64,000 bases of DNA, taken from NCBI GenBank assembly GCA_021846685.1, contig JAJZWL010000001.1:387-64386 (forward strand), read 5' to 3'. The stretch comes from a bacterium (GTDB lineage Bacteria > Patescibacteriota > Dojkabacteria > JAKAPS01 > JAJZLI01). Positions 1 to 64,000 of the stretch are shown here, piece by piece. The first letter of the stretch is position 1. Every line of letters begins with the position of its first letter. Below the pieces are notes generated by a model. That model was not told where the DNA came from. It saw only the letters and a program-made list of their open reading frames with translations, and did not search any database. Position numbers and translations under genes: made by a program.

Positions 1-633
1 ATTAATATTGGAAAACTTTCCTCAATTACAGATCTTTCAGCATATTTTATGGCAGGCTCCCCAGGGGCAGGTAAAACTGAATGGTCTAAATCGTTTATTA
101 AAACTCTTATAGATAAAGAACCTAACAGAACTATAGTGAGAATTGATCCTGATGAAATCAGAGAATTCTTACCCAACTATATTCCAGAACAAGCAGATAT
201 ATTTCAAGGTGCAACTGCTCTTGGAGTGGAAAAAATTCTTGATTATGTACTAAAAAACAATCAAGATTTTTTACTTGATGGGACTTTTTCTAATTATGAG
301 GTTTCTTATAAAAATGTTAAACGTTCACTCAATAAAGGAAGAAAAGTTGCTGTAATATATATTTACCAGGATCCTTTAATTGCATGGGATTTTACAAAGA
401 AGCGAGCATTTATTGAAAAAAGAATTATTCCCAAACAAGCATTTATCAGATCTTTTTTTAAAGCTCATGAAAATGTAACCAAAATTAAAGAAGAATTTGG
501 TAATTCTATTGAGATCTGGTTAGTGAAAAGAAATTATCATAGAAAAACAGAAAAAGTATATCTTGATATTGATAAAGTTGATAATTATATTAAAAATGAA
601 TATAATAAAGAAAATTTGGAAAAATTATTATGA
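1..633 (+). CDS. Zeta-toxin-like P-loop kinase domain protein. It is 5-prime partial: the reading frame is open back to window position 1.
   Basis: Walker A GSPGAGKT sits at the very N-terminus of the ORF called at 49. Downstream IDPDEIR and LLDGTF blocks are typical of zeta/PezT-family kinases. The frame upstream of the Met at 49 has no stop to base 1, so the start is probably outside the window. Confidence 0.55.
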   Translation: MNIGKLSSITDLSAYFMAGSPGAGKTEWSKSFIKTLIDKEPNRTIVRIDPDEIREFLPNYIPEQADIFQGATALGVEKILDYVLKNNQDFLLDGTFSNYEVSYKNVKRSLNKGRKVAVIYIYQDPLIAWDFTKKRAFIEKRIIPKQAFIRSFFKAHENVTKIKEEFGNSIEIWLVKRNYHRKTEKVYLDIDKVDNYIKNEYNKENLEKLL

Positions 634-806
634 AACATTTAGTTAATAAGTTAAAAATCAAAAAATCAGGAACTACAAGTTTCTTTGATTATCCTGAAAA
701 AGAGAAAATAGATATAATAACTAAAGCTGCAAAAGAAGCAAATAAGATGCAGAGTGAATTAATTAAAAAATATACTAAATTACAAAATAATCCTTCTTAT
801 AATTAG
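630..806 (+). CDS. Small hypothetical protein, 58 aa, below the ORF-track cutoff. Its ATG overlaps the TGA of the upstream kinase gene (ATGA).
   Basis: Own translation: MKHLVNKLKIKKSGTTSFFDYPEKEKIDIITKAAKEANKMQSELIKKYTKLQNNPSYN. The 4-nt start/stop overlap suggests translational coupling. Confidence 0.3.
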   Translation: MKHLVNKLKIKKSGTTSFFDYPEKEKIDIITKAAKEANKMQSELIKKYTKLQNNPSYN

Positions 807-1226
807 GTTTTGCTTTATTTCTAATATAGTTTAGGAAAAGTAATTCTATTATTTTCATCATGTCCAATTTATCTAGTTTTTTCAAAGGTTAAAGTGAGGT
901 TTTTAAAATAGGGTTCCACCCACAGGACAGCTTATCGAAAATTTATATATATGCTCAATCACTATTTTAGTTATATATAATTAATATTTTAACTAATATT
1001 TCAACCTATCAATTTCTATATTTTTATTATATATACTTTTTCTAATGGTTACTCATATAGTAGTTTATTCTCCTAATTTATTCTTAGAAAACTTTTACGA
1101 AAATATGGGTACTTGGCAGACACAATATTATGTACACATTTGAGATAAAATACAGAAATTTCAAATCATTACATTCCAGAATTTGATTTCAGGGTTATAA
1201 AAAAAAAAGACTTCTATAAATAAACC

Positions 1227-2393
1227 TTAAAAACTCCAATTTCCATCTATTTCAAAAAAACCTTTAATATTAGTTTTTTTAGAAAAAATCTTAAAATTTT
1301 TAATTCTTTCTATAGAGACTAATTGTTCTGTTAAATCTTTATTATAAATAACTATAGAAATAAAATATTCAGATGATATTAATTTTAAATTATTACATAC
1401 AAAATTAATATGTCCTTTTTTCTCTAATTTATCTATATTAAATATATTATATGTACTAATAGAAGATACAACAGTCCCATCATCTCTTGTTATAATAAAT
1501 TCTATATTAGGATTTACGATTATTTCTTTCAAATTATATTCCAAAGATATTGTCACTTTTTCATTAGAATCAAAAATAGAGGTGTCCTCTCCTTTTGAAT
1601 TTAAAAGCTTTATTTTCAACTTTTCATCTATTTTGTCAGTCTTGCTTATTTTACTTTTATTAAAAGATATTTCACTATATTTTTGTAGTACATTAAAAGC
1701 TTTTCCTTCTTTACTGATAGATCCTTTTTCTAAAAGTATTACTCTATCGCAAAACTCTTCAATAGCACCCATTGAGTGAGACACAAAAATAATTGTTTTC
1801 CCTTGTTGTTTTAGAGTTCTAAACATATCAAAACATTTTTGCTGAAAAGCAAGGTCTCCTACTGCTAGAACTTCATCTAATATATATATATCCCCTTCAG
1901 ACTGAATTGCAATCGAGAAAGCTAATCTTACTTGCATTCCTGAAGAAAAATTCTTAAGTTGAGTTTCTTCAAATCCTTGTAATTCTGAAAATTCAATTAT
2001 ACTTTTATATTTAGCTTTAATTTGGTCTCTAGTAAGCCCTAATATTACTCCATTTAAAAAAACATTATCCTTTGCAGTAAGCTCTGGATTAAAACCTACT
2101 CCTAATTCTAAAAATGGAATTAACTTTCCTTTAGAAATAACTTCTCCTTTATTCGGGAGATATATATTTGATATTATTTTCAAAAGGGTACTTTTCCCTG
2201 ATCCATTTCTACCTATTATTCCTAAGAATTCTCCTTTTGAAACAGAAAAAGAAACATTATCAACTGCTACAAAGGATCTATATTTTGCCTTTCTAAAAGG
2301 ATGAATAAAATAATCTTTCATTTGAGTTCTTCTCTCTATTGGAATTTTAAAATTTTTTGTTATATTTTTTAATTCTATTACTGTCTCTTTCAT
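1227..2393 (-). CDS. Polysaccharide/teichoic-acid type ABC exporter ATP-binding protein (Wzt/TagH-like) with an extra C-terminal domain.
   Basis: Walker A GRNGSGKST and ABC signature SGGMQVRLAFS are present, followed by a roughly 150-aa C-terminal extension as in Wzt. Directly downstream of an ABC-2 permease gene. Confidence 0.85.
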   Translation of the reverse strand: MKETVIELKNITKNFKIPIERRTQMKDYFIHPFRKAKYRSFVAVDNVSFSVSKGEFLGIIGRNGSGKSTLLKIISNIYLPNKGEVISKGKLIPFLELGVGFNPELTAKDNVFLNGVILGLTRDQIKAKYKSIIEFSELQGFEETQLKNFSSGMQVRLAFSIAIQSEGDIYILDEVLAVGDLAFQQKCFDMFRTLKQQGKTIIFVSHSMGAIEEFCDRVILLEKGSISKEGKAFNVLQKYSEISFNKSKISKTDKIDEKLKIKLLNSKGEDTSIFDSNEKVTISLEYNLKEIIVNPNIEFIITRDDGTVVSSISTYNIFNIDKLEKKGHINFVCNNLKLISSEYFISIVIYNKDLTEQLVSIERIKNFKIFSKKTNIKGFFEIDGNWSF

Positions 2394-2395
2394 AA

Positions 2396-3157
2396 TTAAA
2401 AGTCCTCTGCTATCTTCATTATTTTTTTACTAAAAAATCTATAGCTAAAATAAAGAAATACTACAGATATAATAAATATTATCAAAGTAGAATAAACTGA
2501 CTCTATTTTATTATAAATTAAAGCCTCTCTCGTAAAATTGAATATATGAGTTAAAGGATTAGCATCAATCAAATATAAAGTTTTCCCCTTAATAAGAGAT
2601 AGTGGGTATACAATAGGAGTTAGATAAAATAAAACTAACATAAAAATATCCCAAATATGTTGTAAATCTCTAAATAGAACATGAAGAATACTTATTGAAA
2701 AAGAGATAGCTAATCCTAATATATACAGAATGACTATACCAAATAAAAAGATTAATATATCTAAAGGAGATGGCAATATATGATTAAATGCAAAAAAGAT
2801 AATTATAACAACCAAATTAAAGGTAAAGTTCACTACAGCTATAAGACTAGACCCTACAACTGCTAAATATCTTTTAAAATTAACTTTCAGCATCATATCT
2901 TTTTTTTGTAAAAGGGAATTTAATCCATTAATTGTAATTTCTTGGAAAAAAGTATACATAATAGTTCCCAAAAGTAGGTATAATGCATAAAATTTAACGG
3001 TATTTCCCAAAAGAAGTGAAAATACTATATACATTACAGTAAATATCAAAAGAGGTTTAATAACAACCCAAAGAAACCCTAATATTGAGTTATTATACCT
3101 TAATGTAAAATCAGTTTTAACAAATTCTAACAGGAGATCTTTATCCGTTCTTTTCAT
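2396..3157 (-). CDS. ABC-2 type polysaccharide exporter permease (Wzm/TagG-like).
   Basis: 253-aa protein with six predicted TM helices and an ABC-2 family layout. The gene is adjacent to the Wzt-like ATPase (3-nt gap). Confidence 0.75.
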   Translation of the reverse strand: MKRTDKDLLLEFVKTDFTLRYNNSILGFLWVVIKPLLIFTVMYIVFSLLLGNTVKFYALYLLLGTIMYTFFQEITINGLNSLLQKKDMMLKVNFKRYLAVVGSSLIAVVNFTFNLVVIIIFFAFNHILPSPLDILIFLFGIVILYILGLAISFSISILHVLFRDLQHIWDIFMLVLFYLTPIVYPLSLIKGKTLYLIDANPLTHIFNFTREALIYNKIESVYSTLIIFIISVVFLYFSYRFFSKKIMKIAEDF

Positions 3158-3210
3158 ATTAACATTATATATTAAATTTTATAATTAAAAAAATAAAACT
3201 AGAGTAATCT

Positions 3211-3681
3211 TTATATATTTGATGTCTTATCTACGACAAAATTGTCTAGTCTAGTTTTTATTCCTCTCTTAAATGACCTAATTAAAAGATATACAGTATC
3301 TAAATTAGAATCATATCTAGAAGCTATAGGAGAGAATCTACAATCATGACTGGGAAGAGTTTTATTCTTAATATTTTCATATATACAATCTACAAACTTT
3401 TCTCTTTGTATATCGCTACATTCAGTTATTACAAAGATAACTCCTAAATTGCTAATATTAGGATTCGTTGCAAAATATTCTCTTAAATCTTCTGCAGAAT
3501 TAACTTCTATACCATCAATCTTGATGCCCGAAGATTTGTTATCCTCTCTGATCCGTCCTAAATACTCTTCTGAAATAGCTTTCTCATCTCCCATCAAAAA
3601 TACAACTGCATCTTTTTCAAGTAATATAGGATCCCATGTTTTTTGTTCAGTACTTTCTAATTTTTCCATATTTATAAACAT
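3211..3681 (-). CDS. Hypothetical cytoplasmic protein; first gene of the Wzm/Wzt operon.
   Basis: 156-aa ORF, co-directional and tightly spaced with wzm. I recognise no motif. Confidence 0.4.
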   Translation of the reverse strand: MFINMEKLESTEQKTWDPILLEKDAVVFLMGDEKAISEEYLGRIREDNKSSGIKIDGIEVNSAEDLREYFATNPNISNLGVIFVITECSDIQREKFVDCIYENIKNKTLPSHDCRFSPIASRYDSNLDTVYLLIRSFKRGIKTRLDNFVVDKTSNI

Positions 3682-3717
3682 AAAATAATAACAATATGGT
3701 ATACTATCATAAAAATA

Positions 3718-4629
3718 ATGAAGAGAAAAGACATATCTATAGTAATAGTGACATATAATGTAAGGAAATTACTCATTGATTGTTTAGAATCAATAAAGAA
3801 TTCGAACGACACTCTTTCAAAAGAAATTTTTGTAGTTGATAATGGAGATGATGATACATATACATATTTTGAGAATAAAAAAGAATATATATATATAAAA
3901 AATAAAGAAAACTTAGGATTTTCAAAAGCTAACAATATTGCTCTTAAAAAAGCTACCGGAAGATATCTATTAATACTTAACCCAGATACAAAACTTAAAA
4001 AAAATACCCTTTCTATTATGTATAACTTTATGCAAGAGAATAAAGATATTGGGCTTTCAACTTGCCCTTTATACCTTCCAGATAAGTCATTAGATAAAGC
4101 ATGTAGAAGAAATTTCCCAACTATAAAAAGTGCTTTGGGAAAAATTTTCTTTTTATCGCGCATATCCACTAAATTTGAAGGATATAATATCAACATAGAC
4201 AATAGGACTCAGACTGACATAGATGCTTGTTCTGGGGCATTTATGTTTGCCAGAAGCGAGATTTTTAAAGGAGATAAACATCATAAAAAAGTTTCTTTTT
4301 TTGATGAAGATTTCTGGGCTATGGGGGAAGATTTAGATTTATGCTATAGAATAAAAAAATCTGGGTGGAGAATAACTTTTTATCCTAAAACTTCTATACT
4401 CCACTACAAAGGGGCTTCTGGAGGACTTAAAAAATCAAGTAGAAAATTAAGCAGTGCTGATATGAAAACAAAAAGGAAATGGCTTAAAGCCTATTCAGAT
4501 GCTATGTATATATTTTATAAAAAGCATTATCTTAAAAAACACAGTAAATTTACAAATTTCACAGTAGTAATAGGAATACAGATATACTATATATTAAAAA
4601 TATCTAAATTAGTTATAACAAAAAAATAA
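3718..4629 (+). CDS. Family 2 glycosyltransferase.
   Basis: N-terminal ISIVIVTYN, then DNGDDD, then a LILNPDT (DxD-like) layout typical of the GT-A fold of GT2. Divergent from the ABC exporter operon. Confidence 0.75.
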   Translation: MKRKDISIVIVTYNVRKLLIDCLESIKNSNDTLSKEIFVVDNGDDDTYTYFENKKEYIYIKNKENLGFSKANNIALKKATGRYLLILNPDTKLKKNTLSIMYNFMQENKDIGLSTCPLYLPDKSLDKACRRNFPTIKSALGKIFFLSRISTKFEGYNINIDNRTQTDIDACSGAFMFARSEIFKGDKHHKKVSFFDEDFWAMGEDLDLCYRIKKSGWRITFYPKTSILHYKGASGGLKKSSRKLSSADMKTKRKWLKAYSDAMYIFYKKHYLKKHSKFTNFTVVIGIQIYYILKISKLVITKK

Positions 4630-4686
4630 TTTTATATTTATAGTATAAGAATTTACTCCTTACAGAAGAACTTCTATTTTAAATAA

Positions 4687-5007
4687 TTAAAGAGATGATC
4701 CAGTTGAAGTATTTTGAGAAAGAAGACTATTCAATTGAGAAAAACTAGTAGAATTAACATAATTTATAGCATTTGAAAGTCCTGTATATGAAGTAACTTT
4801 TGGTACTGAAGTTGCTGAATTTTGGGTACTTGTTGGTGTTTTCATAGTCATATTACTTTCAACATAAGACTGATAATTAGCAGCATTTACTAATTCTAAG
4901 AGAGCTATAGCAAAAAGCAATAAAAGTACTACTCCTAAAACTCGATATATAGTAATATCTTTTTTCAATGTTTTTATTTGTTCAAATTCACTTTTTTCTT
5001 CAGACAT
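4687..5007 (-). CDS. Small membrane-anchored hypothetical protein.
   Basis: One N-terminal TM helix followed by a Ser/Thr-rich tail. Immediately downstream of the 5010-5636 gene. Confidence 0.35.
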   Translation of the reverse strand: MSEEKSEFEQIKTLKKDITIYRVLGVVLLLLFAIALLELVNAANYQSYVESNMTMKTPTSTQNSATSVPKVTSYTGLSNAINYVNSTSFSQLNSLLSQNTSTGSSL

Positions 5008-5009
5008 AA

Positions 5010-5636
5010 TTATTTAGTAGTAGATAAAGTACTTTTATTCGTGCTACCGGTAGAACTTCTAACAGCAACTAAAAGATTAATTACTGCTTTCTTATATAAA
5101 TTCAGATCTGTAATTTCATTTTTCATATCAGTATTAAAAGCTAATATTTGTGTTTGAGGAGCAGAGTTATTACAAGAAAAATTACCAGAATCTAAACTAA
5201 ATTGATTTAATTGACCTTGAGCTGTATCTTGAGCTGTCAAAACAGCTGTTGATAAAGTTGCATAATTTGAAACTACAATACCTTTAGGCAAAAGAGAGTT
5301 ATTATAATAATCCTGAACCCTAGAAACAATAGTAGAGAATCTATTAATTATATTATTTGATAATTCATATAACTTTTTATCTCTATTTTTAACACTAGAT
5401 GCAATTTTGATGCATGCAGTTTGCAATCCATTCCCTGAGTGAGAAGTTCCAGCCCCCTTAGCACTACTAGCATTCGATCCATTTGTGGATGCAGCACTAG
5501 CATGAGAAGAAGCAGTACTTACATTATGAGAAGAAGCATTCCTTGAGTTAGAAGCAGCTGTTGATCTAGCATATACAGCTCCAGCGGAAACAGCTAATAC
5601 AAGAACAGTTACAGGTAATAAATATTTCAATTTCAT
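5010..5636 (-). CDS. Secreted Ser/Ala-rich hypothetical protein.
   Basis: Signal-peptide-like N-terminus (MKLKYLLPVTVLVLAVSAGAVYA), followed by low-complexity Ser/Ala/Asn-rich sequence. The region is locally GC-richer than its surroundings. Confidence 0.45.
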   Translation of the reverse strand: MKLKYLLPVTVLVLAVSAGAVYARSTAASNSRNASSHNVSTASSHASAASTNGSNASSAKGAGTSHSGNGLQTACIKIASSVKNRDKKLYELSNNIINRFSTIVSRVQDYYNNSLLPKGIVVSNYATLSTAVLTAQDTAQGQLNQFSLDSGNFSCNNSAPQTQILAFNTDMKNEITDLNLYKKAVINLLVAVRSSTGSTNKSTLSTTK

Positions 5637-5727
5637 ACTCTAAATTATAGCAAATCTAATTTTTATGTCCAGAGTTCTTACTATAGTACTATTGTCACAA
5701 GGATAAATAATAGTATAATAAATACAT

Positions 5728-5889
5728 ATGGAAAAAAAATTAAAAATAACGATAAGAGATATAGTCATAATAATTCTTTTTTTAGTAATTATTTATCTTA
5801 TTTACAAAGATTATTCTGTTAATTCAAAATATGTAAGTTTAAAAAATAGAATACAAACTCATTCATCTAGCCTTGTTCCTAAAATATAA
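5728..5889 (+). CDS. Possible small membrane protein, 53 aa (own translation; below the ORF-track cutoff).
   Basis: ATG followed by a hydrophobic stretch (IVIIILFLVIIYLIY). Could be spurious in AT-rich DNA. Confidence 0.2.
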   Translation: MEKKLKITIRDIVIIILFLVIIYLIYKDYSVNSKYVSLKNRIQTHSSSLVPKI

Positions 5890-5930
5890 GTTTCATAGAT
5901 CCCTTTTATAAATGTGATATAATTTATTCT

Positions 5931-8126
5931 ATGAATACAGAAGAAAAAGCATATAATCCAAAGATTGTAGAGAATAGAATTTTAGAATTTTGGAAAGAAT
6001 CTAAATTTTTTTCACCAGAATACAAAAAAGAAAGGACAAATACATTTACAATAATACTCCCTCCCCCAAATGCAAATAGTTCTCTTCATTTAGGAACAAT
6101 GAGTGGCAATACTATACAAGATATACTAGGAAGGTATCACAGGATGATAGGCGATAAAGTATTACTTGTTCCAGGAAAAGACCATGCTGCAATACAGACA
6201 GAAGTTGTTTTTGAAAAATACTTAGAAAAAAAAGGTATAAAAAAGAGAGATTTAGGAAGAGAAGAGTTTTATAAGCAGTGTTATGATTTTTGTATACTAA
6301 ATTCAGATATAGCAAGGGATCAAGAACAAAGAATCGGCCTTAGTGCAGATTACAGTAGAGAAAAATTTACACTTGACAAAGATATCACAAAAATGGTTTA
6401 TGAAACTTTTATAAGAATGTTTGAAGAAGGCTTAGTATATAGAGGAAAAAGAATCATTAATTGGTGTATAAAAGATCAGACTGCACTAGCAGATATAGAT
6501 ACAGAATACAAAGAAGAAGACAGTAAGCTTTATTATATTAAATATGGAGAATTAATAGTTGCAACAACAAGACCTGAAACAAAAATGGCAGATGTGGCTT
6601 TAGCTGTAAACCCAAAGGATAAAAGATATTCTCATTTAATAGGGACAAGTATAAACATACAGTCTATAGAGGGAGAAAGGTCATTACCTATAATAGGAGA
6701 AAGAAGTGTTGACCCTGAATATGGAACGGGGATATTAAAAGTAACCCCAGGACACTCAAAAGAGGACTTTAAAATAGGAGAAAAAAATAATCTTCCAATT
6801 ATATCTGTAATAAACACATATGGGAAAATGACATATGGGAAATATAAAGGACTAAAGATTAAAGAAGGAAGAGAAAAAGTTGTAGATGATTTGAAAAAAC
6901 TTGGATTAATAGAAAAGATTGAAGATATAAAACATAATATTCAAATATGCGAAAGATGTAAACAAGATATAGAGCCCCTAATATCTTATCAATGGTTTAT
7001 ACGAACAAAGGAATTCGCAAAAAAGGCAATAATGGCAAGTGAGAAAGAGGAGATAAAATTTTACCCTAAAAGACAGGAGAAGAATTATTTAAGATTTTTG
7101 GAGAATATAGAAGATTGGTGTATCTCTAGACAACAATGGTGGGGCCAAAGAATTCCAGCATATTATTGTGGAGGGAAAGAAACAATAATTGATGAGAATG
7201 GAGATATTACAGAAAAAATACTAGGTTGTGGAAAAATTGTAGCATCCATAGATACTCCAAAAGAATGTCCTGACTGTAAAAACACAAATATGATTCAAGA
7301 TGAAGATATCTTTGATACCTGGTTCTCTTCCACTCAATGGCCTTATACATCTCTTGGAGGAATAGGAAATAAAGATTATAAAGAATATTACCCCACAAAT
7401 GTAATGGAGACAGGAAGAGATATTCTGTTTTTCTGGGTAGCTAGAATGGTAATGATGGGGCTATATACAACAGGAAAGGTTCCTTTCGGTGAAGTATACT
7501 TACACGGATTAGTTCTCGACAAGGAGGGGCAAAAACAATCTAAATCTAAGGGAAATGGAATAGATCCTGCAGATATGATAGAGAAATTTGGAACAGATGC
7601 ATTAAGACTTGCTCTAGTATCTTCTGTTTCACCTGATCAAGATTTTAGATTATATGAGGAAAAGATCAAAGGGTTTAGAAATTTTATAAACAAAATATAT
7701 AACTCTGCAAGATTAGTATTCTTAACACTAGAAAATCTTTCAGAAGAAGATAAAATAAAGATAAAAGAATATATTAGAGAGGATAAAATGACCACAAAAG
7801 TTAATGTTAATATCAATCAAGAAATGACAGACCATACTCGAAATATACATAGATTTATGAAGAAATTTGAAATAGGAATAGCTGCATTTGAAATACAAAA
7901 TTTTTATCATCACACCTTTTGCGATATATACCTAGAAGAAATGAAACCTCACCTTTCGCAGATAGAGTCTAAGGCAGAATTATTAAATATATTTTTAAAA
8001 AATATTTTAATAATGCATCCATTTATTCCTTTTATTACAGAGAATATATATCAAGCATTATTAGAAAAAAATCTTATAGATACGCAAGAAAAAATAATAA
8101 TGTATGAAAAATATCCAACAATTTAA
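5931..8126 (+). CDS. valS: Valine--tRNA ligase (class I, short form).
   Basis: PPPNANSSLHLG matches the ValRS-type PPPNVTGxLHxGH block, with a degenerate HIGH motif. A KQSKSKGN KMSKS-type motif and a WCISRQ block are present. 731 aa. Confidence 0.7.
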   Translation: MNTEEKAYNPKIVENRILEFWKESKFFSPEYKKERTNTFTIILPPPNANSSLHLGTMSGNTIQDILGRYHRMIGDKVLLVPGKDHAAIQTEVVFEKYLEKKGIKKRDLGREEFYKQCYDFCILNSDIARDQEQRIGLSADYSREKFTLDKDITKMVYETFIRMFEEGLVYRGKRIINWCIKDQTALADIDTEYKEEDSKLYYIKYGELIVATTRPETKMADVALAVNPKDKRYSHLIGTSINIQSIEGERSLPIIGERSVDPEYGTGILKVTPGHSKEDFKIGEKNNLPIISVINTYGKMTYGKYKGLKIKEGREKVVDDLKKLGLIEKIEDIKHNIQICERCKQDIEPLISYQWFIRTKEFAKKAIMASEKEEIKFYPKRQEKNYLRFLENIEDWCISRQQWWGQRIPAYYCGGKETIIDENGDITEKILGCGKIVASIDTPKECPDCKNTNMIQDEDIFDTWFSSTQWPYTSLGGIGNKDYKEYYPTNVMETGRDILFFWVARMVMMGLYTTGKVPFGEVYLHGLVLDKEGQKQSKSKGNGIDPADMIEKFGTDALRLALVSSVSPDQDFRLYEEKIKGFRNFINKIYNSARLVFLTLENLSEEDKIKIKEYIREDKMTTKVNVNINQEMTDHTRNIHRFMKKFEIGIAAFEIQNFYHHTFCDIYLEEMKPHLSQIESKAELLNIFLKNILIMHPFIPFITENIYQALLEKNLIDTQEKIIMYEKYPTI

Positions 8127-8260
8127 AGACGTATAGGGATTTGCGAATACATATGTTTATATTTAAGTACTAAAGCGATCTTTAATAAATTTAAAGAATT
8201 ACAAAGCAAATGATTTAATATTTTTCAAAAACCTCTATCAATAAAAATATACTCTTAATA

Positions 8261-8290
8261 TTGATAAAATAATATAAAGTATGATACTAT
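8261..8290 (+). promoter_or_regulatory. Putative sigma70-type promoter upstream of rplY.
   Basis: TTGATA (8261-8266), an 18-nt spacer, then TGATACTAT, an extended -10 (TACTAT at 8285-8290). Confidence 0.25.
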
Positions 8291-8300
8291 TCTCTTGTTT

Positions 8301-8948
8301 ATGAAAGACAGTATAAAGTTAGAAGCTCAAAAAAGAATACTTACTGGGAAAAAAGTTTCTCAATTAAGAACTGAAGGAAATATTCCTGCAGCTGTATTTG
8401 GAATTAATGGAAATCTGAATATAGTATTGAGTAAAAAGCTTTTTATTAAAACTTATGAGAAAGCTCAATACACATCAATAATAGACCTAATACTAGAAAA
8501 AACAAACCACAATGTTCTTATCTCAGAAATACAAGTACATCCAGTAACAAATGACGTATTACATGTAACTTTTCAAGAGGTCTCTTTAGAGAAAAAAGTT
8601 AATAAAAATGTTCCAATAGAACTTACAGGAGAAGCTCCTGCTATAAAAACATATAACGGAATATTAGTTCACTCACTTCAAGAAATTGAAATAGAAGCTT
8701 TACCTATGAATATTCCACAAAGTATAAAGGTAGATATTTCTGTATTAGAAAATATAGGTGATTCTATTCTTATAAAAGATCTTGTATTAGATGAGAGCTT
8801 AGAATTGGTTTCAAAAGATGAGGATGATATGGATATTGCAATAGTCACAATTTCACCTCCTACAGAAGAAGCCGAGGAAGAAGAGGGGGAAGTTTCTCCA
8901 GATGATGTAGAAATCATAAATGAGAAGAAAGAAGAAACTCCAGAATAA
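8301..8948 (+). CDS. rplY: Ribosomal protein L25 / general stress protein Ctc.
   Basis: N-terminus MKDSIKLEAQKR...GNIPAAVFG is typical of L25/Ctc, and there is an acidic C-terminal tail. The ORF track starts at a TTG (8295); the ATG at 8301 is the more likely start. Confidence 0.8.
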   Translation: MKDSIKLEAQKRILTGKKVSQLRTEGNIPAAVFGINGNLNIVLSKKLFIKTYEKAQYTSIIDLILEKTNHNVLISEIQVHPVTNDVLHVTFQEVSLEKKVNKNVPIELTGEAPAIKTYNGILVHSLQEIEIEALPMNIPQSIKVDISVLENIGDSILIKDLVLDESLELVSKDEDDMDIAIVTISPPTEEAEEEEGEVSPDDVEIINEKKEETPE

Positions 8949-9049
8949 TACAATAAAATCTATTGTCCACCTAAATACTATTTTATATATAAGTAATATA
9001 AAATATAAATAATATCTAATAATATCTATCGAGTAAAAAGAGTTTCTAC

Positions 9050-9250
9050 TTAAAAATTCTTTGCTTTTTCTATTACTTTTTCAACATCATCTACAAAATT
9101 AGGCAAAGAGTTATATATGCTTATAGCAACTAATTCATTATAGGCATGGGATGTTAAATTTCTTTGTTTTAAGTATTCAAACCAGGTATCTATATTATCT
9201 ATAAGACCCAATCTCAATGCATCTCTAAATATATTTTTAGAACCATACAC
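9050..9250 (-). CDS. HEPN-domain protein (HI0074-like), possibly N-terminally truncated; starts at GTG.
   Basis: The Rx4-6H motif appears as RNLTSH. It is 66 aa from the first canonical start. Its frame stays open upstream for about 30 more codons, overlapping the MNT gene, with no start codon in that stretch. Confidence 0.5.
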   Translation of the reverse strand: MYGSKNIFRDALRLGLIDNIDTWFEYLKQRNLTSHAYNELVAISIYNSLPNFVDDVEKVIEKAKNF

Positions 9251-9270
9251 ATCTCTAATTCCATTATTTT

Positions 9271-9552
9271 TTAAGATTTCATATATGAATTTCCATGAAA
9301 GCTCGAAAGTAAATTCATTTGTATTGAGGCATCTCTAATTATTGTATTTTCCGGTTCTTCTAATGCATCTTTAAGTTTCACCCATTCTCTAGGAGATACT
9401 TTATTTTTCCCATCAAAGCCTATATCTATATCAGAAAATTTATTTCTATCACTTGTAGCAGAAGAACCAAAGATAAATATTGAGTATTCATCTTTGGCAA
9501 CTATATTAAATATGATATTTCTAATCTCATCTATTATTTCCTTATCTAACAT
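9271..9552 (-). CDS. Minimal nucleotidyltransferase (MNT, HI0073-like) antitoxin-type protein.
   Basis: GSSATSDRNKFSDIDIGF is a GS...DxD polymerase-beta-like nucleotidyltransferase motif. 93 aa. Immediately upstream of the HEPN gene. Confidence 0.6.
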   Translation of the reverse strand: MLDKEIIDEIRNIIFNIVAKDEYSIFIFGSSATSDRNKFSDIDIGFDGKNKVSPREWVKLKDALEEPENTIIRDASIQMNLLSSFHGNSYMKS

Positions 9553-9681
9553 AGCACTATAATATCACTATTTAACAGAATTTTAGCAAATTATTAATAT
9601 CGTAAGATCTAAATATGGATTTTTTAGATATTAATAACATAGAAATCCACAATAAGAAGAAGGGGCTCTATTAGTATAAAT

Positions 9682-10080
9682 TTATTTAAGGATATAGTTT
9701 TTATAACATGACACAGAAGCGCCTACACCATTCCCTTGAACAGTAAAATTAACAACTTCTGGACTACTAGGTTTTTTAAATTTATTTAAATAGTTAATAG
9801 CCTGAGTTCTATAATAAGTACACGGGGTACCAGTTATACTTACAAATAAGCTTTTCCCTATTTCATCTACACTAAATCCAGACAAAGAAACTGGAGAAGA
9901 TTTGGCATAATATTTTTTTACAGAGACATTACTTTTATGGTTAGTCTTTACATTATTATTTTTACTAAAAGAGAGAAACATGCTAAAAAATATTATTGCA
10001 ACAAAGATAATAATAGAAATAATTATATATATAAAATTGTGTTTTACTTTATTTAAATTCATGACGATGTAAAATTGCAA
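9682..10080 (-). CDS. Small N-terminally membrane-anchored extracytoplasmic protein; last gene of the large same-strand block.
   Basis: Single TM helix (IYIIISIIIFVAIIFFSMFL) followed by a soluble domain. Overlaps the upstream gene by 22 nt. Confidence 0.45.
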   Translation of the reverse strand: MQFYIVMNLNKVKHNFIYIIISIIIFVAIIFFSMFLSFSKNNNVKTNHKSNVSVKKYYAKSSPVSLSGFSVDEIGKSLFVSITGTPCTYYRTQAINYLNKFKKPSSPEVVNFTVQGNGVGASVSCYKNYILK

Positions 10081-10856
10081 GTCTGTAAGTATGCTAAGTA
10101 ATAAGCATATACGCTATTTGCATATGCTGTAGCTTGCGGACCTCCTCCATTAGGATCTTCATAATAGATCCCACCACCTCCGTTGTACTTAGTAGAAGCA
10201 TTTAATAATTTTGCTTCTGTCCACTGCTTTATATTTGTAACTCCTACAGAGCTATCAAGATAAATACTTGCCCCAATCATTGAATCAAGAAATATACTCT
10301 GATTAATCCCCAAACTATATATATTGGGGAAATTTGAACTTAGAATGGTTGATACCCCAGAAACGTATCCTGCCCAAGTAGAAGGTTCAAATTGATAAGG
10401 GCCTGGTGATGTTGGATTTGTATCAGGATAATAAATAGATTCTATATTAGAAATTGATCCATGTGCTATCGTTCCATTAAATAAACAATTTGGGCCACTT
10501 TCTTGTCTTTTTTCTGCAGCTAAATATGCAGGAGGGATATTCATTAGTGTCCCTACTGTACTATATACAGATAATAAATTAGTAGACAAATGACAGTACC
10601 CCCCATTTAAACCAGGGGTAAATAAGCTTGAATTGCAAGCTGCACTTGGGGTGAGAGTTCCCGGAGGGATAGTTCCTGCAGATGCATATACTGACCCTCC
10701 CGGATTATTATATTCCGTTAAGGGAACCGCACACCAAGGTTGCACTTCTGATGTTACGGCATAGATATTTTTAGGATGGAGTATGAAAATAGCTACAACT
10801 ATTATAAAAGTTGCGATAAAAATATTTTTTACAGTTTTAATGTCTTTATTTTCCAT
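10059..10856 (-). CDS. Membrane-anchored secreted protein with a possible lytic-transglycosylase (SLT/GH23-like) motif.
   Basis: N-terminal TM helix. QESG...GPYQFEPSTWAGY resembles the SLT E-S ... GLMQ ... TW signature. The call is tentative. Confidence 0.35.
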   Translation of the reverse strand: MENKDIKTVKNIFIATFIIVVAIFILHPKNIYAVTSEVQPWCAVPLTEYNNPGGSVYASAGTIPPGTLTPSAACNSSLFTPGLNGGYCHLSTNLLSVYSTVGTLMNIPPAYLAAEKRQESGPNCLFNGTIAHGSISNIESIYYPDTNPTSPGPYQFEPSTWAGYVSGVSTILSSNFPNIYSLGINQSIFLDSMIGASIYLDSSVGVTNIKQWTEAKLLNASTKYNGGGGIYYEDPNGGGPQATAYANSVYAYYLAYLQTCNFTSS

Positions 10857-11539
10857 TGGTTGTTATATTTTTTAAAAGTTACGCTCATATTCCGAGTATA
10901 CTGGTTTACTCCCCCATTTCCACTATCAAGAGTTAATACGTATTTATATTCTACAATATATTCTTTATTTTGAATATATTTTAATATTTTAATATTTTCT
11001 AAAGAAGGATAAGCTAATAAGAACTTAGTATAATTATTAGCAAGATAGGCTTGCATAGAATTATCATTAGAGTATAAAAATGCAGGAATAGAGTAGAAAT
11101 GCTCAATTAAGTATGCTTTATAGTTAACCAGACTTGATTGATTTTGAGGATAAGGAATATTATATATGTCATAAGAGAGGTAATACCCTAGATATATTGG
11201 GTTATTATAATTTTTCCCTGTATAGTTATTAGGGGATTTCATGAAATATTCTTTATATGAATTTGTATTTTTGTAGTATTTAAAGTATGTAATGCTCCCA
11301 GTAGCTATATTAACATTAGTTGAAAAAATAGTATTGGAAAAACTTTGAGTAGTAAATAATTTCTCACTTGGAATACTCCCAGAGATAGGCCCAATTTTGC
11401 TAAAAGCAATGTTTTTATTTATTGTATTTTGATAGGGTTTTTCCCCAATAAAGAATGACATGATAAAAATCAAAACTATTATTCCTAATATTATAAATCC
11501 ATATTGTTTTAAAAAATTTGTAATTTTAACTAAATCCAT
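10829..11539 (-). CDS. Membrane-anchored hypothetical protein.
   Basis: N-terminal TM helix (GFIILGIIVLIFIMSFFIG) and a Tyr/Asn-rich ectodomain. Confidence 0.4.
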   Translation of the reverse strand: MDLVKITNFLKQYGFIILGIIVLIFIMSFFIGEKPYQNTINKNIAFSKIGPISGSIPSEKLFTTQSFSNTIFSTNVNIATGSITYFKYYKNTNSYKEYFMKSPNNYTGKNYNNPIYLGYYLSYDIYNIPYPQNQSSLVNYKAYLIEHFYSIPAFLYSNDNSMQAYLANNYTKFLLAYPSLENIKILKYIQNKEYIVEYKYVLTLDSGNGGVNQYTRNMSVTFKKYNNQWKIKTLKL

Positions 11540-11550
11540 AATAAAGAATA

Positions 11551-13845
11551 TTAATGTAATTGCCCTCCTGCAGGACGTGCGTAGCCAGCTATACAGTATC
11601 CCGAAGATCCCACAAAACTATATGCTGTTCCTGGATTATAATCATAGCATACAGGAATATTTGTATCAGTAACCACATGAATCCCTTGTTGTGGATCTGA
11701 TGCTTCTATATCTGTATAATTGTTTGTTCCATTCCATGTTTTCACTATTCCTACATGACCTACTCCTGGACCATCTCCCGCTACATAATAATAAATCAGA
11801 TCACCTGGAACTACGTGAGATGCATTATAAAAAATGTGTAAAGAAGAGCTTTGAAATTGAGCAAATGTAGTTCTTCCTATATTATTAAATCCACTAGCCC
11901 TATAAACAGCTTGAGTTAAACCTGAACAATCAATTCCATTTCCTTGCCCACCATAAGGAGTACAACTCACAGGGTTAGTTTCTTGATATTTTCCGCCTAT
12001 AAACTTTTCGGCATCACTAATGATATGGGATGATGAATAATTAGGAGTAGAAGGTTTCGAATTTAGAACCTTTAAACAAGCAGATTGACTAAAACTAGAG
12101 TTTGCACCTCCTGTTCCAGAGCTAGCCCCATTACTTGAAGATCCTTGAGTACATGCAAATGGATTGTAACTTCCTAAGTTAGCAGCTACCACTGGGTCAT
12201 TTGAGGATAAAGCTCCTACATATACTAAATATAACAATAAAGGATCTGGAAACTGTGACCTATCTTTAATATAATACTCCCCTTTTGGCAATGGGGCATT
12301 TGTACCTGAATTACTAGAGGTGGAGGCACTATTTGCAAAATATGGTTGAAATTTATGAATATCTAGATTTTGCTGTATTATTGGAGCATCTCCTAACCAA
12401 GGAAATTCATAATTTGAGTTCACAACAGGAGAACCAGTAGTAGATGATGCTCCTGTAGATAAACATGCGACTGAACTACCACTGGGTGAAACTATACTAG
12501 CAGATACATTTGCATTAATACCGATTCCGTCAAAAAGATTAGCCTCTATTTGTTGAGCACTTTTCCCGTTATATGTCCCATTATTCTGCATTGCAGATAA
12601 TACACCCGAATATAAATAATCAGTATTCGGATTAACATACTCACTCCAAGCTTTAAGATTTGTATGTCCAATAGGAGGCCCTTGATTTAAAGATGCTTCC
12701 ATATACCATTCATCTGCAAGAATCCTATTTAATCCTTGTAAATATAAATTCGGGGAAAAAGTATCTGTGTATGTATTTGGGCAAGATCCTACCTTAGAAT
12801 TACAAGTCTCACTTACATTAATAGAAAAAGAATTACTCTGATTTACAGAAGTAGAACTTGATGTGTCTGTATTATTTTGTTGTTTAGTAGGACAGTAACC
12901 TCCTTTAACACTAGGAGCGCCAATAGCAGAAGAGGAAAAGATATTTGTTATACTAGAAAATATATTACCAAAAAAATTAACTATATCAGTAAGTATACTT
13001 AGCCCTCCATTACTTTGTACATATCCTCCAACAGTATTACTATTAGAGCTAGTTGGGTTATACGGACTTCCATAAGGAGCTAAAAGTTTACAAGTAAGCC
13101 CAGAAGAATTATTTGAAGAAGAAGCACAATTAGATTTTAATGCTTGTGAATTTGAAGTATCAAATTGTTGACTAGGCACACTCCCTACTACGGAATTATT
13201 TGGTAATTGCAGTGGATTATATTGATTATTCAATATAAAAGAACTTCCGAGAGTAAAAAGATCTGCAGCTGTTCCTAATGTAGGCACAGGAAAAAATACA
13301 ACTCCTACTGAAGAGCTTTGAGCAGGAGCCGTAATATTTACAGTCCCAGAAGAATTAGCCGTCTTCAATGAAAATGATCCAGTATTAACATTAAATCCTC
13401 CTAAACCAGAGACTCCTTTTGCAAGGGCACTAAAATTTACATATGGATCTATTCCCATCTTTTCGACCATATAACCAAAAGGTGTGTATGGATTTCCATA
13501 ACCCCCATTAAATGTAGTTCCGTTAGAGTTAATAGAGTTAAAATAATTTAATAACCCAATACCATTAACAGTTACATTAAATGCATAAGTGCCTCTTCCT
13601 TTTAACGTCTCTACCCCATTTGTATCTGAAATAACATGTAAAGGTACAGATACAGAATATTGCGAAGAAGATGTATTGCATGATGTTGCCATGTGGTTAG
13701 GAAAAGAAAAAGGATTTGCCCCTGCATTTCCACAAACATTTAAAGGCTCAGAGGATGCATATAGTTTCCCAGTTCCTAGAAAAAAAACTCCAAGTATCGT
13801 TATAATTAGGAAATATTTAAGATTTTGTTTTGATTTCAGGAACAT
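11551..13845 (-). CDS. Secreted NlpC/P60-family peptidoglycan endopeptidase with a long Ser/Thr/Asn/Gly-rich N-terminal surface region.
   Basis: Signal peptide. The C-terminal domain has the catalytic Cys in GIDCSGLTQAVY and the His in GHVGIV, the spacing and context typical of NlpC/P60. 764 aa. Confidence 0.7.
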   Translation of the reverse strand: MFLKSKQNLKYFLIITILGVFFLGTGKLYASSEPLNVCGNAGANPFSFPNHMATSCNTSSSQYSVSVPLHVISDTNGVETLKGRGTYAFNVTVNGIGLLNYFNSINSNGTTFNGGYGNPYTPFGYMVEKMGIDPYVNFSALAKGVSGLGGFNVNTGSFSLKTANSSGTVNITAPAQSSSVGVVFFPVPTLGTAADLFTLGSSFILNNQYNPLQLPNNSVVGSVPSQQFDTSNSQALKSNCASSSNNSSGLTCKLLAPYGSPYNPTSSNSNTVGGYVQSNGGLSILTDIVNFFGNIFSSITNIFSSSAIGAPSVKGGYCPTKQQNNTDTSSSTSVNQSNSFSINVSETCNSKVGSCPNTYTDTFSPNLYLQGLNRILADEWYMEASLNQGPPIGHTNLKAWSEYVNPNTDYLYSGVLSAMQNNGTYNGKSAQQIEANLFDGIGINANVSASIVSPSGSSVACLSTGASSTTGSPVVNSNYEFPWLGDAPIIQQNLDIHKFQPYFANSASTSSNSGTNAPLPKGEYYIKDRSQFPDPLLLYLVYVGALSSNDPVVAANLGSYNPFACTQGSSSNGASSGTGGANSSFSQSACLKVLNSKPSTPNYSSSHIISDAEKFIGGKYQETNPVSCTPYGGQGNGIDCSGLTQAVYRASGFNNIGRTTFAQFQSSSLHIFYNASHVVPGDLIYYYVAGDGPGVGHVGIVKTWNGTNNYTDIEASDPQQGIHVVTDTNIPVCYDYNPGTAYSFVGSSGYCIAGYARPAGGQLH

Positions 13846-14683
13846 ATATAAATATAGGTAAAGTTGTAGAATTAATTATATCAGCTTTTCCAGAAAGGAT
13901 ATATATAGGAACAATATAGTTATTTTTAAGATCTATAAAATATCCTTGAGATTGAGATGTAAAAGAAATATTATTTATTGCTAAACTTGTATTTATATAT
14001 GAAAAGGACTTACTCAACGTATTTTTATTTAAATTAAAATTTTGAGGATATCCACGCTTCTTATTTATATTAAAAGGATATATAGAGAAACTTACAGGAA
14101 TATTACTGTCTGTAAATATAAATTCATCATAAAACTTTACTCCATCAGGCTTATATATAAAGTTTCCATTTATTGTAGGATAATAATAAAGAACAGTTTT
14201 TCCGTTTAAAAATTTAATGTTTTTGTAAAAATTCACAGTACCTATTTTAAAATCTTGAGAAAGAATAGTATTTGCATATGTATAGATATTTGTTTTTTTA
14301 GCTTTATTTTTGATTGTATAAAAGTAACTACTATTAGAATATATCAAAGAGTTATTTTTTCCTTGCCAAACAAACTGATTATTAGTACTCGATACAGGAG
14401 GAGAGGATATTCCTAAATTTGAAGCTATTTGATATGGTGTTTTATTAAAAGAAAAAGAATAATATGAACTTCTTTCTGAAGGAAGATTTATAGAAAAAGA
14501 CTGGTTTGTATTATTTATATAATCACTTAAAAATGAGATTTTAGGGACAGAAGGCTTAGCAATTTGTGTTTTAACTGACTTAAGAGGGGTATTTTTTTTA
14601 GTAAAATTAGATCTGAAGTTAAAATACAGATATAAAAGTATTAAAAAAATAGAAAATGGTAATAATAATCTTATATATTTCAT
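13817..14683 (-). CDS. Signal-anchored secreted hypothetical protein.
   Basis: N-terminal hydrophobic segment (LLLPFSIFLILLYLYF) and an Asn/Tyr/Ser-rich ectodomain. 5 nt from the giant gene. Confidence 0.4.
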   Translation of the reverse strand: MKYIRLLLPFSIFLILLYLYFNFRSNFTKKNTPLKSVKTQIAKPSVPKISFLSDYINNTNQSFSINLPSERSSYYSFSFNKTPYQIASNLGISSPPVSSTNNQFVWQGKNNSLIYSNSSYFYTIKNKAKKTNIYTYANTILSQDFKIGTVNFYKNIKFLNGKTVLYYYPTINGNFIYKPDGVKFYDEFIFTDSNIPVSFSIYPFNINKKRGYPQNFNLNKNTLSKSFSYINTSLAINNISFTSQSQGYFIDLKNNYIVPIYILSGKADIINSTTLPIFIYVPEIKTKS

Positions 14684-14687
14684 GTTT

Positions 14688-17600
14688 TTATTGTCCTAAA
14701 TATTCTCCTTTATTTAAAATTTCCCCTTTATAAAGGTAAGGATTGGTAGTGTTAATTTTTACAATTCCCGCAGATGTTTTTATAAATACAGTATCTGCTA
14801 AAGAATTTGAGGGATTATTCTGAATATTTACAATTTTTCCAGATGTATATAAAAAGGTTGCAGCATGAGGAGCTCTATGATTAACTACATTAGCAGTATT
14901 ATTATTATTTCCTCCACTAGTAGCTCCAGCCCCCATTAATGACATCATTAATGCCCAGCCTAAAACCATTATAAAAATAGTTCTTAAAAAATCATCAATA
15001 TCAAATTCTCCCTTAAAAAAGAGGGCTATTATTCCTATCAATATATCTAATCCAATAGAGGCAATAGCTGCAGAATGAAAAAACCAACCTGATACAGTTT
15101 GATAGATATTTTTTAAAAAATCACCTATATAATAGAATATTCCATGTTGAAAAAAATATACTAAAAGTGAATTTATGCTCCAAACAGCTGCTCCAACAAC
15201 AACGAATCCTATTCCTCCGGTAATAATCCCTGCTATTCCTGTTATCCCAAAAGCTGCTCCTAATACAAAAGCTCCAATACTTGCCAAAGTGCCCCCTAAT
15301 GCAAATGCAGACATTGTTCCCATAACAAGAGCACTCCAACTTTGAAATGCCGCCATTCCTCCATGTTGAAAAAACAATCCTTCCCAAAAATTAGAAGTTG
15401 TTAATTGAGTATCTAGATATACTAAAAAGGCTGGATCTAAAATTTTTTCACCTACAAACTTAGTAAATCCACCTACTGCCTCAGAGAGTTTACTAGAATC
15501 ACTAATCATTCTATATGTTGCCCAACCGACTCCAGTTCCTACTCCTACAAGAGCACCTCCAATTGGGCCAAAAAGATAACTACCTACAAGATAGCCAAGT
15601 AAACCCGGTGTAAGAGAATCTCCTATGAACTCTGAAGCTTTCCCTATTGTAGCTTTTGATAAAAATGTGTTTAAAGCAGCTGTTTCTGGTTTTATATTCC
15701 CTAATATAGTTAATCCCGTTTTAATTCCTAAATATGCTCCTGTTACTGCAATAAACCCAACAGGAGTAGTAATTCCAAAAATAACTGATAAAACAGCTCC
15801 TCCTATCATTGCAGAATTTAAACTTTTAAATAAGTCTGCAGTAGTAAGATTTAAAGTTTCAGACAAATTTACTTGTGCAGTTACTGCTATTTTCCCTAAA
15901 GAACCCATTCCTGATTGGACTAAAGATTCTCTTATAAGATTTGGTAAATCAATTCCAACAAGACTAGAGTTCAAAAATTCTGAATTGAAGATTGCTTCAA
16001 ATCTTGCAGGATCAGTAAGCAAGAAACTTCTTAAGTTTAAATTTGCTTCAGTTTCTGCATCTAATCCGACTAGATTAGGGAAAATAGTACCTACAGGAAG
16101 ATTTGTATTTGCTAAAAGTTTAAAAAAATCTGATCCTGCAAAACTTGAACTCAGATCAAAACCTTTGAAAATAGAATCATTAAAGCTTTTAATAAAATCA
16201 GAATAACTGGAAGATAAATTTAACCCCCTGTCACTTAAAAATTGACGGAAATCTGTTGTATTTTTAAGACTATCTACTGTAAGCGGATTACTTAAATCTC
16301 CTATACTGCCACCTTTGTCTTCAACAAACTTTATTAACCCTGCTCTCAAAGATTCTGGATTTACAAAACTGGATGCTTCTGGATTTTTTAATACATCAGA
16401 CATTCTATAATAAGAATTCATTTCTTTCGAAACAGCTTTTACTCCAAATTTTGACAAATCTCTTGAATTTACTAAAGATTTATCTATTGCTTTCATATCT
16501 TCCTCAGTAAATCCTGCAATCGATTTTATATCTTCTCTGTAAATTTCCTTTAAAAGATTCTCCATATCTCCTCTTGCATACAGATCAGAAAGAGTTGTAT
16601 CTCTGGATAAATTATCAACAAGAGTGGTATCTAAAAATCGATTTCCTTGGGAGAGAGATTTAAGAAAATCTTCAAATTTCATTTTTTCAGGAATAGTTCC
16701 TAAGTTGGCGGTAGCATCAGTTAAATCCTTACTTCGATATAAAACATCTCTAATATCTGCCCTTGCCCCAAATTTGTCTAAAGCATCTGCCAAATCTTTA
16801 CTCTCCCCAAATTCTTTGAGATAATATGCTTTATCTAGTGCAATTCTATCTAAACTTTCTCTATAAAAAGCACTTGGATCTACACTTCCATAAGTCCTTA
16901 GTAATTCTTGTCTCTCTAATAAGGTATCTGCTCTAATATCTCTAAATTCTTTTGAAATATAATTCAAATCCCAATGATCAATCAAATTAGGGTCATGTAA
17001 ATACTCATACAAACCTTTTTCTCCATAAAATTTATCTAGCATATCTGAGCTATATCCGCTCTCTGCCAATTTATCATAAAGTTGATATCTATCAAGCCCA
17101 GATAAAATTTTAGGATCAAAAACTCCTGGTTCAAATTTTAAATCCACTATGTCGGGGTGAACTATAAACCTAGCCCCTCTTTTTCCAACGATAGTAATTA
17201 TTATACTAGGAACACCTACTGCAATTGCTCCTACTACAGCCCCAATAGGACCAAAAACTGAACCAATCAAAGCCCCCCCTCCTATAAATCCAATTCCAAC
17301 GTGAGAAATATCATATGCAGAAACACCAGAAATATCATGCAAAACAGAATCTTCAAATAAAGAACTTTTAAAGAAATCAGCAATAGAACCACTTACTAGT
17401 CCCACCCCCATAAAACCTAAGAATAAAGGATTCCCCCCAAAAAGAATAAATCCTAAGATCCCAACAATAGCACTTGGCCCTCCAATCTCGAAAAGATATT
17501 CAGATTTAAATAAAAAAGAAGACCTTACAAGATCTGATGCCTCTGTATAGTCTCCAAGAACTTTCCCAACAAAAGATAAATCTACCGCTCTAAAAACAGA

Positions 17601-19367
17601 AGTTACTGCAAATATACCAAGTCCTGTAAACATTAAAGGGATACCACTAATTCCAAAGATTGCAGCAACTATTGTCCCTATAACGGCACTTGTTATTCCA
17701 AAAGTCCCAGTTTTAACTATTAACTCAGGAAGTGATAAAGCCCTGTCTGTCATTGTAGTAGCTATTCTCTGAACCATATTTACTACTAAAGGATTTTGTT
17801 CAGAAAAATATGTGGTAAAGTCTAAAAAGAATTTAGATCCAAAATAAACAGAACCTACAATTACCCCTCCTACAGGAGACGACATAGCTATTCCTGCTAA
17901 CAATCCTGGAATTAAAGCCTCGAATCCATCTTTCAACATCATTTTTGCCACTCCAAAACCAAACCTTACTCCATCAAGAGAAGTTAATAATCTTCCAGCT
18001 AAACCTTCCCCATCAACATTCCTTAATAAGGAATATGTTATTCCTTGTTCATCTCCAACATACTTTGCTACTTCAAATAGAGCTTTATCTACAATACCTC
18101 TTAAAAAAGCAAATACAAAAGCAGGAGCTAAAACTATAAAATCTAAAAATTTTAAAAGATTTTTTCTCTTTCTTTTTGAAGGTCTTTTGGTCGCTTCTAT
18201 ATTTTTTATTCCCCTGAGTCTTTTCGACAATTTCGTATTATTTATTGTGTTTGAAATAAATTGCCTGCGCGTAAATTTACCTGTATTTTGATTTGGAGAT
18301 AATTTATTTAGTTTTTTACCAAAAGCATCTTCATAATTATCTGAAAATCTTTTTTCTCCAGAAAAATTATTACTTAAATCTGCCCATAAAAATCCTGATT
18401 TAAATTTTGAGCGTAAATTTTTTCTTTCAGGATAAATCAATTTTTGAACTTTTCTGTATCCTGTAAGTTTTGCAGAATCAGAAGACCTAACCATTCCTGA
18501 TTTCTTCGAATTAGCTAATGCAGTAAGTAATCCATAATAAGAACGTGAATTCTCTTCAACAAGACGCCTGACAAGAGGATTGTCTCCTTTGGCAAATTCT
18601 GCAGAAATCTTTGCATACTCAGAACTTTTTGAGCTTACAGAAGAAAATACTAGAGTTCTTTCCCAGTTATAGACAACCTTCCAAGAAGATGGTACAGAAA
18701 AAATTTTAGATTTTTTCCTCTTTCTGTGAGCATTGTTATCCATAACAAATTCCCACAAATTGTAATATTTAAAATTTTTATTACGAAGAGGAGCAACACT
18801 TATATCTACACCTTTATGATCTTTTAACAGCTGAACTTTCCCATCAACAGTTATTGGTTTCAAGTTTTCATCAAGAGCATACATATATCCTTTTGTATAT
18901 AGTGTTTGTAATTGTTTTTCTATTGCGGCTATATATATTGGGGCTCTATTTTTTAATGCTCTTTGTAATCCTTCTACTCCTGTTACATATTTTCTTTTTG
19001 AACCACTAACAGATTGTGGGTAAAAAGTTTTTGATATAATTGGGGCTAAAGATTGAGCCAAGAGGTATGCTTCTCTTTCTTTAAATTTTCTTCTATAACT
19101 TGCACTTAAATGTTTTGAAAAATCTCTATTAAGATTCTCTGCTATTGTAAGTTGTATGAATCTTTTAACTTGAGACTCTTTAACAATGGGAGAAAGTTTT
19201 TCTATTAATTTTCTAGGAACAACCCTTGTATCCCTATACTCCTGAACATATTTTGAAAGATTTATTCTATTTAAAGTAAGATCCCTTTTAAGATCAATTA
19301 CTGTGTAATATTGATCTGTGTATAAAGAGGTTATTAAATTTGCTAAGTCCGATAAATCATATTTCAT
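14688..19367 (-). CDS. Giant (1559 aa) polytopic glycine-rich membrane protein of unknown function.
   Basis: Uninterrupted ORF. It has a basic K/R-rich N-terminal region of about 400 aa and two bundles of Gly-rich TM helices (about residues 410-730 and 1090-1500). An acidic Asp/Leu-rich soluble domain of about 350 aa separates the two bundles. No ATPase motifs. Confidence 0.6.
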   Translation of the reverse strand: MKYDLSDLANLITSLYTDQYYTVIDLKRDLTLNRINLSKYVQEYRDTRVVPRKLIEKLSPIVKESQVKRFIQLTIAENLNRDFSKHLSASYRRKFKEREAYLLAQSLAPIISKTFYPQSVSGSKRKYVTGVEGLQRALKNRAPIYIAAIEKQLQTLYTKGYMYALDENLKPITVDGKVQLLKDHKGVDISVAPLRNKNFKYYNLWEFVMDNNAHRKRKKSKIFSVPSSWKVVYNWERTLVFSSVSSKSSEYAKISAEFAKGDNPLVRRLVEENSRSYYGLLTALANSKKSGMVRSSDSAKLTGYRKVQKLIYPERKNLRSKFKSGFLWADLSNNFSGEKRFSDNYEDAFGKKLNKLSPNQNTGKFTRRQFISNTINNTKLSKRLRGIKNIEATKRPSKRKRKNLLKFLDFIVLAPAFVFAFLRGIVDKALFEVAKYVGDEQGITYSLLRNVDGEGLAGRLLTSLDGVRFGFGVAKMMLKDGFEALIPGLLAGIAMSSPVGGVIVGSVYFGSKFFLDFTTYFSEQNPLVVNMVQRIATTMTDRALSLPELIVKTGTFGITSAVIGTIVAAIFGISGIPLMFTGLGIFAVTSVFRAVDLSFVGKVLGDYTEASDLVRSSFLFKSEYLFEIGGPSAIVGILGFILFGGNPLFLGFMGVGLVSGSIADFFKSSLFEDSVLHDISGVSAYDISHVGIGFIGGGALIGSVFGPIGAVVGAIAVGVPSIIITIVGKRGARFIVHPDIVDLKFEPGVFDPKILSGLDRYQLYDKLAESGYSSDMLDKFYGEKGLYEYLHDPNLIDHWDLNYISKEFRDIRADTLLERQELLRTYGSVDPSAFYRESLDRIALDKAYYLKEFGESKDLADALDKFGARADIRDVLYRSKDLTDATANLGTIPEKMKFEDFLKSLSQGNRFLDTTLVDNLSRDTTLSDLYARGDMENLLKEIYREDIKSIAGFTEEDMKAIDKSLVNSRDLSKFGVKAVSKEMNSYYRMSDVLKNPEASSFVNPESLRAGLIKFVEDKGGSIGDLSNPLTVDSLKNTTDFRQFLSDRGLNLSSSYSDFIKSFNDSIFKGFDLSSSFAGSDFFKLLANTNLPVGTIFPNLVGLDAETEANLNLRSFLLTDPARFEAIFNSEFLNSSLVGIDLPNLIRESLVQSGMGSLGKIAVTAQVNLSETLNLTTADLFKSLNSAMIGGAVLSVIFGITTPVGFIAVTGAYLGIKTGLTILGNIKPETAALNTFLSKATIGKASEFIGDSLTPGLLGYLVGSYLFGPIGGALVGVGTGVGWATYRMISDSSKLSEAVGGFTKFVGEKILDPAFLVYLDTQLTTSNFWEGLFFQHGGMAAFQSWSALVMGTMSAFALGGTLASIGAFVLGAAFGITGIAGIITGGIGFVVVGAAVWSINSLLVYFFQHGIFYYIGDFLKNIYQTVSGWFFHSAAIASIGLDILIGIIALFFKGEFDIDDFLRTIFIMVLGWALMMSLMGAGATSGGNNNNTANVVNHRAPHAATFLYTSGKIVNIQNNPSNSLADTVFIKTSAGIVKINTTNPYLYKGEILNKGEYLGQ

Positions 19368-19376
19368 ATTTTATAT

Positions 19377-20036
19377 TCAATCATAATTATAATAAAAAAT
19401 ATTCTCAAAATAAGTCCTATTTGCATAAAAATTATTAATATCTGTTTCTGAGAAAACCCCATTTGAAAATATTTGATACAGAGGATATAAAATGCTATTT
19501 TCTTCTACATCACTAAAAAAAGATAAATCTCCTCCAAGTTCTGTATATTTTCTTATTTTAGAGAGAATAATACAATTCTGTATATACTTAAACCCTCCTA
19601 ATTCTTTATATTTTTCTATAAATCTATAATTAGCATCCATTGTTATTTTTAATCTTAAATCTAGATTATCAAAATTCTCTATTGATATTTTAGCTTCATT
19701 TTCTATTGAAACAGGATTATTTCCTTCATAAATATTATTGTCAATCATAATGGAGTACCCTTCTTTAGAGAAGAATAGATTTAGAAAATCTTTTTCAAAG
19801 AATTCATATAAGAAAGATAGATTTCCCTTATTTTGTGTTTGTATATATGTATATATTGCCCTATATAGATAATCATATAAAGGTGCTTCTAACTCATCTA
19901 TCGAAGAGGTCATATCTTCTAATTTTCGAAGTAGAAAATCTTCTATTTCAGGATATTCTTCTAACCCTTTTATAAAATCTACAAAAAGATAAAAGTTATA
20001 TCCAAATTTATTGTTATAGTAATCTCTAAGTAACAT
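19377..20036 (-). CDS. Acidic soluble hypothetical protein, probably translationally coupled to the upstream polytopic-protein gene.
   Basis: The ORF-track start (20078) overlaps the upstream gene by 43 nt. The internal Met (MLLRDYY...) gives a 1-nt stop/start overlap. No TM segments. Confidence 0.4.
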   Translation of the reverse strand: MLLRDYYNNKFGYNFYLFVDFIKGLEEYPEIEDFLLRKLEDMTSSIDELEAPLYDYLYRAIYTYIQTQNKGNLSFLYEFFEKDFLNLFFSKEGYSIMIDNNIYEGNNPVSIENEAKISIENFDNLDLRLKITMDANYRFIEKYKELGGFKYIQNCIILSKIRKYTELGGDLSFFSDVEENSILYPLYQIFSNGVFSETDINNFYANRTYFENIFYYNYD

Positions 20037-21586
20037 TATGCTCCTGAACTTACTGCTTTTCTTGCAGAACCTGCCCATTTCCTAACGCTTCCATATGGGC
20101 CTTGGAATCTATTCTTCAATTCTGAAGAGTAAGAAGAGAAGTCGAACCCTAATGCCTTTGTAGCATCCGCTATAACCTTAGGAATAAGAACGAAGACTGC
20201 AATAGCTAATAAAAGAGAAATTGTTTGCGAATTACTATTTGTTAACAATTGACCTAAACCTAACAAGGGTAAAGAATTTCCATTTGTAAAACCTGGAGCA
20301 TGTTGCAAAAAATATATAAGATTAAACATTGTATATATTGTCGTATATATCAAAACTGCCTTAATCATTCCTTTAAAGAATGTCCCTATAAATTTAGTCT
20401 GCCCTGGAACTGATCCTGCTAGAAATAGAAATGGAGCAACTACTGGTAAGAATAAAAACATTAGATATCCTTTTAAAAGTTGTATTACTATCTTAAATGC
20501 AGTGAAAAGAAGTATTACTGCAATTATAAAAACAATAATCCCAGATATAACCACATTCTGCCCTGCAAATTTCCCTAAATCCACAATAAGTGTTTCTAGT
20601 ATCCCTTTAGAATGAACCTGAGAAAGAGTTATGCTCGCCCCATTCAAGAATTGCTTTGTTGTAGTAAATGATACATCTCCATAAACATTAAATATATAAT
20701 TATAAGAGCTAAAAGCACTATGAAATGAACCCGAGGTTAAGTTTCCATTTAAAGCTGAGAATGCAAAATATATAAATCCCAAAAGTATATTCATTAAGTC
20801 AACCATAAATCCTCCTATTGCATAACTAAAAGTTATAAGAATTACTGCCGCTACAATATTAGGAAGTGCACTTAAAAAAGTAATCGGGACTTGTCCTCCT
20901 ACCTTTCCACCTATAATAATCATGATTCCTGTAAATAAAATCACCAAAATTAAAAGTAAAAATGAAATATTTCTAGCTACTGCCCACAAAGGATATACTG
21001 GAGACAAGAAAGAAAATCCATAGACAGGGCCACTATAATTAGTAGCTGCGAATGTAGAATTTGAATTTGTTGCTTTATGGTAAAGATATGCGAAATAACT
21101 TACTCCACTTACTGGAGGATTAGTATATAAATCAGCCATAACAGAACTTGTATCCCCTAATGCTCCATACCCTCCAGTATATTGAAAATTTCTAGATGTT
21201 GCGCCTGGAGAGTTATATTGCGTATAATTTCCAATTATAGCAATAGATCCACTTTGAAAAATAGCAGGGGTAAATCCACAAGATTCCCAAACAGACAATC
21301 CAGATCCTCCAGATGGAGCACAGGTATTAAGAGTTGAAGAACTTCCTGCAAAAACTTGCCCTGCAGCCACAAAGCCAAAGACAAGAAACGCTATTAATAT
21401 TGTTTTTATACTTAAAAAGCTGGTTTTTCTAAAGTTAGTTTCCGCAGATCGTTCTACTATATCTATTGTGTCTCTTTTGTAAATTCCTAATTTTTTGGAT
21501 ATAATTTTTGACTTCAAGAAGAATATTTTATATTTTAATTTTTTTTCTTGAATTCTAGATTTAATAGAGTGTGTTAATTTATTCAT
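20036..21586 (-). CDS. Polytopic membrane protein with VirB6/TrbL-like topology: signal-anchor, extracytoplasmic domain of about 110 aa, then at least six TM helices.
   Basis: Hydrophobicity pattern read from the translation. The extracytoplasmic region is Ser/Gly/Thr-rich with two Cys. The similarity to VirB6/TrbL is topological only. Confidence 0.4.
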   Translation of the reverse strand: MNKLTHSIKSRIQEKKLKYKIFFLKSKIISKKLGIYKRDTIDIVERSAETNFRKTSFLSIKTILIAFLVFGFVAAGQVFAGSSSTLNTCAPSGGSGLSVWESCGFTPAIFQSGSIAIIGNYTQYNSPGATSRNFQYTGGYGALGDTSSVMADLYTNPPVSGVSYFAYLYHKATNSNSTFAATNYSGPVYGFSFLSPVYPLWAVARNISFLLLILVILFTGIMIIIGGKVGGQVPITFLSALPNIVAAVILITFSYAIGGFMVDLMNILLGFIYFAFSALNGNLTSGSFHSAFSSYNYIFNVYGDVSFTTTKQFLNGASITLSQVHSKGILETLIVDLGKFAGQNVVISGIIVFIIAVILLFTAFKIVIQLLKGYLMFLFLPVVAPFLFLAGSVPGQTKFIGTFFKGMIKAVLIYTTIYTMFNLIYFLQHAPGFTNGNSLPLLGLGQLLTNSNSQTISLLLAIAVFVLIPKVIADATKALGFDFSSYSSELKNRFQGPYGSVRKWAGSARKAVSSGA

Positions 21587-21618
21587 AAAACATTAAATTG
21601 TATCAAAAACTATATATA

Positions 21619-22290
21619 TTACAATAGCAAATCTGATCTATTTTTTCTAGTTTTTTTAAGACTTTCTTTTTTTCTATATTCTTCAACCTTTTTGTGATCT
21701 CCAGAAATAAGTACTTCAGGAACTTTTTCCTCCATAAAAATAGCAGGTCTCGTATATTGAGGATATTCAAGCAAATTGGGATCAGAAAAAGACTCTTCTG
21801 ATAAAGATTCATTATTCCCTAGAACGCCTGGAATAAGACGTGATACGGAATCTAAAACACACAAAGAGGCATAGTCTCCAGAAGAGAGAATAAAGTCTCC
21901 TATACTTAATTCTATATCTACAAATTTTAAAATTCTCTCATCAAATCCTTCAAATTTAGGACAGATTAATGTTATATTTTCTTTTTTTGAAAAATTTATT
22001 GTTTTTTGTTGATTAAATTTCTTTCCAGAAGCTGAAAATATTATTGAGTAAGTATCTTGAGTTTCTTTTATCTTTTTCAAAGCGTTATATAACACATCTA
22101 CTCTAAGAATCATTCCTGCTCCTCCTCCGTAAGGAGAATCATCTATTGACCCGCGTTTATCTATTGCACTATCTCTAAGAGAGTGTATTTCTATTTGAAG
22201 TTTTTTTTGAGTTATTGCCCTTTGTATTATTCCAAATTTAAATATATTTGAATAAAATTCAGGATACAGAGTAATAATATTAACTTTCAT
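21619..22290 (-). CDS. trmD: tRNA (guanine37-N1)-methyltransferase.
   Basis: MKVNIITLYPEF N-terminus and the YGGGAGM SAM-binding block. 223 aa. Confidence 0.85.
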   Translation of the reverse strand: MKVNIITLYPEFYSNIFKFGIIQRAITQKKLQIEIHSLRDSAIDKRGSIDDSPYGGGAGMILRVDVLYNALKKIKETQDTYSIIFSASGKKFNQQKTINFSKKENITLICPKFEGFDERILKFVDIELSIGDFILSSGDYASLCVLDSVSRLIPGVLGNNESLSEESFSDPNLLEYPQYTRPAIFMEEKVPEVLISGDHKKVEEYRKKESLKKTRKNRSDLLL

Positions 22291-22296
22291 TTATTT

Positions 22297-22620
22297 TTAT
22301 AAAAGCTCTTCTATTTGTTTTACAAAATCAGCTTTAGGTCTTACTCCTATGAGTCTTGCAACTTCTTTTCCTTCTTTAAAGAAGACAACATTAGGAATGC
22401 TCATAACTTGATATTCTGATGCCCTGTCTGAACTTGCATCTACATCTAATTTACATACCTTCACTTTATCTTTATATTCTTCAGAAACTTCTTCTATTAC
22501 AGGAGAGAGCATATGACAAGGCATACACCAATCAGCCCAGAAGTCTACAATAACAATTTTTTCTTTTTCATCTAGAACTTCTTTTTGAAATGTTTGAGAA
22601 TCTAAATCTACGTGAGACAT
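22297..22620 (-). CDS. trxA: Thioredoxin.
   Basis: WCMPC active site (CxxC). 107 aa with a thioredoxin-fold layout. Confidence 0.85.
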   Translation of the reverse strand: MSHVDLDSQTFQKEVLDEKEKIVIVDFWADWCMPCHMLSPVIEEVSEEYKDKVKVCKLDVDASSDRASEYQVMSIPNVVFFKEGKEVARLIGVRPKADFVKQIEELL

Positions 22621-22631
22621 TATATTAAATC

Positions 22632-22661
22632 ATTATAAATTAATTGATCTTAGTATATCAA
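22632..22661 (-). promoter_or_regulatory. Putative promoter for trxA-trmD and the downstream block (minus strand).
   Basis: On the minus strand: TTGATA, an 18-nt spacer, then TATAAT, ending 11 nt before the trxA ATG. Confidence 0.25.
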
Positions 22662-22694
22662 AAAAAGGCGGGAATAAAAACCCCGCCTTTCTTG
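22661..22694 (-). terminator. Rho-independent terminator ending the pilin gene (minus strand).
   Basis: A perfect 7-bp GC-rich stem (AGGCGGG / CCCGCCT) with a 7-8-nt loop. It is followed on the transcribed strand by a run of seven U. Confidence 0.6.
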
Positions 22695-22717
22695 AGCAGT
22701 ATAGATAAAGAGAAAAA

Positions 22718-23299
22718 TTAACTTCCTCCGTTATATTCGTATACTAATGGGTATCCTGCTGTGTTTGTAGTAGCTCCTTTAGGTAAAGCAGCTCCAGTTC
22801 CAGTAGAGAAAACCAATATTTTATTTCCTGCTATATTTTCCCCTACATAATAGTTTCCTGCTGGAAGAGATCCCAGATCAGCACTAATTGCAGTATATAA
22901 AGCAGAACCTGTTGTTAACTGTTCACAATCTCCTGCGGCAGTTCCTGTTGCTATAGCAACGGATGCATTAGGAATAGTTCCTGTTCCTGTAACACAATAA
23001 GGTGTCCCAGTAGATGAGCCAGTAACACTAAATCCATATGCAGTAGATGTAACAATTACACTTCCTGAAGAAGGTGTAGGAATCCCAGATGGGTATTGTC
23101 CTTTATTATCAACTGTATATGTCTGAATAGCTTTATATATTTGTTGTATATTACTTTCAGTAGTTGTATTGTTTGCATCTGCAATTCTTCCAATTGGATC
23201 CAAGGCAATAAATACTACTAAAGCTAAAATAGCAATAATAACAATAACTATCAAAATTTCAATCAGGGTGAAACCCTTTTTATTTGTAATTTTTTTCAT
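22718..23299 (-). CDS. Type IV pilin (class III signal peptide), likely major pilin.
   Basis: The leader MKKITNKKG followed by FTLIEILIVIVI gives Gly at -1 and Glu at +5. A strong SD (AAGGGAGGTGA) lies 8 nt upstream; SD sequences are rare elsewhere in the window. Followed by an intrinsic terminator. Confidence 0.75.
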   Translation of the reverse strand: MKKITNKKGFTLIEILIVIVIIAILALVVFIALDPIGRIADANNTTTESNIQQIYKAIQTYTVDNKGQYPSGIPTPSSGSVIVTSTAYGFSVTGSSTGTPYCVTGTGTIPNASVAIATGTAAGDCEQLTTGSALYTAISADLGSLPAGNYYVGENIAGNKILVFSTGTGAALPKGATTNTAGYPLVYEYNGGS

Positions 23300-23364
23300 T
23301 TTTTCTCACCTCCCTTGTTTTATATATTTAATAATTTATATCAGTCCCCTTTTTTTGTCAATAA

Positions 23365-23895
23365 TTAAAAATTGTAAATTTGGTAAGCAACTGCAAATCC
23401 CTTCTTATCAATATTTGACCCTTGTCCTAAGTCTGTACAAAAAACAACAACTTTTGTTCCATAGATATTTTTTGCCACATAAAAATCCCCTTTTGGCAAT
23501 CCTCCTTTAATGTATGGAGATATTTGAGAGGCAAAAGGAGTATTAGTTACAACCCCTAAACATGTATTGTCATATGCTCCTGCCTGTATACAATTTGGAA
23601 TTCCAGGAGAATTTCCCATAACATCAAATCCTGCCCCTACTCCAGAAGCTTGAGTGTTATTTATTACTAAAGGAGAAGATATAGATGGAATAGAAGAAGG
23701 AATCTGCCCCTTATTTGCAATTGAATATTCTGCGATTGCATTTACTATTGTTTCAACAGCTTTTTCTTTTTTAATATTATATGAATCTGAAACTGCCTTT
23801 ACTGGATTAATCTCAAAAAAAACAATAAGGGAGAATAAAGCTATTGTTACTAAGAATAAAAGTATTTCTGCTATCCCAAAATTCTTTTTTTCCAT
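23365..23895 (-). CDS. Pilin-like paralogue with a non-canonical N-terminus.
   Basis: The mature part is clearly homologous to the neighbouring pilin (IQQIYKAIQTY... aligns with VETIVNAIAEY...). The N-terminus MEKKNFG-IAEILLF places the Glu at +3 rather than +5. Confidence 0.55.
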   Translation of the reverse strand: MEKKNFGIAEILLFLVTIALFSLIVFFEINPVKAVSDSYNIKKEKAVETIVNAIAEYSIANKGQIPSSIPSISSPLVINNTQASGVGAGFDVMGNSPGIPNCIQAGAYDNTCLGVVTNTPFASQISPYIKGGLPKGDFYVAKNIYGTKVVVFCTDLGQGSNIDKKGFAVAYQIYNF

Positions 23896-23950
23896 AATTA
23901 TATATTAATATAGCATAGTGATATTTTTTTTTAAATATACCCTTGAAAAG

Positions 23951-23959
23951 TTATCCACA
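23951..23959 (+). promoter_or_regulatory. Perfect DnaA box (TTATCCACA) in the dnaA upstream region.
   Basis: Exact 9-mer consensus, 58 nt upstream of the dnaA start. Confidence 0.6.
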
Positions 23960-24016
23960 ATTTGCTACTCTATGTACTTACAAATCTGTCCCGAAAATTA
24001 TTTTCAAAAATAAATT

Positions 24017-25351
24017 ATGCAAAATAATGTAAATGCTGTTTGGAAAATTGCATCTTCTCAAATAAAACTTAAAATTAATGAGAATAATTTTAAGATCTGG
24101 TTTAATAAAATTAAGCTAGAGTCTATAGATAATAATATTGCAACAATTTCATGTCAAAATTCATTTACTTCAGATTATATTCAAAAAAATTATCTTAATA
24201 TAACTAAGAATTCAATAAAGGAGGTTTATGGAAGAGATATTGATATTGTTTTTAAAGTAAGACCAGAGACTGTTAATACTCAAGAAGAGCCTATATTTTC
24301 AATACAAGAAGATAAAAAAATGTTATTATCTTCAAATTTAAATCCGAAATATCAAATAAAAAACTTTATAGTTGGTTCTTCAAACAGACTAGCACATGCT
24401 GCTGCATTAGCTATTATCGAATCTCCTGGTACATTATATAACCCTTTTTTCATATATGGAGGGGTTGGTTTGGGAAAAACACATCTTATGCAAGCTATAG
24501 GAAATGAAATCCTTTCAAAAAATCCAGATACAAAAATTACCTATATGAGTAGTGAAACATTACTTAATGATTTTATTAACTCTATAGTAAAAGGTAAAAA
24601 TGAGAATTTTAGAAAAAAATATAGAGAAAATGATGTATTAATAATAGATGATATACAATTTATATCTGGTAAAAAAGGTATTCAGGAAGAATTTTTTCAT
24701 ACTTTCAATACACTTCAGCAATCAAATAAGCAAATAATACTCGCCTCAGATAGACATCCTAAAGAAATAGAAAATTTAGAAGAAAGATTGGTTTCTCGTT
24801 TTGAAGGAGGTATGGTAGCTGATATAACAAATCCTGATGAAGAAATGAGAATTGCAATTTTAAGAAAGAAGTGTGAAGAAAAAAATATAAATATTGATGA
24901 AGATATAATAAATTTAATATCAGAAAATGTAAAATCTAATATTAGAGAATTAGAAGGTGTTTTAACAAAAATAGTTGCTACTGAAAATATACTGAATAAA
25001 AAATTAAATAAAGATGAAGTATCTAAATTAATAGGAATTCATATAAAAAAAAGAAATAGGATACTTAAACCTAAGGATATTATAATAACAGTTTGTGAAA
25101 AATTTGGTATATCTCAAAGAGAGATAATTGGAACAAAGAGAACTAATAGAATTGTTCTTCCAAGACAGATTGCTATGTATATGTTAAGAAAAGATCTAAA
25201 TTTACCACTTATGGAAGTTGCAAATATACTTAAAAGAAAAGATCATACAACAGTTTTACATGCTGTGGATAAGATAGAGAAGTTAATTGAAAATGATATG
25301 TACTTAAAAGAAGAAATTAGTGATATAAGAGGCTCTTTAGAAACAAATTAA
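24017..25351 (+). CDS. dnaA: Chromosomal replication initiator protein DnaA.
   Basis: AAA+ Walker A GGVGLGKTHL, and a C-terminal DnaA-box binding domain (VLPRQIAMYMLRK..TVLHA). Confidence 0.95.
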   Translation: MQNNVNAVWKIASSQIKLKINENNFKIWFNKIKLESIDNNIATISCQNSFTSDYIQKNYLNITKNSIKEVYGRDIDIVFKVRPETVNTQEEPIFSIQEDKKMLLSSNLNPKYQIKNFIVGSSNRLAHAAALAIIESPGTLYNPFFIYGGVGLGKTHLMQAIGNEILSKNPDTKITYMSSETLLNDFINSIVKGKNENFRKKYRENDVLIIDDIQFISGKKGIQEEFFHTFNTLQQSNKQIILASDRHPKEIENLEERLVSRFEGGMVADITNPDEEMRIAILRKKCEEKNINIDEDIINLISENVKSNIRELEGVLTKIVATENILNKKLNKDEVSKLIGIHIKKRNRILKPKDIIITVCEKFGISQREIIGTKRTNRIVLPRQIAMYMLRKDLNLPLMEVANILKRKDHTTVLHAVDKIEKLIENDMYLKEEISDIRGSLETN

Positions 25352-25661
25352 GTATTGTGAATTTAATGTGATATATATGTGTTTAAATTGTTTATAACTT
25401 AAATATATTGTGTATATAAAAATTTAGTTATTTTTATATATAAACTATTTATCCAACAATCCTACACATAGAATATATATGTATTTTATTAAAAAAAATA
25501 TGAGCTATTATTAAGTTTGCAATAAAAATATATAATGTATATTATGAACACGAAATACACATTAATTTTTACTTTAAGTATATAGATAAAATTTATATTT
25601 AGTAGAGTTATAAACATACACTACTAAGACTACTATTTTTATATATAATATAATAATAAAT
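25352..25661 (+). other. AT-rich dnaA-dnaN intergenic region, likely oriC DNA-unwinding element with degenerate DnaA boxes.
   Basis: 310 bp that is nearly all A/T. A near-consensus box TTATCCAAC lies at 25449-25457, and a TGTGTATAT-type box near 25409. Confidence 0.5.
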
Positions 25662-26798
25662 ATGGATATTAATATTACAAGAGAAAATTTTATAGAACTT
25701 TTAAATTTTAATATTAAGACACAAAATACAAAAATTAGTATTCCTATACTTTCGAATGTTTGTATAGAAGCTAAAGACAGTAAATTAATATTAAAAAGTA
25801 CTAATCTTGAAAATAGTATTATATCTGTTTCTGGAGTAGAAATTATAAAAGAAGGTACTACAACTGTAAATTTGAAAAATATATATGATTTTGTATCTAA
25901 TCTTAAGTCAGAAATTATAAATATTAAATTAGATAATAATATATTAACCATATCTGACGAAAATAATCATATTTCATTAAATACAATATCTTCAGAAGAA
26001 TTCCCTGATATACCTGATTCTAAAGGTAATTTAATATTAAAAATACCTGCTTTTGATTTCTCAACAGCTTTAGATAAAGTTACTTTTGCAACTTCTACAG
26101 ATATTTCTAAATTAATTTTATCTGGAGTTTTATTTGAATTTGATGATAAAAACTTAAAATTGGTTGGTATTAATGGATTTAGATTTTCAAGTGTTGAAGT
26201 AGATAATATAATTAAAGAAACTAAAGAAACTTTACCTAATATTATTGTACCTTCTTATTCTCTTGATAGTGTGTCTAAAATAATAAAAGAATTAGATATG
26301 GATAATGATTCTTATGTCTATGTATATATATTTGGAAAAAACAATCAAATCATATTTGAAATTGAAAACGTAACTTTTGTAGTAAGGTTAATAGAAGGTA
26401 AGTATCCTGATTATTTAAAAATTTTTCCTACTGATTATGAATCTGAATTTACTCTTTTAACTCAGGATCTAAAAGATGTAGTAAAATTATCTAGTATATT
26501 CAGATTTAAGGATATTTCTAGAATATATTTAGATATTGATCCTAAAGAAGGTATTATTAAATTTCAATCTTCATTAAAGGAAGTTGGAGAAAGTAATTCT
26601 ATAATAAAAACTAAAATAAAAGGAAATAAAGTTATTGCAAGTTTTAATTCTAAATACATTATGGATTTTTTAAATCATATAGATTCTGAATATATTAATA
26701 TATATATTAATCCATCTTCTTTAAAAAAAGTATCAAAATTTCAAGAAAAAGATAATAGTAAATTTACATACTTAGTTATGCCTTTAATGGAAAGGTAA
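25662..26798 (+). CDS. dnaN: DNA polymerase III beta subunit (sliding clamp).
   Basis: 378 aa. The N-terminus (MDINITRENFIELLNFNIKTQNTKISIPILSNVCIEAKDSKLIL) follows the DnaN pattern, consistent with a three-domain length, and the gene is in the canonical position after dnaA. Confidence 0.9.
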   Translation: MDINITRENFIELLNFNIKTQNTKISIPILSNVCIEAKDSKLILKSTNLENSIISVSGVEIIKEGTTTVNLKNIYDFVSNLKSEIINIKLDNNILTISDENNHISLNTISSEEFPDIPDSKGNLILKIPAFDFSTALDKVTFATSTDISKLILSGVLFEFDDKNLKLVGINGFRFSSVEVDNIIKETKETLPNIIVPSYSLDSVSKIIKELDMDNDSYVYVYIFGKNNQIIFEIENVTFVVRLIEGKYPDYLKIFPTDYESEFTLLTQDLKDVVKLSSIFRFKDISRIYLDIDPKEGIIKFQSSLKEVGESNSIIKTKIKGNKVIASFNSKYIMDFLNHIDSEYINIYINPSSLKKVSKFQEKDNSKFTYLVMPLMER

Positions 26799-26890
26799 TA
26801 TTATTTTAATAAATTATTCGAGGATTTGTAAATTAAGTAAAACAATATATCGTCAAAATAGATTGAACTTATACACAACCAAATATTGAT

Positions 26891-28024
26891 TTATTTCCTA
26901 GAAAATAATGTATCAGCAAAATTGTTGCTCGTAATCACAGTAAACGTATTTTTAGGGTACAGTACATTAAACTCATTAGGCAACTTGGCTTGTTTTTCCC
27001 TCCATTTAAACTCAAAAGCACTCATGTTACCATTATACTCTTCAATAAGATCAATTTCTTTTTGGCTATAACTACGCCAGAAAAAATAGTTAGGTTTATA
27101 TTCTCCATATTCGTTTGATTTTATTCTCTCTGTCACACAAAAGTTTTCCCATAATGCACCTACATCATTACGTAGATTCAATTCATTAAAATTTCTAATA
27201 AGACTGTTGCGCAAACCAAGGTCTATGAAATATATTTTGCGTAGTTTTCCTACTTCACTGCGCGGGTTTCTTTTTAAAGCTGGAAGACGATAAATAACGA
27301 AAGTCTGTTCCAGTAGAAAGATATATCTCTCAATAGTTTTGATATCTACTTCTAACAGGTTTGACAATTCCCTAAGACTAACCTCATTTCCTAATTGTAA
27401 GGCTAATGCTTGGAGAAGCTTGGTTAATAAAGGAGCCTTCTTGAGGTTTTCATATTTCAATATGTCTTTGAATAAATAATTGGAACTTAGCTCTGTAAGT
27501 GCATCCACAGCTTCACTGTCTGACATATTCCATATCATTGGATATGAACCAAATAGAAGCATCCTCTTCATGGTCTGATCTGAGATTAATCTATCACCTT
27601 GAGTAATTTCTATAAATGAGAGAGGTTCTAAATGAAAAGTCCAAGATCTTCCAGTCAATGGCTCACTAATTTTATTAGCAAGGTCAAAACTAGAGCTACC
27701 AGTCGCAATAATTTGCATTTCAGGATAATTTTCCACAAGAAGTTTTAAAGTAATCCCAATATTTTCTACTCTTTGGGCTTCATCAATTACCACAAGTTCG
27801 TAATCCCCTATAAAACTTTTTAATTCTGCAGCACTTCTATTTGTTAGATTAGCCACTACACTTGGTTCATCTCCATTTAAATAACGTCCTTTTTTCGAAG
27901 ATGTATTTAAAATTTTTTTGCTAAGAATAGTCTTTCCAACCTGGCGTGCCCCATACAAAATGATAACTCTCCCTTTGTATAGATGCTTTTCAATATTATC
28001 TTGTAGCATTCTATGAAATATCAT
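26891..28024 (-). CDS. AAA-family ATPase with a DUF4143-type C-terminal domain.
   Basis: Walker A GARQVGKT and Walker B VVIDEAQ. The architecture matches the AAA_14 plus DUF4143 family common in CPR and archaea. Confidence 0.7.
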   Translation of the reverse strand: MIFHRMLQDNIEKHLYKGRVIILYGARQVGKTILSKKILNTSSKKGRYLNGDEPSVVANLTNRSAAELKSFIGDYELVVIDEAQRVENIGITLKLLVENYPEMQIIATGSSSFDLANKISEPLTGRSWTFHLEPLSFIEITQGDRLISDQTMKRMLLFGSYPMIWNMSDSEAVDALTELSSNYLFKDILKYENLKKAPLLTKLLQALALQLGNEVSLRELSNLLEVDIKTIERYIFLLEQTFVIYRLPALKRNPRSEVGKLRKIYFIDLGLRNSLIRNFNELNLRNDVGALWENFCVTERIKSNEYGEYKPNYFFWRSYSQKEIDLIEEYNGNMSAFEFKWREKQAKLPNEFNVLYPKNTFTVITSNNFADTLFSRK

Positions 28025-28100
28025 AACTTAATTATATATGAATTGGTAGATACAAGTCAATCAATTATATATGAATTAGTAGACTTGTGTAAATAACTAT

Positions 28101-28495
28101 CCTCCTGACTTGTCCAAATTAGTGTGTTTTTATAAAGTTTAGGATAGTTTTATCCGCAATTCTTTAATATCATCTGTTAATTGTAGAGGTAATATTACTT
28201 TTTCTTCTGTAATTTTATTTAGTATTATTGACTCTGTAATACTTTTTAATAGTTTATTTATTTGTTTTATAGATTTCCTTTATGTAAGTTCAATGTATTT
28301 ACATATTGAAAGTGCTATGAAACATATTCGTAGATGTTTCTTTATTATTGCTTCTTTCTTGAGGTGGTATTTGACTTGGATAGAAGATTTGATTTTGCTA
28401 CCTAAATGACTTCTCTATATGCCATAGATTATTATAATGGTTTATGATAGCATCATCTGTCTCTTCATCTAAATTCGCGTAGTATCATCTTACTC
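28101..28495 (-). pseudogene. Decayed inverted remnant of an IS1634-family element: 3-prime end of a transposase gene plus a terminal inverted repeat.
   Basis: The minus strand translates to WHIEKSFR...(stops), matching WHVEKAFRITKG near the C-terminus of the intact transposase. The end sequence CCTCCTGACTTGTCCAAATTAGTGTG (28101-28126) matches the IS terminal inverted repeat. Confidence 0.5.
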
Positions 28496-28621
28496 AAAGT
28501 AATAATAGAATATATTTAAAGAAAATTATTAGAGGATTTGAAAATTAAGTAAAACTACCTATATTGATAGTAAATATAAAAAATGACCTATATAACATTA
28601 AAACTATATTCCTTATATTCT
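28496..28621 (+). repeat. 126-bp direct repeat, left copy, flanking the IS.
   Basis: Read by eye as identical to 30239-30364 over the whole 126 bp. Confidence 0.85.
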
Positions 28622-30240
28622 CCTGACTTGTCCAACTGAGTATAATAGAAAATAGTGATACTGTATTAGAGCCATAAAATGACAAAAAAGCAATAAAATG
28701 GCATACTAAGGTTGTAATGATGTGGAAAATTAGAACTACAAAGACAGGCTCTGGAAATATTGCTGTACAAGTTGTGGAGAATTCCTCCCATACTGTTAAT
28801 ATAATTAAGCATATTGGATCTGCTAAAAATGAAGAAGAGTTAGAAGATCTCAAAAAACTTGGATCTGAATATATAGAGAAACATAATCTTGATTCTGGAT
28901 TCATCCCTCTCTTTAATGATAAGAAAAGTTCATTAATATCAATAGATAACCTCTCTGTAAAAGAATCTCATCATACTTTTGCATATGAGTTTTTATCTCA
29001 TATATACAATATAAATGGATTTGATAACATTAATGATTCCATACTTCGTGATTTAGCTATCATGAGGATTCTCGAACCAGTATCCAAGGAAGAGTCAATA
29101 AGATTGCTCAAAGAATATTTTAATGTTAAATATTCACATGGAGATCTTCACAGAGGATTAAAAAGAATTCTCGAGAAGAAAGATAAGATAGAGAATGTTG
29201 CCGTAGAATATGCAAAGAAGACACTCAATTTTGATTTCTCTTTGGTATTTTATGATGTTACCAATCTGTATTTTGAATCATTTAAATCTGATGATTTTAG
29301 ACAACCTGGATTTAACAAAGATGGTAAATCTATGCAACCACAAGTTGCCATAGGACTTGTGGTAAATCAAGATGGATATCCAATAGCTATAGATATGTTT
29401 GAGGGTAAGAAGTATGAAGGACACACATTCCTCCTTGTAATATTGGGTTTAAAGGAAAAATACAATATTAAGACTCTCACAGTAGTAGCAGATGCAGGTA
29501 TGCTCTCATACAAGAATATGGAAGAGCTAAATAATGAAGGAATATCCTTCATTGTTGGAGCCAGACTCTTTCAGGTTGATCGGGATCTATTAAAAGAGAT
29601 TGTAAATAAACTTAACATGAAAGAAGGTAAATATATAGAATCAGATACAAAGTATGGAGCCTTAATATGTGATTACTCTCGCAAAAGAGCATCCAAAGAT
29701 AAATCAGATAGAGAAAAACAGATAAAGAAAGCAAATTACCATATAGAAAACCCTACAAAACATAAAAGACCAAGATTCGTACTAAAACTAGATAAAGAGA
29801 ATTTTGAGTTAAATACTGAATTAATAGAATTTGATAAGCTTAAAGAAGGAATAAAAGGATATTACACTAATCTAAACAATATATCTCCACAGTTAATAAT
29901 TTCAAGATATCATGATCTGTGGCATGTAGAAAAAGCTTTCAGGATTACAAAAGGTGATTTACAAGCAAGACCAATATTCCACAGAAAAGAAGATATGATA
30001 AAAACTCATATTCTAATAGTTTTTGTAGCACTATGTATATCTAAATTATTAGAATTAAAAACTGGATTATCCATAAAAGTCATAAAGAAAAATATATTTC
30101 CTATTGTGGATGTTGTATTAATTGATAAATTAACAAAACGAGAATTCATTAAACGTCAAGAATTTCCAGATTCTGATGTGTTTTCCAAAATCAAAGAATT
30201 ATATACATAATCCGTGCATACTAATTGGACAACTCAGGAA
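28619..30240 (+). mobile_element. Intact IS1634-family (IS4 superfamily) insertion sequence.
   Basis: Terminal inverted repeats CTCCTGACTTGTCCAACTGAGT (left) and TTCCTGAGTTGTCCAATTAGT (right, reverse complement) bracket a single 497-aa transposase ORF. Long perfect direct repeats flank it, as is typical of IS1634. Confidence 0.75.
28717..30210 (+). CDS. IS1634-family DDE transposase.
   Basis: N-terminus MMWKIRTTKTGSGNIAVQVV is typical of IS1634 transposases. 497 aa, with the C-terminal WHVEKAFR block. Confidence 0.75.
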   Translation: MMWKIRTTKTGSGNIAVQVVENSSHTVNIIKHIGSAKNEEELEDLKKLGSEYIEKHNLDSGFIPLFNDKKSSLISIDNLSVKESHHTFAYEFLSHIYNINGFDNINDSILRDLAIMRILEPVSKEESIRLLKEYFNVKYSHGDLHRGLKRILEKKDKIENVAVEYAKKTLNFDFSLVFYDVTNLYFESFKSDDFRQPGFNKDGKSMQPQVAIGLVVNQDGYPIAIDMFEGKKYEGHTFLLVILGLKEKYNIKTLTVVADAGMLSYKNMEELNNEGISFIVGARLFQVDRDLLKEIVNKLNMKEGKYIESDTKYGALICDYSRKRASKDKSDREKQIKKANYHIENPTKHKRPRFVLKLDKENFELNTELIEFDKLKEGIKGYYTNLNNISPQLIISRYHDLWHVEKAFRITKGDLQARPIFHRKEDMIKTHILIVFVALCISKLLELKTGLSIKVIKKNIFPIVDVVLIDKLTKREFIKRQEFPDSDVFSKIKELYT

Positions 30241-30364
30241 AGTAATAATAGAATATATTTAAAGAAAATTATTAGAGGATTTGAAAATTAAGTAAAACTA
30301 CCTATATTGATAGTAAATATAAAAAATGACCTATATAACATTAAAACTATATTCCTTATATTCT
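30239..30364 (+). repeat. 126-bp direct repeat, right copy, flanking the IS.
   Basis: Read by eye as identical to 28496-28621 over the whole 126 bp. Confidence 0.85.
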
Positions 30365-30389
30365 AGGTGGTCATATGAAATTTAAATTG

Positions 30390-30671
30390 CTATATTTTTT
30401 CAACCCTTATTTTTAAATCTTTAATCTCTTCAGGATAATTTTTCTGTAATATTTCTATTATTTCAAATTTTCTTAATAGAATTTCTTGTGCAATATTAGG
30501 ATTATTTGATATTAACCTTATATTCCCCTTTTTTGTGTTTTTTAATTTAATATTTTTTTTTACTTTAAATTGTAAAATTTTTTCTATGGAGTTGTATATC
30601 AAATCTCTTTTTTTTATTTTTTCATTAATATCTGAAATAGAGAGAGTATCTATTTTTATTTTTTTAAGCAT
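30390..30671 (-). CDS. Small basic hypothetical protein.
   Basis: 93-aa ORF that overlaps the upstream gene by 8 nt. Confidence 0.35.
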   Translation of the reverse strand: MLKKIKIDTLSISDINEKIKKRDLIYNSIEKILQFKVKKNIKLKNTKKGNIRLISNNPNIAQEILLRKFEIIEILQKNYPEEIKDLKIRVEKI

Positions 30672-31044
30672 TTGATATTTTTTTTATAAAGTCATTAGCT
30701 TTTGAGTATCTGTCATCTTTTGTAAATTTAAACATATTCAATATATCATCAGATGATATAGAATCTTTTCCTGCAAACTGTTTAATTTCTGAAGAATCTA
30801 AATCTATATTTAATCTGTATTTATTAATCATATTATTAAGAGGTTTTACAACATAAAAAATACTTTTTGTAAGGCAATTATCGCACATAAGATATACAAT
30901 AGTTAAATTTTCATTTTTATCTATCAATTCAACCATTCCTTTATCTTGATATGCTCCGCATTTATCACAATATAAAGGAATCATGTCGAGTATATCTTTT
31001 AAATCTTTATTTGGACTTTTCTTTTTTTTATTTGATTTATCCAT
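30664..31044 (-). CDS. Zinc-ribbon-containing hypothetical protein.
   Basis: Two CxxC pairs (CDKC and CDNC) about 28 aa apart. Lys-rich N-terminus. Confidence 0.4.
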   Translation of the reverse strand: MDKSNKKKKSPNKDLKDILDMIPLYCDKCGAYQDKGMVELIDKNENLTIVYLMCDNCLTKSIFYVVKPLNNMINKYRLNIDLDSSEIKQFAGKDSISSDDILNMFKFTKDDRYSKANDFIKKISNA

Positions 31045-31067
31045 ATGTATTAATTATATATCTTTTG

Positions 31068-32183
31068 TCAATTATTTAGTACCTTAGATTTATTTTTATT
31101 AGATATATGGGTTATAGATACTACAACTATAAATATAAATATAATAATAAATGCAAGTATTATAGCTTTATGAAACCCTGTAATAATTAATGCAATTAGT
31201 CCTAATATAAATGTAAACGAATATTCTATTAAAGCAACCTTTTTTTGAGAGAAACCTAAGTCTAAAAGTCTATGATGCAGATGTCTTTTATCATTAATAT
31301 TTATTAAAGATAGCAGTGACTTTGGTCTATCCTCTATTATTCTTGATATTATTACCCAGACTAAATCTATTATAGGAATTGCTAATACCATTAAAGTAGA
31401 CGCTAGTTTAGCTCCTGAATAAATTGAAAGAACTGCAATAATAAAACCATATACACTTTTCCCAGAAGCTCCTGAAAAAATTTTTGAAGGATAAAAATTA
31501 TAAAAAAGAAAACCTATCATTAATCCAGCAAATATAAATCCCATAAAAGCCGTATTAAAAGTTTGAAATCTAATAGAAAGGAGAGCTATTATCATGGCTA
31601 TAATAGAGATATTTCCTTCAGCAAGTCCATCGGATCCGGCCATCCACTTTACAGCATTTATTATTATTAATACCCAGATTATAGTTAAAAATAAAGATAC
31701 AAAATAAAGATGTACTCCTAAAAATTCAAAAGGGATTTTATTAAGAGAAAAAATTCCACCAAGAGGTTTTGATACATAATTAATATCTATTCCTGCAAAA
31801 GTAATTATTAAAACAGCCAAAACTTGGATCATAAATTGTATCTTTGCACTCAGGTCATAGATATCGTCTATTATCCCTCCTATGAATAAAATTATTATAC
31901 CTATAGCAAACACTACTAAGTCTATATTAATTTTAATATAAATAAAGATTAAAATTAAAAACGGAATAATAACAGAGACTCCTCCAAGTTTTAATTTTGC
32001 TGAATCATGAATTCTTCTTTTTGCGGTACTGTCTTTTCTTTCAGAAGGAGGTAAATCATACACTTTAAATTTTCTAGCAATAGAGCCTATAATTGGGGTA
32101 AGTAATAGAGATATAAATATAGATTCTATAAAAATAGGTAAAAAATATATGTATTTAAAGTAAGAAATAAGTAAGTTGCTCAT
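31068..32183 (-). CDS. Family 4 glycosyltransferase: polyprenyl-phosphate N-acetylhexosamine-1-phosphate transferase (MraY/WecA family).
   Basis: Polytopic, 10 or more TM helices. IIDDIYDL is the family DDxxD motif. 371 aa. Confidence 0.7.
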   Translation of the reverse strand: MSNLLISYFKYIYFLPIFIESIFISLLLTPIIGSIARKFKVYDLPPSERKDSTAKRRIHDSAKLKLGGVSVIIPFLILIFIYIKINIDLVVFAIGIIILFIGGIIDDIYDLSAKIQFMIQVLAVLIITFAGIDINYVSKPLGGIFSLNKIPFEFLGVHLYFVSLFLTIIWVLIIINAVKWMAGSDGLAEGNISIIAMIIALLSIRFQTFNTAFMGFIFAGLMIGFLFYNFYPSKIFSGASGKSVYGFIIAVLSIYSGAKLASTLMVLAIPIIDLVWVIISRIIEDRPKSLLSLININDKRHLHHRLLDLGFSQKKVALIEYSFTFILGLIALIITGFHKAIILAFIIIFIFIVVVSITHISNKNKSKVLNN

Positions 32184-32617
32184 ATAACTATTTGTAATAT
32201 TTTATATATATCTAATATTATTAAAAAGTTTACAACGAGGCCTAGAGTATTTACAAGGAAATACATTCTTTTAAGCTTGTAGTAGGTTTTATATGAGATA
32301 TAAAATAGGACTAAGAAACATGAAATTAAAAAAATTAAAGGAATAAAAAATACAATTTTAGGATAAAGTGTAAAATTATTATTTAGAAGTAATAATGGAA
32401 TTTTATTACTTAATAATGGATAGTAATAGATAGTAAAAAAAGTATATATAATTATAAATAATAAATTTAAGGAGATATATATCCAGGTATAGAAATTTTT
32501 CCAGAAAGATATGAGCATTAATTGATCTATTATATTAGAAAATGTTTTTCTATTATTCTCTATAATTGAAGAATTTTTAATATCTAAAGGTATTTGATCT
32601 ATTTTCCCGTAATTCAT
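32180..32617 (-). CDS. Small polytopic membrane protein.
   Basis: Four hydrophobic segments. 4-nt overlap with the GT4 gene. Confidence 0.4.
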   Translation of the reverse strand: MNYGKIDQIPLDIKNSSIIENNRKTFSNIIDQLMLISFWKNFYTWIYISLNLLFIIIYTFFTIYYYPLLSNKIPLLLLNNNFTLYPKIVFFIPLIFLISCFLVLFYISYKTYYKLKRMYFLVNTLGLVVNFLIILDIYKILQIVI

Positions 32618-32630
32618 AGATATTAGTATA

Positions 32631-34685
32631 TCATAAGAATTTATTTATGTTATTGATGGACTTATTAGTTATATATATGTAGATATTTTTATTTATATTG
32701 CTTTCTAACATACTCATTATTAATAATTTTTTATTAGAAAGTAATATTCCTTTAATAAAATTAGGATTTTTATCAATAGTACTTATATTTGTATATATGG
32801 ATTTGTTAATATAGATTACTCCAGAATTAGATGTTTTAAACGCATTATTTACAAGAGTAGATATTGCATCTGATTTTAGTGGTAATGATTGTATGTTTGA
32901 GGTTGTATTTAAATCTCCTGCATTTGGAGAGTCTATTATTTTTACTATGTTTCCATTTTTTATACTTATAAATTCATATTGAGATATAGTTATATTTCTT
33001 ATTCCTGTATTATTTTTGGTTGTGTAGAAAACGAGCGTATAATTTTTATTCCCAGAGAGCATTTCATAAATAGCAAGAGCATTGTTGTTGGTATTTTGTA
33101 TGTATAGTTTGTTGTTGAGTGCTAACTTTGATATATAAGTATAGTACGAAGTTTTAAATCCTGAGCTTAAAAGATTTAGGTTATTAATTTGTTTATTTTC
33201 ATATTTTAAATTAGTAACATTATATGCAGAAGATAGTGAGGATATTTTATTATTGTAAGAGAGATTATAATAATAATTATTTATATTTTTATTTTGAAAT
33301 AGAGATTGTTTAACCGACTGACTTATATTTAATGAAATTTTAAATGTTTTATAAAAATTATTATAAAAAGGTAAGTATTTAAAAGCATTATATGTAATAG
33401 ATAAAAGATTTATAGTTTTTTGCTCTGAGCTAATTAGTTTATTATTTTGTACATTTAAAGATTGATTGCTCTGAGTATTAAAAGTAGAAACTTCTTGAAT
33501 TAAGATATTTTTTGAATTCTCATAATTTACGATTATAAGGGCTGTATATATAATAAATGCGACTAAAATTATGGCTATAAAGGACATTAAATAGAGTAAT
33601 TTTTTCTTGTGATTCCTTGGTTTTCTGTCTATTAGTCTTGTTGTATTATTTTCATTAAGATAATTATTTTTTATATTATCAAAATCTAACATATCTATAC
33701 CTCTGTTTTTATTATCTTGAATTTTTTTAACTTTCTCTTCAGTTTTAATGTCATCTATGTGAGTTTTAATATTTTTGATATTAGAAGTATTATTTATCAA
33801 ATAAGAGAGCTTATCTCCTATCACTTTTCTTATGCCTTCCTCAAATACTGTCTTAATTTCCCAGTCATCTAAAATATTAATAGGGTTTTTTATTCTATCT
33901 TCTATCTTTCTGTCTCTAGGCTCTATACTTATTACTGGAAATCCAGTTAAATCAGATATTCTAAATGCTAATGATATATTTGAAATATCTTCTTTATTAG
34001 AGAGAGTAAAGACCCCACTTTTTTGAGAAAATAATATATTAAAAAGTCCAGATACTGCATCGTCTATATAAACATAGTGGAAGAAAGAATGTTCTTTTTT
34101 TATTTTAATTTTTTCTTCCCTTTTTATGCTCTCTAAGATGCTATTAATTGAGTTTTTTACAAAAGTATCTAAATTCTCTCCATATACCTCTGCAATTTTG
34201 ACTAAAGAAACTTTTGTTTCTTCTTGTTCTTTGATAACTTTATTTTCCACAGAACTTTGATACTCATTAAAAGCTGGAGCTTCTTTTTTATTTAAGCTTA
34301 CTGTAACAAGAGCTTTTGTTTGGTATAATTTGGAAATTTCAAAAAAGACATCCAATAGGGCCAAGTTTTTTTCAATATTTAATTCTCCTTCATATTCAAA
34401 ATTTGCTAAAAATATAGAAAAATTTATATCTGAGACACTTCTTAATATATCATCATAATTTATAGAAGACATAGTATCTATTATTTTAATTTCTCCATTT
34501 GTATTTTTATTTAGAGATTGGATATTTCTTATATTTACTGTATTTTTTTTGGTAACTTCGTCGAGAATTAATACATTTCCCCCGTTTTGAGATATATTAG
34601 TTGATAATTTTTCTCCTAAAAAATTTAATCCTTGAAAGATTACAGTTGTAGGTAACTTTTTATGAAAAAAATTTTTGTATTGCAT
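32631..34685 (-). CDS. Fusion protein: degenerate NAD-dependent epimerase/dehydratase-like N-terminal domain, a TM helix, and an Asn-rich extracytoplasmic domain.
   Basis: TVIFQGLNFLGEKL sits where a Rossmann glycine motif would be, and YVYIDDAVSGL resembles the epimerase YVDD region. A TM helix follows at LLYLMSFIAIILVAFIIY, and the C-terminal half is Asn/Ser/Tyr-rich. Confidence 0.4.
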   Translation of the reverse strand: MQYKNFFHKKLPTTVIFQGLNFLGEKLSTNISQNGGNVLILDEVTKKNTVNIRNIQSLNKNTNGEIKIIDTMSSINYDDILRSVSDINFSIFLANFEYEGELNIEKNLALLDVFFEISKLYQTKALVTVSLNKKEAPAFNEYQSSVENKVIKEQEETKVSLVKIAEVYGENLDTFVKNSINSILESIKREEKIKIKKEHSFFHYVYIDDAVSGLFNILFSQKSGVFTLSNKEDISNISLAFRISDLTGFPVISIEPRDRKIEDRIKNPINILDDWEIKTVFEEGIRKVIGDKLSYLINNTSNIKNIKTHIDDIKTEEKVKKIQDNKNRGIDMLDFDNIKNNYLNENNTTRLIDRKPRNHKKKLLYLMSFIAIILVAFIIYTALIIVNYENSKNILIQEVSTFNTQSNQSLNVQNNKLISSEQKTINLLSITYNAFKYLPFYNNFYKTFKISLNISQSVKQSLFQNKNINNYYYNLSYNNKISSLSSAYNVTNLKYENKQINNLNLLSSGFKTSYYTYISKLALNNKLYIQNTNNNALAIYEMLSGNKNYTLVFYTTKNNTGIRNITISQYEFISIKNGNIVKIIDSPNAGDLNTTSNIQSLPLKSDAISTLVNNAFKTSNSGVIYINKSIYTNISTIDKNPNFIKGILLSNKKLLIMSMLESNINKNIYIYITNKSINNINKFL

Positions 34686-34777
34686 TATATAAAAAGATTA
34701 CCAGTTTTCAGTCTGTATGTAAATTATTAAGGACTTTTCTTAACTTAATCCTGTATTTTTTATGATATTAATTACAG

Positions 34778-34807
34778 TTGACAAGTAAATGCCTTGAGTG
34801 CTAATAT
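34778..34807 (+). promoter_or_regulatory. hrcA promoter with a CIRCE half-site.
   Basis: TTGACA (34778-34783), an 18-nt spacer, then TAATAT (34802-34807). GAGTGCTAA (34796-34804) is the right half of the CIRCE consensus. The left half is degenerate. Confidence 0.4.
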
Positions 34808-34838
34808 ATTATCAATTAACTTATTTGATTGCCAGAAT

Positions 34839-35561
34839 ATGACTCCAAGACAAGCTAAAATTCTTGAGTGTGTGATATTAGAGTATATGGAAACTGCTCA
34901 GGCTGTAGGGTCTGTCTCTATGGCAAATAAATATGGAATTAATGTATCTCCTGCTACTATAAGGAATGAAATGGCAAGTTTAATAACTCAAGGATTTTTG
35001 TCTAAAGAACATTTTTCTTCTGGAAGAATTCCTACAATAGTTGGCTTTAGATATTACATTGATAATATTCTTTTAGAAGAAGAGATGAATTATTTGCAGG
35101 AAATGGAAATAAAAGAAAAATTGCATGCAGTAAGATTTCAAAAGGAAAAGATATTAAGAAGTGCCGTAGATTCTTTGTCAAAATCTTTAAAATATACAGC
35201 AATAGCTTTGGCTTCAGATTCTATTTATTATTCAGGAATTTCAGAAATTCTAGATTATCCTGAATTTGAAGATATCTCTGTATTAAGAAATATGATATCT
35301 GTTATTGAGAATTATGAAATATTAGAAAGCATTTTTGATAAAGGGAATAAATATGAAGGTGGAGTTAAAATTCTTATGGGAGAAGAAACAGGATTTAATA
35401 GTTTTAATTCTTGTTCAATTGCTTATACAGGATTTAGATTTCATAGAGGAGATCAGGGGTACCTTGCTGTTATAGGTCCTTTTAGAATGGAGTATAAAAA
35501 GGTTCTACCTTATTTAAAATATACTGCAGAAGTTTTAGAAGAGTCTACCTCTGGGTGGTAA
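34839..35561 (+). CDS. hrcA: Heat-inducible transcription repressor HrcA.
   Basis: N-terminus MTPRQAKILECVILEYMETAQAVGS is HrcA winged-helix-like. It sits upstream of grpE-dnaK. The ORF-track TTG start at 34794 is probably too early; the ATG at 34839 is preferred. Confidence 0.8.
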   Translation: MTPRQAKILECVILEYMETAQAVGSVSMANKYGINVSPATIRNEMASLITQGFLSKEHFSSGRIPTIVGFRYYIDNILLEEEMNYLQEMEIKEKLHAVRFQKEKILRSAVDSLSKSLKYTAIALASDSIYYSGISEILDYPEFEDISVLRNMISVIENYEILESIFDKGNKYEGGVKILMGEETGFNSFNSCSIAYTGFRFHRGDQGYLAVIGPFRMEYKKVLPYLKYTAEVLEESTSGW

Positions 35562-35582
35562 TAATATTAGTTAAAAAAAATT

Positions 35583-36131
35583 ATGGCAAATAAAAAAGTA
35601 AAAGAAAACATTAAAAAAGAAACAAAAGAACCTATTGCAGAGGATGAAATAATAGAAGAATTGGATGTTAAAGAGAGTGAAATAAACGTTTTAAAAAAGG
35701 AGAATGAGGATTTAGAAGTAAAACTTAAATCTGCTTTATCTGATTATCAAAACTTTAAAAGAAGAGTAGATACAGAAAAAGATAATAATATAAATGTTAT
35801 TAATAATATTCTTTTAAAAGAGTTTCTAAATGTTTTAGATAATATTTATCTTTATATGAAACACTTAGAAAAGAATAATAATGTTGAGGAGGCAGTTCTT
35901 TCAGGTATAAAAATGATTTATGATCAATGTAATGAAGTTGTTGTCTCTCAAGGACTTTCTGTAGAAGAAGTAAAGGAAGGAGATTTAGTATCTCCCCTAC
36001 TTCATGAAGTAGTAGGGACTGTAATAGGAGAGAAGGAGAATGTAATAACTGAGGTTGTAAGGGTCGGTTATATGAAGGATGGTAGGGTTGTAAGACCTGC
36101 GAGAGTTATTGCTGTGAAGAAAGAAGTTTAA
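35583..36131 (+). CDS. grpE: Nucleotide exchange factor GrpE.
   Basis: Coiled-coil N-terminus and a GrpE-like C-terminus. Located between hrcA and dnaK. Confidence 0.8.
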
Positions 36132-36154
36132 TTTATTTTAGTTTTTTATTAATT

Positions 36155-38092
36155 ATGTCAAAAATATTAGGAATCGATTTAGGAACAACAAATTCAGCTA
36201 TGGCCTTTATGGAAGGTGGAGAGCCAGTAGTTATAACTAACTCTGAAGGAGCTAGAACAACACCTTCTGTGGTAGCTATACTTCCAGATAAATCAAGGTC
36301 TGTAGGTGTTAGTGCTAAAAATCAAATGGTTTTGAATCCTAAGCAAACTTTTTATTCTATAAAAAGATTGATAGGAAGGTCTTTTGATGATGAAGAAGTT
36401 CAAAGAGATATTAAAGTTTTTCCTTTTGAGCTTAAAAAATCTTCTACGGGAGGTGTAGAAATTAAGGTAGGTGAAGAGTGGTTAGCTCCAGAAGCTATAT
36501 CTGCAATGGTACTTTCTAAGCTTAAGACAGATGCAGAAGCTTTCTTAGGAGAAAAGATTACAGAAGCTGTTATTACAGTGCCTGCATATTTTGATGATTC
36601 TCAAAGGCAAGCTACTAAAAATGCAGGAAAAATAGCAGGTTTAGATGTAAAAAGAATTATTAATGAGCCTACTTCTGCAGCATTAGCTTATGGTTTTGAT
36701 AAAAAGGGAGAAAAAACTATTGTTGTTTATGATTTAGGAGGAGGAACTTTTGATGTGTCTGTTTTAGAGTTGGGTGACGGAATTTTTGAAGTTATATCTA
36801 CAAATGGAGATACTCATTTAGGAGGAGATGATTTTGATAGAAGAATTATTGATTTTATTGCAGATGATTTTAAAAAGACAAATGGAATTGATCTAAGAAG
36901 TGATTCCGCAGCATTGCAAAGATTAAAAGAGGCAGCAGAAAAGGCAAAAATAGAGCTTTCGTCTACAAATCAAGCTCAAGTCAATATTCCTTTTATAACG
37001 TCTGATTCTAATGGTCCAAAACATTTAAATATGACTATAACACGGGCACAGTTAGAGTCTTTGGTAAAGGATTTAGTTGACGAAACTATGGAGCCTGTAA
37101 AAAAAGCATTAAGTGATGCAAAAAAAACAGTTTCTGATATAAATGAAATTATATTAGTTGGTGGTATGACAAGAATGCCTGCAATTTCAGATGCAGTAAA
37201 AAATTTCTTCAAAAAAGAACCTAACAAGAGTGTTAATCCTGATGAAGTTGTTGCAATTGGAGCTGCTGTACAAGGAGGAGTTTTATCAGGAGATGTAAGA
37301 GATGTAACTTTATTAGATGTTACTCCTTTATCTTTAGGGATAGAAACATTAGGGGGAGTTTCTACTAAAATAATAGAGAGAAATTCTACTATTCCTATTC
37401 AGAAGAAACAAGTGTTTACAACAGCTGCTGACTCACAAACTTCTGTAGAAATCCATATTTTACAAGGAGAAAGAGAATTTGCAAAAGATAATAAAACTTT
37501 AGGTAGATTTATTTTAGACGGAATTGCTTCTGCAAAAAGAGGAGTTCCTCAAATAGAAGTAGCTTTTGATATAGATGCAAACGGTATTCTTAAAGTATTG
37601 GCTCAAGATAAAGCTACAGGAAAAGAGCAACATATAACAATTACAGCAAATACTTCTCTTTCTGATTCTGAGGTAGAAAAATTATTAAAAGAAGCAAAGG
37701 AACATGAAGAAGAGGATAGGAAAAAGAAAGAATTGATAGATATTAAGAATTCTGCAGAGACAGTAGCATTTTCGGCAGAAACATTCTTAAATGAAAACAA
37801 AGATAAGATAGCTCAAGATAAACAAGATGAATTAAGTTCTAAAATAACAGAGTTAAGAGATCTTGCTACTAAAGATGATACAGATAAGGAGTCTGTAGAG
37901 AAATCTCTGTCAGAATTAGAAAGTTTAATGCAAGATATTGGGACAAATATGAATCAACAGGCACCTTCTGATACTCCAAATGGAGAAGAAACCCCTACAA
38001 ACGAAGGTGAAGGAGATTCAGGAAGCACAGACGGAGGAGAAAGTTCAGATACTCCACCAGAAGATGAAGTAAAAGAGGGAGAAGTTCTTTGA
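36155..38092 (+). CDS. dnaK: Molecular chaperone DnaK (Hsp70).
   Basis: [19 protein letters not shown] and further Hsp70 signatures. 645 aa. Confidence 0.95.
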
Positions 38093-38109
38093 GATAAAAT
38101 AGTATAGTA

Positions 38110-38143
38110 TTGAGTAAGGGGGCTTTAGTGTTCCCTTGCTCAA
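38110..38143 (+). terminator. Stable hairpin after dnaK (11-bp stem, no U tract).
   Basis: TTGAGTAAGGG pairs with CCCTTGCTCAA, including one G-U pair, around a 12-nt loop. Confidence 0.3.
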
Positions 38144-38572
38144 ACTTGATAAATCAATATATAAGAGCTCTTATGGAGAGTAATTTAGAAACCCCTAAGG
38201 TAATACCTCTGGAATTTATGTATTACGTTGTACTTGGGAGTTATTAATATATAGTACTGACAGAGGCCTATGAATGTCAATTGAGCGCTATATGATGAGC
38301 CTAAATTTTTACTCCATCAGAATTCAAAATCCTTTAGAATTTTCATTCTCTTTTAATTTTTTACAAAAATCTCTTATCTAACTCATGCAGTACTGTTATA
38401 GCCTTACTTCCATTATCTTTTACAGGGGATTACATATAAGTGTTATTAATAGAAGGTATTCTATATTCCATGATTAAATATTCTGTCTCACAATGAAGAA
38501 TTGCTCTGCTTATTGTTTGTTTGTATTGTTTTTATATTTTGCTACTATATGATATTAGTTTATTTATGATTT

Positions 38573-38803
38573 ATGGAGAAAATTAATAATAGTATAGGGA
38601 CATATACAAATATAAAAGCAAATGTTCCAAAATGGCAACTTTATATTTTATTAATATTGGGGTTTCTTATATTTTTTACATTTCTGGCTATTTTTTATGT
38701 AGTTTTGATTTACAATCCTCAAAAAGCTTTAATTAAAGAAAGAAAAATAAAAAGTGCTACTGTTAAAAAAATAAGCTCTGGTACAAATCTATATAAAAAA
38801 TGA
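38573..38803 (+). CDS. Small membrane protein.
   Basis: 76 aa with one strong TM helix (LYILLILGFLIFFTFLAIFYVVLIY). Confidence 0.35.
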   Translation: MEKINNSIGTYTNIKANVPKWQLYILLILGFLIFFTFLAIFYVVLIYNPQKALIKERKIKSATVKKISSGTNLYKK

Positions 38804-38863
38804 TTAGATTATTCTAATAATCAATAGCTATTATTTATTGTGGGATAATATGGTTGTGAATTT

Positions 38864-39079
38864 TTAACCTTTAGAAATGCTTTTTTCTAAAAATTTATTT
38901 ATTTTAATAGTTTGAGCTTTTGTAAGTTTTTTAACTGAATCTTTTTTAGCAACAACCTTTACTGCAAAATTATCATCTTGTCCTGTAATAATTTCTAAAT
39001 CATTTATAAACTTAACTTTCTCTTCGTCAGGGAGTAATTCGTCGAGGTTCAAGTGTTTTATATATTGAAAATTAATCAT
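38864..39079 (-). CDS. Small hypothetical protein.
   Basis: 71-aa ORF with no recognisable motif. Confidence 0.3.
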   Translation of the reverse strand: MINFQYIKHLNLDELLPDEEKVKFINDLEIITGQDDNFAVKVVAKKDSVKKLTKAQTIKINKFLEKSISKG

Positions 39080-39195
39080 TGTCTACATTGTATCAGGTAA
39101 TTTATAATATTCAATACTAGAAGATTAATATTAAAATAAAATGAGTAAAGAAATATTTTCTTGAAAATTGTAAATAGGTATTGTAATATAAAAGC

Positions 39196-39825
39196 ATGAA
39201 GATATATGATATTTCTTATGTTCTAAATAGTAAAACCCCAATATATCCTGGTAATCCTCATTTTTCTATAAAAAAAACTCAAAAACTCCCAGGGGATACT
39301 TCAAATGTATCTGAAATAACTTTTGGATCTCATTTTGCAACACATATAGATTCTCCTTATCACGTTCTTGAAAATGGAAAAAGTATAGATGAATTTCCTG
39401 CAGATAGATTTATGGGTATGTGTAATGTTTTAGACTTTACTTCAGTATTAACTGAGATTACTGAAAAAGATTTAAAGAAAAAGGATATGACCCAAAATAT
39501 AGTTCTTTTAAAAACTAGAAACTCAATAGTTGGTTTTAAGAGTTTTCATGAGGACTTCATATATATGTCAGATAGTGGAGCGAACTATCTGGTTGAAAAT
39601 AAGATAAAATTTGTGGGAACAGATGGCCCTTCTATAAAAAAGTTCAGACATCATCCTGATAAGGTGCACTCAGTTTTACTTGAAAATGACTGTTTAATAG
39701 GAGAGGGTTTAAATTTAAAGAATGTGCCAGAAGGAGAATATTTTTTTATAGGGCTTCCTTTAAAATTAGAAGGTTCGGATGCTTCTCCTTCTAGAATTAT
39801 TTTAGTAGAAAATTTATATGGATAA
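39196..39825 (+). CDS. Cyclase-family protein (kynurenine formamidase-like).
   Basis: GSHFATHIDSPYH fits the HxGTHxDxPxH motif of the putative cyclase family. Confidence 0.6.
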   Translation: MKIYDISYVLNSKTPIYPGNPHFSIKKTQKLPGDTSNVSEITFGSHFATHIDSPYHVLENGKSIDEFPADRFMGMCNVLDFTSVLTEITEKDLKKKDMTQNIVLLKTRNSIVGFKSFHEDFIYMSDSGANYLVENKIKFVGTDGPSIKKFRHHPDKVHSVLLENDCLIGEGLNLKNVPEGEYFFIGLPLKLEGSDASPSRIILVENLYG

Positions 39826-40738
39826 GAAAATAGCAATAATAGGATTAGGGAAAATGGGTCTTAATATAGGTTTGAACCTTAAAGAGAAGGGTATTGATGT
39901 ATTTGGATATACAGATACATCAGAAGGTTTGGATTATGCTAAGGATCAAGAATTTAAGGCATTCTCTACATTAGATGAAACTATATCTAATTTTCAAAAC
40001 AATACCAGAATTTTTTGGTTAATGGTTCCTTCTCAAGCAGTGGATGCTGTTTTGTTTTCAGAAAATGAAGGTTTAGCAAATAAGCTCAAGGAAGGGGATA
40101 TAATTATTGATGGAGGAAACTCTTATTATAAGCAATCAGTAGAGAGATATACTAAGTTAAAAGAAAAAGGTATTAATTTTATTGACTGTGGAACCTCGGG
40201 TGGAGTTGAGGGAGCTAGGAACGGAGCCTGTCTTATGATAGGAGGAGATAAAGATATTTTTGATAAAATTGAATGGGTTTTTGCTTCTGTTGCAGAAGAA
40301 AATGGATTTGGATATATAGGGCCTTCTGGCTCAGGACATTATGTAAAAATGATACATAATGCTATTGAATATGGAATGTTACAATCAATTGCAGAAGGAT
40401 TAAATTTAATTACAAATGGTAAATATGAGAATGTAGATATGAAATCGTTATTAGGGGTTTGGAATCACGGAAGTATAGTGGAGTCCTATCTAACGAAGAT
40501 ATTAGAAAAACAACTTGAAATATACCCCAATTTGGACGAAATTGCCCCTATTGTAGACGACAATGGAGAGGGTGCTTGGACTATAGTTGAGGCTATTGAA
40601 CAAAAAGTTCCATTAGCGAGTGTTTCGCTGGCCTTATTTGAAAGATATTCTTCTAAGGGGAATGATGATGATGCTAATAAATTTATATCATTAATGAGGA
40701 ATGGATTTGGCGGACATAAAATTACAAAAGAAAATTAA
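39818..40738 (+). CDS. gnd: 6-phosphogluconate dehydrogenase, decarboxylating, short (YqeC-like) form.
   Basis: IAIIGLGKMGLNIGLNL NAD(P)-binding N-terminus. The length and motifs fit the short-form 6PGDH family. Confidence 0.6.
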   Translation: MDKKIAIIGLGKMGLNIGLNLKEKGIDVFGYTDTSEGLDYAKDQEFKAFSTLDETISNFQNNTRIFWLMVPSQAVDAVLFSENEGLANKLKEGDIIIDGGNSYYKQSVERYTKLKEKGINFIDCGTSGGVEGARNGACLMIGGDKDIFDKIEWVFASVAEENGFGYIGPSGSGHYVKMIHNAIEYGMLQSIAEGLNLITNGKYENVDMKSLLGVWNHGSIVESYLTKILEKQLEIYPNLDEIAPIVDDNGEGAWTIVEAIEQKVPLASVSLALFERYSSKGNDDDANKFISLMRNGFGGHKITKEN

Positions 40739-40755
40739 TATTATTAAAAAAAATT

Positions 40756-41418
40756 ATGAAAATATTTATAGATAGTGCTCAAATAGAAGAAATAAAAGCT
40801 TTAGAAGATTTAGGTGTAATTTCTGGAATTACAACTAATCCTACTTTAGCTTCTGTAACTGGGAAGAAATTTAAAGATTTAGTATCTGAAATTTTCACAA
40901 CTTTATCTAAAGATAGAATAATAAATCTTGAAGTTATAGCAACTGATTATGACACAATACTTATACAGGGAAGAGCTCTTGCCGCTTTAGACGAAAGGGT
41001 TGTTGTTAAAATTCCTTGTATTCCGGAGGGATTAAAAGCTTGTAAAACTTTATCTGAAGAAGGAATAAGGGTTAATATAACTCTAGTATTTTCTCCAATG
41101 CAAGCACTATTGAGTGCTAATGCAGGGGCATATTTTGTATCTCCTTTTGTTGGAAGATTGGATGATATTGCTATGGATGGAATGGAGACTGTTTCTGAAA
41201 TAGTTAAGATATATAGGACTTATGATTATAAAACGCAAGTCTTATTTGCTTCTGTAAGGTCAGTAGAACATATAAGGTTGGCTGCACTTGCTGGTGTAGA
41301 TATAGTAACATCTCCTTATAAATTAATAATGGAGATGTATAAGCATCCTTTAACAGATACAGGTCTAACCCAATTTTTAGAAGATTGGAATAATGCCAAG
41401 GAGGAATTTATAGTATGA
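40756..41418 (+). CDS. tal: Transaldolase / fructose-6-phosphate aldolase family (short form).
   Basis: MKIFIDSAQIEEIK and GITTNPTL blocks. 220 aa. Confidence 0.8.
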   Translation: MKIFIDSAQIEEIKALEDLGVISGITTNPTLASVTGKKFKDLVSEIFTTLSKDRIINLEVIATDYDTILIQGRALAALDERVVVKIPCIPEGLKACKTLSEEGIRVNITLVFSPMQALLSANAGAYFVSPFVGRLDDIAMDGMETVSEIVKIYRTYDYKTQVLFASVRSVEHIRLAALAGVDIVTSPYKLIMEMYKHPLTDTGLTQFLEDWNNAKEEFIV

Positions 41419-41849
41419 AGATTTATATAGCTTCTGACCATAGAGGTTTTGAGTTAAAAACGAGTATTATAGAGTATTTAAAGACAAAAGAGATGTCAGT
41501 AGAGGATTTAGGGCCATTTAAATATGATTCAGAAGATGATTATCCACTTTTTGCTCATAAAACTGCAAATAAAGTATTAGAAACTAAGAACTCATTTGGA
41601 ATTCTTGTTTGTGATACTGGGTTGGGAATGGATATTACCGCAAATAGACATAAAGGGATAAGGGCTGCTTTATGCATAGATTCATTTTTTGCCTATAGAG
41701 CAAGATTGCACAATAATGCAAATATACTTGTACTTTCTGCGGAATATGATAAATTAGATTTCAAAGAAATAATAGTTACATTTTTCCATACAGAGCATTC
41801 CTTAGAGCCTAGACATAATAGACGTATAAAGGAGATAGATCAATTATGA
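41415..41849 (+). CDS. rpiB: Ribose-5-phosphate isomerase B.
   Basis: MKIYIASDHRGFELK N-terminus with the RpiB/LacAB fold. 144 aa. Confidence 0.8.
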   Translation: MKIYIASDHRGFELKTSIIEYLKTKEMSVEDLGPFKYDSEDDYPLFAHKTANKVLETKNSFGILVCDTGLGMDITANRHKGIRAALCIDSFFAYRARLHNNANILVLSAEYDKLDFKEIIVTFFHTEHSLEPRHNRRIKEIDQL

Positions 41850-42454
41850 TAATACCTGCTATATTAGAAAAAAATAAAGAATCCTTATTAAAAAGGATAA
41901 ACGAAGTAAAAGATTTTTCTCCTGTTGTTCATATTGATATTATGGATAAAACATTGACAAAGGATAACACTCTTTCAATTTCAGACATCCCCCTTGGACT
42001 TCCTGTACTTATAGAATTGCACTTGATGATCAATACTCCAAGTATATATTTAAATTATATGAGAAAATTATCTCCATATAAGATAATTGTTCATTCTGAA
42101 AGTGATATTTTTGAAAAAGAAGTAAGTATTTTAAGCAACTATTTTAATGTTTATGGAGGTGTAAATATAGGTTCTTCTTTAAAAGACGTAATTTCGTTAA
42201 AAGATGTACTTTCTGGGATTTTATTGATGTCTGTTGATATGGGGGCTTCTGGAGAAAGTTTTAATACAAAAGTTTTTGATAAAATAAAAGAAGCTGCTGT
42301 AGATTTTACAAATATTGAACTAGATGGTGGTATTAGTAAAGATAATATATCTAAATGCAGTATTCTCGGAGTAAATGATTTCGCAATTCATACAGCTCTA
42401 TATTCAAGTCAGAATATAGAGAAAGAGTATATAGAGTTGGGAGATATTATATAA
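41846..42454 (+). CDS. rpe: Ribulose-phosphate 3-epimerase-like TIM-barrel protein.
   Basis: MIIPAIL and HIDIMD blocks resemble Rpe (IAPSIL and HxDxMDG). The Gly of MDG is replaced. The pentose-phosphate context supports the call. Confidence 0.5.
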   Translation: MIIPAILEKNKESLLKRINEVKDFSPVVHIDIMDKTLTKDNTLSISDIPLGLPVLIELHLMINTPSIYLNYMRKLSPYKIIVHSESDIFEKEVSILSNYFNVYGGVNIGSSLKDVISLKDVLSGILLMSVDMGASGESFNTKVFDKIKEAAVDFTNIELDGGISKDNISKCSILGVNDFAIHTALYSSQNIEKEYIELGDII

Positions 42455-42503
42455 TTTTAATAAACTTCTCAAAGTTTAATTCATAGAATGCTTATATGAT
42501 GAT

Positions 42504-43898
42504 TTATTGCCAATACCTAGAGTCTTGTTCTATAAATGTATCTGTATTACTAGGCCCTTTAGATTCTTTTTGATAAATTAAAGGTTCTTTTTCTTTTATA
42601 TCATCTTCTATTTCATCAACTAATCTCCATGCGTTATCTATTTCATCAGATCGTGTGAAATTAATTTGATTTCCTAAAATACAGTCTATTAATAGTTTCT
42701 CATATTCACTTTTAAGTTCTCTGAAAAAATTAGAATAACGATAGACCATATCTATATCAGATAGCATATAGTCAGAGATAGAAGGGACTTTCCCTAAAAG
42801 TTTTAACTCAATTCCTAATTCTGGTTGAATTAAAAATTTTAATACATTTGGGTTGTTTTTTTCTTTAAATAAATTAGGTTCATTTTCTTTGAATACTACT
42901 GAAATCTCAGTTCTTTTTTCATTTAAATATTTCCCAGTTTGTATATATATCGGTGTATTTTCCCATCTTTTTGAATTGATATCTAATTTAACTGCAATAA
43001 AAGTCTCTCTTTTGGAGTTTTTATCTACATTATCTTCATCTCTATATCCGTCATATTGCCCCTTAAGGCTAGATTTGTAGATTAAAGTTTTTAATATATT
43101 ATTTTTTTCTTCTCTTATATATTCTTCTGTAAATTCCTTTGGTCTGTCCATAGTCAAGATGGAAAGCATTTGAAGTATATGATTTTGAAAAACATCTACT
43201 AAGGCTCCATTTGCATCATAGAAAGACCCTCTATCTTCTACTCCGATATCTTCTAGTACTTTAATTTGAATATTATCTATGTATTTACTACTCCAAATAT
43301 TTTCAAAAGAATTATTAGCAAATCTAAATGAGAATATATTTTGAATAGGTTCTTTCCCTAAATAATGGTCTATTCTAAATACCTGTTTTTCTTTAAATCC
43401 AGAGAGTATTGTTTTATTTAGTTCAATAGCACTTTCAAGGTTATTTCCAAAGGGTTTTTCTAAGACTATTCTAGTAAAGGTAGAATGTTCTTCACATGGA
43501 ATATTAAACTGTGCCTCAATTAATGCTTGTATTACATCTTTATATATTACAGGAGGAAGTGCGAGATAAAGTATTTTAGAAGAACAAGTTTTATCTAAAT
43601 TATTTTTTAATAGTTTCAACTCCTCTTTTTTTGTAAAATCACATTGAATATATTCAATTTTATTATAAAAAAGATCTCTTTTCTGAGAGGGGTTTATTGT
43701 ATCGTTAAATTTTGAACAAAATTCACTGTTTGATAAATCCTGCCTTCCTAATGCAATAATATTGAATTTTTCCTTAAAAGAAAAGTCATCATATAGATTA
43801 TATAATGCTGGAAATAATTTTTTATGAGCCAAATCTCCTGTAGCTCCTAGGATAATAAGATCAATACTTGTTTTTAAATTTTTATTGCATTTATTCAT
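42504..43898 (-). CDS. zwf: Glucose-6-phosphate 1-dehydrogenase.
   Basis: ILGATGDLAHKKL NADP-binding block and the RIDHYLGKE signature. The ORF-track start (43982) overlaps pgi by 92 nt, so the start at MNKCNKN is more likely. Confidence 0.85.
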   Translation of the reverse strand: MNKCNKNLKTSIDLIILGATGDLAHKKLFPALYNLYDDFSFKEKFNIIALGRQDLSNSEFCSKFNDTINPSQKRDLFYNKIEYIQCDFTKKEELKLLKNNLDKTCSSKILYLALPPVIYKDVIQALIEAQFNIPCEEHSTFTRIVLEKPFGNNLESAIELNKTILSGFKEKQVFRIDHYLGKEPIQNIFSFRFANNSFENIWSSKYIDNIQIKVLEDIGVEDRGSFYDANGALVDVFQNHILQMLSILTMDRPKEFTEEYIREEKNNILKTLIYKSSLKGQYDGYRDEDNVDKNSKRETFIAVKLDINSKRWENTPIYIQTGKYLNEKRTEISVVFKENEPNLFKEKNNPNVLKFLIQPELGIELKLLGKVPSISDYMLSDIDMVYRYSNFFRELKSEYEKLLIDCILGNQINFTRSDEIDNAWRLVDEIEDDIKEKEPLIYQKESKGPSNTDTFIEQDSRYWQ

Positions 43899-45198
43899 GT
43901 ATATATTTATTAAGATATTTTTTTTGTTTTTCAAATTCGGGTTTAGATAGTAGAGCATACATATATTCTTTCCCCTTTTCAACTCCAGGTTGATTAAATG
44001 TATCTATATTAAAAAGGTTTCCTAAATAGGAGACTGCCATTTCGAAAAAAAAGAATAATTCTCCCAAGCTCTTTTCATCAATACTATCTATAAAAATAGT
44101 CCCATTTGCCCTATTATTTTCAGTTAATGATATACTTGTGGCTAATCTTTCTTTTTTTATAATACTTTCAAAAGATACTTTATTTAAATAGGACACATTG
44201 GGAAGTTCTGTTTCTATTTTTATTTTACTATCAAAATGTTCTGGAATAATAAAGGTAATAGTTTTATCATTAGGGCCCTCATTGTATAGTTGTATTTGTG
44301 AATGTTGGTCAGTAGATCCCAAAGAGGCAATAGGTGTTATTCCTGCAAATATTTCTTTTCCTGTAATAGACATTTTTTTACCTAAACTCTCTGCCCATAA
44401 TTGTCTATACCAAAAGCCAAAACGTTCTAGTCTTTTTGAATAGGGCATTAGTACAGATATATTTTTTTGCAATTTTTCAAAAGAAAGATATTGTAATTCT
44501 GCAAAGACTAATGCCTCATTATATTCTGGATTTAGACTATTGGTTTTTTCATCTATTTCTATTGCTCCTTTAATAATATTATCTATATTAACGCCTATAA
44601 CATCTGCAGTTAATAATCCTATCACAGAGAGAACAGAGAACCTATCTCCTACATCTCCTACTCCTTCAATTACACTTATTTCATATTCACTTGCAATATC
44701 TCTAAGAGTACTTTTTTTCTCAGATGTAGTAATTGTTATGTGATTTTTAATATTTTCTTTCCCAAATTTATTTTCAAGAACGCCTTCTATATAGAGAAAA
44801 TTTGCAATAATCTCTATTGTTTCTCCTGACTTAGAAATTATATTAAATAAGGTTTTTTCCAAAGAAAGATTCTCAAAAAAATCTTTAAGCTCATCAGGGT
44901 CAGTGTTTGCTCCTATAAATAGAACATTTATTCCTTTATTGTTTGATTTAAGTGCATTTACTATAGTTCTTGATCCTAGATCAGAGCCACCAATCCCTAC
45001 TACTACATAATTTTCATATTTTTCTCTAATCTCTTTTCCTAAATTTTTAATCCAAGTGACATCACTGTAGATAAGGTTTCTAAAAGTTAAATCATCTTTA
45101 TTAAAGTTTTGAATTTTTAATTTAAATAAATCCTCCTTTTTGAAAATATTATTTTTTATTTGAGGAGATAGCATGTTTGAGTAATCGTACCTTAACAT
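43891..45198 (-). CDS. pgi: Glucose-6-phosphate isomerase.
   Basis: The GIGGSDLGSRTI phosphate-binding signature of PGI. The 435-aa length fits the short bacterial form. Confidence 0.75.
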   Translation of the reverse strand: MLRYDYSNMLSPQIKNNIFKKEDLFKLKIQNFNKDDLTFRNLIYSDVTWIKNLGKEIREKYENYVVVGIGGSDLGSRTIVNALKSNNKGINVLFIGANTDPDELKDFFENLSLEKTLFNIISKSGETIEIIANFLYIEGVLENKFGKENIKNHITITTSEKKSTLRDIASEYEISVIEGVGDVGDRFSVLSVIGLLTADVIGVNIDNIIKGAIEIDEKTNSLNPEYNEALVFAELQYLSFEKLQKNISVLMPYSKRLERFGFWYRQLWAESLGKKMSITGKEIFAGITPIASLGSTDQHSQIQLYNEGPNDKTITFIIPEHFDSKIKIETELPNVSYLNKVSFESIIKKERLATSISLTENNRANGTIFIDSIDEKSLGELFFFFEMAVSYLGNLFNIDTFNQPGVEKGKEYMYALLSKPEFEKQKKYLNKYIHE

Positions 45199-45310
45199 TA
45201 TTAAAAATAAACTAAACTAACTAAAATATTATAAAGAGTTATATTTTTTTTATCAAATATCTTTATTTATAAAATAAATTTGTAGTATAATAGAAAATCT
45301 TTATAAGGCA

Positions 45311-45937
45311 ATGGATTTTATGGAAAATATAAATAGAGGAGAAATTAGTCTTGAAGAGGCGGGTTTAAAAACTTTAAAAGAAAGATGGGGGGTATCTAGA
45401 AAGAAATTTCAGAATATCTTTTATTTTATAAATAGGAATAAGCTATTTTCAGAAGAATTTCCTAACTCTGGTTTAGTAGACAAACTTTTTCGACCTAGGA
45501 GTCCTATTTTTTTTTCTAGGTTTAGAGATGGCGATATTGAGGTTTGCAGTTCAACAGATATGAAATTCATAAGGGTAGAAAATGATAATGTTGATGCAAA
45601 TCATAAAGAAATTATCGAATTTCAATATCCTAGAAAGCTTCCTATTTTTCAAACAGAATTAGCTAGGTTACCTTTTAAAATTGTACCAGTAGATTTGTTC
45701 CAAAAAACTTTTTTCATAGGGATAACTCTTTGTGATAAAGATACTGGAGAAATTAAAGAAGATAAATTAATTGCTTATTCTAAGCATGTGGAAGGTTTTT
45801 ATAAGATGTCTAGTAATGCTGAGAATCCAAATGAATTAGAATTTCCTTTTTTCCTGGAAGGAAGAGATATAGCTCAGGCTTTGAATGCATTAGATACATT
45901 GGATAGTGTTTTTACTTATTTCAGGCCATCTTTATAA
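45311..45937 (+). CDS. Hypothetical protein.
   Basis: 208-aa ORF with no recognisable motif. Confidence 0.35.
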   Translation: MDFMENINRGEISLEEAGLKTLKERWGVSRKKFQNIFYFINRNKLFSEEFPNSGLVDKLFRPRSPIFFSRFRDGDIEVCSSTDMKFIRVENDNVDANHKEIIEFQYPRKLPIFQTELARLPFKIVPVDLFQKTFFIGITLCDKDTGEIKEDKLIAYSKHVEGFYKMSSNAENPNELEFPFFLEGRDIAQALNALDTLDSVFTYFRPSL

Positions 45938-45946
45938 TAAGTATTG

Positions 45947-46879
45947 TTATTTGATCTTCTTATTTTCAAATAATATATGTAAACGTCTATATCTGCCATG
46001 TTCATGTTTTTCTTGTATATACTTTTCAATTCCAGAAAGAGCTTTGGTAGCTATTTTTAGAATAATAATATCATCTGAATTAATTTCTGTTTTTGAATCA
46101 TCTATTATCCTTTCTAGTACAGGTATAGGATTTTCCCCTCTATTTTTTTTTGAAAATTTAATTAGTAATTTATTTGAAAATTTAAGTGCCAGAATGTTAT
46201 TTATAAGACCATTTGCTCCATAGTAACTGATAGCAATTCCTTGGGTATCTCTTTCATTCTCATTTTTTGCAGTAGCATTTTTTGCTGAAACCACACAATC
46301 TCTACTTAATAGCGTCATCCTTTTATTAAATTCTGTATCTTTAGGGATTTTCGTAAAAATGTTATCGAATGTAGAAGACAATTGGGCCATTCTTTGTATT
46401 TTCTCTGTCTTTTTTAATTCTATTGAGTCTTGTAATTGGCAAATGAGATCTATTCCTACGTCAAGAAAGGTATGTTCATCTTCTAATATTCTAGCTTTAT
46501 CATTATATCCCTCAGATTCATACGTTGAAGAGAGGTGTGTTTCTTTTTGAAGAGATATGTTTTGATCTTCGATTTCTCTGGTGATTTCTATAGGTTCAGA
46601 ATTCTTTTTTGTTATTACAATATGTGTTTTTGCATAACTCGGGTTTATGTATTCAAAGTCAACTTGTTGCACTATATTCCCCAAAGGGTCTCTTTTTTGC
46701 GTCGTTCTAACAGTATAATAGTTTTTTTTGTCAAATATTGTTCTAACAGTCTCTGTATCTTGGATAGATAAAAAAATATTTTGAAAGATAGAGTCAATTC
46801 TATCAAATTTTTCTTCTCTTGCCCGTTCTGTATATTCTAAGATTGTGGGAGGAATACCTTCAATATCCATAGACAGCAT
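45947..46879 (-). CDS. Hypothetical protein.
   Basis: 310-aa ORF, convergent with the preceding gene. Confidence 0.35.
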   Translation of the reverse strand: MLSMDIEGIPPTILEYTERAREEKFDRIDSIFQNIFLSIQDTETVRTIFDKKNYYTVRTTQKRDPLGNIVQQVDFEYINPSYAKTHIVITKKNSEPIEITREIEDQNISLQKETHLSSTYESEGYNDKARILEDEHTFLDVGIDLICQLQDSIELKKTEKIQRMAQLSSTFDNIFTKIPKDTEFNKRMTLLSRDCVVSAKNATAKNENERDTQGIAISYYGANGLINNILALKFSNKLLIKFSKKNRGENPIPVLERIIDDSKTEINSDDIIILKIATKALSGIEKYIQEKHEHGRYRRLHILFENKKIK

Positions 46880-46993
46880 AGTACTACATCTCTATAGGCT
46901 AGTCAATATATTCTATATAACTTTTATATTAAGATTAAGTATATTCTTGTTATGTGCTATAATATCCAACAATATGTCTATATAAATAGATTG

Positions 46994-47022
46994 TTGAAGA
47001 TCCTTGAAGTATAAGGTATAAT
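46994..47022 (+). promoter_or_regulatory. Putative rpmH promoter.
   Basis: TTGAAG (46994-46999), a 17-nt spacer, then a perfect TATAAT (47017-47022), 18 nt before the rpmH ATG. A second extended -10, TGCTATAAT, lies at 46955-46963. Confidence 0.35.
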
Positions 47023-47040
47023 CAAGTTTGTAAAAAAATT

Positions 47041-47223
47041 ATGAAGAGAACATATCAACCAAAAAAATTAAAAGCACTCAGGAAATTAGGATATCTTAAG
47101 AGAAGTGCATCTCATTCAGGCAGGAATGTTTTAAAACGAAGAAGACTGAAGGGTAGAGAAGTATTGACTATATCTGATATTTTCAGGAAGATAGGAAAAA
47201 AACCTAGAAATAAGATAAGATAG
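47041..47223 (+). CDS. rpmH: Ribosomal protein L34.
   Basis: [21 protein letters not shown] is the canonical L34 sequence. Confidence 0.9.
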
Positions 47224-47227
47224 ATTT

Positions 47228-47566
47228 ATGTTACCTGCTGAAAACAGACTTAGAACTGGATACTTAAAAATTTATAAAGATAAAAAAAAGGTATCAAATA
47301 AATATTTTTTACTTTTTTATAAAGAAAATAATTTATCCTTTTCTCGTTTTGGTTTTGTGGTAAGAAAAAAGCTTGGGAAAGCTTTCTTTAGAAATAAGGT
47401 TAAAAGACGTTTTAGATTTGCAATTAGAACAGAAATTGATAAGATAAAACCTGGCTTTGATTTTATTTTTTTAATAAATCACAATTTTCAAGATTGGGAA
47501 AATGTATCATATCTTGAGATTAAGAAAAATATATTTGAAACTTTAAAAAGTATAGATAAAATATGA
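47228..47566 (+). CDS. rnpA: Ribonuclease P protein component.
   Basis: Basic 112-aa protein with the FGFVVRKK and KRRFR blocks. Located immediately after rpmH. Confidence 0.8.
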   Translation: MLPAENRLRTGYLKIYKDKKKVSNKYFLLFYKENNLSFSRFGFVVRKKLGKAFFRNKVKRRFRFAIRTEIDKIKPGFDFIFLINHNFQDWENVSYLEIKKNIFETLKSIDKI

Positions 47567-48414
47567 ATATTTTAACAACAATAGGTGGATTTTTTGTTTT
47601 ACTTTGGAATACAGTTCTATTTAATCCTATTATAAATATATTTGTATTTTTCTATAAAATTTCTGGTTCTAATTTAGGATTAGCAATTATAATTATAACG
47701 ATTCTTCTAAGAATTATTCTGTGGCCTCTATTAAAATCTCAATTAGCTTCCACTAAAAATATGCAAAAAATTCAGCCTAAGCTGGCTGTTATTCAAAAAA
47801 AATATAAAAAAGATATTGTCAAACTTAGAGAAGAGCAGATGAAGATTTTTAAAGAAGAAGGTGTTAATCCTTTAGGAAGTTGTTTTTCTCTTGTAATCCA
47901 ATTACCTATTCTTTGGGGTGTATATGAGGCAATTTTAGCAATGTCTCAACATAAAGCTTCATATTTGAATAAAATAATGTATTCATCTTTCTTACATTAT
48001 CCTGCTAATTATCATTATAATTTAAATTTTTTAAATATTAATGTAGGAAAAGATGCGATGACTGTAGGTATTTTTACAGTAGGGGCTTTAAGTTATATAG
48101 TATTATCTTTATTAGTTGGATATTCTCAATATTTAGTATCTAAAGTATCACTTCCAGGAATGACAAATGAAATAGCTGAAGAGAAAACAGAGATAGAGCT
48201 AAAAGAGACTTCAAAAGGAGATAAAAAAGCATTAGACGTTGATCCTACTGCATTCAGTGGAATGATATCTAAACAACTATTATACTTAATGCCAGTATTA
48301 CTTTTGGTTATTTCCTTGGGTATTTTAGGCCCTATTCCTGCTGCGCTTTCAATTTATTGGGCAGTTCAATCTTTTGCTATTTATATTCAGACAAAATTAT
48401 TTTTTAGAAAATAA
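47563..48414 (+). CDS. yidC: Membrane protein insertase YidC/Oxa1 (short form).
   Basis: LLRIILWPL...QKLQPK...KYKKD conserved core. Multi-TM, and follows rnpA. Confidence 0.8.
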   Translation: MNILTTIGGFFVLLWNTVLFNPIINIFVFFYKISGSNLGLAIIIITILLRIILWPLLKSQLASTKNMQKIQPKLAVIQKKYKKDIVKLREEQMKIFKEEGVNPLGSCFSLVIQLPILWGVYEAILAMSQHKASYLNKIMYSSFLHYPANYHYNLNFLNINVGKDAMTVGIFTVGALSYIVLSLLVGYSQYLVSKVSLPGMTNEIAEEKTEIELKETSKGDKKALDVDPTAFSGMISKQLLYLMPVLLLVISLGILGPIPAALSIYWAVQSFAIYIQTKLFFRK

Positions 48415-48613
48415 TACTTAAAAAAACTTAGTATTCCTAACTAGTCTCAATTATTACCTTTTATAGATTTTTCTGTTCTGAGTTCTGTATATTTACATAA
48501 TTTATTGATACCCGTATATCTATTCACAATTTTATCTGATTTTTGTAAGTCTCATAGAAATATGAATCACAAAAGTTTGACGACCATATATGTATGATGT
48601 AATAATTCATATT

Positions 48614-48862
48614 ATGATTAGAACTCAAATTTATATACCTGAAAATTTACACAAAAAACTTATATATCTAGCTAAGAAAAAAAATAAATCTATGGCTGAG
48701 TTCATTCGTCTTTTTATCGAAGAAGGACTGAAAAGAGATGACACATTAGATATTAGTGGTAAAGATGTATTAAGGAAGATATCTCTTATGAACTTTACAG
48801 GAGGAGATAAAAACTTGTCTTCTAAAATAGATGAAATTGTATATAGTAATGAAGAAAAATAA
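48614..48862 (+). CDS. Ribbon-helix-helix (CopG/antitoxin-like) protein.
   Basis: QIYIPENLHKKLIYLAKKKNKSMAEFIRLFIEEGL fits a beta-strand then two-helix RHH layout. The Met at 48614 is preferred over 48590. Confidence 0.45.
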   Translation: MIRTQIYIPENLHKKLIYLAKKKNKSMAEFIRLFIEEGLKRDDTLDISGKDVLRKISLMNFTGGDKNLSSKIDEIVYSNEEK

Positions 48863-49065
48863 GTGTGTTATTTTAAAATAAATTTCAAATCTTTCCTGAT
48901 TTGTAACATTTAGTATGTTTTTTTGTAAGTTTTAGAATAATGTACATAACAAGTAGTATTATACTTTTAGGCCTTGGAAATTTACTGCATGAGACACTTA
49001 TTATCCTGCCATATCAATATTCCTGTTTTAATTAATTTAATCTTGGACTTTTGATTTATTGTCTA

Positions 49066-49812
49066 TTAAATTTTATCGAAATGAATTTGATTTAAAGAAA
49101 AAAGGTATTTCCAATCTTCAAACATTAGGTCTTGGGCTCTTTTATCTTTAAATTTATCCAAATTAAAATTAACAAGAACATTAGACAATTTTTTTCTTGG
49201 ATTTGAAAACCCTCTATTTATAAAACCTTCAAATTCTTTTTGTTCTTTATTATATTTATATATATTTTTAATATATATAATTTGCGAATCAACCTTTGGA
49301 ATAGGGTAGAAATTATCTTTTTTAATTAAATCTCCCTTTTCTACATTTTCTGCATATATCCTTAAAGTATTATATAATTTTTCTCCTGGAGTAGAATATT
49401 TTTCTGCAACTTCTTTTTGTAATATTACATAGATATTATTTGCTCTAATCTTATTTTTTAAAAAGAGAGATATGATATCTTTTGATATATAGTATGGGAG
49501 AGCTGAAATTAGTGAGAAATTTAAATAAGGGATGGTTTCAAAATTATATTTTAATATATCTGTATTAATTATCTCTATCTTAGGAAATTTATTTACCAAT
49601 AAAGGTATTAATCTTTCATCTTTTTCTATACAAGTAATATTATGAGTCTTCTTTAATATATCTTCAGTTATAAAGCCCTTTCCAGGTCCAATTTCAAGGA
49701 TATTTTCGTCCTTTTTAAGATATTTTAGAAGTTTTTCGACAAAAGACTTATTTAATAGAAAATTTTGACCTAAATTTTTCTCTGGTTTAGTATTAAAATA
49801 TATTTTTTGCAT
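49066..49812 (-). CDS. rsmA: 16S rRNA (adenine1518/1519-N6)-dimethyltransferase.
   Basis: LGQNFL and EIGPGKG SAM-binding motifs of the KsgA/Dim1 family. Confidence 0.85.
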   Translation of the reverse strand: MQKIYFNTKPEKNLGQNFLLNKSFVEKLLKYLKKDENILEIGPGKGFITEDILKKTHNITCIEKDERLIPLLVNKFPKIEIINTDILKYNFETIPYLNFSLISALPYYISKDIISLFLKNKIRANNIYVILQKEVAEKYSTPGEKLYNTLRIYAENVEKGDLIKKDNFYPIPKVDSQIIYIKNIYKYNKEQKEFEGFINRGFSNPRKKLSNVLVNFNLDKFKDKRAQDLMFEDWKYLFSLNQIHFDKI

Positions 49813-50065
49813 TAATTTGAGGTATCTGACTATTCATATTATAAATAAATTTTTTAGAGATTTTATTATATAAGAGTTTGTAACTTTTGACATTAACATA
49901 GGTAGTAGTAGGTGCTAAGGTAACATTGCTTTCGTGAGATGTGAAAAGTGTAATTATAAATATATTCAAAACTAGAATAATAATAATTATTATTATCTCT
50001 ATTATTTCAATAGGGTGTTTCTCAAATAATCCTTCTTTTTTTATTTTATTTTTTTTATTTGTCAT
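49793..50065 (-). CDS. Small membrane protein at the end of the pilus operon.
   Basis: One TM helix. Overlaps neighbours on both sides. Confidence 0.35.
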   Translation of the reverse strand: MTNKKNKIKKEGLFEKHPIEIIEIIIIIIILVLNIFIITLFTSHESNVTLAPTTTYVNVKSYKLLYNKISKKFIYNMNSQIPQINAKNIF

Positions 50066-50625
50066 TGTATATATAAGTTTAAAGTTATGGATGCATTTAT
50101 AAGTCCTGCTGCTCCTCCTTTTTGCGAAGTTAGATTAATCAAATTGATATTTGAAAAGTAGTAAGAATTTTCCAACATACGGATATAATTTAGGATTCCT
50201 GCAAAATTCCCAGTAACATTTAAGCTGACAGGGAGAATTTTCCCAGAAGAAGAGGTAGTAGAAGAAGTTCCACTCCCTATTTGTATAGACTTGGTATAAA
50301 CTGTAGCCGATCCAAAAGCTATAATTGCTTTTATTCCTGTGAGATTCGCAATAATATTTTCTTGATTTACCCAATTTGTAATTGAATTTTGAGAGATTAA
50401 AGTATTATATAGGAAATTAACCTTTTTGGTATATTGCTGTTTTTGATAAAGTAGAGTTTGCTCTTCTAAGTTTTTTTGCTTTAATGTTGATAATGTTGTA
50501 TTTAAGGTACTTTTAGTTATTCTAGTTTGATAATATAAATTATATGTAAAATACAAACAGTATACTATTACTATTGTTAGTATTGTATATATTATGTAGT
50601 TTTTATATTCTTTAATTTTATTCAT
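50062..50625 (-). CDS. PilO-like type IV pilus assembly protein.
   Basis: Single N-terminal TM helix, then a coiled-coil periplasmic domain. Located after pilMN. Confidence 0.45.
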   Translation of the reverse strand: MNKIKEYKNYIIYTILTIVIVYCLYFTYNLYYQTRITKSTLNTTLSTLKQKNLEEQTLLYQKQQYTKKVNFLYNTLISQNSITNWVNQENIIANLTGIKAIIAFGSATVYTKSIQIGSGTSSTTSSSGKILPVSLNVTGNFAGILNYIRMLENSYYFSNINLINLTSQKGGAAGLINASITLNLYIQ

Positions 50626-52210
50626 TATAGTTAAAAAGTATGGTAAATCCTGGATTTACAGTATTCTCGAAATTTGAAATAGGCATGTTTAATTTAGAAA
50701 AATCAGAAGCTGAATGTATATTATTTTCTAGCTGTATTATTTGTGATTGTGTCTGTGCATTACCCTCTATTCTTATTTGCCATACAGCCTGAGACCCTTT
50801 GCCTATATTCTGTATATCTAGATTATTAAGATATACTCCGTTTGGAACAAGATTTGATATTTGTTCTATGACATAAGACCATTTATTTTGTGCCTTATAT
50901 GTATTTGTTAATGTAGAAAGGTTTGAGTTCATGGTATTTATAGTTGACGAAACACCTTTATATTTAGGGTTATTGAGCTGTGACTGATAAAAACTTATTT
51001 GATGATTTATTCCTGATATCTCTATGTTGTTAGTTATTGATAAAAAGACAAATATAATTGACAGTAAAAGTGTGTTGAATAGAAGTATCTTTAATGTAGA
51101 TAATCCAAATTTCAAGAAATAAGATTCAATAGTTTTTACTTTTTGTTTTTTTGGAAGTAAATTTATATATGTTGAAGATGAAATTTTATTTAAAAGTTCT
51201 ATTCCTATTATTGGTATATATGGTGAAATTTGTTGATGTTTTTCCCATTGCAATATTGGATAAATTTTAATATTAATCTTTGCTTTTTCAACAGAAACTT
51301 TGCTCATTTCTTGAATTTTTTCTAAAACTCCGTCAATAGAAGCTGTTTCTCCATAAATATATATTTTTTTTATTCTGTCTTCGCCATAAAAATTCAAAGA
51401 TTTTTTTAATTCTTGGTCTACTTGTACAAAAAGGCTTTCTATATGTTTGCTAAATTCAATATCTTTACTTTTTATTCCATTTTTCAATAAATATTCCTCG
51501 ATTTTTTCATCATTAAGTTTTAAGTATTCACCTACAGTCTTGGTAATTTGATTTAATCCAAAGTAAAAAGAAGTGGAAAATTGAATGGCATCCTTTTTAT
51601 TAATAGCAATGTTGGTAATACTTTTTCCCATATCTAAAAGCAAATAATCATCATTTTCTGTATTTAGAGTTATAGCCCTGAGAGCAGATTGAGCTCTTGA
51701 TTCAAACATTAAGGGGACTATTTTTGCAAGTTTTAAAGTTTCTGTAAAAGAATCCGCACTCTCTTTAGCTACAGCTGTAACTATGACTTCATAATTTTGA
51801 TCATCTTCGGACAGTACATCATAAGTCCAATATATCTCTTCTTCTTTCATTGGTATTAGTGTTGGAAGTTGAAATTGAATTGCTTTTTCTATTTTTTTAA
51901 ATTCTACTTTAGGAATTTTTACAATTTGGGAGTATATCTGGTCATCTGGAAGTATAACTACTGCAAAATGAGTTTTAATTTTTTTAGGATTTTTTTTAGA
52001 AATAATTATTTTTAACTTTTCTATAACAGCATCGGGTTGCCTTATTATTCCAGCAATAAAGGTAGAAGCAGGAAGTTCTTCTTCTCCTATATTTACTAAT
52101 GTGTAATGGTCTTTCTTTTTTTTAAATTCTGCAACCTTAACAGAACCAGAAGAGATATCTATACCAAAGACTTCTTCTCTTTTTATTATATTTTTGAGCA
52201 GACTTTCCAT
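50618..52210 (-). CDS. PilM-PilN fusion protein (actin-like ATPase domain plus a PilN transmembrane/periplasmic domain).
   Basis: The N-terminal FGIDISSGSVKVAEF block is PilM/FtsA-like. After about 350 aa there is an INLLPKKQK motif (PilN INLLP signature), followed by a TM helix. Confidence 0.7.
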   Translation of the reverse strand: MESLLKNIIKREEVFGIDISSGSVKVAEFKKKKDHYTLVNIGEEELPASTFIAGIIRQPDAVIEKLKIIISKKNPKKIKTHFAVVILPDDQIYSQIVKIPKVEFKKIEKAIQFQLPTLIPMKEEEIYWTYDVLSEDDQNYEVIVTAVAKESADSFTETLKLAKIVPLMFESRAQSALRAITLNTENDDYLLLDMGKSITNIAINKKDAIQFSTSFYFGLNQITKTVGEYLKLNDEKIEEYLLKNGIKSKDIEFSKHIESLFVQVDQELKKSLNFYGEDRIKKIYIYGETASIDGVLEKIQEMSKVSVEKAKINIKIYPILQWEKHQQISPYIPIIGIELLNKISSSTYINLLPKKQKVKTIESYFLKFGLSTLKILLFNTLLLSIIFVFLSITNNIEISGINHQISFYQSQLNNPKYKGVSSTINTMNSNLSTLTNTYKAQNKWSYVIEQISNLVPNGVYLNNLDIQNIGKGSQAVWQIRIEGNAQTQSQIIQLENNIHSASDFSKLNMPISNFENTVNPGFTILFNYNE

Positions 52211-52251
52211 ATATCTATATATTACATTATTTTTACATTTTAGTTAACGTC

Positions 52252-53685
52252 TTAATTTATTTCATTCCAGGAAAGTATTTTTGTTGTTCCTGTTGTAAAG
52301 TTAAATCCTGTAGTTTCTTTTATTATAGTTGGATCTAGAGTGATCTGTGTCCCTGGTATGTAATTATAATCATTATAATATAAGTTATTTATCTTAATCT
52401 TTCCTCCTGCCCAAATAGCTCCATTTACATTTATTGTTCCTGTACCATCTCCAGGTGTTATATCTGACGAAGAATCTATATCATCATTTATCGATATATT
52501 TCCAGGTGAAAAAATAATTCCTGTTACATTAAAAGTTAAATTTGATCCATTTTCTCCTATAAATATTCCCTGATTTCCTGCAATTAATGCTGGTAAATAC
52601 TTTCCTGTAGAAGGTGAGTAAGGTGAAGTATCTATAAAACTAGCATTTGTAGATAATTTATTCTTTACAAAAAGGGAGGAATTTGTAAAATTATACGTTA
52701 TTGGGTTTCCACCACTATCTGTACTAGGGAGATTTAGTCCATTAGCATTAATATAGTATATTCCTGCAGGCGGTTTGATAGTATCGACTCCTGAAGAAAT
52801 AGTAGAATAATTATTTAAATAAGATATAAAACTAGGTTGGCTACTAAAGTAAGTTCCATTTGTCTTTGCAAGTGTAATCCATTGAGCAAAAGGAAATGTA
52901 GGTAAATTAATTGAAGGTGGGGGTGAAAGAGCTACTTCAGAACCTATTGTAGAATTAGAGATAAAGCAAGAAGCAGAGCCTCCTATTGTATTTGCACAAC
53001 TTAATTCTCCTGCAAGGTTAGAGGAGTATATCCAGCTAAATAAAAAACTTGAGTTTAAATTTACGATTGATGATGTATTTGTATCGTTTACTTGATAGAA
53101 ATAATTTCCAAATCCACCTCCATTACCTACTGCATTTACGTTTGTGGAATTAAAATTTACCTGATAAAGTTGAAGCTCGTTATTTGATTGTACATTTCCT
53201 TGTGTTTGAAACCATTCTCCATAAATAGTGTTATTTGCAAAAAGTGCATAATTTAATATTGCAGGATTTTGCCCTAATTGTATAACTACTTTTAGACTTC
53301 TTTGGATTTCTATTTTTGTAGTACTTCCAGTTTGGTATGATTGTGCTGTAGAAACTAATGTCGCTTGTTCTGGGGACACAGAAGTGTTGTATGTGACACT
53401 TACTGAGTCGGTAGCATTTATTTGTGTATCAATAGGGGATGTGAATGTGCCACCAGTATAACTTGTTCCTGTTTGTCCAATTTGTAGCATAGCATTCTCT
53501 ATTCCTGATTCTGCCAAGTACTTTACTTGAGAATCTAATATATCATTTTGAGATAATTGATACTCAGAAGTTGCTATTGATAGGATTGTTGTCATTACAG
53601 TCAAAAGTACTGCAGTAAGAACTATAATAGCTATTATAGCTGCTTGTCCTTTATTATTGTCTTCTTTGTGTTGCTGTTGTTTCAT
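52252..53685 (-). CDS. PilX-like large minor-pilin-associated protein.
   Basis: N-terminus MKQQQHKEDNNKGQAAIIAIIVLTAVL resembles the PilX_N domain. The rest is a large Thr/Ser/Asn-rich ectodomain. Confidence 0.5.
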   Translation of the reverse strand: MKQQQHKEDNNKGQAAIIAIIVLTAVLLTVMTTILSIATSEYQLSQNDILDSQVKYLAESGIENAMLQIGQTGTSYTGGTFTSPIDTQINATDSVSVTYNTSVSPEQATLVSTAQSYQTGSTTKIEIQRSLKVVIQLGQNPAILNYALFANNTIYGEWFQTQGNVQSNNELQLYQVNFNSTNVNAVGNGGGFGNYFYQVNDTNTSSIVNLNSSFLFSWIYSSNLAGELSCANTIGGSASCFISNSTIGSEVALSPPPSINLPTFPFAQWITLAKTNGTYFSSQPSFISYLNNYSTISSGVDTIKPPAGIYYINANGLNLPSTDSGGNPITYNFTNSSLFVKNKLSTNASFIDTSPYSPSTGKYLPALIAGNQGIFIGENGSNLTFNVTGIIFSPGNISINDDIDSSSDITPGDGTGTINVNGAIWAGGKIKINNLYYNDYNYIPGTQITLDPTIIKETTGFNFTTGTTKILSWNEIN

Positions 53686-54154
53686 ATGTTTTTTTAGTTA
53701 TAATACCACTTGTTCCTACATTAGATTCTGTAATTGTAATAAATACTGTAGGAGAAAGCCCCGTATTAGCTTCTTCTTTAAATGAAATATTGTAAGTATA
53801 GATGTTTGATGATGATATTTGAGTTGGTGTATTTGTATTATTTTGTGAATATATAGTTCCTCCCGATGAATAGTAAGTTACTTTATTTCCTCCTGTATCT
53901 GTTTGTATGACAAGCTTGTTAGTAGTTGTGTTTGTAGGATTTGGAGTCAAGACTTGATAAGCGTCCTCTATTGATTGTGTCATAGTTTTCATACTTATTC
54001 TTACGGTGTCATTTGAATTGGCAATTGTTGTTATTTTATTCTGGGTAGATATTAAGTCTATAAGTATAGTAGTTGTAACTATGATTATTAATCCTAATAT
54101 TAGTACATAAAGGATTGTTTCTATTAATGTTTGACCTCTATTACCCATATTCAT
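53654..54154 (-). CDS. Minor pilin / pseudopilin.
   Basis: Prepilin leader MNMGNRG followed by QTLIE, giving Gly at -1 and Glu at +5. Confidence 0.65.
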   Translation of the reverse strand: MNMGNRGQTLIETILYVLILGLIIIVTTTILIDLISTQNKITTIANSNDTVRISMKTMTQSIEDAYQVLTPNPTNTTTNKLVIQTDTGGNKVTYYSSGGTIYSQNNTNTPTQISSSNIYTYNISFKEEANTGLSPTVFITITESNVGTSGIITKKTYETTATQRRQ

Positions 54155-54155
54155 A

Positions 54156-54653
54156 TTAAAAAGCTTGCCAATTAGTTAAATATTCTGTCTCAGAATAAGA
54201 AAAATTCTGACCATAAGATGTAAAGGTTACATTTGCAGTAACCTCCATTGAATTAGGATCTACTGGAGATGTAGTATTCGTGGTAAAAGTATTTGAATTT
54301 GATCTATAAGCAGGAGCAATTTGAATATCTATTGTATACTCATTATAAGTTTCTTTTCCTGGGACAAGTACCCAACCTTGTAGTATATGAGGAGGGGTAT
54401 TTGTAGGATTATATTGAAGATAATATGTTCCTGCTAAAGTCAGATCTGACCAAGATTGATTCTGGACAGCATAGAGGCTTTCTATTTGTTGCTGTAGTAG
54501 ATATTTTGCTTCTAATTTTTGTTTTGAAATTTCTATAGATTTGTATACTAGTTGTACTGCAAATAGAGAAGATCCAAATACTATAGCAATAATAGTTATT
54601 GTTAATAGTAGTTCTATAAATGCTTGTCCTTTGTTATTAATATACTGCTCCAT
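54156..54653 (-). CDS. Minor pilin / pseudopilin.
   Basis: Prepilin leader MEQYINNKG followed by QAFIE. Confidence 0.65.
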   Translation of the reverse strand: MEQYINNKGQAFIELLLTITIIAIVFGSSLFAVQLVYKSIEISKQKLEAKYLLQQQIESLYAVQNQSWSDLTLAGTYYLQYNPTNTPPHILQGWVLVPGKETYNEYTIDIQIAPAYRSNSNTFTTNTTSPVDPNSMEVTANVTFTSYGQNFSYSETEYLTNWQAF

Positions 54654-55089
54654 TATTATTAATATTCATTACGATAAAATAAGAAGGATTTCCTATATCA
54701 AAGGATACCCCAGTATTTGTTAGTTGTCCATTTACGGAATTAAATATAATAGGATTATTATCTGCTGGTGAAAGGTTATAAAGTGTTACTTCTGGGGGAA
54801 AGTAGTAAGTGTCATTCAAGCTGTTAGTTGAAGAGTAGCTTCCTCCTGGAAAGATTGTAATTTGATTACTTTGAAACTCAATCCCATATTGGCTATATCC
54901 GTCTAAATTATTCATTGCATTGTCTTGAGCTTTTTTTACAATTGAATATATCATTTGATTGGAAGAGTCTACATTTATATGAGACATTAGAGATAAATAT
55001 GAAAATCCTATCATGAGAGCAAGTATTCCCAATATGGTTATGACTATTAAAATTTCAATTAAGGTAAAACCTTTATTTTGTTGGTACAT
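54637..55089 (-). CDS. Type IV pilin.
   Basis: Canonical MYQQNKG followed by FTLIEILIVI. The ORF-track start is a GTG 5 codons upstream. The ATG at 55089 gives the typical 7-aa leader and has a GGAGG just upstream. Confidence 0.7.
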   Translation of the reverse strand: MYQQNKGFTLIEILIVITILGILALMIGFSYLSLMSHINVDSSNQMIYSIVKKAQDNAMNNLDGYSQYGIEFQSNQITIFPGGSYSSTNSLNDTYYFPPEVTLYNLSPADNNPIIFNSVNGQLTNTGVSFDIGNPSYFIVMNINNNGAVY

Positions 55090-56329
55090 TTCCTCCGGCT
55101 CCACTTGCGGCTGAAGTACCAGCTGTTTTTCCGATACTTCCAGTCATTTGATATATAGGCATTATTACAGAAAGTGCTATAAGCAAAACTCCTCCTCCCA
55201 TTACGAACAGCATAAGCGGTTCTATTATTACAGAAAGGTTTGCAAGTGTATCATCTACTTGATTTTGATAGAATTCACTAACAGAAAGAAGCATTTCTGA
55301 GGTATTTCCTGTTTTATCTCCAACTGCAATCATTCTTGTGGCTAGATTAGGAAAGAGTTTCGGATATTTAGATAATGTAGGAGATATTTGATCTCCTTTT
55401 TCAACATTCCGTTCTAACTCATCGATTATTTTTTTGTAAGCTTCATTTGAAACTGTATCTCTTACTATTGTTATAGATTGATTTATAGGAATCCCACTTT
55501 TCAAGAGATTTCCTAGTGTTCTTGCAAAATTTATAATATTTATTTTTTTTATTATGTCTCCAATAATAGGGATTTTTATAGAGATCACATTCCAAATATA
55601 TTTTGCCTGAGGAAGTTTTAAGAGAGCTCTGGCAGCTATTATTAGAATGATAACTACTATTAAAACTTCTACTCCATATCCTGTTAGTATGTTAGATACA
55701 TCTATCATTATTTGAGTAGGTAAAGGTAGTGTCATTCCACTTCCTTTAAACATTGTATTTAATTGAGGAAAAACAAAAATAATAAGGCCAATACTTACAA
55801 CAAGCATGATACTCATTATTATTACTGGATACATCATAGCGCTTTTTACTTTTTTTCTGAGTTCATAACTTTTTTGTACTTGGTCTTTGATAAGATTTGT
55901 ATTCTCTGCAATGCTTCCACTTGTTTCTCCTATCTCCATCATTTTTATTATTAATGGTGAAAATATCTTGGGATATTTTTTCATAGAGTCTGAGAGTTTA
56001 TTTCCAGATTCAACATTATATTTAAGATCCTCTATTACTTGTTTAAATATTTTTGTTTCAGCATCTTGTACCAAGGAGTCTAGAGTTTCAGATAAAGAGA
56101 GTCCTGCATTAAGCATTTTTCCCATATGGTCAAAAAAAAGTAATTTTTCTACTAATTTAACACTTCCTTTAGATGCATTTTTAACTTTAGCTTTCTCTTC
56201 ATCTATAGAAAGTATAGTTAGACCATCTGATCGAATAATCTCTAAGGCCTCATCTTTTCCTCCTGCGCTAACAGATCCATTTTTAATATTTCCTTCTTGA
56301 TCTGTAGCTTCATAAATAAACTCTGACAT
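55073..56329 (-). CDS. pilC: Type IV pilus inner-membrane platform protein PilC (GspF family).
   Basis: Two repeated T2SSF-like halves, each with three TM helices. 418 aa. Heads the pilin operon. Confidence 0.85.
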   Translation of the reverse strand: MSEFIYEATDQEGNIKNGSVSAGGKDEALEIIRSDGLTILSIDEEKAKVKNASKGSVKLVEKLLFFDHMGKMLNAGLSLSETLDSLVQDAETKIFKQVIEDLKYNVESGNKLSDSMKKYPKIFSPLIIKMMEIGETSGSIAENTNLIKDQVQKSYELRKKVKSAMMYPVIIMSIMLVVSIGLIIFVFPQLNTMFKGSGMTLPLPTQIMIDVSNILTGYGVEVLIVVIILIIAARALLKLPQAKYIWNVISIKIPIIGDIIKKINIINFARTLGNLLKSGIPINQSITIVRDTVSNEAYKKIIDELERNVEKGDQISPTLSKYPKLFPNLATRMIAVGDKTGNTSEMLLSVSEFYQNQVDDTLANLSVIIEPLMLFVMGGGVLLIALSVIMPIYQMTGSIGKTAGTSAASGAGGNVPTK

Positions 56330-56395
56330 ATATAAAATATATCTATTTTATGTAACAAAAGCAAGGAGTATATAATTTATGATATAATTTGTGCT

Positions 56396-57052
56396 ATGGA
56401 AAATAAAGGAAAAAGTACACCTGAAGATGAGTTGTTATTAATTGAAGTAACAAGACTAAGAGAAGAGAATGACTCATTAAGACGTGAGCTTAAAAGGGTG
56501 ACTGAATTATACGATTTAAGTCAACAAGGTATAAGAGGCACTCAAAATCAAATTTTTGAAAAGCAACTTGAAAGATTGAGGCGTGATAATCAAATTGATA
56601 AAATGACCGGTGTTTTTAATAACAATTATATTGAAGATACTGAAGTAAAAAAGAAATTAGAAGCTTTATCTAGAGAGGGTATACTTTTTGGAATTATTTT
56701 TTTAGATTTAAATGACTTAAAGGTAATTAATGATAGTAAAGGTCATGGTGAAGGGGATCAATATATTAAATTTGCTGCACAGTCTTTATTAGGAGCTGTT
56801 TCCTCTAGAGATATTGTTGTAAGAAAGGGGGGTGATGAATTCATAGTTATAGTCAATGCATTGGATTCTACTACAGCAGGAGATATTTTGGTTGTTATTG
56901 AAAATAGAGTAAAAAATTCTCTTTTAGAAAAAAATGTAAAGGCCTCTTTAGGGGTTGCTCTATCTGCAGATTGTGATCATAATGTACAAGAGACTATAAA
57001 TTTAGCAGATCAAAGAATGTATGCAGAAAAAAGGAAATCTAAGAAAAAATAA
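56396..57052 (+). CDS. GGDEF-domain diguanylate cyclase with an N-terminal coiled coil and no sensor domain.
   Basis: The RKGGDEFIV active-site motif, an LDLNDLKVIND metal-binding region, and an N-terminal heptad-like segment. Confidence 0.75.
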   Translation: MENKGKSTPEDELLLIEVTRLREENDSLRRELKRVTELYDLSQQGIRGTQNQIFEKQLERLRRDNQIDKMTGVFNNNYIEDTEVKKKLEALSREGILFGIIFLDLNDLKVINDSKGHGEGDQYIKFAAQSLLGAVSSRDIVVRKGGDEFIVIVNALDSTTAGDILVVIENRVKNSLLEKNVKASLGVALSADCDHNVQETINLADQRMYAEKRKSKKK

Positions 57053-58277
57053 GAGAGTAGTAATTTTAGGAGGAGGTTTTGGAGGAGTAAATTTATATAA
57101 AAATCTTCATGCACTAATGCATAATGAAGGCGATAATCTTGAGTTTATAATCATTTCAGATAATAATTATTTTTTATTTACTCCTTTGTTGCATGAAGTT
57201 GCAACAGGAAGTTTATCTCCAGGGGATATAACTTCGGCATTGCGTGAAAATTTTTCATGTTGTATAAGAGAGATAATTTTAGAAAAAGTAATTTCCATTG
57301 ATGCATATAAGAAAAAAATAGTTCTTAAAAACGAAAGTATATCTTTTGATTATTTAGTAATAGCAACTGGTGCTTCAGTTAATTTTTGGGGAATTGAGGG
57401 TGCCGAAAGATATGCTATTCCTCTGAAAGATATAAAAGATGCAATAAAATTAAAAAATCAGATAATTTCAACTTTTGAATTAGCAAATGAATTAAAAAAG
57501 AAGACTATTAAGATAGTTCTGGTAGGGGGAGGCGCTACTGGAATAGAGTTAGCTGTTGAAATTTTCGAATTTGGGCAAGAGATGAAGCCTTTTTATGAAA
57601 ATTTAAAGGTAGAAGATACAAGGATAATAGTCGAAGTATTAAATTCTTCAGAAGAAATAGTTCCTGGTTTTTCTCAAAAAGTCAGGAATAAAATAATGAC
57701 AACACTCTCAAAGGAAGGAAGTGATATATTTATTAAAACAGATTCAAATGTAAAAAAAGTAAATGAGAAAGAGGTTATTTTGTCAGATGGAAAGAAAGTT
57801 AACTATGATGTATTAGTTTGGTCAGCAGGGGTTAAACCCAATACGCCAGAAATAAATATAGATTCTGTAAAAAACACAGAAAAAATAAAAGTAAATAAAT
57901 TTTTTAATATAGAGCCTTTTAAGAATATATTCTCTATTGGAGATGTTTCTGAATTTACTGATTATAATGGAAAATCATTGCCTCAGTTAGCTCAGGTTGC
58001 AACAGAGGAATCTAAAATATGTGCAGAAAATATTTATAGACTATATAAAAATAAAGACTTTATCCCTTTTGAGTATAAAGAAAAGGGTTTATTGTTATCA
58101 TTAGGTAGGAATAATGCAATAGTATCTATAAATACGATTGTGCTTACAGGAAAAACAGCTTGGATACTTTGGAAATTTATATACCTAGCTTTAATGTATG
58201 GGAGAGGATCTAGAATAAGGCTTGTTTTAAAATGGATTTTAAATAGTATTTCAAAAAGAGATATCTCCAGAATTTAA
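57021..58277 (+). CDS. ndh: Type II NADH dehydrogenase (NDH-2).
   Basis: Two dinucleotide-binding motifs (VVILGGGFGG and VLVGGGATGIELA). 418 aa. Confidence 0.7.
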   Translation: MQKKGNLRKNKRVVILGGGFGGVNLYKNLHALMHNEGDNLEFIIISDNNYFLFTPLLHEVATGSLSPGDITSALRENFSCCIREIILEKVISIDAYKKKIVLKNESISFDYLVIATGASVNFWGIEGAERYAIPLKDIKDAIKLKNQIISTFELANELKKKTIKIVLVGGGATGIELAVEIFEFGQEMKPFYENLKVEDTRIIVEVLNSSEEIVPGFSQKVRNKIMTTLSKEGSDIFIKTDSNVKKVNEKEVILSDGKKVNYDVLVWSAGVKPNTPEINIDSVKNTEKIKVNKFFNIEPFKNIFSIGDVSEFTDYNGKSLPQLAQVATEESKICAENIYRLYKNKDFIPFEYKEKGLLLSLGRNNAIVSINTIVLTGKTAWILWKFIYLALMYGRGSRIRLVLKWILNSISKRDISRI

Positions 58278-58367
58278 CACTCATATATAATAAATTGTAG
58301 TTGATATTATATAGTGATACACCAAATATAGTTTGCAAAATTTTCTGTTTTAGTATTTAATATTAAT

Positions 58368-59792
58368 ATGGATGATAATCTTATTCGAAAAACATTAGAT
58401 TTTTATAATCCTTTTTGGAGAAATCGTTCATATCTAAATGATATACCTTTGCTTAGGAGAGATGTATATGATGAAGTATTTCAGTCGGTAAAAGATATTA
58501 AGCAGATTATATCTATAACTGGACCAAGAAGAGTAGGGAAAACTACAATGTTGCGTCAAATTATAGCTGATCTTATTGAAGAATCTAATATAGATCCTCT
58601 TCAAATTTTATATATATCTATGGATGATCCATATATTTATTCAAATTCTTCAGATTCTATTTTTTTTGATAGATTAATAGAAGTATATGAAAAATATATT
58701 TTAAGAGAAAAAATTGGAGAAAAAAAGATCTATTTTCTTATAGATGAAATACATAAATTTAAAGATTGGCAATTATTTTTAAAAAAATACTATGACAGAG
58801 GTATTAATATAAAATTTGTTATTTCAGGATCAGTAGAGCAATCTATATTAGGAAAAAGTAAAGAATCTTTAGCAGGGAGAATTAAAAATTTCAAGATATA
58901 TACATTTTCTTTTTATGAATATATTTTTTATAAACTTTCATTTGATGATAAAGTAGATATTGCAAAGAAAGAAATATTGTTAAAATTGATTTTTAAGATA
59001 CATGAATTTAAATTGCATATTTTTTCAAATCCATTAGTTTTTTTCAATGAACTCTCAGAAGTACTCCCAGATTTTATTTTCTACGAAGATGAGGTTTTTA
59101 CATATTTTTATGAATATTTAATAATTGGAGGGTTTATAGAGAGCTGGAGTATGGAAGGTTCAGATATGCAATATGAATATCTATATCAGACTCAAATAGA
59201 AAAAGTTCTTTTGCAGGATATATACATACTTGAAGATATCAAGAATACAAAAACATTAGCAACTTTATTTTTTAAATTTTCCGAAAATTTTTCTTCAGAA
59301 TATAGTTTAAATTCTTTAGTAAAGGACATGGGTGTTCATAGAGATACAATAGAAAGATACATTTCTCTTCTCAAAGATTCAAACTTAATATTTACCCTTT
59401 CTAAATATGGAGAAAATGCTAATAAAATATCTAATATTAAGATTTTCTTAGTAGATATAGGTATTAGGAATAGTATTTTAAAAATTAAAGAAGAAGAAAT
59501 TATTGGCAATAAAGTTTTATTTTTTAAATACATTGAGAATCTGTCGATGTTATCCTTAATTAGGTATTCTTCAGCTCTTTCTATTAATTATTATAGAGAA
59601 AGAGATAAAGAGATAAATTTTATACTTAATTATTCATCTAAAAAAATAGCTATAAATATCTCTGAAAGAAAAAAGAATGTATTTGAAAAATTTAAATTTG
59701 ACTATATATTTAATCTTTTAGATACAACTGAAATTTATAAGGATGAAAATGTTATATCTATTCCATATATTCTATTTTTACTTGTATTATAA
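58368..59792 (+). CDS. AAA-family ATPase with a DUF4143-type C-terminal domain; paralogue of the 26891-28024 gene.
   Basis: Walker A GPRRVGKTT and Walker B LIDEIH. It has the same two-domain architecture as the 26891-28024 gene. Confidence 0.65.
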   Translation: MDDNLIRKTLDFYNPFWRNRSYLNDIPLLRRDVYDEVFQSVKDIKQIISITGPRRVGKTTMLRQIIADLIEESNIDPLQILYISMDDPYIYSNSSDSIFFDRLIEVYEKYILREKIGEKKIYFLIDEIHKFKDWQLFLKKYYDRGINIKFVISGSVEQSILGKSKESLAGRIKNFKIYTFSFYEYIFYKLSFDDKVDIAKKEILLKLIFKIHEFKLHIFSNPLVFFNELSEVLPDFIFYEDEVFTYFYEYLIIGGFIESWSMEGSDMQYEYLYQTQIEKVLLQDIYILEDIKNTKTLATLFFKFSENFSSEYSLNSLVKDMGVHRDTIERYISLLKDSNLIFTLSKYGENANKISNIKIFLVDIGIRNSILKIKEEEIIGNKVLFFKYIENLSMLSLIRYSSALSINYYRERDKEINFILNYSSKKIAINISERKKNVFEKFKFDYIFNLLDTTEIYKDENVISIPYILFLLVL

Positions 59793-59795
59793 TAT

Positions 59796-61463
59796 TTATT
59801 CTTTAACAACTCTCAATACTTCTTCTATAGATGTTATCCCCTCTGTAGCTTTAGCAAGTCCATCTTCTATCATAAGACTCATTCCGTTTTCTTGTGCTAT
59901 TTTTTGAATAATTTCTCCACTTTCTTTTTTTGTAATTAATTCTTTAATTTTGTCGTCTATTTCTAATATTTCATATATTCCGATTCTACCTTTATATCCA
60001 TTATTACAATATTCACATCCTACAGCTTTATAATATTTATTATTTTCTATTTTTTTATTAACTCCTTTTTTATTATATTGTTCATCTAAAATTTTCAAAG
60101 CTTTTGGATCCATTTTATATTCTTTCTTACATGTATTACATAATTTCCTAACTAATCTTTGTGCAATAACTACATTTAAAGTTGATGCAACTAAAAAGGA
60201 TTCTACTTGCATATCAATTAATCTCGGAATAGCTCCAGATGAATCATTTGTGTGAAGAGTAGACAAAACTAAATGCCCTGTCATTGCTGCATTTATAGCT
60301 ATATCTGCAGTTTCATTATCTCTAATTTCTCCTACCATTATGATATCCGGATCTTGTCTTAAAAAAGATCTTAGTCCTGTTGCAAAAGTTAATCCAATTC
60401 CAGTAGATACTTGAGTTTGATTTACTCTTGGCATAGTATACTCGATTGGATCTTCTACAGTATTTATATTTACTTCTGGAGTATTAATTTGAGATAGGAT
60501 AGTGTATAAGGTTGTACTTTTCCCTGATCCCGTTGGTCCTGTAACAAGTATCATTCCGACAGTTCTTTTTATAGAATCTTTAATTACCTCTAAATCTCTA
60601 TTTCTAAATCCTAAAGCTTCCAGATTATATGCTTTGGCATTATCTTCTAAAAGTCTGGCTACAATTACTTCTCCAAAATAAACAGGCATAGTAGAGACTC
60701 TAAAAGATATGTCTTGGTCATTTAGAGTTGTTTTAAATCTTCCATCCTGAGGTAGTCTATGCTCGTCAATTTTAAGATTAGATAAAATTTTTATTCTTGC
60801 CACTACTGCTTTATGTATATCAAGTGAATACATAGCTTGATCATGTAATATTCCATCAATTCTGTATCTTATTATAGCCCTTTCTTCCAGTGGTTCTATA
60901 TGTATATCAGAGGCCCCCATTGTTTTTGCATATTCCAAGATGGTATCTGTGATATTTATAATAGGAAGTGCATCTGCATCATTACCTTTAAGGCCCTTTG
61001 TAGCTTTTTCATTTTTTTCTATAATATTTTTTAGTTCTTCTTTTATAGAAGTTTTATACATTTTTAATCCTTCAAAAAAGGATAATTCAGTTATGAAATA
61101 TGGATCAACCATATATCCTGTTCCTTTTTTAACAAATTCTATAGTATTTATATCTCTAGGGTTTGTCATTCCAATTTTTAAGGTGGATTCAGTTCTGTCA
61201 AATGCTATAATTTTTTTTTCAATAGCAATTTTTTCCGGGAGTATTTTTACTATGTCTGCATCTATAGTTTTATGTATTAGAGAGATATGGGGGATCGAAT
61301 ATTCTTTTGTAACTAATTCTCCTAGTTGATCTTCTGTAATAATACTTCTTCCTATTACCAACTCTTCTATTGAACTAGAAATTTGTTTAGCTTTATCTTC
61401 TAATTTTTCATACTCCTCACTAGTTATATAGTTATTTTTTATTAATAAATCTTTTATATCCAT
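59796..61463 (-). CDS. pilB: Type IV pilus assembly ATPase PilB (GspE family).
   Basis: Walker A GPTGSGKST, Asp and His boxes, and a C-terminal tetracysteine (CNTCKK ... CEYCNNGYKGR). 555 aa with an N-terminal GSPII_E_N-like domain. Confidence 0.9.
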   Translation of the reverse strand: MDIKDLLIKNNYITSEEYEKLEDKAKQISSSIEELVIGRSIITEDQLGELVTKEYSIPHISLIHKTIDADIVKILPEKIAIEKKIIAFDRTESTLKIGMTNPRDINTIEFVKKGTGYMVDPYFITELSFFEGLKMYKTSIKEELKNIIEKNEKATKGLKGNDADALPIINITDTILEYAKTMGASDIHIEPLEERAIIRYRIDGILHDQAMYSLDIHKAVVARIKILSNLKIDEHRLPQDGRFKTTLNDQDISFRVSTMPVYFGEVIVARLLEDNAKAYNLEALGFRNRDLEVIKDSIKRTVGMILVTGPTGSGKSTTLYTILSQINTPEVNINTVEDPIEYTMPRVNQTQVSTGIGLTFATGLRSFLRQDPDIIMVGEIRDNETADIAINAAMTGHLVLSTLHTNDSSGAIPRLIDMQVESFLVASTLNVVIAQRLVRKLCNTCKKEYKMDPKALKILDEQYNKKGVNKKIENNKYYKAVGCEYCNNGYKGRIGIYEILEIDDKIKELITKKESGEIIQKIAQENGMSLMIEDGLAKATEGITSIEEVLRVVKE

Positions 61464-62947
61464 TATTCGTTAGGAGGTACAGAATAATTTCCATTTGTAA
61501 TCTGTATTAACATTGAGTATATTTTACTTTGCGCTTCTTTCAATGTTATTTTTCCATTTATAACATTTTCAAATATATTTGCAGTTTTTCTATAATCTCC
61601 CATAGCCCAAGTTTTTGAGCTCGGAGCCATTTGTACAAATGGAGACATATATTTATATTTACTAGCAAGACTAGCCATGTCTACTCTAGGAAATACTTCT
61701 CCCAGAACTTCGCCATTTTGAATTTCACTATTATATAATTGTAGTAATACATTCCTGGAATCTAAGTAACGTATAAATTTCCATGCAGCAGTAGGATTTT
61801 TAGAATATTTTGTTACTGCTCGTCCAAAATATAACGATAAATTCACAGTATTTCCAGGTATTTGAGGAGGCATCACAATCCCTAAATTTAGATTAGGATT
61901 TAACTTTAAAATATTTTGTACTTCCCAAGAAGGTTCAAATACCATAGCAACAGAACCTCCTGCAAATGCAGATATTGAATTTGGAAATGTTGCTCCCCAT
62001 TGATCTTCTTGTGCGATTTTATTATATATATTCAAAGCTTCTTGACCATTTTGACCATTTGCAAAAGTTACTGCATTTCCTGAAATCATTTTTGTCTTAT
62101 TTAAGAACATAAGATAAGTAAGTATATTATATGAGTTATTTATATTAGATGTATTAGTTCCAATATCAATTGCTGCTTGGGTAACATTTCCTGCACTATT
62201 TTTTACTACTAATTTTGGAATTTGAGATATAAATGTATTTATATTTGAAGAAGGAGCAGTTAATCCTGCTTTTTGAAATTCTGTTTTATTATAAAATAAA
62301 GCAAGTCCGTCATAGTTTGAAGGAAGAGCATAAACATTATTTCCAGATGTAAAATCTGAAACAGCTGTACTGTAAAATAGGTTTTGAAATTGTAATTTTG
62401 TTATTACAGATGCTGGTGCAGGGGAAAGGAATTTTTGATATATAGGTATATATGTGTTTCCTACAGAAACTATATCAGGCTCATTTACTCCAGAAGAAAG
62501 TTTATTAAAAAGAGAACTTTCATAATATGTAGAGGGAACTTGTTGATATACTATTTTTACGTTAGGGTTTAATTTTTCATATTCTTTTATAACTGGAGTA
62601 TAAACACTACCCGGTTGCCTGATTCCCCACATAGTTAGAGTTATTAATTTTGATTTATTTGGTTTATAAAACTCAGTAAAATAAATTATGGTTATGCCTA
62701 TTATAAGTATTAATATTACTGATCCTATAGTCCAGTATATTAATCTTTGTTTCTTTTTTCTGATTTCATTTATTTCTACAAAAGCATTATTGGAGATTGC
62801 ATTCTGAGAATTGCTGGCATTATTATTATTATTTGAATTAGAGTTCTTATTATTTATATCAGTATCATATCTGTCAGGAGAAGCATTTTCTGTACCTAAG
62901 TTAGTATTAGGATCTTGGCTATTTATATTTTGATTATTATCTTGCAT
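61463..62947 (-). CDS. Membrane-anchored extracellular solute-binding protein (family 1, sugar-binding type); orphan.
   Basis: Asn-rich N-terminus, then a TM helix. A family-1 SBP fold is implied by spacing and conserved aromatic/Gly positions (TMWG..., YALP, DGLALFYNK, WG). There are no adjacent permease or ATPase genes. Confidence 0.45.
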   Translation of the reverse strand: MQDNNQNINSQDPNTNLGTENASPDRYDTDINNKNSNSNNNNNASNSQNAISNNAFVEINEIRKKKQRLIYWTIGSVILILIIGITIIYFTEFYKPNKSKLITLTMWGIRQPGSVYTPVIKEYEKLNPNVKIVYQQVPSTYYESSLFNKLSSGVNEPDIVSVGNTYIPIYQKFLSPAPASVITKLQFQNLFYSTAVSDFTSGNNVYALPSNYDGLALFYNKTEFQKAGLTAPSSNINTFISQIPKLVVKNSAGNVTQAAIDIGTNTSNINNSYNILTYLMFLNKTKMISGNAVTFANGQNGQEALNIYNKIAQEDQWGATFPNSISAFAGGSVAMVFEPSWEVQNILKLNPNLNLGIVMPPQIPGNTVNLSLYFGRAVTKYSKNPTAAWKFIRYLDSRNVLLQLYNSEIQNGEVLGEVFPRVDMASLASKYKYMSPFVQMAPSSKTWAMGDYRKTANIFENVINGKITLKEAQSKIYSMLIQITNGNYSVPPNE

Positions 62948-63807
62948 TATCTATTATTAACATAATCTTTGATCTCAGTCCATAGTACTGGATCATCTTT
63001 GGCATATTCAAGTGTTGTTTTTAAAAAATTCAAAGGATCTCCTGTGGTTAACCATTTTCCTTGAATTTTTGTAGCTAGGACTTTGTCTGTATGTGTTAAT
63101 TTTGAGATAGCATCAATAAGCCATAGTTCATTATTTTTACCTAGTTCTTTCTTGCTTAATTCCGATATAACATCTTGATTCAATATATATCTTCCAAAAG
63201 AAGCTAAATTTGATTTTGCATTTTCTATCTTAGGTTTTTCAATTACATTATTAACAGTAATCCCATCTTTTTTTAATTCTACATTACTATATTTATTAAC
63301 TTCAGTATGTTCAATTTCTTGTGTTGCAAGAATAACTTTTCCTGGGTGTGTATATGAAAAATCTATTAATTGTTTTGTTGCAGGAATAGTTGCTTTTACA
63401 ATATCATCTCCAAACATATATACAAAATTCTCTTCATCTTTTATTAAATTTTGAGCAACTAAAAGTGGAGTTCCATTTCCATAAGGAAGATGTTTTTTTT
63501 GTCTGACATATATATAGTTAGCTCTTTTGGGCAGCTCTTTCAGCTCTTTTAATATATCTGTTTTTCCATTTTCTCCTAAATATACTTCTAAGTCGATATT
63601 ATTATCAAAGTGACTTTCTATTGCATACTGTCCCCTCGTGACCATTATTATATCTTTTATTCCTGAATCTATCAGTTCTTCTACTAAATATTGAATAATA
63701 GGCTTATTTATTATGGGAAGCATTTCTTTAGGTTGTACCTTTGTTGCTGGCAAAAACCTAGTTCCATATCCAGCTAGGGCAATTACTGCTTTTGTAATTT
63801 TCTTCAT
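62947..63807 (-). CDS. galU: UTP--glucose-1-phosphate uridylyltransferase.
   Basis: AVIALAGYGTRFLPATK and KEMLPIINKP signature blocks. Confidence 0.85.
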   Translation of the reverse strand: MKKITKAVIALAGYGTRFLPATKVQPKEMLPIINKPIIQYLVEELIDSGIKDIIMVTRGQYAIESHFDNNIDLEVYLGENGKTDILKELKELPKRANYIYVRQKKHLPYGNGTPLLVAQNLIKDEENFVYMFGDDIVKATIPATKQLIDFSYTHPGKVILATQEIEHTEVNKYSNVELKKDGITVNNVIEKPKIENAKSNLASFGRYILNQDVISELSKKELGKNNELWLIDAISKLTHTDKVLATKIQGKWLTTGDPLNFLKTTLEYAKDDPVLWTEIKDYVNNR

Positions 63808-63890
63808 ATGAATATTCTATATTATTTAGTATATAAAATGCAAAATTTAACTTTAAATATTATTGTCTTTGTGATATCTTATATTAGTAT

Positions 63891-64000
63891 GGATAGTACT
63901 GAAAAAACACACGCAATACCTCAAAATATAATGAGTGTAGAGTTCAAATTGATAGGAGATTTATCGTTAAAACAATTTGTTTTTATAGCGATCCCACTTG
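63891..64000 (+). CDS. 3-prime-truncated ORF: N-terminus of a small hydrophobic protein.
   Basis: ATG at 63891. The frame is open to the window end (MDSTEKTHAIPQNIMSVEFKLIGDLSLKQFVFIAIPL). Confidence 0.3.

Follow-up and report, generated by a model that had tools for sequence, protein, structure and literature searches.

The window analysed here, 64,000 nucleotides of bacterial DNA, contains a block of minus-strand genes encoding membrane and secreted proteins. An earlier note took the block for a candidate novel envelope-spanning apparatus, ATPase-less and matching no described system as a whole, while recalling Gram-positive-type T4SS in its parts. The locus raises the question of whether it encodes a new machine or a piece of a known one.

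An eight-gene block downstream of trxA and trmD

An ORF listing reproduces all eight minus-strand genes of the earlier note, packed tightly between 21586 and 9682 (516, 233, 1559, 288, 764, 236, 265 and 132 aa), with overlaps of 1–43 nt or gaps of 4–11 nt at the junctions. Two of the starts used there were over-extended: public gene calls for the same contig begin gene 2 at 20036 (219 aa) and gene 8 at the ATG at 10062 (126 aa; Table 1). The tight packing stands, but the 43-nt overlap between genes 1 and 2 shrinks to 1 nt with the public start. The ATG of gene 8 can be read in the sequence as sharing an ATGA overlap with the stop of gene 7.

The eight-gene order and the same flanks are kept in at least 8 other species-level genomes of related Patescibacteria, so the ORFs represent real genes and the synteny check proposed earlier gives a positive answer. 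Amino-acid identity across the clade ranges from 50–70% for gene 1 down to ~30% for gene 3, and the GC content of the block resembles that of its surroundings. Genes 4–8 each encode one N-terminal hydrophobic helix, in agreement with the description of genes 4, 6, 7 and 8 as anchored exoproteins. Family-profile searches revealed no ATPase inside the block.

The adjacency of trxA and trmD to the block is kept in all clade loci. A promoter-like site upstream of trxA (22661–22632, 11 of 12 positions matched) and a terminator-like hairpin after the pilin gene (22699–22683), both consensus matches only, fit a unit starting at trxA, and the block is probably co-transcribed with trxA-trmD. Such co-transcription would equally fit a housekeeping envelope function. 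The two pilin genes do lie upstream on the same strand, but do not directly adjoin the block as had been stated, with trxA and trmD standing between. These type-IV-pilus-type genes occupy the slot of the VirB2-like pilin arrays found in other lineages.

Table 1. Features of the block, its upstream flank and the VirB4 module.
Feature	Coordinates	Strand	Description
Gene 1, 516 aa	20036..21586	-	Polytopic membrane protein, VirB6-like candidate
Gene 2, 219 aa (233 aa with upstream start)	19377..20036	-	Acidic soluble protein; start overlaps gene 1 stop
Gene 3, 1559 aa	14688..19367	-	Giant polytopic protein
Gene 4, 288 aa	13817..14683	-	N-terminally anchored exoprotein; clade-restricted
Gene 5, 764 aa	11551..13845	-	Secreted or anchored; C-terminal NlpC/P60 peptidase domain 631–701
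Gene 6, 236 aa	10829..11539	-	N-terminally anchored exoprotein
Gene 7, 265 aa	10059..10856	-	N-terminally anchored, lytic-transglycosylase- or lysozyme-like
Gene 8, 126 aa (132 aa from TTG at 10080)	9682..10062	-	Small N-terminally anchored protein
trmD	21619–22290	-	Directly upstream of block; Pfam family in gene calls
trxA	22297–22620	-	Directly upstream of block; Pfam family in gene calls
Type-IV-pilus-type pilin or pilin-like gene	22718–23299	-	N_methyl motif; gene call
Type-IV-pilus-type pilin or pilin-like gene	23365–23895	-	Gene call
PrgI-like (VirB3-like) gene, first 64 codons	63808..64000	+	Last window ORF, runs off window; hmmsearch E 7e-11
TraC-like gene	window-equivalent 65456–66148		After PrgI-like gene, same organism; E 4e-73 (L091)
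VirB4 gene, 871 aa	window-equivalent 66157–68772		Same contig; profile E 9e-288 (L091)

Putative cell-wall hydrolases and orphan proteins

The NlpC/P60 domain recognised earlier in gene 5 exceeds the Pfam cut-off (PF00877, 29.6 against 23 bits) and retains the putative catalytic residues, Cys in GIDCSG and His in GHVGIV; the N-terminal region of ~600 aa is also conserved. Five of seven orthologues carry NlpC/P60, and an M23-like domain is found instead in the other two. Gene 7 contains the motifs E119-S120 and G152-P-x-x-F-x-P-x-T-W161, the Glu-Ser pair being invariant, and is predicted to adopt a lytic-transglycosylase-like, lysozyme-like helical fold. Its assignment holds at the level of motif and modelled fold, but not of profiles: the window copy matched no lytic transglycosylase family at E up to 10, and the closest Pfam family, SLT_2 (PF13406), was matched by two of five orthologues at E 0.011, well below curated thresholds.

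The remaining genes are less familiar. Gene 2 encodes 36 D+E against 25 K+R and no hydrophobic segment, consistent with the small acidic protein described before; its 9 orthologues share an invariant L-Y-D-Y motif, and profile searches returned no family match. Gene 3 comprises a basic N-terminal domain (1–400), the two Gly-rich TM bundles noted previously (hydrophobic stretches at ~403–729 and ~1185–1483), separated by a soluble, acidic helical middle of ~450 aa (730–1185), and a conserved C-terminus of 75 aa. A gene 3 profile searched against 1.84 billion representatives retrieved only 10 proteins, all from its own family; Pfam, NCBIfam, PHROG and PDB sequences gave no match, and homology to gene 1 or any VirB6 was not detectable. 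In one related locus (L017) the gene is in two pieces; there and in L011 the variable slot of gene 6 holds an unrelated 132-aa ORF.

Proteins 4, 6 and 8 have a bitopic topology as in VirB8-like proteins. Profiles of genes 4 and 6 searched against PDB sequences and Pfam returned no match; an NTF2-like fold, as in VirB8, is hinted at only by a weak MecA_N hit of gene 6 (E 0.08). None of genes 2–8 could be linked by sequence profiles to a recurrent T4SS-locus family or has a counterpart in 156 other T4SS loci. Judged by sequence, the giant is an orphan limited to this clade, and so are genes 2, 4, 6 and 8.

Gene 1 and the VirB4 module

Gene 1 encodes a signal-like helix (54–83), an exposed domain of ~110 aa (~84–196) and at least 5 TM or hydrophobic helices, bearing out the polytopic topology with an N-terminal exposed domain first proposed for it. 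Its family comprises 314 genome loci, mostly Microgenomates, and distant homologues sit in T4SS loci together with T4SS_pilin arrays, PrgI, TraC-like and VirB4 genes. Outside the clade, 54 of 62 loci have the homologue on the same strand as a pilin array and at most 5 kb downstream of it. PrgI, TraC-like or VirB4 genes lie nearby in 20–26 of 76 loci, and the window copy is ~42 kb from them; only 20 of the 76 have VirB4 within 10 kb, and split or dispersed T4SS modules are thus normal in this group.

The best matches of the gene 1 model are VirB6 (TrwI) and DotA, and VirB6 proteins rank top in fold searches by two programs, pointing to a VirB6-like helical fold; Foldseek TM-scores to TrwI are low (0.33–0.40 on the target's length), as is the confidence of both AF2 models (pLDDT 58 and 53). 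At E up to 1, VirB6/TrbL profiles (Pfam TrbL PF04610, NCBIfam) matched neither the window protein nor any of 24 members of its family, and clade proteins aligned with canonical family members share only 20–25% identity. The VirB6-like character proposed for gene 1 is thus favoured by the genomic context of its homologues and by predicted fold, but not by Pfam. VirB6 has been described as "scarce" in Microgenomatia, "suggesting extreme sequence divergence" (PMC12102498). No second gene 1 paralogue from clade assemblies was found among the 80 loci kept, nor near VirB4, and the 74 kb seen contain no other VirB6-like gene.

The PrgI-like gene at the window end continues in locus L091, whose sequence agrees fully with that of the window across the 1000 nt compared (63001–64000) and which encodes the full PrgI-like protein (E 7e-66), followed by the TraC-like protein and VirB4. 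The search for a VirB4-like ATPase called for earlier therefore succeeds on the same contig. This VirB4 is intact, with Walker A (FAKSGAGKSY) and Walker B (IFIIDEAW) motifs and Pfam AAA_10 and P-loop_TraG on record, and shares ~60% identity with the VirB4s of other metagenome loci. Since PrgI-like, TraC-like and intact VirB4 genes occur in the same organism, the statement that no ATPase is encoded is true of the block but not of the organism; of the two options offered before, passive or energised in trans, the evidence favours the latter. The block ends ~42 kb and ~40 genes from the PrgI-like gene, beyond the ~20 CDS used to define virB4 clusters (PMC12102498), and block and VirB4 are seen to co-occur in the one organism that allowed this check.

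The PrgI-like/TraC-like/VirB4 module adjoins a type IV pilus cluster, and each of the two T4SS modules thus has type-IV-pilus genes as neighbours. A profile built from 244 T4SS_pilin-type sequences detected no VirB2-like pilin in the window or L091 (E up to 1), and none in the 14 loci of the clade (E up to 1e-5). Such pilins accompany gene 1 everywhere else, and their absence from the 74 kb examined counts against the T4SS reading. No coupling protein (VirD4/TcpA) or relaxase was found in 19 of the larger non-block window ORFs (Pfam) or in the L091 gene calls.

A probable split T4SS envelope module

We consider it reasonably probable that the block is the membrane and cell-wall module of a lineage-specific chromosomal T4SS of an ultrasmall bacterium of the Patescibacteria. 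The link to Gram-positive-type T4SS drawn in the earlier note is supported, whereas its novel apparatus is not supported: the motor ATPase exists ~42 kb away, and Patescibacteria T4SS have been described (PMC12102498). Most likely, the block represents a known machine in an unusual form.

Chromosomal T4SS close to dnaA, their components dispersed, have been described from Patescibacteria before; VirB1 is often not near virB4, most of these systems have no relaxase, and the gene for the T4CP usually lies far off (PMC12102498). Like these MPF_FATA-derived systems (Quinonero-Coronel et al. 2025, PMC12102498), our locus has a gene set of monoderm type that lacks outer-membrane parts, the chromosomal site near dnaA/dnaN, VirB3-like (PrgI), TraC-like and VirB4 genes in a row, with the TraC-like gene at the position of TrsD homologues, a polytopic VirB6-type protein, hydrolases that need not adjoin virB4, and no relaxase seen. 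It differs in having no VirB2-like pilin array by the VirB6-like gene or elsewhere in the examined sequence, in the distance of that gene from virB4, in seven co-operonic genes (2–8, including the orphan giant) without counterpart in other loci, in the fusion of the unit to trxA-trmD and in the type-IV-pilus genes abutting both modules.

The conjugative systems of Gram-positive bacteria (pCF10 Prg, pIP501 Tra and ICEBs1 Con) likewise possess a polytopic VirB6-like protein (PrgH/ConG), VirB3-like and VirB4 proteins, several small bitopic proteins anchored at the N-terminus, and wall hydrolases with lytic-transglycosylase-type and NlpC/P60/CHAP-type activities, predicted here from sequence and models. 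However, they combine these activities in bifunctional hydrolases (PrgK/TraG/CwlT), whereas here they would be placed on two proteins, and the peptidase domain is M23-like in some relatives; gene 1 does not belong to the PrgH or TrbL families at the sequence level; of their VirB8-like proteins (PrgL/TraM) only the topology is seen here, in genes 4, 6 and 8; and our locus, with no relaxase, coupling protein or adhesin seen, is not on a mobile element. Gene 3 also resembles the extended VirB6 proteins (PMC12857230), of which the Rickettsiales ones are summarised there and in PMC7648143, in its very large size, many hydrophobic helices, large central or terminal hydrophilic domains and proximity to a shorter VirB6-like gene. 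Unlike them, it shows no detectable homology to any VirB6, and the likeness is one of architecture only.

Could the block have left secretion behind? It may be an operon for remodelling the envelope or cell wall that acts on its own and merely descends from a T4SS, with gene 1 a relic VirB6 enlisted alongside novel membrane proteins and the two putative peptidoglycan hydrolases for a VirB4-independent task, such as symbiont cell-wall turnover or division, or forming a static host-attachment or contact structure, the passive device of the earlier note. An ATPase-free block with VirB4 42 kb off, genes 2–8 without counterpart in the 156 loci, the absence of the pilin array usually tied to gene 1 and probable co-transcription with housekeeping genes would all agree with this, and the low identity of gene 1 to canonical members, compared with the ~60% still kept by VirB4, suggests changed constraints on gene 1. 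Nevertheless, T4SS modules are usually split across the wider family, and the genome keeps intact VirB3-like, TraC-like and VirB4 genes with no other VirB6-like gene in the sequence seen; a VirB4 lacking any VirB6 partner would be odd in itself. The pairing of peptidase and glycosidase, moreover, is the hallmark of the VirB1-type hydrolases of Gram-positive T4SS, and we regard an autonomous operon as unlikely.

A prophage tail or integrative-element remnant, with a tape-measure-like gene 3 followed by tail-associated lysins, is very improbable. The NlpC/P60 domain of gene 5 does match a PHROG "minor tail protein" (E 1e-10), and gene 3 has Gly-rich hydrophobic segments, as in tape-measure proteins, and a very weak NCBIfam match to a GTA tape-measure protein (E 0.31). 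However, PHROG matches beyond this lysin domain are absent for genes 1–4 and 6 and mere noise for genes 7–8 (E > 0.02); no integrase, capsid or terminase lies nearby; all products are membrane or signal-bearing; and the GC content is that of the surroundings. The block also holds the same trxA-trmD/dnaA position in 8 species with proteins diverged to 30–70% identity, and a phage tail module is largely refuted.

As a split T4SS module, the block would be expressed from the trxA promoter, near oriC, and gene 1 would provide a VirB6-type channel or platform subunit. The putative endopeptidase of gene 5 and the lytic-transglycosylase-like glycosidase of gene 7 may open peptidoglycan, jointly giving both activities that Gram-positive VirB1-type hydrolases carry in one protein. 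Clade-specific scaffold parts could come from gene 3, from the bitopic products of genes 4, 6 and 8 and from the cytoplasmic product of gene 2. The distant PrgI-like/TraC-like/VirB4 module would supply energy and membrane docking in trans, if the two modules work together across ~40 genes. Such a T4SS would have been remodelled, with no VirB2-like pilin array found and a clade-specific gene set added.

We further speculate, with considerable doubt, that the VirB2 pilus was lost and the T4SS rebuilt around the orphan giant and split, swappable hydrolases into a pilus-less, T4P-assisted contact-dependent translocon, whose hydrolase set (NlpC/P60 or M23-like, two glycosidase subtypes) would be tuned to the peptidoglycan of the host and not of the symbiont. 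The T4SS of Saccharibacteria is essential, as described in Southlakia epibionticum (PMC12857230); by analogy, the bacterium probably depends on the system encoded here to grow on a host.

Layout and conservation of the gene block

The window, with a GC content of about 28%, is a chromosomal segment that includes the replication-origin region, where dnaA and dnaN are recognized by Pfam, and a type IV pilus cluster, in which PilM/N and PilB were identified by Pfam and PilC and the pilins come from gene calls. An ORF listing exactly reproduced the eight minus-strand ORFs described in the earlier note (genes 1–8 in order of transcription), joined by short overlaps or gaps of 4–11 nt. Public gene calls place the start of gene 2 at 20036 (219 aa) and that of gene 8 at the ATG at 10062 (126 aa, ATGA overlap). 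A hydropathy scan confirmed the membrane topologies that had been ascribed to the block proteins. A promoter-like site matching at 11 of 12 positions lies 5′ of trxA, and the upstream pilin gene ends with a terminator-like hairpin; both are consensus matches only, and their positions agree with trxA, trmD and genes 1 to 8 forming a single unit.

The block genes are real and conserved. A genome-collection scan recovered 314 loci with the gene 1 family, and the eight closest (L011–L018, all different species representatives) retain the block in 8/8 cases; synteny holds in relatives. In a relative with 59% gene 1 identity the order is the same (517-222-1458-280-762-233-242-133 aa), and the flanks are identical too, with two pilin genes, trxA, trmD and dnaA beyond. 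Some positions vary within this frame. In the sixth slot, a gene-6-type protein alternates with an unrelated 132-aa ORF (L011, L017). Gene 5 ends in an NlpC/P60 peptidase domain in five orthologues and in an M23-like one in two, with the N-terminal ~600 aa retained; the M23-like variant and the 132-aa ORF co-occur in the same two loci. Gene 7 falls into two sequence subtypes, split differently from these variants. In L017, gene 3 is divided into two ORFs, which may be a genuine separation of the soluble middle from the second transmembrane (TM) bundle or else a frameshift or assembly error.

Several other features of the window were recorded. Downstream of the block, a nucleotidyltransferase-domain ORF (Polbeta/NTP_transf_2) and its small neighbor could be an MNT-type toxin–antitoxin remnant. 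An ORF antisense to gene 3 is in all likelihood a side effect of codon bias in the giant gene, and no gene. Just downstream of dnaN lies a variable region: its DDE_Tnp_1 transposase gene is shared with locus L007 and missing from the sister assembly L009, and in L008 its place is taken by a second AAA_14/DUF4143 ATPase gene, a pattern that suggests a recent, polymorphic IS insertion beside the origin. Another AAA_14/DUF4143 gene and a 477-aa ORF with no Pfam match are located inside the pilus cluster. A 684-aa ORF, also with no Pfam match, is flanked by hrcA and a gene for a GT4 glycosyltransferase; L001 has a gene of 662 aa at the corresponding position.

Gene 1 as a candidate VirB6-type subunit

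The homologues of gene 1, 13 of them close (49–72% identity) and about 20 distant, all come from Patescibacteria, and Pfam domains are lacking in every one; gene 1 and 23 relatives gave no Pfam or NCBIfam match. The distant homologues reside in unmistakable type IV secretion system (T4SS) loci. In the canonical order, T4SS_pilin (PF18895) genes, 2–5 in tandem, come first and are sometimes followed by a ~790-aa secreted protein; the gene 1 homologue comes next, with PrgI-like (VirB3-like), TraC-like and VirB4 genes often within 10 kb; VirB4 lies within this distance in 20 of 76 loci outside the block-bearing clade. A same-strand array of VirB2-like pilin genes (mean 4.5) is present within 5 kb upstream in 54 of the 62 non-clade loci with enough upstream flank, but in 0 of 13 clade loci. 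The clade has two type-IV-pilus-type pilin genes at the usual position of the array, and no VirB2-like pilin was found in the 74 kb examined.

Genomic context and fold thus uphold the VirB6-like call made in the earlier note, though outside the Pfam family, and we regard gene 1 as a candidate VirB6-type subunit. Judged from the database naming of matches, its family occurs largely in Microgenomates-type genomes. The assignment matters because a survey (PMC12102498) recovered few VirB6 homologues from Microgenomatia, for which it suspected extreme divergence; in the same survey, VirB8 homologues could hardly be detected in Patescibacteria as a whole. The gene 1 family, whose 314 loci nearly always place it right behind VirB2-like pilin arrays, is a candidate for the "missing" Microgenomatia VirB6.

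In canonical loci, the opposite strand just after the VirB6-like gene encodes an acidic, hypervariable protein of 640–1500 aa with no family annotation. The two largest (L004, L005) have a single C-terminal hydrophobic helix and those of L003 and L006 have none; this protein is unrelated to gene 3.

A VirB4 module past the window end

The earlier note had described the block as encoding no ATPase and as matching no known system as a whole. When the window was swept by tblastn and HMM with T4SS components of canonical loci, no VirB4, TraC-like protein or pilin was found, and a PrgI-like ORF emerged that runs past the window end. The flank beyond (L091/L092, from the same organism and identical to the window across the 1000 nt compared) supplies the rest of a module of PrgI-like, TraC-like and VirB4 genes, followed by a sortase gene. 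The module stands back-to-back with the type IV pilus cluster, ~42 kb from the block. VirB4, in which Walker A and B are both intact, ends in a low-complexity tail of ~250 aa. With VirB4 just past the window end, the ATPase is absent from the block, not from the genome; the statement on the missing ATPase therefore stands for the block only, and the notion of an ATPase-less system unlike anything described fails.

PrgI/TraC-like/VirB4 modules commonly stand alone: in 80 metagenome loci whose VirB4 is ~60% identical to this one, neither a gene 1 homologue nor a pilin occurs within 10 kb. The metagenome scan with this VirB4 returned only proteins of other lineages at about that identity, and no close relatives. 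The assembly is absent from the supplements of PMC12102498, where its VirB4 scoring was sought.

Coordinates of the features discussed; window-equivalent positions carry the window numbering past its end
Feature	Sequence	Position (strand)	Length	Match
Gene block, genes 1–8	window	9682–21586 (−)		
Gene 5	window	11551–13845 (−)	764 aa	NlpC/P60
Gene 5, M23-like variant	L011	17664–19943		M23-like
Gene 5, M23-like variant	L017	17448–19895		M23-like
Gene 3, two ORFs	L017	12174–14900; 14931–16613	908 + 560 aa	
ORF pair downstream of block	window	9050–9552 (−)	93 + 66 aa	Polbeta/NTP_transf_2 (93-aa ORF)
ORF antisense within gene 3	window	15625–16206 (+)	193 aa	
dnaA	window	24017–25351		Pfam
dnaN	window	25662–26798		Pfam
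Variable region	window	26891–30210		
Transposase gene	window	28717–30210		DDE_Tnp_1
ORF between hrcA and GT4 gene	window	32631–34685 (−)	684 aa	
Type IV pilus cluster	window	~50–63 kb		
ORF in pilus cluster	window	52252–53685 (−)	477 aa	
ATPase gene in pilus cluster	window	58368–59792		AAA_14/DUF4143
PrgI-like ORF, part in window	window	63808–64000 (+)		E 7e-11
PrgI-like	window-equivalent	63808–65451	547 aa	profile E 7e-66
TraC-like	window-equivalent	65456–66148	230 aa	profile E 4e-73
VirB4	window-equivalent	66157–68772	871 aa	profile E 9e-288; Pfam AAA_10, P-loop_TraG on record
Module including sortase gene after VirB4	L091	5036–10000 (−)		
Large opposite-strand protein	L004	11564–15520 (−)		
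Large opposite-strand protein	L005	2114–6634 (−)		

Clade-specific proteins and the proposed apparatus

Gene 3, encoding the 1559-aa giant, is an orphan with no match in Pfam, NCBIfam, PHROG or PDB sequences. A word-based search found only five homologues, and when 1.84 billion representatives were searched exhaustively with a profile, the family proved tiny, at 10 proteins, all with E < 1e-30. The protein diverges quickly (37% identity at a gene 1 identity of 59%) and is best conserved at residues 1–240, 440–720 and 1400–1559. Its architecture recalls extended VirB6 (PMC12857230), a resemblance of architecture; homology between gene 3 and gene 1 was not detectable. Two candidate relationships were rejected. 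A single hhalign match, of 66% probability, between the second TM bundle and a post-VirB4 TM+M23 family was taken as compositional, since it falls in Gly/Ala-rich membrane segments and has low per-column confidence, and a truncated M23 domain at the C-terminus (NPYLYKGExxxKGEYLG) had as its sole support a Pfam E of 0.13 in one orthologue and an 11-residue hhalign match.

Pfam, NCBIfam and PHROGs searches with all eight proteins recognized only NlpC/P60; in gene 5 this domain scores above the Pfam cut-off, with Cys and His in place. No relatives of genes 2, 4, 6 and 8 could be detected beyond the clade, and profile searches with them brought no informative match. Comparing genes 2–8 by hhalign with the PrgI-like, TraC-like, VirB4, pilin, M23 and large-protein families of canonical loci, or with the 45 most recurrent families of 156 loci, yielded nothing credible, and profiles of genes 4, 6 and 7 found no meaningful match among PDB sequences. 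LPXTG-type motifs are absent from the block proteins, despite the sortase gene adjoining VirB4.

The lytic-transglycosylase-like nature proposed for gene 7 is supported at the level of fold and motif and not at that of family profiles: the window copy has no Pfam match, and two orthologues touch SLT_2 weakly (E 0.011). Q-E-S is invariant in five orthologues that are otherwise only 22–47% identical, as are E119 and G-P-x-x-F-x-P-x-T-W in seven closer homologues. We speculate that, as the peptidase exchange in gene 5 and the two gene 7 subtypes in close relatives hint, the hydrolases may be adapted to a target that varies, perhaps the wall of the host.

Compared with the clade, the 156 other T4SS loci have no counterpart of genes 2–8, which were added in the clade, where the unit is also fused to trxA-trmD. 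In the arrangement we propose, the VirB3-like protein would dock VirB4, which would energize a membrane channel based on gene 1. A clade-specific scaffold may consist of gene 3 together with the bitopic proteins, and genes 5 and 7 would cleave peptidoglycan in its peptides as well as its glycan, both cuts being made in Gram-positive T4SSs by bifunctional VirB1-type hydrolases. An autonomous envelope operon working independently of VirB4 is a possible alternative, because coupling of the block to the VirB4 module is inferred and their co-occurrence was verified in one genome. A prophage or ICE remnant, to which phage matches might hint, is unlikely: these matches are limited to the lysin domain, no integrase lies nearby, and the chromosomal position is fixed across species. 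The kinship of the block with T4SSs is upheld; a new class of secretion apparatus is not established.

T4SSs of Patescibacteria are the first shown to be essential for the growth of their bearer (Saccharibacteria), and their construction is barely known. The clade illustrates the plasticity of this machine, with the pilin array lost, seven new co-operonic genes and a peptidase domain exchanged. Useful to the field are a candidate for the divergent VirB6 of Microgenomatia and an envelope module remodelled in this clade, which includes an orphan giant protein.

Follow-up and report, generated by a model that had tools for sequence, protein, structure and literature searches.

A probable peptidoglycan-cutting subunit of a T4SS-related envelope apparatus in a small Patescibacteria clade

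Described wall hydrolases and the g5 locus

How the ultra-small Patescibacteria pass their own and their host's cell walls to draw resources is a central question, and a T4SS with its neighboring hydrolases is essential in the sole genetically tractable Patescibacteria species. The closest described counterparts of the protein analyzed here are the VirB1-type hydrolases of monoderm T4SS, namely PrgK (pCF10), TraG (pIP501), CwlT (ICEBs1), TcpG (pCW3) and Orf14 (Tn916) (PMC12857230; PMC12102498), whose domain content varies between LytM, SLT or muramidase, CHAP and NlpC/P60 domains (PMC12857230). Within the Patescibacteria, the T4SS locus of Ca. Southlakia epibionticum, which is experimentally essential for epibiotic growth (PMC10633639), codes for SEML1_0006 (643 aa, two lysozyme-like domains and a Cys proteinase) and SEML1_0007 (1113 aa, C-terminal DD-peptidase), along with two giant polytopic proteins and an NTF2-like single-helix protein (PMC10633639 Tables S1/S2).

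In a window of 64,000 nucleotides from a Dojkabacteria contig (the whole stretch of DNA analyzed here), we found a gene, g5, whose product we lean towards regarding as the peptidoglycan-cutting subunit of a T4SS-related envelope apparatus of a small Patescibacteria clade and as a functional analogue of VirB1 and of the essential hydrolases encoded at the Saccharibacteria T4SS locus:

11551..13845, minus strand: g5, complete ORF from ATG to stop, 764 aa (ORF list)

Like the VirB1-type hydrolases, g5 is large and extracytoplasmic, has a hydrophobic segment near its N-terminus and a peptidase domain of the CHAP/NlpC/P60 class near its C-terminus, and is encoded with polytopic and single-helix membrane proteins, which are VirB6-like and VirB8-like in those systems. 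Unlike them, it has no detectable glycosidase domain, a candidate for which lies in the separate gene g7; its 535-aa N-module has no relatives elsewhere; its leader looks cleavable and not like an anchor; among its orthologues, the catalytic head is exchanged jointly with the gene downstream; and its operon lies ~42 kb from VirB4. We count the missing glycosidase domain, and the possible release of the protein in place of membrane anchoring, against g5 as a VirB1 analogue, and the variable catalytic content of the monoderm VirB1-type proteins in favor of the analogy (PMC12857230). Compared by description, the locus also resembles that of Southlakia, being patescibacterial and origin-proximal and coding for long peptidase-ended proteins beside giant polytopic and single-helix proteins. 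Unlike g5, the Saccharibacteria proteins have recognizable lysozyme domains and lie directly beside virB4 with VirB2-like pilin arrays, whereas the g5 clade has prepilin-type pilins upstream.

Several other systems share parts of this design. Like the polymorphic toxins and effector-immunity systems (e.g., the Tae/Tai amidases of T6SS, the LXG toxins of T7SS and CDI), g5 combines a conserved N-terminal region with alternative enzymatic heads at a fixed junction, which are exchanged between lineages, and with a co-varying downstream gene. However, it features no known trafficking or pre-toxin domain (LXG, RHS, PT-TG, MuF; Pfam) or immunity family, it is a single-copy gene at a fixed, vertically inherited site without orphan cassettes, one of its head types may be catalytically dead, and the immunity role of g6 is putative. 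The FtsEX-controlled hydrolases, i.e., CwlO and RipC (both NlpC/P60), PcsB (CHAP) and EnvC (degenerate LytM), use their N-terminal region to couple the enzyme to a membrane complex; the g5 family likewise displays its three C-terminal domain types on a long non-catalytic N-terminal region, but the g5 operon is without FtsE/FtsX and linked to T4SS genes, and the g5 N-module has no coiled coil. The best phage-family match of the g5 catalytic domain is PHROG 329 ('minor tail protein', E=9.5e-11), a family of virion-associated tail lysins, which are structural proteins that breach the wall from outside and which also carry the NlpC/P60 domain within a large protein. Unlike in these, the match spans the catalytic domain of g5 alone, and its conserved locus lies in the chromosome, with no phage genes nearby.

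Domain architecture of g5

The first-pass annotation had placed an ORF at 11551-13845, and exactly this 764-aa frame lies there; an identical protein is present in public collections as P0001. UGA recoding (Gracilibacteria-type genetic code) was set aside because table 11 leaves the long ORFs intact. We divide the protein as follows:

13756..13845, minus strand: residues 1-30, Sec-type signal-peptide-like leader (MFLKSKQNLKYFLIITILGVFFLGTGKLYA, then SSEP; hydropathy and orthologue alignment)
12151..13755, minus strand: residues 31-565, lineage-restricted N-module of ~535 aa (alignments A1, A2)
12691..12747, minus strand: residues 367-385, most conserved N-module motif, LYLQGLNRILADEWYMEAS (invariant columns in A1, A2)
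Within the N-module: other core motifs, IGHT (392-395), FPWLGD (481-486), GEYYI (522-526) and PDPLLLYL (533-540) (invariant in A1, A2)
12085..12150, minus strand: residues 566-587, Gly/Ser/Thr linker (GSSSNGASSGTGGANSS...; alignment A1, columns ~790-850)
11554..12084, minus strand: residues 588-764, NlpC/P60 cysteine-peptidase cassette (Pfam PF00877, phmmer, Foldseek)
11926-11928, minus strand: codon of Cys640 in GIDCSG (637-642)
11755-11757, minus strand: codon of His697 in GHVGIV (696-701)
11704-11706, minus strand: codon of Glu714 in DIEAS (712-716)

The leader, with a hydrophobic core at residues 11-30, is likely to be cleaved after Ala30, judging from the alignment of all g5 orthologues, in which this residue (-1) is invariant and position -3 is always small or aliphatic. 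The N-module was judged to contain no further transmembrane segment, the 19-aa hydropathy maximum being <=1.46 in all orthologues.

The catalytic cassette bears out the earlier assignment of an NlpC/P60 domain to the C-terminus: the Pfam NLPC_P60 model (PF00877) matches residues 631-701 with E=7.4e-7 and 29.6 bits against a curated gathering cutoff of 23, and the CHAP model falls under its own cutoff. The motifs that had been singled out, a Cys, the His of GHVGIV and a downstream polar residue, are all in place as Cys640, His697 and Glu714. The proposed active-site comparison also came out in favor of the family, as phmmer aligns GIDCSG and GHVGIV with GIDCSGF and HVGIY around the catalytic Cys/His pair of Spr/MepS (2k1g, 8xud), and also with the YkfC-like 3h41, and the model of the domain matches both NlpC/P60 and CHAP structures. 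In the orthologue alignment, Cys and His are intact in all NlpC/P60-type members, and the column of Glu714, before which the Pfam and PDB alignments end, holds Glu or Gln in all of them. The AF2 model of full g5 (15 sequences, mean pLDDT 52) is usable in the C-domain only, where its quality is moderate (pLDDT ~60-83). The top Foldseek match of this part is 9ubf_A, the catalytic domain of a C. difficile autolysin (E=7e-4, TM 0.69), with further matches to PlyPy, the LysGH15 and LysK CHAP domains and Gsp amidase; at this model quality, the predicted fold is of the papain-like alpha+beta type.

The N-module proved to be of a different nature than was first described. Its composition is indeed unusual, as had been observed for ~550 Ser/Thr/Asn/Gly-rich, Cys-containing residues: in residues 31-560, Ser+Thr+Asn+Gly amount to 43.8% (vs. 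25.8% in the 26 other proteins of the window) and Lys+Arg+Asp+Glu to 7.9% (vs. 24.6%), and the whole protein has 14 Cys. Yet the claim that the region is of low complexity does not hold, given an entropy of 3.2-4.0 bits per 40-aa window and an end-to-end alignment with the orthologues, in which ~80 positions are invariant, including Cys38, 56, 240, 318, 348 and 355 (A1, A2). The linker at residues 566-587 is the sole true low-complexity stretch in the N-terminal part of g5, and it is the junction at which orthologues change the type of their C-terminal domain. Judged by these alignments, residues 31-565 are a conserved, lineage-restricted module and not a low-complexity 'surface region', and they are probably disulfide-bonded. 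The N-module is rare: of 1.84 billion protein clusters, its profile recovers just 10 representatives, and of 185,579 species genomes just eight. Consistent with the initial failure to recognize a domain here, Pfam and NCBIfam find none in the N-module, profile searches give no credible PDB match, a glycosidase domain is absent from residues 31-565 by Pfam, NCBIfam, PDB profile and fold search, and the AF2 model, of low confidence in this part, has no Foldseek fold match. The PDB search did yield engineered linker constructs of HIV gp41 (GGSGGHTTWMEW, a chance match whose score was raised by duplication) and BRE1, both of which we dismissed; an hhalign comparison with g7 paired nothing beyond the signal peptides. 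More speculatively, this orphan 535-aa module, with its invariant core of Asp378, Glu383 and His394, might be an undescribed enzyme or a host-wall-binding fold.

The envelope operon and its probable T4SS linkage

The gene g5 is the fifth of an eight-gene operon (9682-21586):

20036..21586, minus strand: g1, 516 aa, polytopic membrane protein, the best-conserved member of the operon
19377..20078, minus strand: g2, 233-aa acidic soluble protein
14688..19367, minus strand: g3, 1559-aa polytopic membrane protein with two blocks of hydrophobic segments, at least 12 in all
13817..14683, minus strand: g4, 288 aa, one N-terminal membrane helix, its stop overlapping the g5 start by 29 nt
10829..11539, minus strand: g6, 236 aa, one N-terminal membrane helix, partner gene co-varying with the g5 head type
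10059..10856, minus strand: g7, 265 aa, exported, with motifs resembling those of SLT lytic transglycosylases (A3, A7, A8)
9682..10080, minus strand: g8, 132 aa, one N-terminal membrane helix
63778..63999, plus strand: start of a PrgI-like (VirB3-like) gene that runs off the window (phmmer with three PrgI-like proteins)

Neighboring genes overlap or are separated by <=11 nt; the gene order is the same in all 14 related loci, and we conclude that this is a translationally coupled, strictly syntenic envelope operon. It adjoins dnaA/dnaN, a position typical of Patescibacteria T4SS genes (PMC12102498). The products g1-g8 have no NCBIfam match, none contains a Walker A motif, and Pfam, NCBIfam and the Walker A scan reveal no ABC or FtsE/FtsX domain among them. 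The giant protein g3, with a cytoplasmic N-terminal region of ~400 aa, matches no Pfam family either, and g4 is kept in all loci compared. Promoter and terminator scans did no better than on shuffled sequence, and Rfam found nothing in the window.

We consider g7 a candidate glycan-cutting partner of g5, an SLT-like assignment made at the level of motifs, without statistical support. These motifs are AAEKRQES, GPYQFEPSTW, LDSMIGAS and YNGG, with Glu119 invariant and Ser120 nearly so across the deeper alignment (A3, A7, A8). The protein has no Pfam or PDB match and no homologues outside the clade, and its AF2 model (13 sequences) has a pLDDT of 41. The subtype of g8 (alpha or beta) co-varies with that of g7 (A or B).

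The first-pass annotation had proposed a specialized role tied to an apparatus, and this gains contextual support from the syntenic envelope operon, from the occurrence of g1 homologues in T4SS loci and from a VirB4 in the genome. The g1 profile (A6) retrieves distant homologues with E=1e-34 to 1e-5, whose homology was confirmed with a local HMM (E=1e-26 to 1e-40), and all four of the homologue loci examined lie beside T4SS_pilin (VirB2-like) arrays and/or PrgI, TraC-like and VirB4 genes. In one Patescibacteria T4SS locus, virB4 is immediately followed by a gene for an M23 peptidase. Since neither the VirB6/TrbL models nor the solved T4SS subunits match g1 (Pfam, PDB profile), the T4SS link rests on this conserved gene neighborhood; profiles of g2-g8 have no matches in the four loci, where g1 alone is detectable. 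Beyond the PrgI-like gene at the end of the window, L017, which is 99.97% identical to that end and extends past it, adds a 230-aa gene and then an 871-aa VirB4; Pfam detects PrgI, P-loop_TraG, AAA_10 and CagE_TrbE_VirB among its genes. The VirB4 and PrgI-like genes are ~42 kb from the operon, which itself has no ATPase; we count both points, and the sharing of only g1 with other T4SS loci, against g5 as a T4SS subunit. More generally, wall and membrane components of T4SS in Patescibacteria may be found by gene neighborhood where profile searches fail.

From these elements, we posit that g5 would be exported by Sec and then probably freed by signal peptidase after Ala30, with the Cys-containing 535-aa N-module keeping it on the machine or the wall. 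Its NlpC/P60 domain (Cys640/His697/Glu714) would cut the peptide stems of peptidoglycan, a substrate expected from knowledge of the family, and g5 would probably be paired with the SLT-like g7, which the motifs mark as a potential cutter of glycan strands. Together, they may open a local gap in the wall for an apparatus comprising g1, g3, the single-helix proteins g4, g6 and g8, the PrgI-like protein and VirB4.

Exchange of catalytic heads and the competing readings

The orthologues of g5 share the conserved N-terminal 75% of the protein and carry, at the same junction, an NlpC/P60, CHAP or M23-like head. Pfam NLPC_P60 also scores above its cutoff in P0006, P0009 and P0014, and the CHAP-type orthologue matches Pfam CHAP with 2.8e-12, well above the cutoff. 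The M23-like heads (P0002, P0003, P0005, P0007 and P0016, the last named M23 metallopeptidase by NCBI) reach E=6e-4 to 0.03 and 15-20 bits against a Pfam cutoff of 28.7; their profile matches TagE in the PDB at E=1.5 and nothing else. When these heads are registered by hand against a genuine M23 domain, IDQGVD, YVAEC and GIETGW stand where the canonical His ligands (HxxxD, HxH) belong, and these heads may be non-catalytic. The tree of the N-module implies at least 3-4 head switches, including sister pairs with unlike heads, and in P0016 the M23-like head shares 63-73% identity with the heads of a distant clade, the respective N-modules sharing just 43-45%.

The downstream gene follows the head. 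Every NlpC/P60 or CHAP orthologue is followed by g6 (9 loci), and every M23-like orthologue by an unrelated 132-aa gene, g6', in its place (5 loci), such that head type and downstream gene agree in 14 of 14 loci, with all three advance predictions proving right. As far as these comparisons go, what appears to be new here is that the catalytic domain of g5 and the next gene have been exchanged together, repeatedly, among relatives. As head and g6 form one exchangeable unit, g6 would bind the catalytic domain itself, and we infer that it is an inhibitor or immunity protein or else a dedicated positioning partner. Neither Pfam nor a profile search against the PDB gives a significant family match for g6; a PDB 'immunity factor for SPN' (E=0.006 over 35 residues), TcpC/ORF13-like proteins (E=6.8) and Pfam MecA_N (E=0.08) are too weak to be more than leads.

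Because catalytic heads swap with a co-varying downstream gene, we treat a host-directed g5 as a serious candidate. In its full form, which is possible although we would not bet on it, g5 is a secreted lytic effector, exported perhaps through the T4SS or pili or in parallel with them, that breaks the wall of the bacterium hosting the presumed epibiont, g6 or the 132-aa gene is the cognate immunity protein guarding the producer's wall, and heads are exchanged to suit host wall chemistries or to evade host inhibitors. It overlaps with the preferred reading of g5 as the wall-cutting subunit of the apparatus, the two differing in whose wall is cut and in what g6 does. The polymorphic-toxin-like build with three head types at one junction, the repeated switches, the P0016 head and the 14 of 14 concordance (three cases predicted beforehand) are all in keeping with such an effector, as are the N-terminal anchor of g6, expected of an extracytoplasmic immunity protein, the seemingly cleavable leader of g5, and a nearest phage family that acts as a virion tail lysin from outside. 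However, Pfam, NCBIfam and PDB profiles detect no known toxin-trafficking domain, orphan head/immunity arrays or known immunity family, the locus is vertically inherited at a fixed chromosomal site, the M23-like heads without the canonical His ligands may be non-catalytic, and linkage between neighboring genes could account for some of the co-variation. The same head swaps among close relatives, together with their partners, are unexpected for an enzyme with a conserved own-wall substrate, and this makes it improbable that g5 is a housekeeping autolysin of growth or cell separation, run by a dedicated membrane complex under FtsEX-like control. That proposal draws on the chromosomal, origin-near and strictly vertical conservation of the gene in every clade member, on the match between its three head types and those of FtsEX-regulated hydrolases, and on a coiled-coil-like insertion inside the N-module of P0009, P0014 and P0016; against it also stand the operon without FtsE/FtsX or other ABC components, the membership of g1 in a T4SS-locus family and the N-module, which was not found in other bacteria, other Patescibacteria included, among the species genomes and protein clusters searched.

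The M23-like heads bear on a further proposal, namely that g5 acts chiefly in adhesion or as a structural protein attached to the wall, its hydrolase-like domain binding peptidoglycan without cutting it. Five orthologues without the catalytic His and a large extracellular module with Cys would fit this role, and precedents exist in the inactive VirB1 homologues that serve as adhesins and in PrgK, whose LytM and CHAP domains are seemingly more regulatory than catalytic (PMC12857230). Nevertheless, Cys, His and the putative third triad position (Glu/Gln) are intact in g5 and all NlpC/P60 orthologues, and the CHAP orthologue scores well above its Pfam cutoff, leaving this role highly improbable for g5.

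Returning to the wall-cutting subunit of a T4SS-related apparatus, the locus offers a compact testable system, with an NlpC/P60 domain that looks active, an orphan carrier module, a candidate glycan cutter and small partners that track the enzymes. If these partners are inhibitors, they would point for the first time to an effector-immunity arrangement on a Patescibacteria T4SS, and the locus could also help to predict the wall type of the host from genome sequence. More speculatively, and in our view rather doubtfully, the 3' half of the operon might serve epibiotic life as a polymorphic 'wall-breaching kit', in which the pairs of head and g6/g6' and of g7 and g8 (alpha/beta) are shuffled as units on an invariant T4SS-linked chassis. 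Were this so, host walls of varied chemistry would be cut while cognate partners shield the own wall, a toxin-immunity logic so far undescribed both for T4SS-associated hydrolases and for Patescibacteria.

The two parts of g5

We found that g5, the fifth gene of the g1-g8 operon, is a 764-aa ORF on the minus strand, running from ATG to stop precisely at 11551-13845, whose catalytic domain, in the C-terminal head (residues 588-764), is a typical representative of a known family. Residues 631-701 match Pfam NLPC_P60 (E=7.4e-7; 29.6 bits against a curated cutoff of 23); the score for CHAP, a sister family of NlpC/P60, falls under CHAP's own cutoff. The first-pass annotation had proposed an NlpC/P60 peptidase from a Cys motif, GHVGIV and a downstream polar residue, all of which are present (GIDCSG, 637-642; GHVGIV, 696-701; DIEAS, 712-716). 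In phmmer alignments, Cys640 and His697 fall on the catalytic Cys and His of Spr/MepS (2k1g, 8xud) and 3h41. An AlphaFold2 model built with 15 homologues, of poor quality overall (mean pLDDT 52) and moderate across residues 600-764 (pLDDT ~60-83), gave Foldseek matches in the PDB at E<0.1 to NlpC/P60 or CHAP-type amidases only, the best-scored being the catalytic domain of the C. difficile autolysin Acd33800 (E=7e-4, TM 0.69, 25% identity), with others to PlyPy, the LysGH15 and LysK CHAP domains and Gsp amidase. The HMM score, the aligned Cys and His and the structural matches thus uphold both the domain assignment and its catalytic Cys and His. The closest phage relative of the domain is a tail lysin family (PHROG 329, E=9.5e-11).

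The region ahead of the head, the N-module (residues 31-565), had been described as a ~550-aa low-complexity stretch rich in Ser, Thr, Asn and Gly. The composition holds, with these residues making up 43.8% of positions 31-560 versus 25.8% in 26 other window proteins (charged residues, 7.9% versus 24.6%), but low complexity does not: sequence entropy is 3.2-4.0 bits per 40-aa window, and the region is a conserved module. Only 16 relatives of g5 were recovered among 5.8 billion protein clusters, all of 750-830 aa and, where taxonomically named, from Patescibacteria throughout. They align over the entire N-terminal region, with ~80 invariant positions, invariant cysteines (Cys38, 56, 240, 318, 348 and 355) and conserved motifs (LYLQGLNRILADEWYxEA, IGHT, FPWxG, GEYYI and PDPLLLYL). 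With a profile of the N-module, only 10 matches emerged from an exhaustive search of 1.84 billion representative proteins, and 8 from 185,579 species genomes. In keeping with the earlier remark that no binding domain is recognisable, the module has no match in Pfam, NCBIfam or PHROG and none that is credible in the PDB. The N-terminus of g5 displays a basic stretch, then a hydrophobic core (11-30) with an invariant Ala30 and a small residue at -3, a pattern that fits signal peptidase I cleavage; a hydropathy scan found no second hydrophobic segment. Together with the invariant cysteines, these features suggest that the N-module is secreted and disulfide-stabilised. Some of the orthologues P0009-P0016 feature a 40-110-aa coiled-coil-like, Asn/Leu/Thr/Ser-rich insertion directly ahead of LYLQG (columns ~420-520 of the orthologue alignment), which is absent from the window protein.

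Operon architecture and the exchange of heads and partners

The series g1-g8 (21586 down to 9682) is tightly packed: neighbouring genes overlap by 22-43 nt or stand 4-11 nt apart, and none of them encodes a Walker A motif. It lies in chromosomal DNA (G+C ~28%) that also carries trmD, a class I (Leu/Ile/Val-type) tRNA synthetase, ribosomal protein L25, dnaK and pentose-phosphate genes.

Operon products and replication genes of the window
g1, minus strand, predicted polytopic membrane protein, 516 aa
g2, minus strand, predicted acidic, soluble protein, 233 aa
g3, minus strand, 1559 aa, at least 12 predicted hydrophobic segments
g4, g6, g7 and g8, minus strand, 132-288 aa, a single predicted N-terminal hydrophobic segment each
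9682-10080, minus strand, g8, occurring as alpha and beta subtypes
24017-25351, dnaA
25662-26798, dnaN

Across all g5 relatives with retrieved flanks the gene order is constant: pilin, pilin, trx, trmD, g1-g4 and g5, followed by one gene, g7, g8 and then L25 on the opposite strand. Within this frame, the Gly/Ser linker that follows residue 565 is where the g5 head switches among three types. The NlpC/P60 head is found in the window protein and the majority of orthologues, a CHAP head in P0015 (Pfam E=2.8e-12), and an M23-like head, with Pfam scores under cutoff, in P0002, P0003, P0005, P0007 and P0016, the last named an M23 peptidase by NCBI. In the M23-like heads (the C-terminal ~165 aa, with a conserved terminal WPxW), a manual register against a bona fide M23 domain places IDQGVD, YVAEC and GIETGW at the His-ligand positions, with the canonical ligands replaced by acidic or other residues; these heads may be non-canonical or inactive, either degenerate LytM-type domains or a distinct enzyme. 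On the N-module tree the types are intermixed: M23-like P0016 is sister to NlpC/P60 P0011, the window protein is nested in M23-like sequences and CHAP P0015 in NlpC/P60 sequences, which implies at least 3-4 head switches. The NlpC/P60 heads run roughly in step with their own N-modules, and the P0016 head is 63-73% identical to those of a distant M23-like clade versus 43-45% for the N-modules, which suggests that the head was exchanged laterally.

The gene directly 3' of g5 varies with the head. A g6-family gene (229-260 aa) occupies this place in 9/9 Cys-peptidase loci, and a 132-aa protein in all five M23-like loci; the 132-aa partners group as a separate subclade (51-63% identical to one another) inside the g8-beta family. 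Derived on 11 loci, this rule correctly predicted, in advance, all three that were newly fetched (14 loci in total). A partner whose sole task was to dock g5 to the machine should bind the conserved N-module and need not track the head. We therefore infer that what g6 and its 132-aa counterpart recognise is the catalytic domain, which they would inhibit or confer immunity against, or else activate or position in a head-specific way; plain linkage of adjacent genes is the weaker alternative.

A second pair is formed by g7 and g8. In the g7 product (265 aa, 10059-10856, minus strand), Glu119 is invariant and the next residue, Ser120, is nearly so in a deeper alignment (context AAEKxQES), with GPYQFEPxTW, LDSMIGAS and YNxG downstream, an order that we take to agree with the motifs of family-1 lytic transglycosylases (SLT domains). 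Searches of Pfam, the PDB and homologues did not support an SLT assignment, and as a motif-level lead g7 is a candidate glycan-cutting partner of g5. Across loci L001-L020, g7 subtype A (QESG...GPYQFEP) always pairs with g8 alpha and subtype B (QESTFG...) with g8 beta. Which of the two pairs a locus has is independent of head type and mosaic against the N-module tree, indicating recombination between pairs; recombination within a pair, whether head and downstream gene or g7 and g8, was never seen in the loci compared.

A probable link to type IV secretion

The best-conserved operon gene, g1, has distant homologues in other Patescibacteria (profile E=1e-34 to 1e-5, confirmed by local HMM searches), and the contexts examined were type IV secretion system (T4SS) loci in 4/4 cases. 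VirB2-like T4SS_pilin arrays lie upstream of the g1 homologue in three of the four; PrgI (VirB3-like), TraC-like (TrsD) and VirB4 genes lie within 6-8 kb downstream in all four; two adjoin dnaN, and one has an M23 peptidase directly 3' of virB4. The g2-g8 profiles found no homologues in these loci, where g1 alone was detectable, and g1 matched neither VirB6 models nor solved T4SS subunits. T4SS genes begin at the window end and continue in public contig L017, which is 99.97% identical to that end and extends beyond it.

T4SS genes at the window end and in L017
63778-63999 of the window, plus strand, start of a PrgI-like (VirB3-like) ORF running off the end (phmmer matches)
8357-10000 of L017, minus in locus, PrgI-like protein, 547 aa
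7660-8352 of L017, minus in locus, 230-aa protein in the TrsD position
5036-7651 of L017, minus in locus, VirB4, 871 aa

The T4SS ATPase module of the same genome thus lies ~42 kb from g1-g8. Patescibacteria T4SSs are kin to MPF-FATA, a class found in monoderms, and are often located close to dnaA/dnaN; their VirB1, VirB6 and VirB8 homologues are seldom profile-detectable (PMC12102498). The essential T4SS locus of Ca. Southlakia epibionticum encodes two ~1000-aa polytopic proteins, a 643-aa protein that combines two lysozyme-like domains with a Cys-proteinase domain, a 1113-aa protein whose C-terminal part is a peptidase, and an NTF2-like protein (PMC10633639). LytM, SLT or muramidase, and CHAP domains occur in varying combinations in monoderm VirB1 homologues, which have VirB8-like proteins as interactors (PMC12857230). 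The g1-g8 operon agrees with this picture in its dnaA/dnaN vicinity, its peptidase and its polytopic proteins. From the g1-homologue contexts, the PrgI-like and VirB4 genes and this literature, g1-g8 appears to be the membrane-and-wall part of a T4SS-type system, with g5 as its peptidase. The specialised role earlier suggested for g5 within a membrane-protein block thereby gains a link to an apparatus, with g1 as the one operon gene that has homologues detected in other T4SS loci and the ATPase ~42 kb off.

In two other Patescibacteria T4SS loci (L015, 7611-9986; L016, 1040-3385), a secreted ~790-aa protein with 32-38 Cys lies directly upstream of the g1 homologue; it resembles g5 in size and character, with no sequence similarity to g5 and no hydrolase domain detected.

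We consider it probable that g5 is a carrier joined to an endopeptidase: the secreted N-module would present the NlpC/P60 domain, which would make a local opening in the peptidoglycan for an envelope machine related to T4SSs, probably alongside g7. A possible but less likely reading, which overlaps with this one, makes the wall of a host the target and g6 an immunity protein; the swapping of heads and partners, the likely release of g5 from the membrane and the tail-lysin kinship speak for it; against it stand the lack of any signature known from toxins or immunity proteins and the M23-like heads, which are possibly dead. That g5 is a housekeeping, FtsEX-like autolysin would suit its vertical conservation and trio of head types, but is improbable, with no FtsEX in the operon and the T4SS link and swapping left unexplained. 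Least probable is a g5 acting solely as an adhesin, since the triad appears intact in the window protein. Taken whole, g5 represents a new variation on the theme of VirB1-type or T4SS-associated hydrolases, in that it has an orphan carrier module confined to about a dozen uncultured lineages, peptidase and glycosidase functions that appear split over two genes, and shuffled enzyme-partner pairs. Its locus gives a tangible, testable way into the question of how Patescibacteria breach walls.

Neighbouring genes

Upstream of g1, as in every relative, are two prepilin-type (N_methyl) pilin genes (22718-23299 and 23365-23895, minus strand), then thioredoxin and trmD; elsewhere in Patescibacteria, VirB2-like T4SS pilin arrays occupy the place ahead of the g1 homologue. 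An AAA_14/DUF4143 ATPase gene (26891-28024, minus strand; another lies at 58368-59792, plus strand) and an IS-type DDE transposase (28717-30210, plus strand) stand just past dnaN, the VirB4-module site in other Patescibacteria, and are perhaps the trace of a rearrangement by which the T4SS locus was split. Between g8 and L25 are nucleotidyltransferase (NTP_transf_2/Polbeta) and NTase_sub_bind (HEPN-type) genes (9050-9250 and 9271-9552, minus strand), likely a toxin-antitoxin module; relatives carry AbiEii or DUF4143-ATPase genes here, so the slot seems to be an insertion hotspot. Rfam returned no family at gathering score, tRNA included, across positions 1-64000. The window also holds a type IV pilus cluster, broken up by redox and ATPase genes and including a 477-aa gene with no family match.

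Type IV pilus genes
50618-61463, whole cluster
50618-52210, PilM-PilN fusion
53654-55104, three minor-pilin-like genes
55073-56329, PilC
59796-61463, PilB

Follow-up and report, generated by a model that had tools for sequence, protein, structure and literature searches.

An IS1634-family insertion sequence between perfect 126-bp direct repeats downstream of dnaN in a Patescibacteria genome

Long target-site duplications in the IS1634 family

The IS1634 family of ISfinder corresponds to the former IS1549 group and was split from IS4. The IS4 family proper features a complete YREK motif and target-site duplications of approximately 8-13 bp. Members of the IS1634 family have a length of 1,500-2,000 bp and ends of the form C-----YT, and the arginine of YREK is absent in most of them (PMC2266710). 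The direct repeats of IS1634 and IS1549 are variable and range from 8 to 514 bp, whereas those of most family members are 5-6 bp long and AT-rich; as of the 2008 review of the family, no mechanistic model for the variable duplication length had been proposed (PMC2266710). ISGka5 of Geobacillus kaustophilus, for which transposition has been shown experimentally, features duplications of 5-6 bp (PMC8024623).

The element described here lies in a stretch of 64,000 nt (the window) and is flanked by direct repeats of 126 bp. Its host is assigned to the Patescibacteria (CPR) by the nearest named DnaA (61% identity) and by L25 homologues. With IS1634, the type element from Mycoplasma mycoides subsp. 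mycoides SC, it shares the DDE family model, a single ORF, a length of ~1.6-1.9 kb, imperfect terminal inverted repeats, long variable direct repeats, and a small AT-rich host genome; however, the two are not closely related, the comparison being made through the family model and the description of IS1634. IS1549 of Mycobacterium smegmatis likewise has long variable repeats, but IS1549 and the IS1634 family transposase genes of Rhodococcus and Mycobacterium plasmids differ from the window element in sequence (~31-33% amino acid identity) and in having high-GC actinobacterial hosts. Typical members such as ISGka5 belong to the same family, yet their duplications measure 5-6 bp as against 126 bp here and 104-137 bp in close relatives. 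Judged by its sequence, this is a new IS1634-family member, ordinary in kind, and it fits the long-duplication subgroup rather than the 5-6-bp majority.

Boundaries and transposase of the element

The element, its parts, and the repeats that bound it are the following.

28622-30238, plus strand: intact IS1634-family insertion sequence of 1,617 bp, bounded by its tips and the direct repeats
28622-28644, plus strand: left inverted repeat (IRL), CCTGACTTGTCCAACTGAGTAT..., matching the reverse complement of the right end at 13/14 positions, or ~20/23 with one gap
30216-30238, plus strand: right inverted repeat (IRR), ...ATACTAATTGGACAACTCAGG, carrying an outward-facing -35-like TGGACA
28717-30210, plus strand: transposase gene, 497 aa, DDE type (NF033559, Pfam DDE_Tnp_1)
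28496-28621, no strand: left copy of the 126-bp target-site duplication, 126/126 identical to the right copy
30239-30364, no strand: right copy of the 126-bp target-site duplication, 126/126 identical to the left copy

A preliminary description of this DNA, made from the sequence, had reported an intact element with terminal inverted repeats and one transposase of 497 aa, and this holds for 28622-30238 with the qualification that the tips are imperfect repeats. The 1,617 bp begin with CCTGACTTGTCCAA and end with TTGGACAACTCAGG; the tips CCTGACTTGTCCAA and CCTGAGTTGTCCAA match at 13 of 14 positions, or at ~20 of 23 if one gap is allowed, and enclose the single ORF at 28717-30210 on the plus strand. 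The IRL and IRR tips recur in relatives of the element, and within the 64-kb window no further copy or tip was found besides the relic described below. A promoter-like sequence, TGGACA-17-TAGAAT, lies across the outer end of the IRR at 30226-30254 (as a consensus match only).

The assignment to the IS1634 family, proposed in the same description, is borne out by the transposase, which scores 308.4 bits against the NCBIfam IS1634-family equivalog NF033559 (cut-off 100, E = 1e-91, residues 28-463) and carries Pfam DDE_Tnp_1 at 56 bits. No other family is matched more closely: the next-best family model, IS4, reaches 37.6 bits against a cut-off of 115, and the scores against the IS4, IS1380, IS1182, and IS701 models are all far under their cut-offs. 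Size and tips agree with the family as well—1,617 bp, one ORF of 497 aa, and tips CCTGACTT and CCTGAGTT of the form C-----YT. The hallmarks of the IS4 family proper are missing, since the YREK arginine is absent, the IS4 model stays under its cut-off, and the duplication measures 126 bp. The C-terminal motif of the transposase reads Y398-HD-L401-WHV-E405-KAFRIT-K412, that is Y-x2-L-x3-E-x6-K, with a leucine in place of the YREK arginine. In an alignment with about 15-16 relatives, D180 (in FYDVT), D259 (in VADAG), Y398, E405, and K412 are invariant, and D180, D259, and E405 form the putative catalytic DDE triad.

The best annotated relatives in a plasmid collection are IS1634 family transposases of Rhodococcus and Mycobacterium, at ~31-33% amino acid identity and 95% coverage; no solved structure was found among the relatives of the transposase. 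A peptide-pattern search of a one-genome-per-species collection yielded no close relatives, and a scan with the right-end sequence picked up just three partial copies, which all come from a single unclassified MAG. The clade of the window element was found in uncultured Patescibacteria and environmental contigs only.

Direct repeats and empty sites

The repeats, described by eye as identical, align at 126/126 positions, and the identity ends at both outer edges. An exact look-up of the neighbouring proteins retrieved the same locus from many samples, and at least five independent assemblies (L001, L002, L003/L020, L018, and L010) show the filled site complete with both junctions. Empty sites, for which a comparison with related strains had been proposed, occur in L007/L017 (GCA_027425275.1), L009 (JGI 3300045129), and L019: these run collinear to the window except that exactly 1,743 bp, the sum of 1,617 and 126, are missing, and each keeps a single copy of the 126 bp. 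Because the empty alleles lack exactly the IS and 126 bp, the geometry is that of a target-site duplication. The single-copy empty sites, together with the long abutting repeats that recur in the clade (see below), uphold the original reading of a long target-site duplication.

A search of JGI metagenome contigs with the start of the 126 bp gave no match, in a collection evidently without the JGI sample of L009 itself. Rfam returned nothing over the locus and the whole window, so the 126 bp is not a known RNA. The idea that it represents the lost left end of an old element was rejected, as it bears no similarity to the IS.

The element is very probably a recently inserted, apparently functional IS1634-family DDE element that copied 126 bp of its target by staggered insertion. 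The basis for transposition is comparative: presence/absence polymorphism among strains that are ~99.9% identical, identical repeats, and an intact ORF.

Duplications in related elements

A second before-and-after pair comes from a sister species, in which an element of 1,596 bp with the same tips and a transposase (P0004) 72% identical to that of the window lies downstream of the L25 gene. The empty alleles (L126, L128) hold one copy of a 106-bp sequence, and in the filled alleles this sequence stands on both sides of the element, the left junction being covered by L127, the right one by L031, and both by L034. All copies, that of the empty allele included, are identical at 106/106 positions, and the flanks show 0 mismatches in 4,641 + 2,657 nt. 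For the sister element, comparison of these alleles shows the exact duplication of an unchanged target of 106 bp.

Perfect or near-perfect abutting repeats elsewhere in the clade measure 137 bp (L029) and 104 bp (L035, a 68% relative), and in metagenome elements of 41-53% identity they measure 73, 57, 41, 35, and 18 bp. The duplications start with A in 8 of 9 cases and end with T in all 9, which places each strand transfer 5' of an A. A helical periodicity was considered and is not evident in the lengths seen. Approximately 16 distant relatives with long flanks lack an abutting repeat; either long duplications are not universal or the flanks of those copies are hybrid. Recombination between copies, as in L032 and L125, produces such hybrid flanks and is likely one reason for the missing repeats.

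Model of the insertion

By analogy with general DDE transposition, the insertion can be modelled as staggered strand transfer followed by repair synthesis. The 3'-OH ends of the element would attack the target strands, and the transposase would join both element ends to opposite strands, 126 bp apart and with a 5' stagger. The top strand would be cut at 28495|28496 and the bottom strand after the base whose two present copies are 28621 and 30364. Gap filling by the host would then copy 126 nt on each side and leave perfect direct repeats. That the target was copied unchanged in the 126-bp insertion, too, is suggested by the identity of the two copies and by the 106-bp case. The spacing of the two strand transfers (18-137 bp) seems to be under little constraint, unlike the base at the transfer site; such loose spacing with a fixed base would point to weakly coupled transfers rather than to a rigid synaptic geometry.

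Divergence of the 126-bp sequence

Every empty allele (types V1-V3) has 9-14 differences from the 126-bp repeat of the window (type W), with flanks that are ~99.9% identical; the V types differ by 3-4% among themselves. In L007, 14 of the 21 mismatches over 12,282 nt sit within the 126 bp. None of the empty alleles found carries a W-type sequence. In L021 and L022, the left flank is joined to a V-type copy, after which the contig ends. In L014, the IS is followed by a right copy of V1 type, converted from position 39 onward, and the flank carries L012-type SNPs at 30504, 30712, and 30733. As an observation in its own right, evolution is far faster in the 126 bp between the nick sites than in the surrounding sequence.

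The W/V divergence is not a by-product of transposition, because the W copies are identical and no such effect is seen in the 106-bp case; error-prone gap filling was rejected on the same two counts, the sister repeat being equal to its empty allele. A diversity-generating retroelement was rejected as well, the substitutions not being adenine-specific. An intrinsically hypervariable spacer is possible, given the distances among the V types.

For the divergence, the preferred reading, though a tentative one, is an old or introgressed IS-bearing haplotype: the duplication may have formed in a diverged lineage, from which the repeat-IS-repeat unit introgressed by homologous recombination, or it may be an old polymorphism, the flanks having been homogenised later in either case. 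The repeats would have escaped homogenisation because exchange within them would delete the element. The concentration of the L007 mismatches in the 126 bp agrees with this, L014 with its V-type right copy looks like ongoing erosion, and the hybrid-flank contigs L125 and L032 indicate that IS copies recombine in these populations. However, no donor lineage with W was found, the spread among V alleles may mean that the spacer is just hypervariable, and the confinement of the W/V difference to the 126 bp would be a coincidence unless the linkage argument holds. An old or introgressed haplotype alters the place and time of the duplication and leaves its mechanism as modelled above.

It is very unlikely that the 126 bp was carried by the element—as a 1,743-bp circle or unit integrated by homologous recombination, or through one-ended transposition—with the repeats resembling attachment sites. 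The 9-14 differences between W and all V types amid nearly identical flanks would suit such an event, L014 has the arrangement expected of a crossover in positions 1-38, and L004 is a contig of 1,862 bp with a terminal redundancy of 119-126 bp. Yet one crossover between W and V would be expected to leave a pair of chimeric copies that are not identical, whereas five assemblies have W on both sides; other copies in the clade have unrelated repeats with lengths of 18-137 bp, and the 106-bp repeat is exactly the resident empty allele. L004 and L006 are the expected output of a de Bruijn assembler for a repeat-flanked element, and L014, with its L012 flank SNPs, reads as an ordinary recombinant.

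An assembly artefact, in which a short repeat or a strain mixture was misresolved, is a very unlikely explanation of the direct repeats. In its favour, the source is a metagenome-assembled genome, several short contigs stop within the 126 bp or at its edges (L004-L006, L011, L013, L016), and the assembly GCA_021843725.1 mixes two alleles (L011, L022). Against it, at least five assemblies made independently from different samples contain both junctions, among them MEGAHIT contigs with a k of 141, which exceeds the 126 bp, and filled and empty alleles differ by exactly the IS and 126 bp.

The relic and the dnaN-proximal slot

The sequence to the left of the repeats contains four further features.

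28104-28495, minus strand: relic of an older, diverged IS1634-family element, comprising the right-end tip and a stretch of the transposase (residues 379-485) broken by one frameshift and several stops
28030-28083, no strand: two occurrences of a 21-nt block, starting 33 nt apart and 20/21 identical, upstream of the start codon of the ATPase gene
26891-28024, minus strand: AAA_14 + DUF4143 ATPase gene (Pfam), absent from L119/L120, part of an island between dnaN and a 93-aa gene
26814-26843, plus strand: paralogue of a 30-nt motif in the 126 bp (28526-28555 and 30269-30298), with at most 3 mismatches

The relic had been taken for a decayed, inverted second copy of the element. It is real, lies on the minus strand, and has the frameshift and the stops, but it derives from a diverged relative and not from a copy of this element: its identity to the intact element is 35-45% at the amino acid level and ~62-67% at the DNA level. 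By tblastn, residues 379-409 are placed at 28493-28401 (45% identity) and residues 412-485 at 28390-28172 (35% identity), in two minus-strand frames that imply one frameshift, and several in-frame stops are present in addition. WHIEKSFR of the relic aligns with WHVEKAFR of the intact transposase. An inverted-repeat tip is present as described, but the tip CCTGACTTGTCCAA starts at 28104 rather than at 28101 (given before as 28101-28126); the bases just inside it, ATTAGTGTG, are of right-end type. The relic predates the present insertion, since it is already there, unchanged, in the empty-site strains, and it probably stems from a previous insertion at this slot by another member of the clade.

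Of the ~30-bp imperfect tandem duplication reported at ~28027-28090, what stands is a 21-nt block that recurs once (28030-28050 and 28063-28083); the remainder of the 33-nt unit differs, and Tandem Repeats Finder reported nothing at 28030-28083. This segment overlaps two strong promoter-like sites on the minus strand, TTTACA-18-TATAAT and TTGACT-18-TATAAT. Fragments resembling IS tips overlap it as well.

Upstream of the element lie dnaA (24017-25351) and dnaN (25662-26798). The cumulative GC skew has its minimum at ~22-25 kb, and the only two perfect DnaA boxes, at 23951 and 25264, flank dnaA. The element is close to the likely origin, as had been noted, with a distance of roughly 3-5 kb rather than 2-4 kb.

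In a sister species (L119, L120; DnaA 81% identical), 2 nt separate the dnaN stop codon from the homologue of the 93-aa gene, and the 3.6 kb from 26799 to 30389 are therefore lineage-specific; they contain the DUF4143 ATPase gene, the relic, and the repeat-IS-repeat block. A contig of 757 kb is known from a sister species. In L123 (DnaA 87% identical), the slot holds other genes and decayed IS1634-like pieces, flanked by a ~130-bp repeat whose copies are now ~92% identical. In L019, a second DUF4143 ATPase gene and a fragment of another IS1634-like transposase lie within the relic and split it. Across these lineages, the slot between dnaN and the next gene is an IS-seeded variable island. The earlier suggestion that IS activity may have caused local rearrangement can be put more strongly, with 26799-30389 absent in the sister species and other cargo elsewhere.

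With up to 3 mismatches allowed, the 30-nt motif occurs three times in the window and not once in 100 shuffles, and its dnaN-proximal copy is matched at 30/30 positions in L009. An ancient long target duplication comprising this paralogue and the 126 bp was considered and rejected, since in the sister species dnaN lies just 2 nt from the gene that follows.

Further junctions and a possibly re-used nick position

Two contigs depart from the simple filled and empty structures. In L125, a fragment of an istB-like gene stands to the left of the element and the W repeat to its right, and there must therefore be at least one further copy somewhere in the population. In L005, the IRL, not the IRR, is joined to the first base of the W 126 bp, in inverted orientation, and the other side carries a flank designated Z; neither the right end of the element nor flank Z was found in viral contigs. 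The L005 junction is not predicted by a single simple insertion. Homologous recombination or in-place inversion between copies was rejected as its origin: the IRR would stay at the start of the repeat, and flank Z is not the sequence expected under either model. The junction suggests an independent insertion in the opposite orientation at the same nick position, which is also the truncation point of the old relic.

Three ends coincide at 28495|28496, namely the IRR end of the present element, the IRL end of the oppositely oriented copy in L005, and the truncated end of the relic. Separately, the slot was hit independently in related lineages (L019, L123).

That this IS clade favours the slot downstream of dnaN, and specifically 28495|28496, for strand transfer and uses it repeatedly is regarded as improbable. 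If it were so, and if the fast evolution of the 126 bp were linked to it, a local DNA or protein feature near the origin would set both the choice of target and the long stagger, and cycles of insertion and loss could drive a divergence confined to the duplicated interval.

Meaning for the family and its hosts

The locus does not overturn the current understanding of the IS1634 family; its modest extra value lies in the clade-wide long duplications, the 5'-of-A rule, and the re-used slot. It adds natural comparisons of a site before and after insertion, resolved to the single nucleotide, for duplications of 126 bp and 106 bp. A further addition is a large IS clade, not described before, from uncultured bacteria with small genomes, with duplications of 18-137 bp as a common feature. 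It also adds a consistent rule, strand transfer 5' of an A, and with it raw material for reconstituting the reaction. For the hosts, the sequences indicate that even such reduced genomes of the Patescibacteria retain apparently active insertion sequences.

Divergence of the duplicated sequence

The 126-bp sequence duplicated on either side of the IS1634-family element (28496–28621 and 30239–30364) diverges far more than any other stretch when the window is compared with the corresponding loci of relatives (L007, L009, L014, L019, L021, and L022), the strains being otherwise near-identical. It differs between strains at 9 to 14 positions per 126 nt, compared with approximately 0.06% across the 12-kb flank. 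The alleles of the empty site fall into at least three types, which differ from each other by 3 to 4%, and an empty allele of the window's own 126-bp type was not found among the compared loci.

Nine duplications with lengths of 18 to 137 bp—at the loci L029, L034, L035, L057, L065, L066, L069, and L077 of other assemblies and in the window—all end with T and, with one exception, begin with A (8/9). Hence, both strand transfers take place 5′ of an A. The nine lengths show no obvious helical periodicity.

The 126 bp also carry a 30-nt motif, TTATTAGAGGATTTGAAAATTAAGTAAAAC, which recurs directly past the stop codon of dnaN. The copies of this motif and a promoter-like site at the right end of the element are as follows:

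26814–26843: copy of the 30-nt motif, directly past the dnaN stop codon
28526–28555: copy within the left 126 bp
30269–30298: copy within the right 126 bp
30226–30254: promoter-like site reading out of the element

By chance, no recurrence of the motif is expected. The dnaN-adjacent copy has two mismatches to the motif in the window and matches it at 30 of 30 positions in strain L009; in the empty-site alleles, the motif carries four to six changes. Its + strand features a promoter-like TTGAAA-16-TATATT. The outward-facing site combines a −35-like TGGACA in the right inverted repeat with TAGAAT in the flanking repeat, as judged by consensus match only.

Copies of the element with other junctions

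Two contigs carry the element with altered flanks. In L005 (ERZ27237444 k141_334689; positions 1–95 and 1693–1772), base 1 of the 126-bp sequence directly abuts the element's left end, in inverted orientation. Beyond the right end lies an 82-nt flank without a match in the window, any of the retrieved loci, or the viral contigs. Simple insertion or recombination between copies does not account for this arrangement. In L125 (ERZ27237063 k141_508819; positions 1–199), the copy has one nucleotide mismatch to that of the window and encodes a 496-aa transposase product. Its left end adjoins a fragment of an IstB-like (IS21 helper ATPase) gene, and its right end is followed by the window's 126 bp and then the normal flank. 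These hybrid flanks imply a further insertion site together with IS-mediated rearrangement.

The variable slot between dnaN and the 93-aa gene

The element lies in a slot that is bounded by dnaN and the following gene:

30390–30671, − strand: 93-aa gene, with a homologue in a related genome (L124, positions 1710–1976)

The entire interval 26799–30389 is missing in the sister species (L119 and L120), where dnaN and the 93-aa gene are 2 nt apart. The related lineage L123 has other cargo and decayed IS pieces in its place, with a flanking repeat of approximately 130 bp that is approximately 92% identical. In the more distant relative L124, an element of the same clade is located after dnaK instead. 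The L124 homologue of the 93-aa gene has a weak Pfam match to DciA and occupies the usual place following dnaA-dnaN; the 93-aa gene may be the replicative helicase-loader gene.

Relics and nested insertions

The old relic beside the element is itself interrupted in one strain: L019 carries approximately 2.2 kb (positions 316–2560) in place of window 28295–28435. This insert contains part of a third IS1634-like transposase (residues 30–152, 31% identity), running into the tip-like TTGGAAAACTCAGG, together with a second ATPase gene of the AAA_14/DUF4143 type and an ORF of 76 aa. A 5′-truncated remnant of the same kind as the window's occurs in L038 (MAG 'bacterium isolate DBS1-2.bin54'), where positions 4656–5156 correspond to the 3′-terminal part of an 89%-identical element (positions 1116–1617, including the right tip). 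Short repeats lie 5′ of the start codon of the window's ATPase gene:

28030–28093: repeated 21-nt blocks with two near-consensus promoter-like sites on the − strand (11/12 each)

A short fragment similar to the IS tip comes after each block, ACAAGTCA in one case and GACTTGT in the other. The blocks and fragments may be the footprint of older insertions that now serves as the source of the ATPase promoter.
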